This document shows positions 1 to 21,265 of a stretch of DNA of 21,265 nucleotides, in pieces. This DNA comes from an uncultured Erysipelotrichaceae bacterium (lineage in GTDB: Bacteria > Bacillota_I > Bacilli_A > Erysipelotrichales > Erysipelotrichaceae): contig CAYNZZ010000019.1 in the NCBI GenBank assembly GCA_964401865.1, positions 1-21,265 of the forward strand, in the 5' to 3' direction. Made by a program: the position numbers and the translations under genes. The notes under the pieces were generated by a model. It saw only the letters and a list, made by a program, of their open reading frames with translations, was not told the DNA's origin and did not search any database. Within the stretch, counting starts at the first letter, position 1. Each line of letters opens with the position of its first letter.

Positions 1-108
1 TATATCCTGTTTAAGTTTTCCATATGCAACCATTCTTCTATATTTTGGTGCAAATACTATATGATACTTACATGTCCATTTAGTATGTGATAGACTATCA
101 TTATCCAA
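1..108 (-). mobile_element. tnpA: IS200/IS605-family Y1 transposase TnpA, 5' end only (gene runs off the left edge of the window)
   Basis: Not in the ORF track because it is partial. The reverse-complement translation of 108..1 reads (TTG)DNDSLSHTKWTCKYHIVFAPKYRRMVAYGKLKQDI. This matches the conserved IS200 TnpA N-terminus (SLxHTxWxCKYHIVFxPKYRR). The frame stays open to position 1. Confidence 0.7.
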
Positions 109-121
109 TTGGATAATGATA
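96..121. repeat. Perfect 26-bp palindrome tatcattatccaa/ttggataatgata enclosing the putative tnpA TTG start (106..108)
   Basis: Read directly from the sequence; the two 13-nt arms are exact reverse complements with no loop. The position matches the start-region hairpin described for IS200-type elements. Confidence 0.6.
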
Positions 122-146
122 CCATTTACTCAAGTGTGTTATGTCA

Positions 147-183
147 CACCTGCATAGCAGGTGGATTTATGGTTTATAACCAT
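147..183. repeat. Two short hairpins (cacctgc-ata-gcaggtg at 147..163; atggtt-tat-aaccat at 169..183), candidate IS200/IS605 left-end subterminal structures
   Basis: Exact 7-bp and 6-bp stems read from the sequence, lying between the tnpA start and the guaA terminator. IS200/IS605 ends are known to carry subterminal hairpins recognised by TnpA. Confidence 0.35.
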
Positions 184-185
184 TA

Positions 186-212
186 AAAAAGTGCCTGTTT
201 AAGGCACTTTTT
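186..212. terminator. Bidirectional rho-independent terminator (guaA 3' end; may also insulate the IS)
   Basis: Sequence aaaaa-gtgcct-gttta-aggcac-ttttt: a 6-bp GC-rich stem flanked by an A-run and a T-run. It starts 13 nt downstream of the guaA stop (225..227, minus strand). Confidence 0.75.
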
Positions 213-224
213 AAGTATATTTTC

Positions 225-1526
225 TTATTCCCACTCAATAGTTGCGCATGGTTTTGGTGACAAATCATAACATACGCGATTTACATTTTCTACTTCGTTC
301 AAAATACGATCTGTAATCTTCTTCAAGATTGGCCATTCAATCTCTTCAATTGAAGCACTCATAGCATCAATAGTATTGATAGCTCTAATAATAACTGGAT
401 ATTCATAACATCTAGCATTATCTTTTACACCGACTGATTTAAAATCAGGAACAATAGTGAAATATTGCCATACTTTCTTATCCAAACCTGCCTTAGCAAA
501 TTCTTCTCTTAAAATAGCATCAGCCTCTCTTACGCATGTCAATCTTTCACGAGTAATGGCTCCAAGACATCTAACTCCAAGTCCTGGTCCTGGGAATGGT
601 TGACGATAAACCATTTCATATGGAAGGCCTAATTCAGTTCCGCACGCTCTAACTTCGTCCTTAAACAAATAATATAAAGGTTCAACTAATTCAAATTTCA
701 AATCTTCAGGCAACCCACCAACATTATGATGTGACTTAACAACTTTAGCAGTCTTGGTTCCGGACTCTACGATATCCGGATAAATTGTTCCTTGAGCCAA
801 GAAATCAATGCCATCAAGTTTCCTTGCTTCTTCTTCAAATACGCGAATGAACTCAGCGCCTATAATCTTACGTTTTTGTTCAGGATCTGCCACACCTGCA
901 AGTTTATCCAAAAATCTATCGGTTGCATCAACATATACTAAATTTGCATGCATTTGATTCTTGAATACTTCAATAACAGCTTCTGACTCACCTTTTCTCA
1001 TTAAACCATGATTAACATGAACGCAAGTCAATTGACTACCGATTGCCTTAATTAATAATGCTGCAACTACCGATGAATCAACGCCACCAGAAAGAGCTAG
1101 CAATACTTTTTTATCGCCAACCTGTCTTTTAATTAGCTCAACTTGGTCAGCAATGAAATTCTTCATATTCCAATTCGCTTCAGCATGACATTTTTCGAAT
1201 AAGAATCGTTTTAAAACTTCTTTTGTTTCTTCTTTACTTAACCAATCAGCTAATGTTTCGCATTTATCTGTTGCATAATTTACAGCCAACACCGGAACAC
1301 CAACTTCATATATATAGTCATTAACATGTATTTCTTTACCATCAACTACATTTAATGGTCCACCATTAATGATGATGCCTTTAACATTATCTAACTTTTT
1401 GAATTCTTCAGCAGTGATATCATGAGCCTTGATTTCGCTATAAACACCTAATTCACGAACTGTACGCGCAATTACAGTATTTTCTTTGCTACCAAGGTCG
1501 AGGATTAAAATCATATCTTGTTTCAT
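225..1526 (-). CDS. guaA: GMP synthase (ATP-pyrophosphatase and dimerisation domains intact; N-terminal GATase domain degenerate and shortened)
   Basis: ORF 225..1550. An SD aaggag lies 8 nt upstream of the ATG at 1526 (MKQDMILILDLGS...), giving 433 aa. It has the P-loop SGGVDSS, KSHHNVGGLP, FPGPGLGVR and the terminal PKPCATIEWE typical of GuaA. The N-terminal part aligns to GATase only up to GVPVLAVNY, where the GxCxG nucleophile elbow should be. Confidence 0.9.
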   Translation of the reverse strand: MKQDMILILDLGSKENTVIARTVRELGVYSEIKAHDITAEEFKKLDNVKGIIINGGPLNVVDGKEIHVNDYIYEVGVPVLAVNYATDKCETLADWLSKEETKEVLKRFLFEKCHAEANWNMKNFIADQVELIKRQVGDKKVLLALSGGVDSSVVAALLIKAIGSQLTCVHVNHGLMRKGESEAVIEVFKNQMHANLVYVDATDRFLDKLAGVADPEQKRKIIGAEFIRVFEEEARKLDGIDFLAQGTIYPDIVESGTKTAKVVKSHHNVGGLPEDLKFELVEPLYYLFKDEVRACGTELGLPYEMVYRQPFPGPGLGVRCLGAITRERLTCVREADAILREEFAKAGLDKKVWQYFTIVPDFKSVGVKDNARCYEYPVIIRAINTIDAMSASIEEIEWPILKKITDRILNEVENVNRVCYDLSPKPCATIEWE

Positions 1527-1745
1527 AAAGTGTGCTCCTTTTTTTAACAAAAAAATTTTACAACAAAATCTAATAATAGTATAGAAAAAAGTACATTTTT
1601 TGATGTTTTTTGCACATTTTTATACGCACCTATAAATAATATAGAAAGGCCAATTAATGCGCAGAAATAAACAAAAGGTTATAATTGGTTCAAACACATA
1701 AATAGATTTGTAATGTGACAAAAGAAAAACATTTACAAAACAAGT

Positions 1746-2215
1746 TCATCGAAGTAATAACTGTGTTTTCCCATTATACATGTCTTCATTTTTTCGAATA
1801 TAACTTGCAGTTATTAACCCATTTTCTTCTTGGATATCCTTTAATTTTAAACGGTACCTTACATTATTGCCTTCAAATAGTCTAATGCCTTTTCCTAATA
1901 ATATCGGAATAGTTGTTATGCAATACTCGTCAATCAAATCATTTTTCATGAACTCGCCAACGACATTGCTTCCGCCACAAATCCAAATATTTTTGCCAGG
2001 TTCTTTTTTTAAATCATTAATCAATTCTTTGATATTTATTTCAACAAAACTGATGTCTTTTAAATCATTTAACTTTTTATGCGTTAAAACATAGGTTTGT
2101 ATTCCTTTATAAACCCATTCGTTTTTAGACAATTCGTTAGCAATTTGATGATATGTGTTATATTCCATGATTATAACATCGATGTTTGGAATAAAATTCG
2201 TACAGGTAAGCAAGA
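1746..2215 (-). pseudogene. RibD C-terminal/dihydrofolate-reductase-like family protein, 5'-truncated with a probable 1-nt indel
   Basis: NIDVIIMEYNTYHQ...GKNIWICGGSNVVGEFMKNDLIDEYCITTIPILLGKGIRLF fits the RibD_C/DHFR-like family pattern (GG...LIDE...P.LG.G..LF). The usual ~35-aa N-terminus (MRK-hydrophobic-SLDGYIA) is absent. A second frame reading ...AYLYEFYS joins the main frame at the run near 2185..2187. The track's N-terminal 48 aa look non-native. Confidence 0.6.
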
Positions 2216-2216
2216 A

Positions 2217-2834
2217 AAGACATTTCACGAAATAATTGTTCAAGTTGGAAACAAAGACACAATGAACACTAAATCCGACGATGGAATGCTCGCTAGAGAA
2301 ATTCCTATTCAATATATGAATGAATTTATTAAAAGAAATAATAGTTTGTTTATATGTCTTCTCTTCTCATCTTCGTATGGATGAAGAAACGCCACATTTG
2401 CATATCGATTTTATCCCTTATACAACCAATAGTAAACGAGGATTAGAAACTCGTGTTTCATTAAAACAAGCTTTAAATAAATTGGGCTTTAAAGGTAACG
2501 GAAAACACGAAACAGAATTTCTTTTATGGAAACATTTCGAAGAAGAACAACTTGCTAAAATAATGAAATCTTATGATATCGAATTGGAAAAGTTAGATAC
2601 TCACAATGAGCATTTAAGTGTCTATGACTATAAAAACAAGAGAGAGTTAAAGAAGTTGAAACGTTAGAAAGGCAAGTAGATCAACTTTCACAAAAACTTG
2701 ATTCGTATAAAAGAGATATCGATGAAACAGAAACAATTTCAAACGAAGTTAATAATGATATCTGGGCTGTTCCAGAACCCAAACGTTTTATGAGTGCTAA
2801 TGCTTATAAAAAAGAAATTGTAGATGTTTTTTAG
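2217..2834 (+). pseudogene. MobV (Mob_Pre) plasmid-recombination/relaxase remnant: N-terminal ~85 aa missing, two frameshifts
   Basis: Frame 0 reads KTFHEIIVQVGNKD...EIPIQYMNEFIKRN. Frame 1 (ORF 2320..2667) carries the HxDExxPHxH-type motif SHLRMDEETPHLHIDFIPY. Frame 0 resumes with ERVKEVETLERQVDQLSQKLDSYKRDIDETE...VPEPKRFMSANAYKKEIVDVF* (stop 2832..2834). The second frame switch maps to an A5 run (~2632..2636) and the first to an A-rich stretch (~2331..2345). The catalytic N-terminal region is absent. Confidence 0.75.
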
Positions 2835-3013
2835 AAAATACTGGTTGTATTCCAAAAACTTCTAGAATAATTCAATGTATTATTATCTAATAACAACAAT
2901 TCTATTTTTCTAACATCAATATCCAGACTTTTAAATATACTTTAGTTATAATTATCTGTAAAATCCTTATTTTATAAAGGATATTACGCTATTATTTAAC
3001 TAGGTGATATAGT

Positions 3014-3781
3014 ATGAAATATTATGATGAGATTTTAGATTTAGGAGTTTTCACAAGACGAGATATAGAAGAAATTATTCAAAATCCTAAAACAGCAGAT
3101 TCTTTTATATCACGTTCCTTAAAAAACGGATATATCAAAAGAGTTAAACAGAATTATTATGTTGCAATGGATATTGTAAACAATAATCCACTTTATAATA
3201 AATATTTAATTGCTACAAAGTTAGATAAAAGCAACTATATATCATATCACTCAGCTTTAGAATATTATGGTTACAACAATCAAGTATTTAATGAAGTCGT
3301 ATATTCTGGAAATAACAGAGTGAGTGATTTTGATTTTGAATGTATCACTTATCATTTTGTTCAAAGCAAATGCGATCTCCAAATAGAAACAAAATATGAT
3401 GGCACAAAAGTAACTAGCATTGAAAGAACGGTTATCGATTGTATTGATCAAATAGATTTAGCAGGTGGTATAGAAGAAATTTATCGAGCTTTAGATTCTA
3501 TTCATAATATAAACGAGAGCAAATTAATTGAAATATTACACTTTTACAATAAAAAGGTTTTATTCCAAAGAACAGGTTATATTTTAGAAACATTTAAAAA
3601 TAATTTAGGCATTAGCGATACTACCCTTAATTACATTCAAACTAAAATTGGTTCTTCAAAATGTTATTTAAACTCATCTAGAAAAATTGGTAATACTGCA
3701 TTAAATAAGAAATGGAATGTATGTGTTCCTAACTACACTTCAACAATACTGAGTAAAGGAAGTGATGATAATGAACTTTAA
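3014..3781 (+). CDS. abiEi: Type IV toxin-antitoxin system AbiEi-family antitoxin / transcriptional regulator
   Basis: 255-aa ORF with SD aggtga upstream. It has an N-terminal wHTH-like segment (GVFTRRDIEEII...NGYIKRVKQNYYV) and a C-terminal SYHSALEYYGY...VTSIERTVIDCI segment typical of AbiEi. Its 3' end overlaps the abiEii start by 11 nt. Confidence 0.8.
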   Translation: MKYYDEILDLGVFTRRDIEEIIQNPKTADSFISRSLKNGYIKRVKQNYYVAMDIVNNNPLYNKYLIATKLDKSNYISYHSALEYYGYNNQVFNEVVYSGNNRVSDFDFECITYHFVQSKCDLQIETKYDGTKVTSIERTVIDCIDQIDLAGGIEEIYRALDSIHNINESKLIEILHFYNKKVLFQRTGYILETFKNNLGISDTTLNYIQTKIGSSKCYLNSSRKIGNTALNKKWNVCVPNYTSTILSKGSDDNEL

Positions 3782-4339
3782 TAAAAGACAACTATAAAAA
3801 GAAGCCAATAAATATCATTATGTCAGGGATACTTATGAGAAAGTTGTTCGCTTAACTGATATATTATCTTACATCCACTCTGAACCTTTATTATTTAATA
3901 ATTTAGCTTTAAAAGGTGGAACAGCTATAAATTTAACTATATTTAATCTACCCCGTTTATCTGTTGATATCGATTTAGATTTCACCATCAATTCCTCAAG
4001 AGATGAAATGATGAAAACAAGAAAGCAAATAAAAGCATTGCTTGTAAATTACTTAGAAAAAATGATTACAAACTAGGCAAAAATACTCGTGAACATCACG
4101 CTCTTGATAGCCTTAAAGCTACATATTTTAATGCCAGTGGAAATCTTGATAGCATCAAAATAGAAATAAACTATATGTTAAGAGCTCATATCTATGAACC
4201 TGTCATCGTAAAAACACAAAACTATGGATTGATTGGTGAAGTAGAGGTTAGAACCATCAACCCAATTGAGATATTCGGAAGTAAACTAGCAGCCCTAATG
4301 ACTCGTTCAACACCAAGAGATCTTTATGATTTTTTATAT
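3771..4339 (+). pseudogene. abiEii: AbiEii/AbiGii-family nucleotidyltransferase toxin remnant (in-frame TAA, frameshift, 3' truncation)
   Basis: ATG 3771 gives MNFNKRQL, then TAA (3795..3797), then KEANKYHYVRDTYEKVV...LALKGGTAINL...PRLSVDIDLDF (the GG...DxD nucleotidyltransferase motif). A frame switch occurs at the A-run ~4066..4071. The reading continues DYKLGKNTREHHALDSLK...INYMLRAHIYEP...STPRDLYDFLY and ends where parA begins (4340). Confidence 0.8.
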
Positions 4340-5101
4340 ATGAAAACCACAAAAATTATAGCAGTGGTTAACCAGAAAGGTGGCGTTGGTAAAACAACAA
4401 CAGCCATGAATCTTGGCATAGGATTATCCAAGAATGGCTATAAGACATTGCTTGTTGATTTTGATCCACAAGGAGATTTAACCTGCTGCTTAGGATGGAA
4501 AGACAGTGACTCATTTAATCTGACAACATCTACATTATTAATGAATACCATGAACAATATAGAAACAGATTTTAACGAGCTGATTCTTCATCACAACGAA
4601 GTAGTTGACCTTATTACTTCAAATATTGATCTGGCTTCTACTGAGGTAAATCTTATCCAGGCATTTACTCGAGAAACCATTCTTAGGAACAGTTTAAATC
4701 AAGTAAAGAACAATTATGACTATGTGATTATCGACTGTCCCCCTACTCTAGGCTTATTAACAGTAAACGCTTTAAGTGCAGCATCAGATGTTATCATCCC
4801 TGTTCAGACGCATTACTTATCTACTAAGGGTATGACAAGACTAATTGGATCTATCAGCCAGGTAAAGAATCACGTTAATCCTGATTTGAATATTGCTGGT
4901 ATCTGCTTAACCTTATATGACGCCAGAACCAATGTTGCCAAGAGCACTGTTGAAGCAGTTAAAGATGGATTCGAAAAGCATATCAAAATCTTTAATACCA
5001 TTATTCCAATGGGCATAAAAGCCAGTGAATCAGGTATAGATGGAAAAAGCGTATATGAATATGCGAAATCATCTGATGTTGTGCTGCCTATGGCAAATTA
5101 A
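4340..5101 (+). CDS. parA: ParA/Soj-type partition ATPase (C-terminal frameshift; track ORF 4175..5101 is an AbiEii-ParA chimera)
   Basis: MKTTKIIAVVNQKGGVGKTTT carries the deviant Walker A; DCPPTLG is also present. The first 55 codons of the track ORF are AbiEii sequence. Near ~5075 another frame reads AAYGKLTKEIINVTQKNKTELMR* and ends at 5152..5154, just before the parB SD. That looks like the native C-terminus. Confidence 0.85.
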   Translation: MKTTKIIAVVNQKGGVGKTTTAMNLGIGLSKNGYKTLLVDFDPQGDLTCCLGWKDSDSFNLTTSTLLMNTMNNIETDFNELILHHNEVVDLITSNIDLASTEVNLIQAFTRETILRNSLNQVKNNYDYVIIDCPPTLGLLTVNALSAASDVIIPVQTHYLSTKGMTRLIGSISQVKNHVNPDLNIAGICLTLYDARTNVAKSTVEAVKDGFEKHIKIFNTIIPMGIKASESGIDGKSVYEYAKSSDVVLPMAN

Positions 5102-5158
5102 CAAAAGAAATTATTAACGTAACTCAGAAAAACAAAACTGAATTAATGAGGTGATGAC

Positions 5159-6172
5159 ATGGCTAAACTGAACCTTGGTCTCCCCTCTTATGAGGACAGT
5201 ATCTTCTCTACCCAACAGGAAAGAAATGCTCTAAAAGCTGAAAGAGTTACAAAATACCAATTGCACAAATTAGAGATTTTGAAGGTCATCCATTTAGTGT
5301 TGTTCTGGATGATGATATGAAAAAAACTGATGGAATCAATTCAAACCAGCGGTATGAATACACCAGCTATCGTTCGTCCTGCTAAATATGGCAATGGATA
5401 TGAAATGATTGCTGGACACCGAAGAAAATTTGCATTGAATCAATTAGGGATTGCAGATATGGATGTCATCATTCGTAATTATGACGATGATGATGCAGTA
5501 ATCCATATGGTTGATACAAATATTCAAAGAGAAACCATAAAACCTACTGAGCGTGGATATGCATATAAGATGCGTTTGGATGCAATGGTTCATCAAGGTA
5601 AGAAAAAAGATTTTTCAGATGTTGATGTTGGTGTTGAGTATAACTCAACTTCTCGACAAGTTGGCGAAAAGTATACAAGCGTTGCTGTACTCGCATCACA
5701 ACTGAATGAAAGCGAAAGACAGATACAGCGATTTATCCGATTAACATATCTGAACAAGGATCTGCAACAAATGGTTGACCACATTCATCCTGAAGATATA
5801 ACAATAGCATTCAATCCAGCAGTTGAACTGTCATTTCTTAATTTGGATGAGCAAAACGATTTAACAGAATTAATTCTGGAAAAACTGGCAACGCCATCAC
5901 TGGCTCAGTGTCAGGATTTCAAAAAGAAAAGCAAAGAAGGCATTCTCACTAAGAGCTATATGGATAGGGTTCTTAGTTTGGAGAAACCAAACTAAAGGGA
6001 AACGATAAATATTCCATTCAGTGAAACGAATGAGATTTATCCAAAAGACATCACTCCCAGAGGAAGACGACTTCATCTTAAGAAGCTCTGGAAGATTTGG
6101 AAGAATAGCACGGAATATGAAAAGGACATCAAAGAAATTCGTGATGCAAGAAAGAAAAGTCACGAAAGATAG
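5159..6172 (+). pseudogene. parB: ParB/KorB-like nuclease-domain protein of conjugative elements (two compensating homopolymer frameshifts plus an in-frame TAA)
   Basis: SD gaggtg plus ATG 5159 gives MAKLNLGLPSYEDSIFSTQQERNALKAERVTK. The frame shifts at the A4 run ~5255 to IPIAQIRDFEGHPFSVVLDDDMKK, then back at the A7 run 5320..5326 to LMESIQTSGMNTPAIVRP...IAGHRRKFA (ParB box). An in-frame TAA at 5993..5995 is followed by 58 further open codons in the same frame, to TAG 6170..6172. Confidence 0.8.
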
Positions 6173-6411
6173 TCCAGGTACAAATTATGAATTTGCACAT
6201 ATTCCTTGAAAACAGGTAATGAGGGGGGCCTGGCTATGCGTTTCAACGTGACTGTCTTTTCCCCCTGAAACCCCTCTACAACCCGAAAGAATATCTTTCG
6301 TTACTAACCGAAAGAAAAAAATAACTGTTATTCATATATTTGAATATCTGCAGTATTAACAATACCTTCTAACTGAAAGGAACTGGATAAATATCCAGAA
6401 TATGAAACATT

Positions 6412-7002
6412 ATGAAATCTAAAAAACTATCAGTTGTATTTATTTCATTACTATTGGTTGGTTGTTCAGCAAGAACTGATCCTGTATTACTAGTAGAACC
6501 TACACAGAACGATACAGAATCAATACAAAGCACAATTCAGGAAACTATTGTTGATGAGGAAAATGCTGAAGAACTTTTAGAAGAGGAAACAAAAGAAGAA
6601 ACAAGTAATTCTTTTTCTTCGGAAAGTAATTCACCAGCTCCATCTTCTAATGAACAGCCTAAATCAAAGGAACCAGAGGTAAAAAAAGAAGAGGAAAAGA
6701 AACCTGATCCTAAACCTGCTCCTGATCCAGTTATTGAAGTTCCTGCTCCACAGCCTGAACCACCAAAGCCTGATCCTACACCAACTCCTGCACCAGAACC
6801 ACCTAAAGAAGAACCTAAAAAGACATTTGTTCTTCCAGCAAACTGGAGTAATGGTGATGAGCATCATGAATATTACCTGACAACAGCAGAAGCAGCTGCA
6901 AGAGTTAAAGAGCTATGGGATCAGAGGAAAGATGCAGGATACAGTGAACTGTATGATGCAGAAACCAATACAACATACGCCTGGGTTACCTGGTGGGAAT
7001 AA
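6412..7002 (+). CDS. Putative lipoprotein with acidic and Pro-rich linker (unknown function)
   Basis: MKSKKLSVVFISLLLVGCSA is a signal peptide with an L-V-G-C lipobox. A long E/K-rich then PxP-rich linker follows (PEPPKPDPTPTPAPEPP), then a ~55-aa Trp/Tyr-rich C-terminal module. There is no clear SD, so the start is uncertain. Confidence 0.65.
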   Translation: MKSKKLSVVFISLLLVGCSARTDPVLLVEPTQNDTESIQSTIQETIVDEENAEELLEEETKEETSNSFSSESNSPAPSSNEQPKSKEPEVKKEEEKKPDPKPAPDPVIEVPAPQPEPPKPDPTPTPAPEPPKEEPKKTFVLPANWSNGDEHHEYYLTTAEAAARVKELWDQRKDAGYSELYDAETNTTYAWVTWWE

Positions 7003-7057
7003 ATACAATTACGGCAATCGTTACGGTTTCCTTTTTTAATGAAAGGAAAGAATTATT

Positions 7058-10000
7058 ATGAGTAAAACAAAAGAGATCTTTAGAAAAATACTACTAACCT
7101 TTTTCTCTTTAGCCATGATCATAGCTACAATGCCTATGACTAAAGTATTCGCAGAGGAAGGCAGTCTTCATGTCACTTACTATGATGGTTATACCAATAC
7201 AGGAGTTACTTTTACCGGCTATGATGGAAACCAGCATGGATTGCTATTTGTTTATGGACCAGATGGCGTCAAGCATAACGTATCTACTTCAGGCTATGAC
7301 ATCAATGGTGAAGTAGTATTCTGCATCCAGCCAAATATCTATACAGAAAACGGCTACTACTACGCTTCCGATGGAAACCTGTACAACCATTTAACAGATT
7401 CCCAAGCAAGAAGATTAGAGATGATCTCCTGGTTCGGTTATGGATACAATGGAGATTATTCACCAGAAGCAAGAATTGCCACACAGTTATTAATCTGGGA
7501 AACAATGGGTTTCTCAATCACTGGATATATTGACTCAGTTGGATCAAAGATGGGAACAATCAGTTCAAGAGTCAATAAATATAACAATCGAGCTGTACCA
7601 TCATTTGCCAAGAAAACTCATACTCTCTATGGCGTTGGTGAAGAATATGCTATCACTCTTACCGATACAAACAATGCAGTATCAAGCTGGTATAAAACAT
7701 CTTCTCCAGATGGAATCAGCTATGAAATTAATGGCAATACAATCAGAGTCTGGGCAAATAAAGATATTACTGGAACCAAGACAATCAATTATGATCTTAT
7801 CAATCCAAATGATTCAAGACAGGATGGTGCATCAGTAGTTTATGTAAATCCAAATAACGCTCGGAAATTAGTCAGATTAAGAGACCCATTCAAGAGATAT
7901 ACAGATGTATCGTTCAGACTTGTTACCGGTTCTTTCAACCTTACAAAGGTTGATTCAGAGGGTTGATTAGATGGAGATAGAGCTACACCTCAGGGCGATG
8001 CTACATTAAATGGTGCTGAGTATGCGTTAATTAATGACAGTGAAAAAGCTATCTCTAATACCGTTGATCATCTTGATATCAGAGACACTTACACATTAAA
8101 GGAAACAAAAGCTCCAGTTGGTTATTTAACAGACAAATCGGAATATAAAGTAACTTTCACAGATGATGGAACCAGCAATGTCATCAAGGTTAGAAGAGAT
8201 TTATCTGATGATGTTATCAAGTTCAATCTTGCTGTATATAAAGTCACTACAGATCGAGAAGAATCAGAATCAATCCCACCTGTTAGTGCTGCCGAGTTCA
8301 CATTAACGCTTAAGAGCTCCGGCGAGGTTGATGCCGTCAAAGAAACTGACAGCAATGGACAGTTAACCTTCGATAGCTTATACACCGTTACAGAGACTAA
8401 AACACCACAGGGATTAGAAACTGTTAAACCATTTGATTTTGATGGAAGAATCAGTGAAGAAGAACACACTTATACTTTCCACCGTTATGCAAATGATGCA
8501 CCATTCAGGGCATGGGTTGGCATTTACAAGGTGGATGCCGAAACAGGAAAGAAGATTCCAGCAGCTGGTGTTGAATTCAAAGTCAAAGACAGTGCAGGCA
8601 ACTACATTACTCAAACAGTCAGCTACCAGTCAAGACATGAAACAGATACTTTCGTCACTAATGAAGATGGTTTCGTTAATCTTCCAGAAAAGCTTCTTTA
8701 TGGAAAATAAACTATCTGTGAAATCAAAGCACCATATGGTTATGTTTTGGCGAAAAAAGAATTCCCATTGAATGTAGATGGATCTGAAACCGAAATCTTT
8801 ATTGAATTTGAAAATAAACAGCAGCATGGTCAGCTTCATGCAGAAAAGTTTGGTGAATTCTTTACCGGATCCGAAAAAGAAGAAAATAAGTATGGCGATT
8901 TATATACTCCTGTTTACTCAGAAAAATATCTTGAGGGTGTCACTTATGAAATCATTGCCAGAGAGGATATTGTTGGTCAGGAAGGCACAGTATTCTTCAA
9001 CAAAGGTGATGTCGTAGATACATTTACAACAAAGAACGAAATCACTAAATCTGCTCTTCTTCATTTAGGTGCATACAGCATTAAGGAAACAGCAACTCTT
9101 CCTGGTTATGTTCTTGATGAAACAGCATATGACTTCGATATTGAATATGCTGGTCAGTTAGTAGAAATCGTACAGATTGATAAATCATTCAAGAATGAAG
9201 GACAGAAACTTGATCTTGTTATCAGCAAAAAATTTGAAGATGCAGAATATGAGAAGGGTTCAAAAGCATATGAAGATATTGTCTTTGGCATTTACACAAA
9301 CGAGAACTTTGTTATTGGTGAAGAAATTGTTATTCCCGTTGATTCATTAGTTGGCTTACTTACAATTGATGAAAATGGTCACAATAAAGAACAATATGAC
9401 TTACCTTGTGGAACTACTATGTTAAGGAATTAGAAACAAATGTAGGCTTTGTGATAAATGAAGAAAAGCATGAATTCACATTCAATACTGATGATTCGGG
9501 TAAAGCAACTGTAACAGTAAAGCTTGATTCAATCGAAAATAACAAACGTCGTTTAGATATCGAAGTAACAAAGGTTGATGCAAAGCACACAGAACACTTA
9601 CTAAATGGTGCAATCTTTGAAGTATACGATAAGACAACCGAAACTTATGTAATTACGCTTTGCTCAGGTAAGTTAATGATCAAGGATTCTAAGTCTGGAG
9701 TTGAATATGAGATAGCTACAGACGAATCATTTGAAAACATCATCAAGACAGTTAAAACAGATTTTGATAAAGAAATAATTCTTGAGCTTGATGAAGGAAC
9801 TTATTACTCAAGAAAAGCTCTGATCGTAACAGAAGATGATGTTGATCTGGAATTTATGATCAATAACAATCCTGTAACAAGACATGTAGTAAATCATGGA
9901 AAAGCAACTCTTACAGATGCTATTTATGGACATGAATATGAATTCAAGGAAATTGTTGCTCCAACTTCATATCACATTAACGCCAAGCCATTGACGGTTG

Positions 10001-10083
10001 AAGTGATTGCAGACAGAAATACTGCAATTATCCGAAAGACATATGTTAACTACAGAATCGAAATTCCAAATACAGGTATCTAA
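7058..10083 (+). pseudogene. Thioester-domain (TQXA) / SpaA-CnaB-repeat surface adhesin with LPXTG-like IPNTG motif; disrupted
   Basis: Signal peptide (...TKVFA/EE). Thioester-domain motifs are VVFCIQPN (Cys codon 7322..7324) and ATQLLIWE (Gln codon 7484..7486). Prealbumin/CnaB-type signatures repeat: LKETKAPVGY, VTETKTPQGL, CEIKAPYGYVL, IKETATLPGYVL, VKELETNVGFVI, FKEIVAPTSY. There is an in-frame TGA at 7964..7966. The segment 7967..8707 is 247 open codons with no ATG and only a late GTG, so it is absent from the ORF track. There is an in-frame TAA at 8708..8710 (context LLYGK*TICEIKAP) and a frameshift ~9405..9433. The gene ends IPNTGI* (10063..10083). Confidence 0.8.
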
Positions 10084-10085
10084 AG

Positions 10086-10835
10086 ATGAAAAAGAAAAAA
10101 GTTATTATTTTAGTGATATCAGTCCTGGTTCTAGCTTCAGCCGAGGATTTTATCTATCATAAAGCAAACGATAAACAGGCTTATGACTATTCAGAATTCT
10201 ATGAGGAAGTTACACCTGATGAAGAATCGGAAATAGAAGAAACGATGATTGAGGAAGAACTAGAAATGGTTCTTTCTTTGCAATTGCTGTATGAAAGAAA
10301 CAGCGATATTGTAGGAATCCTGAAGTTTGATGACAAAGTTATCTATGAACCAGTTGCCCAGGCCCCAGATAATAAATTTTATGAGCGCAAAAATATTGAT
10401 AGATCCTATGCTGCAGCAGGCATCCCTTTCGTGTCAGCTGATGGCAATATCTATTCCAAAAATGTCGTCATCTTCGGGCATTCCTTAGCTTGCAGAGATA
10501 TTATCTTTACCCCATTAATGAACTACCTCAATATGGCTTATTACAATGAACATCCAACATTTACCTTTGAAACATTCAATGGTAATCGTACCTATGAAAT
10601 CTTTGCGGTGATTGGATACGATACAAACAATGTTGATGATTCACTTGAATTTATTCAAACTTCCTGGAGAAAACAATCTGAGTTTGAATCATTTATTAGA
10701 AATATCAAGGCAAAAAGCTTTTACAAAACAAATGTAGTAGTCGATGCATACGATGACATCGTGACTCTAGTTACCTGTGATAACAGAGATAATTCAAAAC
10801 GTGTTGTTGTTTTAGCAAAGCTACTATCAGAATAA
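10086..10835 (+). CDS. srtB: Class B sortase
   Basis: N-terminal TM anchor (KKKKVIILVISVLVLAS), catalytic His context VVIFGHS, catalytic Cys in TLVTCD, and a downstream Arg (KRVVVLAKL). It lies 2 nt after the adhesin stop. Confidence 0.85.
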   Translation: MKKKKVIILVISVLVLASAEDFIYHKANDKQAYDYSEFYEEVTPDEESEIEETMIEEELEMVLSLQLLYERNSDIVGILKFDDKVIYEPVAQAPDNKFYERKNIDRSYAAAGIPFVSADGNIYSKNVVIFGHSLACRDIIFTPLMNYLNMAYYNEHPTFTFETFNGNRTYEIFAVIGYDTNNVDDSLEFIQTSWRKQSEFESFIRNIKAKSFYKTNVVVDAYDDIVTLVTCDNRDNSKRVVVLAKLLSE

Positions 10836-10844
10836 GGAGAACAA

Positions 10845-11023
10845 ATGAAATACAGAAAAGAAAAGAAGAAATCGAAGTAATTAATAACGCACTTAAGCTT
10901 CAGGCTTTCCTGAAGTCAGATGCTGCATTTGAAGACTCAAATGGCTTTAGTGTAAAGCCATCGAGCCGTTCTAAGTTTAATGATTACTTGTCAAAAATCA
11001 GTAACTACAGAAAGGAAGATTAA
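10845..11023 (+). pseudogene. Small conserved-looking ORF split by a frameshift in an A-rich run
   Basis: SD aaggaga plus ATG 10845 gives MKYRKEKKKSK*. The adjacent frame continues EEIEVINNALKLQAFLKSDAAFEDSNGFSVKPSSRSKFNDYLSKISNYRKED* and ends 2 nt before the next ATG. Function unknown. Confidence 0.35.
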
Positions 11024-11025
11024 CT

Positions 11026-11550
11026 ATGGAATTACGAGATATCCTGGCAACACTTGCCATGAAGTATGATGGTGAATTAGTACCATTAATTAATGCTTTA
11101 GAAAATAATGAGCGCGTTGATGCAACACAGTTTGAAACATTCAAAGCAAAACTCAAATACAATTATGTCACTCTAATCGACGACAATTACCCTGAAATTC
11201 TTAAGCACGTTGAGAATCCTCCCATCGTGCTTTTTTATAAAGGCAACCTTGATTTGATTAACTTTGGCCATCAGATTATCGCAAAGGAAAGTGATGAAGG
11301 TGTAAGAATGCTACATGTCATTGATCCAGAACTTACCCCAAGAGGAATTAAGATGGACTATGTAATGGCATGCGAATGTCATGATGATATGAATCTTTTA
11401 ATGAGCAAAATGCACGAAACCCAGGAAGACCTAAATCAGTGTATGGACTTTCTAAAAAGCAGAACAAATAAAGAAAAACTGTTCATTAATCTCTCATATT
11501 CAAAGATAATCGCACATATTTATAGATATTTTACGAGATTATTCTCGTAA
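11026..11550 (+). CDS. DprA/Smf N-terminal-like protein lacking the Rossmann-fold DNA-binding core
   Basis: YVTLIDDNYPEILKHVENPPIVLFYKGNLDLI closely resembles the DprA segment that precedes the Rossmann domain. The expected ...VGSR..S.YG... core does not follow. The C-terminal ~25 aa overlap an inverted repeat and promoter and look non-native. Confidence 0.5.
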   Translation: MELRDILATLAMKYDGELVPLINALENNERVDATQFETFKAKLKYNYVTLIDDNYPEILKHVENPPIVLFYKGNLDLINFGHQIIAKESDEGVRMLHVIDPELTPRGIKMDYVMACECHDDMNLLMSKMHETQEDLNQCMDFLKSRTNKEKLFINLSYSKIIAHIYRYFTRLFS

Positions 11551-11554
11551 ACCG

Positions 11555-11583
11555 TTGATATTACTCGTAATTGCGTGTATTAT
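11555..11583 (+). promoter_or_regulatory. Sigma-70-type promoter candidate for fic (TTGATA-17 nt-TATTAT), preceded by hairpin ttacgaga-ttat-tctcgtaa (11530..11549)
   Basis: The -35 ttgata is at 11555..11560, followed by a 17-nt spacer and the -10 tattat at 11578..11583. The fic ATG is 23 nt downstream of the -10. The tacgaga/tctcgta motif recurs at 11563..11568 and 11585..11591, a possible operator. Confidence 0.45.
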
Positions 11584-11605
11584 ATACGAGAAAGATGGTG
11601 ATTTT

Positions 11606-12652
11606 ATGAGATTCTTTGATTATTCGAAACTAGAAAAGCTGCAGTTTGATAGCGCTATTATCAATCTTTTGACTAGTATTCACGAGGCAAAAGGAAGACA
11701 GGAGCTTTATTTAGCAAGGCAACCAGAAGAACTTAATAGACTGGTAGAAATTGCGAAGATACAGAGTGTTGATGCAAGTAATGATATTGAAGGCATTCGT
11801 ACAACTGAAACAAGACTTAAGCAATTAGTCAGTGAAAAGACAACTCCAAAAAACAGAGATGAAGAAGAAATCTCCGGATACAGGGATGCGCTAAATATTA
11901 TTCATGAAAGCTTCGATTATATTGCATTGACACCTAATTATATTCTTCAGTTACATGGCATAATGTTTAAACATGTTCATGGAAATAACTTCGGTGGTCA
12001 TTTCAAGAATGTACAAAACTATATTCAGGGAATTGATGGTGCCGGCAATTCATATACAGTCTTTACACCCTTAGCTCCATATGAAACTGCACCAGCTATT
12101 GAGAACTTGTGTGAAACATTCAATAAAGCAATGGAAGAAGGAAAGGTTGATCCATTAATTCTGATTCCGGTATTTGTGCACGATTTCCTGTGTATTCATC
12201 CGTTCAGAGATGGAAATGGTAGAATGAGCAGATTACTGACTACCCTGCTCTTATATCGAAGTGGGTATTATGTTGGAAAATATATTTCCTTAGAAGCTAA
12301 GATTGCTAAGATCAAAGACTCTTACTACGATGCCTTGAGTGAAAGTCAGGATGGATGGCATGAGGAAAGAGACAATCCAGTTCCATTCATCAAGTATTTG
12401 CTATCAATTATCGATATGTCATACAGAGACTTTGAAGACCGTTTGGAATTGGTACAAAAGAAAACAAACGCAAGTAAACTGGTTGAACTGGCATTTGAAA
12501 GAAAGATTGGTAAGATCAGAAAATCTGACATTGTTGAACTATGTCCTAACATTTCCGTCAGCGCAGTAGAAAAAGGAATTAAGAAACTTCTTGATGAAGG
12601 AAAAATCAGAAAAGAAGGTAATGGTAAGAATACCTTCTACGTTAAGAACTAA
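11606..12652 (+). CDS. fic: Fic-family protein (AMPylase-type), class II auto-inhibited, with C-terminal winged-helix-like tail
   Basis: Canonical Fic motif HPFRDGNGRMSR (12197..12232). The N-terminal inhibitory motif S-x-x-x-E-G is present as SNDIEG (11777..11794). The start is taken at ATG 11606 (MRFFDYSKLEK...), because the track's upstream 17 codons overlap the promoter. Confidence 0.9.
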   Translation: MRFFDYSKLEKLQFDSAIINLLTSIHEAKGRQELYLARQPEELNRLVEIAKIQSVDASNDIEGIRTTETRLKQLVSEKTTPKNRDEEEISGYRDALNIIHESFDYIALTPNYILQLHGIMFKHVHGNNFGGHFKNVQNYIQGIDGAGNSYTVFTPLAPYETAPAIENLCETFNKAMEEGKVDPLILIPVFVHDFLCIHPFRDGNGRMSRLLTTLLLYRSGYYVGKYISLEAKIAKIKDSYYDALSESQDGWHEERDNPVPFIKYLLSIIDMSYRDFEDRLELVQKKTNASKLVELAFERKIGKIRKSDIVELCPNISVSAVEKGIKKLLDEGKIRKEGNGKNTFYVKN

Positions 12653-12697
12653 CTTTTTCAATAGCAAATCGAGGTGATATTTTTGAAATTTACAAAA

Positions 12698-12726
12698 TTG
12701 ACCGATGATAAAAGAGACATTACATT
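12698..12726 (+). promoter_or_regulatory. Promoter candidate TTGACC-17 nt-TACATT upstream of the small HTH gene
   Basis: Hexamers and spacing were read from the sequence. This is valid only if the gene starts at ATG 12749 rather than at the upstream TTG 12683. Confidence 0.3.
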
Positions 12727-12748
12727 TGAGGTGAAAGGAGAACTGCCT

Positions 12749-12991
12749 ATGACAGATAAAAGCAATATCATTTACATGAATATCCCAAGCTTTACTGGAC
12801 GCAATGTACCAATCACCGAAATAGCCAATGTAATTGGTAAATCGCCAGAAACCATCAGATATGCACTTAGAGAAGGAATATTTCACTTTGGCGTTGCTAT
12901 ACAATCTGATAAATCCGATGGTTATAGTTACTATTGCCCTGATAAACGAGTATGGGAAGAAACTGGATATTTTAGTGATAACTATTCTTAG
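12749..12991 (+). CDS. Small HTH DNA-binding protein common in Firmicutes conjugative elements
   Basis: SD aaaggag lies 8 nt upstream of ATG 12749. The 80-aa product contains ITEIANVIGKSPETIRYALREGIFHFGV (HTH-like) and ends ...YYCPDKRVWEETGYF. An alternative in-frame TTG at 12683 also has its own SD. Confidence 0.55.
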   Translation: MTDKSNIIYMNIPSFTGRNVPITEIANVIGKSPETIRYALREGIFHFGVAIQSDKSDGYSYYCPDKRVWEETGYFSDNYS

Positions 12992-13046
12992 CGTTGTCAC
13001 CAAACCACTTCGTAAAATTTAATCTACTGTTTATCACTTTATGAAG

Positions 13047-13072
13047 CAGATTCAGAAATGGATCTGTTTTTC
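13047..13072 (+). terminator. Weak rho-independent terminator candidate
   Basis: cagatt-cagaaatg-gatctg (6 bp including one G-U pair) followed by tttttctt. Confidence 0.3.
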
Positions 13073-13099
13073 TTATTGGCAAAAAGGAGGTGATATTTT

Positions 13100-13225
13100 T
13101 TGCCACAATACGATAAAACAAAAGAAGCATTTGAAAAGATTGAACAAGGTGTTAAAGAGGTTTATCAATCAGATAACTTTAGGCAATATCTTTCAATGTT
13201 AACCAAATTTCATGATTATTGTTAG
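13100..13225 (+). pseudogene. N-terminal 41-codon stub of an ArdC-like (N-terminal ssDNA-binding domain) conjugative-element protein
   Basis: SD aaggagg plus TTG 13100 gives PQYDKTKEAFEKIEQGVKEVYQSDNFRQYLSMLTKFHDYC*. This resembles the start of ArdC/DUF1738-type proteins (...YL.F..KFH.YS..N). The reading stops where VirB4 homology begins. Confidence 0.5.
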
Positions 13226-14411
13226 AACATTAATTACTGAATCATTATCTGCTTTTGTACCATTCAGAGCACAGGAAATTCTTGAACAAGGCGGTATCTG
13301 GTATGGTCAAAACGCTATTACAAATAATCCAATTCTCATTAATCGAGAGAACCTTCAGAATGCAAACACCTGGGTATTAGGTGTACCCGGATCGGGCAAG
13401 TCGTTCTTATCAAAGGAAATTCTGGAATTTGTCATTGCCAGCACTAATGATGATGTCATCATCGTTGATTCTGAAGGAGAGTACGATATTATCATCAAAG
13501 CACTCAAAGGCCAGATTATTGAAATTGGTACATCAACAAATGATCATATCAATGCAATGGATATGACAGAAGGATATGGAGAAAGTGGCAATGCCATTGC
13601 AGATAAATCACAATTCATTATGTCGTTGTTTGAACAATTAGAAACCACAAGAAAGAACAGTGGCATATCTGCTTTGGACAGATCAATCATTGATAGATGT
13701 GTAGCATTGGTATACAAGGATTCATATGAAAACAACTACACCCCTACTCTTAAGAATCTGTATAGGAAACTACTCGAACAGCCTGAACCTGAAGCTAAAA
13801 CACTGGCAATCAAATTGGAGCTGTTTACTAATGGTTCGTTAAATATCTTTGCTCATGAGACCAATGTTGATATCAATAACAGAATTCTTTCGTTCAATAT
13901 CTTTAAACTAGGCAAGCAGCTAAAGGCAATGGGCTTGCTGGTTATTACCGATGCAATTATCAACAGAGTCAATGAAAACTGGAAGAAAGGCAAACGAACT
14001 CATGTCTTCATTGATGAAGTTCATGTTGTATTTGAAAACGAAGAATCAGCAACATTCTTTGCTTCGGCTTGGAGACAGTTTAGAAAAAGAGATGCCTACC
14101 CTACAGGAATCACACAGAATGTTAAATATCTGTTGGATTCACAACAGGGAACATCGATGTTCTCAAACTCACAGTTCATCATTATGCTGAACCAGTCACC
14201 AAATGACCGTGAAAAACTTGGCCATTTATTGAATATTCCTGATGAGCAAATGCGATTTATTACTGATGTCTCTGAAGGACATGGTTTGATTAAATATGGA
14301 TCTGCAATTGTACCTTTTGTTAATGAAATGCCAGCAAGCTGGTTAAAAGATCTAAACAGCACTAAGCCATCTGATCGAAAAGAAATGATGCTAAGAACTA
14401 ATGGCAATTAG
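13212..14411 (+). pseudogene. virB4: VirB4/TraE-type conjugative ATPase, C-terminal half only
   Basis: ...TLITESLSAFVPF...GIWYGQNAITNNPI..., Walker A GVPGSGKS (13380..13403) and Walker B HVFIDEVHVV. About 400 N-terminal residues of a normal VirB4 are missing, and there is no SD at the ORF start. Confidence 0.85.
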
Positions 14412-15395
14412 AACAAAAGAAAGCGTACAATACGTCAGATACCATAACAATGTTGCAAAACTGAACCATATTCTACAGCAGCATGCGATCCATTCATCTA
14501 ATAACAAGAGTAATAAAGATGCTTCAGCAGAATCCTCTGCAACAAATAATGTTCAATAAACAGCTATATCCTCGTCATCAGAGCTAGCATATAAGATCAA
14601 GAGACACATAACTAATCAGTCCGAAAAGAAATATTATGCTAAGCAAGAAAGAATCAATAACACCAGAAACAGAAATCCTATTACCACCAAAAAACAGGAA
14701 ATGCCAAAAAGAACTCCCAAACCTGATTACAACCAGGTTACTGTTCAGGCACGAAACAGCACAATTAACAAAACGAAACAGGAAACTGCCAACAAAGCAA
14801 AAGATGCCTCCACTTATATAATAGATAAGGCAGAATCTATGATTATTGCTGCCTTCAACGCTATCAAAGCAGGTCTTGCTTCATCATCAAATGCATTGAT
14901 AATGGGAATTGCTGGAGCAGCACTTGTTATTGTCATCGTTATTTGTTCTTGTTTTGGAACCGGAGGCGGTGAGGCATTGGATCAACCAAACTTCTTTAAC
15001 ATGGATGCCTATGTAATAAAAAATCCATATGCACAATCTGGGCTATATGGACAATGTACCTGGTTTGCCTGGGGAAGGTTTTATGAATTATATGGTTATT
15101 CACCTGGTTTTACCGGTGATGGATGGCATTGTGCGGAACAACTAGTTGCTGCTCATCCTGACACCTGGGAACTATCTGAAACACCCACTGATTTATGTGT
15201 CTTCTCTGGTGTAGGTTTTAATCATGTTGGCATTGTTCTCTATTACCATAATGGTATTTTAACCATTCAACATGGCAATATGGATGGTGAAACCAATACC
15301 TTTGAAGATGCAACAAAAGACTGTGTGAAATGCAAATATCTTTGGAAGATATCCAGAAAAGATATGACGGTGTGATATTCGCTATACCTAAATGA
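14401..15395 (+). pseudogene. T4SS-associated CHAP/NlpC-P60-type cell-wall hydrolase with N-terminal TM anchor; in-frame TAA and probable 3' frameshift
   Basis: ATG 14401 overlaps the virB4 stop. An in-frame TAA lies at 14557..14559 and the same frame continues into ORF 14701..15375. There is a TM segment (IMGIAGAALVIVIVICSCF), a CHAP nucleophile context GQCTWFAWG (Cys codon 15055..15057) and a His context FNHVGIV. From ~15321 another frame reads LCEMQISLEDIQKRYDGVIFAIPK* and ends at 15393..15395, just before the terminator. Confidence 0.75.
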
Positions 15396-15400
15396 TGAAA

Positions 15401-15434
15401 GGGAGATTCCTCAGTGGAGTCTCCCCTATTTTTT
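15401..15434. terminator. Strong rho-independent terminator between the convergent blocks
   Basis: gggagattcc-tcagt-ggagtctccc is a 10-bp stem including one G-U pair. It is followed by ctatttttta on the + strand. Confidence 0.8.
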
Positions 15435-15475
15435 ATAATTAACAATCAATCCATTGCTAAATCATCCAGCTTTGT

Positions 15476-16192
15476 TCACTGCCATTCTTCACTATCAAAG
15501 GTTATTAACCCCTCAGCAGTCATTCTTGCTATTGCACTCAATGAATGATTTTCTTGTTTCGATATATGAACATTTACCTTTTTACCGGTATTTATATCAA
15601 TTCCTAAATAAAATCTATGGCATACAACATGAATATACTCAAAAACCGGCTGTTTACACTCTAAAGATTCCATAATCCAATCAACAATGTTATTCTCTGC
15701 ATCTTTTGTTGGCATTTCAGGCAAAATAACAACTAACTCCACTCTTTCATAATGGCATAAATAGCAGGGGAGTTTCTCCAATTTTCTATAAATGCTATAT
15801 TGAATAAATTGTTTTTCATTGACAGATGTAGATGCTGGAGCAACGGCGATATACCCAATTTCTGACTTAGCAACAGAATAATTCTCTTTCTCTATTGCGG
15901 AAAGAAGTTTTTTATCATATGTGTTACTGTCATCTTCGCAAAGCTGTGCAAATAATCTAGAAGTTTTCATATCTCTTTCCTGAACAGCTGCCGTCACTTC
16001 TATACCGGTTTTATTATCAGGATCTTGCAAATCTGGTGCGTCTCTCGCAATAAAAGAACCATATTTAATAGGATTAATATATTTTAATGTAGCTAAAACC
16101 CGATATTCTTGAGATAGTTTTAACAGTTGTGGAGATATACTTCTCTTAGGCTTATATTGCAATATACGCTCTGTAAAGAGATTCATATCCAA
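15476..16192 (-). CDS. Hypothetical protein, last gene of the operon; possible PD-(D/E)xK-like nuclease motif
   Basis: 238-aa ORF. SD-like agagg lies 5 nt before TTG 16192; ATG 16186 is an alternative start. The gap to the upstream stop is 8 nt. The segment ARDAPDLQDPDNKTGIEVTAAVQE resembles a PD...(D/E)x(K/T) core. I recognise no family. Confidence 0.6.
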   Translation of the reverse strand: MDMNLFTERILQYKPKRSISPQLLKLSQEYRVLATLKYINPIKYGSFIARDAPDLQDPDNKTGIEVTAAVQERDMKTSRLFAQLCEDDSNTYDKKLLSAIEKENYSVAKSEIGYIAVAPASTSVNEKQFIQYSIYRKLEKLPCYLCHYERVELVVILPEMPTKDAENNIVDWIMESLECKQPVFEYIHVVCHRFYLGIDINTGKKVNVHISKQENHSLSAIARMTAEGLITFDSEEWQ

Positions 16193-16200
16193 ATTAGCCT

Positions 16201-17566
16201 CTATTTGTTAATAGCAGGAGGAATACATCCACATACGTCAGACAGTTCACTAACAGAATTTAGAGGTACCCAATCTACCATCCCCGGTTTCCATACCAAG
16301 CTATTGCTTATTATTTGTCCAGTTATAGCCATCTGCTTCAAAGCATCTAAATTAAATGGACCTGTTGCCTGGTTGTTGATAGCAACATAATACCCAACAG
16401 CAGGAACAGGAGGCGGAGTAGTGGTTGACTGAACAGTCTGATTCACATTTGACATCATTCCACCCATGATTCCTGCTACATTTTGTCCAACAGCACTTCC
16501 GATAGCCATACCAGCCATCATTGTTGCGGGATTAAATCCAGTATTATTACCACCTAGATCAACACCCGATGCACCACTTGCGCCCATTCCGCCAAGAGCT
16601 TCTGCTCCTGCAATGCCAACACTTGCCTGCATTTCAGTTTGATAAGCAGCAAAGTTCGATGTCTGCGTTTGTTTGTGCTGCGCATATTGTGCTTCCTCGC
16701 GTTGAATTCGAAGTGTTTCTGCATAATTTTCTGCCTCTATGCGTTGATTGTCCTGCATTTGTTTAATGTTAACAGCTGTTTGGGCTTTCACCATTTCTGT
16801 AGTCATGGTTTGAGTAATAGCCATTAGCTTAGCATAACCCTCAGACGATTTATCAATTTCTATTGCTCCAATATCAACACCTGATACTTCTACACCAAAA
16901 TCTTCTTTCAATCGTTGGCAAATATCATATTCAACAGCATCGTTTATTTGTGCAATTTTGCTTTCAAGTTGAACAACAGGTATGTTATGAATAGAAGGAG
17001 CATTGGCAACTGCATCTTTTACATATCGGATCACAGAATCACGAATCTGCTTTTCAAAATCTTCTAAACTAAAAGTATTCAGTCTATGCAATTTAATAAA
17101 CTCTCTGTAATTTTCGATTCTAAAGCTGATTGTTCCGCGCACAGCGACAGGAACAGTGAAATCTAAAAAGCGTGGGTCACATACATCAAAAAATGGTACC
17201 CCAAATCTCACTTGAGTAATTCGAGCTAGGTTGATAAAATATACTTCTGCCTGAAATGGTGATCCACCTTCATAAGCAAGTCCAATAATACTGGCAATAA
17301 TAGGAAGGTTTTCTGTATTTAGAACATTATCATATGGACCTTCGACAAAGTCTTGATAAACACCATTTCGCTGATCATATACAAATACAGCCACTTCGCC
17401 ATCTTTTACACGCAAAGGCGAACCCCATCGAATGGCATTTTCTCTACCGTTGTTTCCAGCCTGCGAACCAGCTGGATGCCACTTCCATATCAAATATGAT
17501 GGTTCATCACAGCGAATTTCATCCATAAAACCGCCTGCTTTTTTTTCTTCTATCAAATAAATTCAT
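16201..17566 (-). CDS. YdjI-type SPFH (stomatin/prohibitin/flotillin/HflKC-like) protein with Gly/Met/Ala-rich linker and C-terminal GYF_2 domain; 5' end frameshifted in an A8 run
   Basis: The body (ORF 16201..17556) aligns to the COG4260/YdjI pattern: ...IWKW...LRVKDGEVAVFV...NLPII...GGSPFQAEVYFIN.... A Q-rich coiled region follows, then GGMGASGASG...AGIMGGMM low complexity, TTTPPPVP, then YYVAINNQATGPFNLDALKQMAITGQIISNSLVWKPGMVDWVPLNSVSEL (GYF_2-like, 16243..16395). A strong SD aggagg plus ATG 17566 encodes MNLFDRRKK, the family-typical start, in another frame. The frames meet in the A8 run at 17539..17546. Confidence 0.8.
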
Positions 17567-17577
17567 ATTATTTCCTC

Positions 17578-19908
17578 CTATTGTTGTATAGGTCTACCTT
17601 TTAGTTTTGGACAATTTGCAAAAGCATCTTTCCCAATAATTGTGTCATCGTTCCAAATAGTTGCACTGCTCAATTCCGAACAACCATCAAATGCGTGTTC
17701 ACCAACTTCTTTTGTATTGAATCCAATACTAATACTAGGCAATGAGCTACAATCTGCGAATGCGTAATCATCTATATCTGGATCGCCCCATAAAATTACG
17801 CTTGTCAAATCAGTGCATTTTTCAAAGGCATGTTTTCCAATATATGTTGTTTCATTTGGAATACTTATTTTTTGAAGAGATGTACATCCGTAGAAAGCGT
17901 AATCACCTATGGTTTCTATATCTGCCCAGAAAATAACGTTTTCTAGTGTCGTGCAATTTTTAAATGCAGATTCTCCAATACTTGTAACTTTATGCCCATC
18001 TATTTTACTATCTATTGTTAAATGGTTTCCGTCTCCACTAAATCCAGTAATCTCAGCATTTCCATTTTTTAAAACTTTGTATTCAACAGTTAACTCAACT
18101 GTCTTGCTGGATTCAACTTCCTGATTTGCATTATTCAGTTCTGGCATTTTATTTACGACATCTTCATCCAATCGCCTTACAACTAAGTTTATTTCCTCAT
18201 AATTTTGGCTGCGGATTAAATTATCATATTCCTGTCCTTTGCTATCTGTTTCATATTGCAAACGTAGTTCGGTATTAACCTTAATATCCTGTGAAACGAC
18301 AATATATTGTTTAAGACTATCTTCACTGCTATCATCAATGAAAGAACCGTCTTCTGATGTAAATGATATTCGAAGTTTCCCTTTACCATAGTAATCAACT
18401 CGATCATTTCCGTAATAATCACCAAATGAAGCTGCATTCCTACCAACATAGTCACGAATATAATACAAATGCCTATCTAAAGATGGAGAGATTTCAACAT
18501 ACTCAGGCTGATAGCCTGCAGAACCTATAGCGGAAACATATAACACAATTTCCTCATAACTTTGATAATCAACTAAGTTACTATATGGTCTACCTTTGCT
18601 ATCTCGTAGATGAACAATAGTTAGATTTGTTCCAGCTCGCAAGTTTTGTTCAACGACAGTATATTGCTTCTTTATTTCATCATTTTTAAAGAAGACCATC
18701 CCATCTTCTGAGACAAACACAATACGCAAACGCCCTTTTCCATATTCATCAATTAGATAATCTCCGTATTCTTTTCCTATAGAAGCCACATTTTTTCCTA
18801 TGTAATTGCGAATTTGATAAGTATAGATTCCCTGGGAATCATCAGACTCCATGTTTTCTGTAATCGTTGGACTTTCATGTTTTGAACTTACCATATTCTT
18901 TGGCGCTACTAAGTTACCTATTGCATATGTCACAAAAAGAATCAACAAACAAACAACTGTAACAACTAGCGATGTTACATTTAGTGATGTATTTCTTTCA
19001 GGGATTTTCTTACCATTTTTAACCGTTCTAACCAAAATGATAATACAACAAATAACTTCAACAATAAGTATCAACTGGAATGCGTTTGTTCCAACACTAT
19101 CTAAATTTTCCCTACATAAAGGAATCATTACAATAATGTTTAATATCAATCCGGATAATGTTACAAACTTTGGAAGTATATCCTTACATTTAAGAACTAT
19201 CGGAATAAAAATAGCACCAGCAACAAAATCAAGCATTAGAAGTAACTGAAAACCATTTGTTCCAACATTGTCAAGATTAACTCTACACATAGGAAGCAAA
19301 ATAAAAATACTAAGAAGCCAACCAAAAACGATAATAAGTCGAGGAAGTGTCGGGATAATTTCAGCGAATGCGAATCCTATTTTTTTTACGCTTTGTATGG
19401 TCCTTTTATGCTCTAGTTGTTTCAAAATTGCTTGATATTGCGCTTCAATTTCATTCAAGTCATTCTTTTCACGGAACACAAGTTTCGCTTTCTGCATAAC
19501 CTGCTCTAGTTTAGCTTGCCAAGCTGCAGATATTTCTCCATCTAAACTTTGGTTAATATTTGATGATGCAAGAATCAAAAACTCCCATATGTCTTCTTTA
19601 GCATTAGGAATAGGAAAATGACGAATTACGGATATTTTTTCCAATTCGCCTGAAGCTTTGGACAATTGATCTGCAAACACTTTCACGGAGTCAGTTGCCT
19701 CGGCACCTCGAATTTCATAACCGCAAGTTGGACATCTTGATGCAAAAGAATCAAGTAACTCACCACAATTCGGACATTTATATATTTTTCCTTCATATAT
19801 AGGTTTTCGGATTGATTGTATTTCATCCGGTTTAATTGCAGTCCCACAATTATCACAGAATTTCGCACCATCACGTAGTTTTTGACCACAATTCGGACAG
19901 TAATTCAT
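17578..19908 (-). CDS. Multidomain membrane protein: two N-terminal zinc ribbons, helical domain, ~5 TM segments, two tandem ~100-aa extracytoplasmic domains, C-terminal BspA-type leucine-rich repeats
   Basis: SD aaaggaag plus ATG 19908 gives MNYCPNCGQKLRDGAKFCDNCG and YKCPNCGELLDSFASRCPTCG (CxxC...CxxC twice). FPIPNAKEDIWEFLILASSNI follows. Hydrophobic segments fall at about aa 203-219, 232-254, 261-277, 289-308 and 324-346 (track numbering). The tandem domains begin YTYQIRNYIGKNVASIG... and LYYIRDYVGRNAASFG.... The LRR_5-like repeats read VTSIGESAFKNCTTLENV / IETIGDYAFYGCTSLQKI / TTYIGKHAFEKCTDLTSV / IDDYAFADCSSLPSI / KEVGEHAFDGCSELSSA / TIIGKDAFANCPKL. Confidence 0.8.
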   Translation of the reverse strand: MNYCPNCGQKLRDGAKFCDNCGTAIKPDEIQSIRKPIYEGKIYKCPNCGELLDSFASRCPTCGYEIRGAEATDSVKVFADQLSKASGELEKISVIRHFPIPNAKEDIWEFLILASSNINQSLDGEISAAWQAKLEQVMQKAKLVFREKNDLNEIEAQYQAILKQLEHKRTIQSVKKIGFAFAEIIPTLPRLIIVFGWLLSIFILLPMCRVNLDNVGTNGFQLLLMLDFVAGAIFIPIVLKCKDILPKFVTLSGLILNIIVMIPLCRENLDSVGTNAFQLILIVEVICCIIILVRTVKNGKKIPERNTSLNVTSLVVTVVCLLILFVTYAIGNLVAPKNMVSSKHESPTITENMESDDSQGIYTYQIRNYIGKNVASIGKEYGDYLIDEYGKGRLRIVFVSEDGMVFFKNDEIKKQYTVVEQNLRAGTNLTIVHLRDSKGRPYSNLVDYQSYEEIVLYVSAIGSAGYQPEYVEISPSLDRHLYYIRDYVGRNAASFGDYYGNDRVDYYGKGKLRISFTSEDGSFIDDSSEDSLKQYIVVSQDIKVNTELRLQYETDSKGQEYDNLIRSQNYEEINLVVRRLDEDVVNKMPELNNANQEVESSKTVELTVEYKVLKNGNAEITGFSGDGNHLTIDSKIDGHKVTSIGESAFKNCTTLENVIFWADIETIGDYAFYGCTSLQKISIPNETTYIGKHAFEKCTDLTSVILWGDPDIDDYAFADCSSLPSISIGFNTKEVGEHAFDGCSELSSATIWNDDTIIGKDAFANCPKLKGRPIQQ
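18169..18828 (-). repeat. Tandem duplication of a ~100-aa extracytoplasmic domain (PASTA-like spacing of conserved G/hydrophobic positions)
   Basis: Y.IR.Y.G.N.AS.G..YG....D.YGKG.LRI.F.SEDG.......E...KQY.VV.Q.......L........SKG..Y.NL...Q.YEEI.L.V is shared by the copies at aa ~375-475 and ~494-594. Confidence 0.65.
19036..19299 (-). repeat. Internal duplication of a TM hairpin unit (period 171 nt / 57 aa) inside the giant gene
   Basis: LLPMCRVNLDNVGTNGFQLLLMLDF versus MIPLCRENLDSVGTNAFQLILIVEV. At DNA level, tttgttccaaca recurs at 19085 and 19256, exactly 171 nt apart. Confidence 0.7.
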
Positions 19909-19942
19909 ATTCATCATCTTCCTTTCATTTATAATCCCAAAA

Positions 19943-20155
19943 TCAATCAACGCTATCTTCTACTGCATCGCAAATATCTCCAATATTGCATTCAAGGTAC
20001 TCACAAATTCGAAGAAGCACCGATAATGCTACTTCTTCGTTCTTTCTCAGCTTTGTCATAGTACCTGTTGCAATACACAAGTCTCTTCGCATAGTCACAG
20101 GAGATATGTCTTTCTCAATCAGTAGTATCCATAGCTTTTTATAGCTTATTTTCAT
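19943..20155 (-). CDS. XRE/Cro-type helix-turn-helix transcriptional regulator, first gene of the operon
   Basis: ATG 20155 gives MKISYKKLWILLIEKDISPVTMRRDLCIATGTMTKLRKNEEVALSVLLRICEYLECNIGDICDAV (70 aa). This is a common short HTH family (MKI.Y.KLW.LL.....K.DL......S..T..KL.KNE.V....L.KIC..L.C.I.DI). The track's 17-codon N-terminal extension overlaps the promoter. Confidence 0.8.
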   Translation of the reverse strand: MKISYKKLWILLIEKDISPVTMRRDLCIATGTMTKLRKNEEVALSVLLRICEYLECNIGDICDAVEDSVD

Positions 20156-20196
20156 AGAAATGGCCCTTTCACACTCCAAACTATTTATATTATTTA

Positions 20197-20225
20197 AATA
20201 TATCATCGATATACAAAGAATTCAA
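20197..20225 (-). promoter_or_regulatory. Sigma-70-type promoter candidate for the HTH-led operon (TTGAAT-17 nt-TATATT on the minus strand)
   Basis: The -35 is the reverse complement of 20220..20225, followed by a 17-nt spacer. The -10 is the reverse complement of 20197..20202. It lies ~40 nt upstream of ATG 20155. Confidence 0.45.
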
Positions 20226-20285
20226 GATTTCCATGCATATAATAAGCATTAATTCGCAAGACATTGCGATATTTTAGTGTAAACT

Positions 20286-20962
20286 TCAATTATCATCCGA
20301 AATAATCTTTGCATATTTTACAAATGTGTTACGTGTTATTTTATGTTTTTTCAACAAATCAGATATCTTTAGATTTCTATTCCCAACTGACTGATTTAGA
20401 TACTTAATAATATCTTCCCTTAATTCATCACTCATCTTATCGAGTTTACCAATGGCTCTACCTGGTTTCTTTTCCGAAAAAGATAATCCATCTTTTATTC
20501 TCTTCGATAAGATTAATCTTTCTTGTTCAACACGATTAAGTTCAACGATTAAAAGTAGCTTAACCGTTGATTCTAACGATACCTGAGCAACTAGATCCTG
20601 CTGTTCAGCCACATGAAGTAATTCCTTTATATATGTGTTGATACTGTTGGATTATCAATAAAGACTAATTCGATCCCTTTTCTCATCAACTCCATATACT
20701 TGTCATAGCCGTTTAGAGCTTCTCTCGTAAAACGAGAAATGTCTTTAAAAACAATGGTGTCACCTTCTCTTGCCAAAGATTCCAGTTTCTTCCATTCTTT
20801 TCTGTTGTCAAAAGATTTGCCAGATTCATCTTCTTTATATTCAGCAGCAAAAACAACACCATTATCTTTTGCATATTGAGCTAAATCCTTTTCCTGTCTA
20901 TTAAACTTTTGCTTCTGACGTTCTTCTTTCGTTGAAATTCTCATATAACTTAAATAAGCCAT
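20286..20962 (-). pseudogene. Small serine recombinase (resolvase/invertase family) split by one frameshift
   Basis: SD gggggtg plus ATG 20962 gives MAYLSYMRISTKEERQKQ, which holds the catalytic Ser context; ...IVFKDISRFTRE... follows. The frame ends PTVSTHI* at 20627. The adjacent frame continues YIKELLHVAEQQDLVAQVSLE...SKRIKDGL...GRAIGKL... with a C-terminal HTH (ISDLLKKHKITRNTFVKYAK). The frameshift is at ~20615..20630. Confidence 0.8.
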
Positions 20963-20990
20963 AAGCACCCCCAAGTATAGTGAATATATC

Positions 20991-21212
20991 GTGCCTTTGA
21001 TGGAACGGCTCGGCTTTGATCAAACGCCTCATTGTTGTAGACATACCTTTATTTCTTTACTTGCCGAAGCAAAAATATCACCAACATATACAAAACTGAT
21101 TGTTGGCCATAAAGGTGCTATGTCATTGACTGAAAAGGTATATACGCATATCGACATGAGCCATCTTCTTGAAGCGGTAAACTCAATTTACTATCCGAAA
21201 ATAAACCAATAA
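20991..21212 (+). pseudogene. Tyrosine recombinase/integrase, C-terminal ~70 aa only
   Basis: TPHCCRHTFISLL (HxxR box), IVGHKG and EKVYTHID (catalytic Tyr context). There is no upstream catalytic-domain or N-terminal sequence. The fragment begins within ~15 nt of the divergent serine-recombinase SD. Confidence 0.8.
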
Positions 21213-21220
21213 CAATAATT

Positions 21221-21247
21221 AACCACTAGCTTAGCTAGTGGTTTTAA
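21221..21247 (+). terminator. Rho-independent terminator candidate after the integrase stub
   Basis: aaccactagc-tta-gctagtggtt is a 10-bp perfect stem whose 3' arm runs into tttt. Confidence 0.5.
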
Positions 21248-21265
21248 ATGTGCGGGCATAGCCCT

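Follow-up and report, generated by a model that had tools for sequence, protein, structure and literature searches.

A predicted mobile operon of gut Firmicutes pairs a zinc-ribbon membrane protein with a soluble SPFH-GYF_2 protein and resembles the SamGHI membrane-stress complex

[quoted passage not shown] Those that are membrane-anchored are expected to assemble there as oligomers, in the shape of rings or cages. To our knowledge, the only studied bacterial SPFH protein that lacks such an anchor is SamI (YdjI), which is tied to PspA and which we take to be a member of Band_7_1, the same Pfam family as the SPFH protein considered here. In Bacillus subtilis, recruitment of SamI to the membrane by SamG/SamH has been shown experimentally (PMC8581546; bioRxiv 10.64898/2026.02.06.704340; PMC9239133). 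The SPFH/Band 7 plus GYF architecture was recorded by Balaji and Aravind (2007), with peptide binding proposed for bacterial GYF domains; their account gives the architecture only, with no operon, partner, regulator or function described (PMC2034487). Here we analyze a locus in which such a protein is encoded in a tight gene cluster. Of the known systems, it appears most to resemble the B. subtilis SamGHI/YdjGHI membrane-stress complex, the parallel being one of architecture, and we consider it somewhat better than an even chance that the locus is a single operon combining a horizontally mobile, SamGHI-like membrane module with one optional extra gene.

The window (the whole stretch of 21,265 nucleotides that was analyzed, from an uncultured Erysipelotrichaceae bacterium) holds, between positions 15476 and 20225, four minus-strand ORFs in the same orientation, with a sigma-70-like promoter candidate upstream and a hairpin downstream (Table 1). 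The HTH stop codon (19943) is separated by 34 nt from the ATG of the large gene (19908; MNYCPNCG), whose TAG (17578-17580) falls within an AGGAGG, 11 nt ahead of the SPFH ATG at 17566; across related loci this second gap is mostly 2-40 nt. The first-pass annotation had described four co-oriented, closely packed genes with these domains, and its coordinates and both gaps were reproduced. Its 8-nt gap between the SPFH stop (16201) and the last gene is correct when measured to a TTG, but it is 14 nt to ATG 16186, the start indicated for the fourth gene because the homologues measure 233-238 aa. A start at 20206 for the HTH gene was rejected, as it lies inside the -10 box, and the ATG at 20155 (70 aa) was adopted. 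The four genes are arranged as a predicted operon, a single tightly packed transcription unit.

Table 1. Features of the locus, with positions in the window, strand and basis of assignment.
Feature	Positions	Strand	Basis or remark
HTH_26 (Cro/C1-type) regulator, 70 aa	19943..20155	-	Pfam HTH_26 4.7e-16
Zinc-ribbon membrane protein, 776 aa	17578..19908	-	Pfam domains, hydropathy, AlphaFold model
Two zinc ribbons	19699-19908	-	DZR/Zn_Ribbon_1 1e-10 to 1e-13
Conserved four-helix cytosolic domain	about 19384-19692	-	part of the 776-aa zinc-ribbon protein
Five TM helices of the zinc-ribbon protein	about 18907-19383	-	hydropathy, flanking charges
Two tandem ectodomains of the zinc-ribbon protein	18463-18834 and 18109-18462	-	
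BspA-type LRR_5 domain of the zinc-ribbon protein	17599-17985	-	LRR_5 2.6e-34
SPFH-GYF_2 gene	16201..17566	-	Band_7_1 9.1e-24; GYF_2 2.2e-17; frame broken after codon 9
A8 homopolymer, frameshifts the SPFH gene	17539..17546	-	window aligned with L096 and L097
SPFH domain	about 16849-17442	-	Band_7_1
GYF_2 domain, C-terminal	about 16243-16392	-	Pfam
Fourth gene, facultative (236 aa when read from ATG)	15476..16186	-	uncharacterised family
Promoter candidate, sigma-70-type	20197..20225	-	-35 TTGAAT 20225-20220, 17-nt spacer, TG-extended -10 TATATT 20202-20197
Palindrome TCGCAA-N4-TTGCGA, 16-bp	20254..20269	.	28 nt separate it from the -35 hexamer downstream
GC-rich hairpin	15401..15425	.	between the convergent 238-aa gene and CHAP gene

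We compared about 100 related loci, including 80 genomes with an SPFH-GYF_2 gene and 70 non-redundant upstream regions. The zinc-ribbon protein is encoded directly upstream of SPFH-GYF_2 in 77 of the 80, and an HTH_26 gene lies upstream of the module in 71 (identity among loci 73-100%, mean 83%); several of the loci missing a partner sit at or near a contig end. The 238-aa family to which the fourth gene belongs accompanies none of the 80 sampled modules, so the earlier proposal of four co-conserved genes gives way to three conserved genes and one facultative gene, and the conserved unit appears to be the trio of HTH_26, zinc-ribbon/TM and SPFH-GYF_2 proteins. The modules come nearly all from gut or rumen Firmicutes. 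As judged from gene content and order, the trio constitutes a widespread, unstudied gut-Firmicutes module carried on mobile elements.

The region ahead of the trio is conserved as well. The palindrome is the sole match in the window at up to one mismatch (expected 0.02) and recurs in 57 of the 70 non-redundant loci, just upstream of the -35 box, with 26 exact copies and 27 with one mismatch; the rest of the 883 kb yields 25 weak matches and no exact one. Its distance to the HTH start codon is 82-136 nt in 56 of the 57 carrying loci and 198 nt in the other, and its asymmetric center is seen in both orientations. It is probably the operator of the HTH_26 regulator, although it might be the target of a different factor or a site of recombination. 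The regulator itself does not qualify as VanU (72.9 bits versus a 150-bit equivalog cut-off), and the window is without van genes. The promoter candidate has 9 of 12 hexamer matches in a signal scan, and related loci have TTGACA/TATAAT-like boxes at the same relative position. At the other end, the same scan gives the hairpin a 10-bp stem, in which 6 of the pairs are GC, together with a plus-strand T-run; a weaker T-run lies downstream on the minus strand (TTTCATCATTT), consistent with a probable bidirectional terminator.

Since neither the promoter nor the hairpin class is enriched over shuffles, each of these sites is a consensus match only. This lends something to the view that the genes are unrelated neighbors, or the decaying leftovers of a mobile element no longer active, without joint function, as do the degraded state of the element (split resolvase, TraG/VirB4-like and DprA fragments, AbiEii-ParA remnant) and the frameshift of the SPFH gene in the present assembly. 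That frameshift, however, is private to this assembly: in an alignment with L096 and L097, the sister assemblies have A7 in place of A8, and an intact 454-aa SPFH allele (P0142) is encoded at the same locus on at least 24 contigs of other assemblies, against a single contig with the 441-aa form. Repair of the A8 tract, envisaged earlier for an expression construct, is thus unneeded in nature. Moreover, the HTH, zinc-ribbon and 238-aa ORFs are intact in the window, and the order and spacing of trio and operator are kept in 71-77 of the 80 genomes across many families; we therefore strongly disfavor the remnant explanation and regard it as highly improbable.

The zinc-ribbon protein is predicted to adopt an N-in, five-TM, C-out topology from hydropathy and flanking charges and from an AlphaFold model covering residues 1-343 (pLDDT 81.6), which would place the tandem domains and the LRRs outside the cell. 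The tandem ectodomains share 48% identity over 94 aa (score 220 versus 32 +/- 6 for shuffles) and are visible also as DNA repeats with 357-nt spacing. Conservation resides in the N-terminal 340 residues: among 58 sequences, 18 residues are invariant, namely all eight cysteines of the zinc ribbons, some of the positions adjoining these, and, in the cytosolic domain, I95, P101, N102, W130, K133 and Q136. The homologues, which range from 210 to 785 aa, keep the zinc ribbons, cytosolic domain and TM part, with a varying extracellular part that may be absent or consist of LRR_5, DUF6591 or DUF4839. The LRR, cast earlier as a plausible outside-in sensor, is hence one among several interchangeable ectodomains and does not define the system. 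An identification as TcaA was rejected (22.7 bits versus a cut-off of 550), the alignment being limited to zinc-ribbon residues 15-45.

The same ectodomains could be read as surface adhesion or colonization cargo, with the zinc-ribbon protein an anchored adhesin that binds ligands on host or neighboring cells and the SPFH scaffold clustering it. The protein shares with BspA-type LRR surface proteins an LRR_5 domain (2.6e-34), here following the fifth TM helix and predicted to lie outside, and it weakly matches the LRR adhesin HupY/LrrG. Genes for thioester-domain (TED), SpaA-type and sortase proteins are present on the same element in the window, the variety of ectodomains would suit a diversifying set of ligands, and the gut and rumen provenance of almost all members is likewise in keeping with colonization. 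Its attachment, however, is through TM helices, in place of a signal peptide and wall anchor. As an adhesin, it would have only about 440 residues of ectodomain with which to span the Gram-positive wall from the membrane, and a simple adhesin needs neither two zinc ribbons nor a conserved cytosolic domain. Many of the receptors, furthermore, measure 210-300 aa with little or no ectodomain and yet retain their HTH and SPFH partners, so adhesion cannot be the common function; as an account of the locus we find it very doubtful.

The SPFH protein has a coiled-coil region, a Gly/Ala/Met-rich low-complexity linker and a PPPVP motif in addition to its SPFH and GYF_2 domains. As no TM or hydrophobic segment is predicted in it or in any of 80 homologues, it is probably soluble, without a membrane anchor of its own. 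As in the flotillins FloA/FloT, HflK/C-FtsH and stomatin-NfeD, a coiled-coil region comes after the SPFH domain. It differs from them in lacking an N-terminal TM helix or hairpin and in fitting Band_7_1 best (84.7 bits; Band_7 reaches 18.6 against a 23.6-bit cut-off), and no NfeD or FtsH partner gene is found in the operon or adjacent to it in the window. The likeness to SamGHI is closer. In both, the gene for a zinc-ribbon membrane protein is immediately upstream of one for an anchor-less soluble SPFH protein, and SamI likewise consists of Band_7_1, a low-complexity linker and a small C-terminal domain. The echo of YdjG/YdjI (now SamG/SamI) noted in the first-pass annotation is thus upheld: the pairing is mirrored, with no PspA.

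The two systems also differ in several respects. The C-terminal domain of the SPFH protein is GYF_2 here and a zinc finger in SamI; the present module has its own HTH_26 regulator and palindrome, as against sigma-W control in B. subtilis; its receptor crosses the membrane with five predicted TM helices and bears ectodomains that are interchangeable; and it is often found on mobile elements. No window ORF scanned matches PspA_IM30, nor does this family appear in the lists of the 25 commonest families drawn up for each of two batches of 150 flanking proteins, so that SamI's known output is missing here. The window also has no YdjH/SamH-like second small membrane protein; in some relatives an additional protein is encoded, either a small one with zinc-ribbon/TM2 domains or another zinc-ribbon protein.

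On the SamGHI-like reading, an HTH_26 dimer would bind the palindrome, centered about 70 nt upstream of the start site, and set expression of the operon. The zinc-ribbon protein would insert N-in, C-out and display its ectodomain, in this locus the two tandem domains and the BspA-type LRRs, toward a ligand in the envelope or outside the cell. Its cytosolic domain would bring soluble SPFH-GYF_2 to the membrane, much as SamG/SamH do with SamI, and the SPFH-GYF_2 protein would oligomerize there into a scaffold that organizes or stabilizes the membrane around it. Proline-rich peptides may be the ligands of the GYF domain, with the PPPVP motifs of neighboring subunits or another partner as possible candidates, and this would replace PspA recruitment. 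The physiological output may be protection from envelope stress, sensing of a ligand or defense.

The genomic setting bears on this differently. The mobile-element and defense-island context described earlier is confirmed by the window genes, which include a split resolvase, a TraG/VirB4-like fragment, CHAP, Fic, AbiEi, an AbiEii-ParA remnant and a DprA fragment, and the setting recurs in other genomes. TnpV or a serine recombinase is encoded within 8 kb in 22 of the 80 loci (raw count), and recurrent neighbors include Mob_Pre, tyrosine integrases, rumA-like and guaA, the last two of which we take to be common integration sites. TnpX, TnpV and TnpZ/Mob are, we presume, hallmark genes of the Tn4451/Tn4453 family of mobilizable transposons; TnpV, Mob_Pre and serine-recombinase genes flank many of the modules, with the difference that the cargo here is the HTH/zinc-ribbon/SPFH module and not a resistance gene. 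Among 150 flanking proteins, PADLOC gave strong matches to ThsA, ThsB, LmuB, AbiD, AbiEi and AbiLi, along with type I and II methyltransferases and type IV restriction enzymes. This strong mobile and defense association is unlike that of a housekeeping envelope-stress system and counts against the SamGHI-like reading.

It is consistent with an anti-phage or anti-plasmid system, in which the ectodomain would detect phage adsorption, injection or envelope damage and the SPFH-GYF scaffold would trigger membrane remodeling, growth arrest or exclusion, with the 238-aa protein as an optional nuclease effector. Besides the mobile-element neighbors and the flanking defense genes (in the window AbiEi, AbiEii and Fic), this reading can draw on the swapping of ectodomains between relatives, as an arms race would predict, on 62-70% identity across distant taxa, which suggests horizontal transfer, and on the occurrence of the 238-aa family beside Mrr+GmrSD and type I R-M genes. 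However, PADLOC models match none of the four operon proteins: PADLOC-DB v2.0.0 has no model matching the zinc-ribbon, SPFH or 238-aa protein, and the HTH protein gives a marginal ThsB match only (E=0.0042). The earlier failure to place the genes in any named defense, toxin-antitoxin or secretion system thus stands, in that PADLOC does not recognize the module. The conserved trio is without a recognized effector domain, some modules are surrounded by housekeeping genes (lepA, hemN and degV, for example), part of the flanking matches are generic methyltransferases or ATPases, mobile elements bear many non-defense cargo types, and the literature searched gives SPFH proteins no established defense role. 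The defense or exclusion role put forward in the first pass is guilt by association, and we judge it unlikely.

The fourth gene follows a distribution of its own. Six of ten contexts sampled from the 238-aa family adjoin the module, and the gene also occurs by itself beside the restriction genes named above. It would be an occasional insertion at the operon's 3' end, dispensable to the core module. The family (21 close clusters; 666 representative clusters at E<=1e-3) has as its best-conserved residues an E..PD..EVT..K pattern (E27, P51-D52, E63-V64-T65 and K135); P51 and K135 are the same in all of 103 divergent members, and E27, D52, G61, E63 and V64 are conserved in at least 90%. In the model (pLDDT 88.5), these residues fall on helix 19-37 and strands 53-55 and 60-66, the order around the motif being alpha, three beta strands, alpha. 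It shares with PD-(D/E)xK nucleases a Glu in the first helix, a P-D ahead of a beta strand, an E-x-T in the next strand and this core, and its family likewise has restriction systems among its neighbors; the canonical Lys is replaced by Thr, however, and K135, the sole invariant Lys, is part of a helix further along the chain. The protein has no match in Pfam, NCBIfam, PHROG or PADLOC, and no nuclease was recovered by Foldseek against PDB or BFVD or with Pfam and PDB profiles. Of the nuclease-like PD...ExT motif proposed earlier, the residues stand as the best conserved of the family, and the fold and profile searches give the nuclease assignment no support; the protein is possibly a separately mobile, PD-(D/E)xK-like enzyme. 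A broader proposal, that trio and palindrome define a new mobile membrane immune or exclusion class of gut Firmicutes, with ectodomains sensing phage or foreign cells, the SPFH scaffold signaling and the E-PD-ExT-K protein an optional nuclease effector, seems to us quite unlikely.

The SamGHI-like module would repeat the logic of a receptor and a soluble SPFH protein without PspA, adding its own regulator, operator and swappable extracellular domains, in an SPFH family of which gut and rumen Firmicutes have many members (at least 8000 scoring clusters). With defined parts (operator, regulator, receptor and scaffold) and small size, it should be transferable to a model Firmicute for the study of soluble-SPFH function. 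The 238-aa family, with its 666 unannotated representative clusters and acidic/Lys motif, offers a separate, small target for enzyme discovery, and the recurrent defense and mobility gene neighbors make the module a reasonable candidate for defense or exclusion screens.

The four closely packed ORFs that the first-pass annotation read as an operon were all recovered on the minus strand within 15476-20225 of the window, separated by gaps of 34, 11 and 14 nt (the third being 8 nt with a TTG start). The TAG of the large gene sits inside AGGAGG, consistent with the overlap of stop codon and Shine-Dalgarno sequence described earlier for the 11-nt gap. A start of the HTH gene at ATG 20206 was rejected: this codon lies inside the -10 box and homologues are only 68-76 aa long; hence, we place the gene at 19943-20155. 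Consensus scans recovered both the proposed promoter (-35 TTGAAT, 20225-20220; TG-extended -10 TATATT, 20202-20197) and a hairpin at 15401-15425; however, terminator-like and promoter-like sites showed no enrichment over shuffles, and both signals are thus candidates only.

Features of the window operon and its large membrane protein, and placement of the fourth gene and its relatives across loci (L096 and L097 are sister assemblies of the window locus)
Feature	Position	Strand	Description
HTH gene	19943-20155	minus	70 aa; Pfam HTH_26 (4.7e-16)
Large gene	17578-19908	minus	776 aa from MNYCPNCG; two zinc ribbons (DZR 1.3e-10), LRR_5 (2.6e-34)
Third gene (SPFH)		minus	Band_7_1 (9.1e-24), GYF_2 (2.2e-17)
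Fourth gene	15476-16186	minus	236 aa counted from ATG
Two zinc ribbons	residues 1-70 of large protein		
Four-helix cytosolic domain	residues 73-175 of large protein		
Five TM helices	about residues 176-334 of large protein		
Fourth gene, window (with L096, L097), L009, L007/L008, L106	3-14 nt after SPFH		
Fourth gene, L002	behind cut SPFH gene		
Fourth gene, L001	ahead of zinc-ribbon/SPFH pair, behind LHH toxin/SUKH pair		237 aa
Fourth gene, L003	after type I HsdM/HsdS and another unannotated 236-aa protein		no module
Fourth-family gene, L004-L006	closes a different cassette; TnpV nearby		234 aa; no module
Fourth-family gene, L099-L101	directly upstream of Mrr_cat and GmrSD_N type IV restriction genes; IS adjoins		single gene; no module
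Fourth-family gene, L102-L105	near Y-family polymerase gene		no module

We used the SPFH-GYF_2 gene to choose 80 loci spread over different species and established their gene order from our own ORF calls and phmmer searches with parts of the window proteins. Most of the loci are from Clostridia (Lachnospiraceae, Oscillospiraceae, Ruminococcus, Sedimentibacter), some are from Bacilli, and one is from Gardnerella. A protein combining the zinc ribbons with the cytosolic domain is encoded directly upstream of the SPFH gene in 77 of these 80 loci, usually across a gap of 2-40 nt, with a tandem pair of such genes in 12 of the 80. An HTH_26 gene lies upstream in 71/80, several of the exceptions being at or near a contig end, and its product is the best-conserved member of the trio (identity 73-100%, mean 83%). 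The neighborhood conservation asked of all four genes therefore holds for these partners but not for the fourth gene, whose family has no member in any of the 80 loci; the conserved unit is the trio, not the four-gene set. Thirty of the 80 loci encode an additional zinc-ribbon protein right after the SPFH gene; these proteins measure 151-692 aa, and most have several predicted TM segments. Two or three alternative receptors per SPFH protein are thus possible. These downstream proteins were seen in L014, L025, L037, L039, L068, L071, L074, L082, and others, with sizes of about 560-690 aa for the larger ones; many appear to carry DUF6591 or DUF4839.

For the large protein, the layout obtained from hydropathy with flanking charges agrees with an AlphaFold model of residues 1-343 (pLDDT 81.6), and the C-terminus is predicted to be extracellular. 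The ectodomain comprises two tandem ~119-aa units, which share 48% identity over 94 aa (score 220 versus 32 ± 6 in shuffles) and are also visible in the DNA as repeats at 357-nt spacing, followed by LRR_5. No Pfam family matched the ectodomain repeats, the cytosolic domain or the TM block, and the N-terminal model found no fold match in the PDB. A TM hairpin is duplicated within the protein (window 18950-19330, residues about 195-320), as shown by the loops PMCRVNLDNVGTNGFQ and PLCRENLDSVGTNAFQ. The outer loops of this duplication are near-identical (LPMCRVNLDNVGTNGFQLL and IPLCRENLDSVGTNAFQLI), and the alignment consensus keeps their Cys, Asn-Leu-Asp, and Gly-x-Asn positions among homologues. 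Across the 80 loci, zinc-ribbon proteins vary in length between 210 and 785 aa; searches with residues 1-610 as query recovered the common N-terminal part fused to LRR_5, DUF6591 (PF20234), DUF4839 (PF16127), other ectodomains or none. Eighteen residues are invariant in 58 aligned sequences: eight cysteines and the adjoining G8, G22, P46, and G49 at the zinc ribbons, and I95, P101, N102, W130, K133, and Q136 in the cytosolic domain.

Homologues of the SPFH-GYF_2 protein fill at least 8000 clusters, many at 62-71% identity to it; the N-terminus of homologues has the form MGLFxKxKxGGFMDxIRCDEP. In the window the protein instead begins MNLFDRRKK and then meets a frame-shifting A8 run at 17539-17546, the long ORF picking up again at TTG or ATG 17526. 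Other assemblies of the same locus have A7 and an intact 454-aa gene starting 11 nt past the upstream stop. Since at least 24 contigs carry this form and a single contig the 441-aa one, the lesion is private to the window assembly and reflects either a sequencing error or a variant of recent origin. Directly before the GYF_2 domain lies a TTTPPPVP motif (window 16393-16416), with a PPP[VI]P version in all homologues inspected; it may be a self-ligand of the proline-binding GYF domain.

Aligned regions upstream of the HTH genes yielded a 16-bp palindrome, TCGCAA-N4-TTGCGA (commonest form TCGCAAGAAGTTGCGA). Allowing up to two mismatches, 57 of 70 non-redundant loci carry it, 26 of them exactly and 27 with a single mismatch; the other 13 mostly have degenerate versions. 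In 56 of the 57 it lies 82-136 nt ahead of the start codon, close upstream of the -35 box, and in one at 198 nt. The rest of the 883 kb of the same loci has no exact copy and just 25 weak matches. The window copy (20254-20269) ends 28 nt from the -35 hexamer and is the sole match in 21 kb (0.02 expected). The consensus scan reported it as a plus-strand 'terminator-like' hairpin; it is the sequence that is conserved and not pairing alone. Since that sequence is kept beside unrelated upstream genes, with its asymmetric center in both orientations, we infer a dimeric protein-binding site, for which the HTH_26 protein would be the obvious candidate ligand.

Pfam, NCBIfam, PHROGs, and PADLOC gave no match for the fourth gene. 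Close relatives are few, with 21 clusters in 5.8 billion proteins; a full HMM search recovered 666 representative clusters at E≤0.001, of which 208 reach ≤1e-10. Almost all of these proteins stand alone and are 215-245 aa long. The module is present in six of its ten distinct contexts and absent from four. In L001 (6477-9973), the polymorphic-toxin gene with an LHH nuclease and the SUKH immunity gene come directly before the 237-aa gene and the zinc-ribbon/SPFH pair. The L004-L006 cassette codes for a YeeR_C protein, a 505-aa protein with at least five zinc ribbons, a TM helix and an ectodomain, a 450-aa unknown protein, and an ADP-ribosylglycohydrolase fused to a Gly/Ala-rich TM region. The nuclease-like motif noted in the first-pass annotation is conserved in 103 divergent members (P51 and K135 invariant; E27, D52, G61, E63, and V64 at ≥90%), and a model (pLDDT 88.5) puts the conserved residues on helix 19-37, strand 53-55, strand 60-66, and helix 121-136, a predicted layout resembling a PD-(D/E)xK core with a moved lysine. 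However, Foldseek (PDB, BFVD), Pfam (all 103 members), and PDB-profile searches returned nothing, and the nuclease idea therefore stays a motif-level lead. In this lineage the module carries it as an optional gene with a possibly nuclease-like function.

The surroundings of the operon are as first described: the two ORFs of a split resolvase, a TraG/VirB4-like fragment, CHAP, Fic, and a DprA fragment, as well as sortase, SpaA, thioester-domain, ParB, AbiEi, and an AbiEii-ParA remnant, with guaA at the far end. The split small serine recombinase (20286-20974, minus) consists of a 115-aa ORF (Resolvase domain) and a 108-aa ORF, and a 73-aa tyrosine-integrase fragment (20991-21212, plus) lies next to it. 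The sister assembly L096 shows the identical split, plus a Y1 transposase fragment; hence, this decay is old and shared. In a single ORF at 4175-5101 (plus), a short AbiEii fragment (residues 11-61) runs into a complete ParA-like AAA_31 ATPase, which looks like a fusion after deletion; AbiEi (3014-3781) lies upstream. The guaA ORF (225-1550, minus) is just 441 aa, its GATase match covering profile positions 1-78 of 190, and may reflect an internal deletion or a partial copy made at an integration site.

Elsewhere, local searches found a serine recombinase or TnpV within 8 kb in 22/80 loci. A Pfam scan of the three nearest genes per side in about 62 loci recovered TnpV (7), Resolvase (6), Recombinase (6), Phage_integrase (6), and Mob_Pre (3), along with rumA-like tRNA-U5 methyltransferases (9) and GMP synthase (2), genes of the latter two kinds being common integration sites. 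DNA methylases, ThsB_TIR, Schlafen/AlbA_2, and AAA_21 also recur in the flanks, and PADLOC gave strong matches among the first 150 flanking proteins to AbiLi, AbiEi, AbiD, ThsA, ThsB, LmuB, type I and II methyltransferases, and type IV restriction enzymes; these flank counts are raw, lacking a background rate and resting on naive ORF calls, and some PADLOC families are generic. Some modules lie among housekeeping genes (e.g., lepA, hemN, and degV in L090). None was found on known plasmids. The sole 'phage' record with the trio (L098, MT835670.1, 'UNVERIFIED: Bacteriophage sp.', 22 kb) places it beside genes whose ORF starts suggest ABC-transporter-like and membrane proteins; no phage genes were recognized when its ORFs were quickly listed without domain scans, and this is probably a bacterial contig. 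Given these neighbors, the absence from plasmids and the content of L098, the module looks like a frequent cargo of integrative/mobilizable elements and variable islands.

The closest studied system is Bacillus subtilis pspA-ydjGHI (samGHI), in which YdjG is a zinc-ribbon membrane protein (PMC9239133), and YdjI, and through it PspA, reach the membrane only with YdjG and YdjH (PMC8581546; bioRxiv 10.64898/2026.02.06.704340). The echo of ydjGHI suspected earlier extends to gene order, the anchor-less Band_7_1 SPFH protein, its low-complexity linker, and a small C-terminal domain. That domain, however, is GYF_2 in place of a zinc finger, and the window module has neither pspA nor a YdjH-like gene. 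It brings its own HTH and operator as well as a receptor with five TM helices and variable ectodomains, and it is mobile. The likeness to YdjG/YdjI is one of architecture; for the SPFH protein, Pfam family membership supports it. The SPFH+GYF architecture was already listed in 2007, without context (PMC2034487). As anticipated, PADLOC recognized none of the operon proteins, and the searched literature yielded no link between SPFH proteins and phage defense. The initial observation is confirmed, and its interpretation was right in part only. Our best description is of a three-gene membrane module that is widespread, uncharacterized, and often mobile, has a conserved operator, and by analogy most plausibly works like SamG/SamI without PspA; a defense or exclusion role is possible from its genomic neighborhoods.

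Follow-up and report, generated by a model that had tools for sequence, protein, structure and literature searches.

Proteins of the SPFH/flotillin-like type are found across life. To our knowledge, the recruitment and control of bacterial SPFH proteins is known for a few cases only, namely HflKC-FtsH, QmcA-YbbJ and SamGHI. The closest studied analogue of the locus described here is the SamG/SamH-SamI (YdjGHI) system of B. subtilis, in which membrane recruitment of SamI requires SamG and SamH, and SamI restrains their signalling (PMC8581546; bioRxiv 10.64898/2026.02.06.704340). The pspA-ydjGHI genes form a chromosomal operon controlled by sigma-W (PMC8581546), and in YdjG the two zinc ribbons are described as followed by a YpeB/NTF2-like middle domain and a single C-terminal TM segment (PMC11237479). 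The membrane protein GltJ is a bacterial case of proline-rich sequence binding by a GYF domain, and its cytosolic zinc ribbon serves as a protein-binding switch (PMC11135422). The SPFH+GYF architecture, as well as the frequent location of bacterial GYF genes beside genes for TM proteins, was noted in 2007 by Balaji and Aravind (PMC2034487).

The gene under study lies on the reverse strand of the window, the whole stretch of 21,265 nucleotides that was analysed. Its open reading frame (17578..19950, −) encodes 790 aa when read from a TTG. Read from the ATG at 19908, the gene (17578..19908, −) encodes a 776-aa protein, the N-terminus of which (MNYCPNCG) fits the homolog consensus MxFCxNCG, and a GAAAGGAAG ribosome-binding site is located 5′ of this start. 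An ATG at 19914, two codons earlier, is also possible. The protein consists of two zinc ribbons, a helical domain, a duplicated TM hairpin followed by a fifth TM segment, two beta domains of about 105 aa and an LRR_5 domain. This architecture, which the original prediction had given as a double ribbon, a hairpin pair, tandem domains and an LRR tip, was confirmed by the open reading frame together with Pfam, hydropathy and AlphaFold2. The protein has 16 full-length homologs with 53-71% identity.

The predicted cytoplasmic head starts with two zinc ribbons; Pfam assigns aa 1-65 to DZR/Zn_Ribbon_1 (E 1e-10 to 1e-13). Ribbon 1 (aa 1-24, CPNC...CDNC; 19837..19908, −) matches Zn_Ribbon_1 at aa 3-24 and carries C4, C7, C18 and C21, and ribbon 2 (aa 43-65, CPNC...CPTC; 19714..19782, −), covered by the DZR match at aa 4-63, carries C45, C48, C59 and C62. 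All eight cysteines are invariant across 51 aligned relatives. The following helical domain (aa 73-182; 19363..19692, −; AlphaFold2 helices with a mean pLDDT of 81) matched no Pfam family, and a Foldseek search of the N-terminal model against the PDB gave no match at E < 0.3. Its motifs FPxPN..ED..EF, including the invariant P101 and N102, and AW..K.EQ are invariant and are the signature of a wider family. Clustered at 50% identity, 1073 clusters match the domain at E ≤ 1e-3, a number that drops to 281 when E ≤ 1e-10 is required. As judged from these matches, ribbons and helical domain define a large uncharacterised family of 281 clusters. Most members comprise only 235-390 aa and lack an ectodomain; compared to these short forms, the 776-aa protein is elaborated in a receptor-like manner. 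The layout of a zinc ribbon inside, a TM part and a domain outside is recurrent in Firmicutes (for example in the 902-aa neighbour in locus L016) and not unique. Across loci, identity is 35-50% for the head, 51-77% for the SPFH domain of the neighbouring gene product and 73-89% for the HTH_26 regulator (outlier L059, 37.5%).

Hydropathy analysis gave five hydrophobic segments, in agreement with the odd number (about five) predicted originally, and AlphaFold2 places TM helices at 185-207, 219-238, 244-266, 276-299 and 311-334. Hairpin 1 (19195..19356, −) is formed by TM1 (185-207), an outer loop C-R-V-N-L-D-N-V-G-T-N and TM2 (219-238), which carries D227. Hairpin 2 (19012..19179, −), 40% identical to hairpin 1, is formed by TM3 (244-266), the loop C-R-E-N-L-D-S-V-G-T-N and TM4 (276-299), which carries E284. 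Both hairpins are present in 28 of 28 five-TM relatives, with an acidic D/E at position 227 in 25 and at position 284 in 26 of them. TM5 (aa 311-334; 18907..18978, −; hydropathy 2.55 and an AlphaFold2 helix) crosses the membrane singly. Since the hairpins cannot alter sidedness, parity is set by TM5 alone. The loop that precedes TM5 contains 2-7 K/R in all 19 five-TM homologs that were analysed for K/R bias. Together with the signal peptides found on lone copies of the beta domain and with the surface location of solved LRR_5 relatives (both below), TM parity and K/R bias argue indirectly that the ribbons most likely lie inside and the beta domains and LRR_5 tip outside, as had been proposed. 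Some relatives have an even segment count, with ribbons, one hydrophobic segment, a helical domain, one TM segment and an ectodomain. Their first segment is K/R-rich on both flanks, and they fit the N-in/C-out topology only if this segment is re-entrant.

The part behind TM5 starts with two copies of a beta domain. Copy 1 (aa 358-462; 18523..18837, −) was modelled as all-beta with a mean pLDDT of 86.7 and is supported by a repeat alignment, and copy 2 (aa 477-581; 18166..18480, −) is 44% identical to it. The domain is found alone after lipoprotein or secretory signal peptides in five other proteins (P0123, P0125-P0128). A PASTA or BIG fold had been suggested for it. Neither is recognisable: the tandem domain has no Pfam match, and a Foldseek search with the ectodomain model against the PDB and BFVD gave nothing at E < 0.1. 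The tip is a BspA-type leucine-rich repeat domain (aa 642-770; 17599..17985, −) that matches LRR_5 (PF13306) with E 2.7e-34 and 118 bits against a cut-off of 27.7. Among relatives of the protein, the ectodomain is swappable and may be LRR_5, DUF6591 or another domain.

Both internal duplications that had been proposed were borne out at the protein level. The hairpins share 21 of 53 residues (score 125 compared to 26 ± 4.5 for shuffled sequences, z = 22) with a period of 57 aa, equal to the 171 nt seen originally, and the beta domains, described as two copies of about 100 aa, share 44% identity over about 105 aa (z = 33) with a period of 119 aa, or 357 nt. The claim that the duplications are still visible in the DNA holds in part. 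The best local matches cover 55 nt (z about 10 compared to shuffles) and 36 nt (z about 7), and three short DNA repeat families (D3, D6 and D10) are spaced 357 nt apart, but this signal is weak, and Tandem Repeats Finder reported nothing for 17500-20000 because the copies are too diverged. Copy 1 of the beta domain is 52-78% identical between different proteins, whereas copies 1 and 2 are 35-44% identical. Given these identities, and the presence of both hairpins in every five-TM relative, both duplications are old.

The original prediction had treated the 776-aa protein on its own, whereas the gene is part of a conserved operon and the middle of three genes. Upstream lies the gene for a small HTH_26 (Cro/C1-type) regulator (19943..20206, −; Pfam E 4.7e-16), the stop codon of which is 35 nt before the ATG at 19908; it is found upstream in most related loci with 73-89% identity. 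Downstream, a gene (16201..17556, −) encodes a cytosolic SPFH protein (PF13421, Band_7_1, E 9e-24) that has no TM segment; the SPFH domain is followed by low-complexity sequence rich in G/M/A, then by PPPVP and, at the C-terminus, by GYF_2 (E 2e-17). Its SPFH part is related to B. stercoris YdjI (24% identity over 219 aa, E 2e-12), and the best solved match of its GYF domain is the GYF domain of GltJ (7z3c, E 2.5e-9). An optional fourth gene (15476..16192, −) encodes 238 aa with no known domain and no match in Pfam, NCBIfam, PADLOC or PHROG; homologs with 35-41% identity lie directly 3′ of the SPFH-GYF gene in loci L057, L060 and L100. For none of the membrane protein, the SPFH partner and the 238-aa protein did PADLOC, PHROGs or NCBIfam yield an informative family. 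A literature search on SPFH proteins with defence, zinc ribbons or GYF_2 found no description of the cassette.

The linkage of the membrane gene to the SPFH-GYF_2 gene is tight and conserved. Among 26 clusters of relatives, drawn from 80 metagenome and two viral loci, an SPFH gene is nearby in 21, and in 19 it starts on the same strand 8-186 bp downstream. An HTH_26 gene, the membrane gene and a Band_7_1/GYF_2 gene follow one another in this order in the window and in loci L002-L004, L005-L008 and L017-L020. In L009 the SPFH-GYF_2 gene is two genes downstream of the membrane gene, and in L011 a minimal form of 259 aa is encoded directly upstream of an SPFH-GYF_2 gene. Small ORFs of 140-158 aa between the HTH_26 gene and the membrane gene in some loci are mutually unrelated and absent from the window. 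No SPFH gene was found within 8 kb of the full-length homolog P0016 (locus L001) or in the L081 and L084 cluster groups. Since these two groups carry the helical domain, the head can work without an SPFH partner. They also keep FPxPN, which lies in the loop between two helices in the AlphaFold2 model. The motif had been a candidate GYF ligand; because it is kept where the SPFH gene is absent, this role was downgraded and FPxPN is probably structural.

Taking together the domain order, the two duplications, the SPFH linkage, the interchangeable ectodomains and the location on mobile elements described below, we consider the 776-aa protein to be the surface-exposed membrane subunit of a mobile three-gene cassette, with a probability of about 0.55 for the following reading as a whole. 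The zinc ribbons and helical domain would form a cytoplasmic docking platform by which the SPFH oligomer is held or gated at the membrane, by analogy to SamG and SamH acting on SamI. The beta domains and LRR_5 tip would project outside and bind a ligand, for which cell-wall components, other cells and structures of phages or of conjugation are candidates, and binding would localise or switch the SPFH scaffold. More speculatively, the duplicated four-helix bundle might be more than an anchor, given the conserved acids in TM2 and TM4 and the C-x2-N-L-D-x2-G-x-N outer loops, and the partner might be contacted via GYF_2 and a proline-containing motif. The receptor-like design that was initially suggested is supported by the swappable ectodomain and by its occurrence behind a TIR head (see below). 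Candidates for the output are envelope sensing or protection from envelope stress, defence or exclusion on behalf of the mobile element, and adhesion; PspA, TPM and protease genes, which could hint at an output, are absent from the vicinity.

The genomic setting bears on a more specific version of this reading with a defined output, in which the variable ectodomain senses an attacker or excludes DNA or cells and the head relays this to SPFH-GYF_2 as effector or scaffold. The cassette sits on mobile elements: an identical 550-aa relative (P0084) was found in four different flanking contexts, the window is ICE-like and adjoins guaA, and neighbours of the cassette include resolvases, large serine recombinases, a T4SS coupling protein, S subunits of restriction-modification systems, RES and Macro proteins. 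Settings are always mobile or resemble defence islands, some with an Anti-Pycsar-like metallo-beta-lactamase, SLFN/AlbA_2, AbiE fragments or Fic. Megablast of the whole window against plasmids gave no match. An anti-phage or anti-invader role would also suit a membrane subunit that diverges faster than its SPFH and HTH_26 neighbours and exchanges its ectodomain. On the other hand, being carried as cargo by a mobile element does not by itself indicate defence. At E ≤ 0.01, no PADLOC-DB v2 model matches the membrane, SPFH-GYF or 238-aa protein, and the sole match is a marginal one of the HTH protein to ThsB (E 0.004). The cassette contains no nuclease, NADase, protease or pore-forming effector, and the literature search gave no SPFH-based defence system of this type. 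It is also rare in viral collections. Two loci were found in IMG/VR, and tblastn of the head against GenBank phage records gave one unannotated faecal metagenomic record; the cassette is not primarily phage-borne. We therefore regard this narrower version as possible, though rather unlikely.

Related proteins with a different head are relevant here. P0049 consists of a zinc ribbon, TIR_2, a zinc ribbon, three TM segments and the same two beta domains with LRR_5, and is 49% identical to the 776-aa protein over 69% of the length of the latter; its 9.5-kb contig carries no SPFH gene. The beta-domain and LRR_5 ectodomain, and DUF6591, occur behind this zinc-ribbon-TIR head in P0049, P0283 and P0288. 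The head belongs to a family with about 35 clusters (90% identity) of TIR+LRR_5 proteins, which also speaks for the anti-invader role. In the 776-aa protein, Pfam detects no TIR domain. Most of the TIR+LRR_5 relatives have no TM segment and are presumably soluble. LRR_5 is thus not always extracellular and can be cytoplasmic, and the earlier statement that it is normally secreted or wall-anchored holds for solved relatives that are surface proteins, but not for these. A broader proposal, which we consider possible though rather unlikely, is that the cassette is an unrecognised class of transmembrane surveillance system borne by mobile elements. Its fast-evolving, swappable ectodomain (beta domains with LRR_5, DUF6591 or others) would detect an external threat or partner and signal through the head to SPFH-GYF_2, and the TIR-headed paralogues would be a parallel branch, in the style of Toll-like receptors, of one receptor toolkit in gut Clostridia.

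The solved relatives of the tip are 4fs7 (E 5.9e-47), 4gt6, TpLRR (6mlx) and PcpA (4cp6). Of these, 4gt6, TpLRR and PcpA are surface proteins, and one entry is named a ‘cell surface protein’. NCBIfam gave a weak match of the 776-aa protein to the adhesin HupY/LrrG, and a gene for a TED/SpaA-type adhesin, accompanied by a sortase gene, lies in the window as well. These features would fit a plain adhesin, with an LRR_5 tip that mediates attachment to the host, to mucus or to partner cells (as in ICE mating-pair formation), TM segments in place of a sortase anchor, the ribbons as a generic stopper and the SPFH gene as a mere neighbour. This is improbable. Adhesion cannot be the core function because most family members lack the ectodomain yet keep head and SPFH partner; 19 clusters keep the same gene order with a distance of 8-186 bp, and intramembrane acids and loop motifs would not be expected to be conserved in a passive anchor. 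That the protein is a SamG orthologue recruiting SamI and PspA in a true Psp/Sam envelope-stress system was rejected as very improbable: the two N-terminal ribbons, as in the description of YdjG (PMC11237479), and the adjacent Band_7_1 gene agree with it, but in BLASTP only the ribbons align to B. stercoris YdjG (pairwise E 2e-6, no likeness past aa 95), the sole TM segment of YdjG is at its extreme C-terminus, neither pspA nor a TPM (YdjH) gene was found in the window or the related loci examined, and the partner ends in GYF_2 and not in zinc ribbons.

In Clostridia of the human, pig and bovine gut, the cassette thus pairs an SPFH-GYF_2 protein with a zinc-ribbon membrane partner of its own, in a form that is compact, abundant and mobile. 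A large, putatively ligand-binding ectodomain is present in some versions, which makes the coupling of an SPFH scaffold to an extracellular signal a testable question. The exchange of the head for TIR hints at a family of bacterial proteins with the layout of Toll-like receptors, which would be of interest to the field of bacterial immunity. Moreover, neither the tandem beta domain nor the helical head has a Pfam family or a detectable solved relative.

Compared to described systems, the 776-aa protein shares its C-terminal 130 aa, a clear LRR_5 domain, with BspA-type surface proteins. The latter are secreted, lipid-anchored or wall-bound and have no polytopic part or cytoplasmic head, whereas the 776-aa protein has no signal peptide, LPXTG motif or choline-binding repeats, ends in ...NCPKLKGRPIQQ and has its first hydrophobic segment near aa 185. 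TcaA of Staphylococcus aureus has one TM segment and a large extracellular part. Like the 776-aa protein it is membrane-associated with an N-terminal zinc ribbon, but the match (NF053815, 22.6 bits against a cut-off of 550 in NCBIfam) covers the first 31 residues only, and neither membrane domain nor ectodomain is shared. The zinc-ribbon-TIR proteins of gut Clostridia have LRR_5, DUF6591, Sel1 or TPR tails; P0049, which shares its ectodomain with the 776-aa protein, has the layout of a Toll-like receptor (LRR outside, TM, TIR inside), whereas the 776-aa protein lacks the TIR domain. GltJ of Myxococcus unites a cytosolic zinc ribbon and a GYF domain in one membrane protein that connects the cell interior with the exterior. 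Here, ribbon and GYF are on separate polypeptides, and TonB-C, gliding machinery and MglA/MglB are absent. The architecture of the SPFH partner is exactly the SPFH+GYF one of the 2007 list, with the proline-rich PPPVP just before GYF; the membrane partner family itself was not described before. The SamG/SamH-SamI system differs in several respects. YdjG is tail-anchored with an NTF2-like domain, whereas the 776-aa protein has a helical domain, five TM segments and a C-terminal ectodomain of 440 aa; YdjI ends in Zn_ribbon_3 (a double zinc ribbon) instead of GYF_2; and the present cassette is mobile in gut Clostridia and lacks pspA and the TPM-domain protein YdjH. In both systems, a membrane protein with two N-terminal zinc ribbons is encoded beside an SPFH protein of the Band_7_1 type that has no TM segment, the SPFH domains of the two being homologous (both PF13421), and in this SPFH protein a low-complexity tail rich in G/M is joined by a small adaptor domain at the C-terminus.

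The minus-strand ORF at 17578..19950 was confirmed as real. Translation from the ATG at 19908, preceded by a GAAAGGAAG ribosome-binding site, yields a protein of 776 aa with the N-terminus MNYCPNCG, which fits the homolog consensus start MxFCxNCG; an alternative ATG two codons before 19908 is possible. Pfam assigned two zinc ribbons (DZR) to aa 4-63 and a BspA-type LRR_5 domain to aa 642-770 (E 2.7e-34), with no match between the two. All eight ribbon cysteines are invariant among 51 aligned relatives. Hydropathy analysis gave five hydrophobic segments. In an AlphaFold2 model covering aa 1-345 (mean pLDDT 81), the two ribbons are followed by a helical bundle (73-182) and by TM helices at 185-207, 219-238, 244-266, 276-299 and 311-334. 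The original prediction, made from the sequence alone, was correct with respect to the ORF, the Pfam domains, the five segments and two internal duplications, one in the membrane part and one in the extracellular part. Both duplications are significant at the protein level: the two TM hairpins share 40% identity (z = 22, period 57 aa or 171 nt) and the ectodomain copies 44% over ~105 aa (z = 33, period 119 aa or 357 nt). They had also been claimed to be visible in the DNA, which holds for short stretches at conserved motifs but for nothing beyond these, and Tandem Repeats Finder reported no repeat for either. Both are old, since ectodomain copy 1 is 52-78% identical between proteins, whereas copies 1 and 2 within any one protein share 35-44%.

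The duplicated hairpins together with TM5 occupy window positions 18907-19356 on the minus strand (aa 185-334). In nearly all of the 28 five-TM relatives, which carry both hairpins and TM5, each hairpin keeps the outer-loop motif C-x2-N-L-D-x2-G-x-N, and an acidic residue is kept in each hairpin eight residues into the returning helix. This position corresponds to D227 in TM2 (D/E in 25 of 28 relatives) and E284 in TM4 (E/D in 26 of 28). Conserved acids and loops of this kind are unusual in a passive anchor. The conservation hints that the duplicated hairpins might form a pseudo-symmetric four-helix bundle that binds an ion or ligand.

An orientation with the N-terminus inside and the C-terminus outside is likely, as judged by four indirect tests: parity, Lys/Arg bias, signal peptides on beta-domain proteins and the LRR_5 relatives. 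Because a hairpin brings the chain back to its starting side, the side of the C-terminus is fixed by TM5 alone. The N-terminal 185 residues lack a signal sequence and should stay inside. The loop preceding TM5 contains 2-7 Lys/Arg in all 19 five-TM homologs analysed. Eight short proteins were matched by a profile of the beta domain; P0123, P0126 and P0127 begin with a lipoprotein signal (L-x-A-C) and P0125 and P0128 with a secretory signal peptide, so the beta domain acts outside the membrane elsewhere. Among the solved LRR_5 relatives are a 'cell surface protein', TpLRR and PcpA. The predicted placement of the ribbons inside and the ectodomain outside is well supported. Two caveats apply. A second type of relative (e.g. 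P0041, P0045 and P0030) has the order ribbons, hydrophobic segment, helical domain, one TM and ectodomain, and therefore an even count of hydrophobic segments. In these proteins and in the short relative at L011:3209-3988, a hydrophobic segment of ~20 residues (…NIYLICIPLLIY…) lies between the ribbons and the helical domain. This segment is flanked by Lys/Arg on both sides and is for this reason perhaps re-entrant; otherwise the ribbons of these relatives would lie outside. Secondly, the majority of zinc-ribbon-TIR-LRR_5 relatives have no TM segment, so LRR_5 by itself is no proof of an outside location.

The gene is preceded by that of a small HTH_26 regulator (19943-20206) and followed by a gene at 16201-17556 for a 451-aa partner. 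The partner consists of a Band_7_1 SPFH domain (Pfam), a coiled and G/M/A-rich low-complexity region, a PPPVP stretch and GYF_2. The same gene order was seen around full-length homologs (P0007), around P0084, a 550-aa relative whose ectodomain is DUF6591, and around second-type relatives (P0041). At the P0045 locus the SPFH-GYF_2 gene lies two genes downstream; at the P0015 locus (L011) it directly follows a second, 259-aa zinc-ribbon gene, whose product is a minimal form with ribbons, helical domain and TM and without an ectodomain. A metagenome scan with a profile built from the helical and TM region gave 323 confirmed relatives. The best 80 loci were retained and searched by tblastn together with two viral loci; their membrane proteins formed 26 clusters at at least 80% identity. 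An SPFH homolog was found nearby in 21 of the 26 clusters, and in 19 its gene lies on the same strand and starts 8-186 bp past the stop codon. Two clusters showed no SPFH homolog by tblastn despite more than 6 kb of downstream sequence. Three further clusters had none, among them L097, where the downstream sequence is too short to judge, and L059, with only 1.1 kb. No SPFH gene was found within 8 kb at the locus of the full-length homolog P0016. Two clusters with the helical head (L081:6866-8938 and the L084 group) lack an SPFH gene, so the head also functions in another context; in L081 the gene for the head protein stands after that of a MerR-like regulator and before that of a 411-aa zinc-ribbon-TM protein whose ectodomain is DUF6591-like by eye.

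Compared with the window, identities across loci are 51-77% for the SPFH domain, 73-89% for HTH_26 (one outlier, L059, at 37.5%) and just 35-50% for the head of the membrane protein. Directly after the SPFH-GYF gene, the window carries a 238-aa ORF without a known domain (15476-16192, minus strand). In L057, L060 and L100, this position is taken by homologs with 35-41% identity, so this protein may be an optional fourth component of the cassette.

A library-wide search with aa 66-345 matched 1073 clusters (50% identity) at E <= 1e-3, 281 at E <= 1e-10 and 27 at E <= 1e-30, mostly through the helical domain only, beginning near residue 65 of 230-400-aa proteins. From these counts and the SPFH linkage, the core is a module of two or three genes with a wide distribution, and the 776-aa protein is an elaborated and rarer member of it. 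Named sources are Christensenellaceae, Ruminococcus and Faecousia MAGs, and the samples are from human, pig and bovine gut. The architecture had not been recognised as a described family, a claim that is half right. The family is undescribed, and a literature search found no description of the cassette, but the family is large. It varies a known theme, in which an SPFH scaffold is paired with a membrane partner of its own, and these bacteria commonly show the general layout of zinc ribbon, TM and ectodomain.

The relative P0049 (L016:499-3240) has the order zinc ribbon, TIR_2, second zinc ribbon, three TM segments, two beta domains and LRR_5. Its beta domains and LRR_5 are those of the 776-aa protein, to which P0049 as a whole is 49% identical over 69% of the query length. 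Its contig also encodes another zinc-ribbon-TIR protein and a zinc-ribbon-TM-LRR_5 protein, and contains no SPFH gene; so far the SPFH partner was found only with the ribbon-helical head, and the TIR-head side of this comparison comes from a single 9.5-kb contig. Searching with the P0049 head gave 71 proteins, among them about 35 clusters (90% identity) with TIR_2 and LRR_5, mostly TM-less and apparently soluble, two with TIR_2, DUF6591 and three TM segments, and others with TM2, Sel1 or TPR tails. This zinc-ribbon-TIR_2 family of gut Clostridia (P0049, P0283, P0288 and P0289-P0329) thus carries LRR_5, DUF6591, TM2, Sel1 or TPR tails; P0049, P0283 and P0288, with three TM segments between TIR and tail, have a layout in the style of Toll-like receptors. 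Among P0049-type and ribbon-helical proteins, heads, membrane parts and tails have thus been exchanged.

The window is ICE-like and adjoins guaA (GMP synthase; 225-1550, minus strand). The GATase domain of guaA is partial (profile positions 1-78 of 190 matched) at the edge of this region, so the gene may be truncated or rearranged at an integration site. The plus-strand cargo at 3014-15375 is ICE- or plasmid-like and partly decayed by appearance: an AbiEi fragment, a ParA ORF with an N-terminal AbiEii fragment, a short ParB, a TED/SpaA adhesin broken across several ORFs with a sortase gene, a 174-aa DprA fragment, a Fic protein, a 399-aa TraG/VirB4-type ATPase and a CHAP hydrolase. Beside the cassette, a resolvase is apparently split into two minus-strand ORFs within 20286-20974, the N-terminal catalytic part (20627-20974) and a 108-aa ORF without a Pfam match that resembles the C-terminal part by eye (20286-20612). 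It adjoins a C-terminal tyrosine-integrase fragment (20991-21212, plus strand); both look like recombinase remnants. The identical protein P0084 occurs in four different flanking contexts, and neighbours at other loci include resolvases, large serine recombinases, a T4SS coupling protein, RM S subunits and RES, Macro and SLFN/AlbA_2 proteins. Viral collections rarely contain the cassette, and a megablast search of PLSDB gave no match. The most interesting option, that the cassette serves the mobile element in defence or exclusion, is unlikely. PADLOC defence models matched neither the membrane protein nor the SPFH partner nor the 238-aa protein.

The best explanation, with a probability of roughly 0.55, is that the 776-aa protein would span the membrane as a sensor or anchor and dock a cytosolic SPFH-GYF_2 scaffold. 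Of the systems studied so far, the pspA-ydjGHI (samGHI) operon of B. subtilis comes nearest; there the TM-less SPFH protein YdjI/SamI depends on the membrane proteins YdjG and YdjH to reach the membrane and restrains their signalling (PMC8581546; bioRxiv 10.64898/2026.02.06.704340). YdjG carries two zinc ribbons, an NTF2-like domain and a TM segment, and YdjI combines band-7 with C-terminal zinc ribbons (PMC11237479). For comparison, the ydjGHI locus was taken from B. stercoris, where it was located through a published primer sequence. YdjI and the window's SPFH protein are homologous (24% identity over 219 aa, E 2e-12, both PF13421). However, YdjG matches the 776-aa protein in the ribbons alone and, unlike it, is tail-anchored, and no pspA or TPM gene accompanies the cassette. 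Membership in the Sam system was ruled out on these grounds, and by analogy the cassette probably resembles it in mode of action only. A study from 2007 (PMC2034487) already noted the SPFH-GYF architecture and the frequent location of bacterial GYF genes next to genes for TM proteins. Among solved structures, the GYF domain of Myxococcus GltJ is the best match to that of the cassette partner; in GltJ, a proline-rich sequence is bound by the cytosolic GYF, and the zinc ribbon beside it is a protein-binding switch (PMC11135422).
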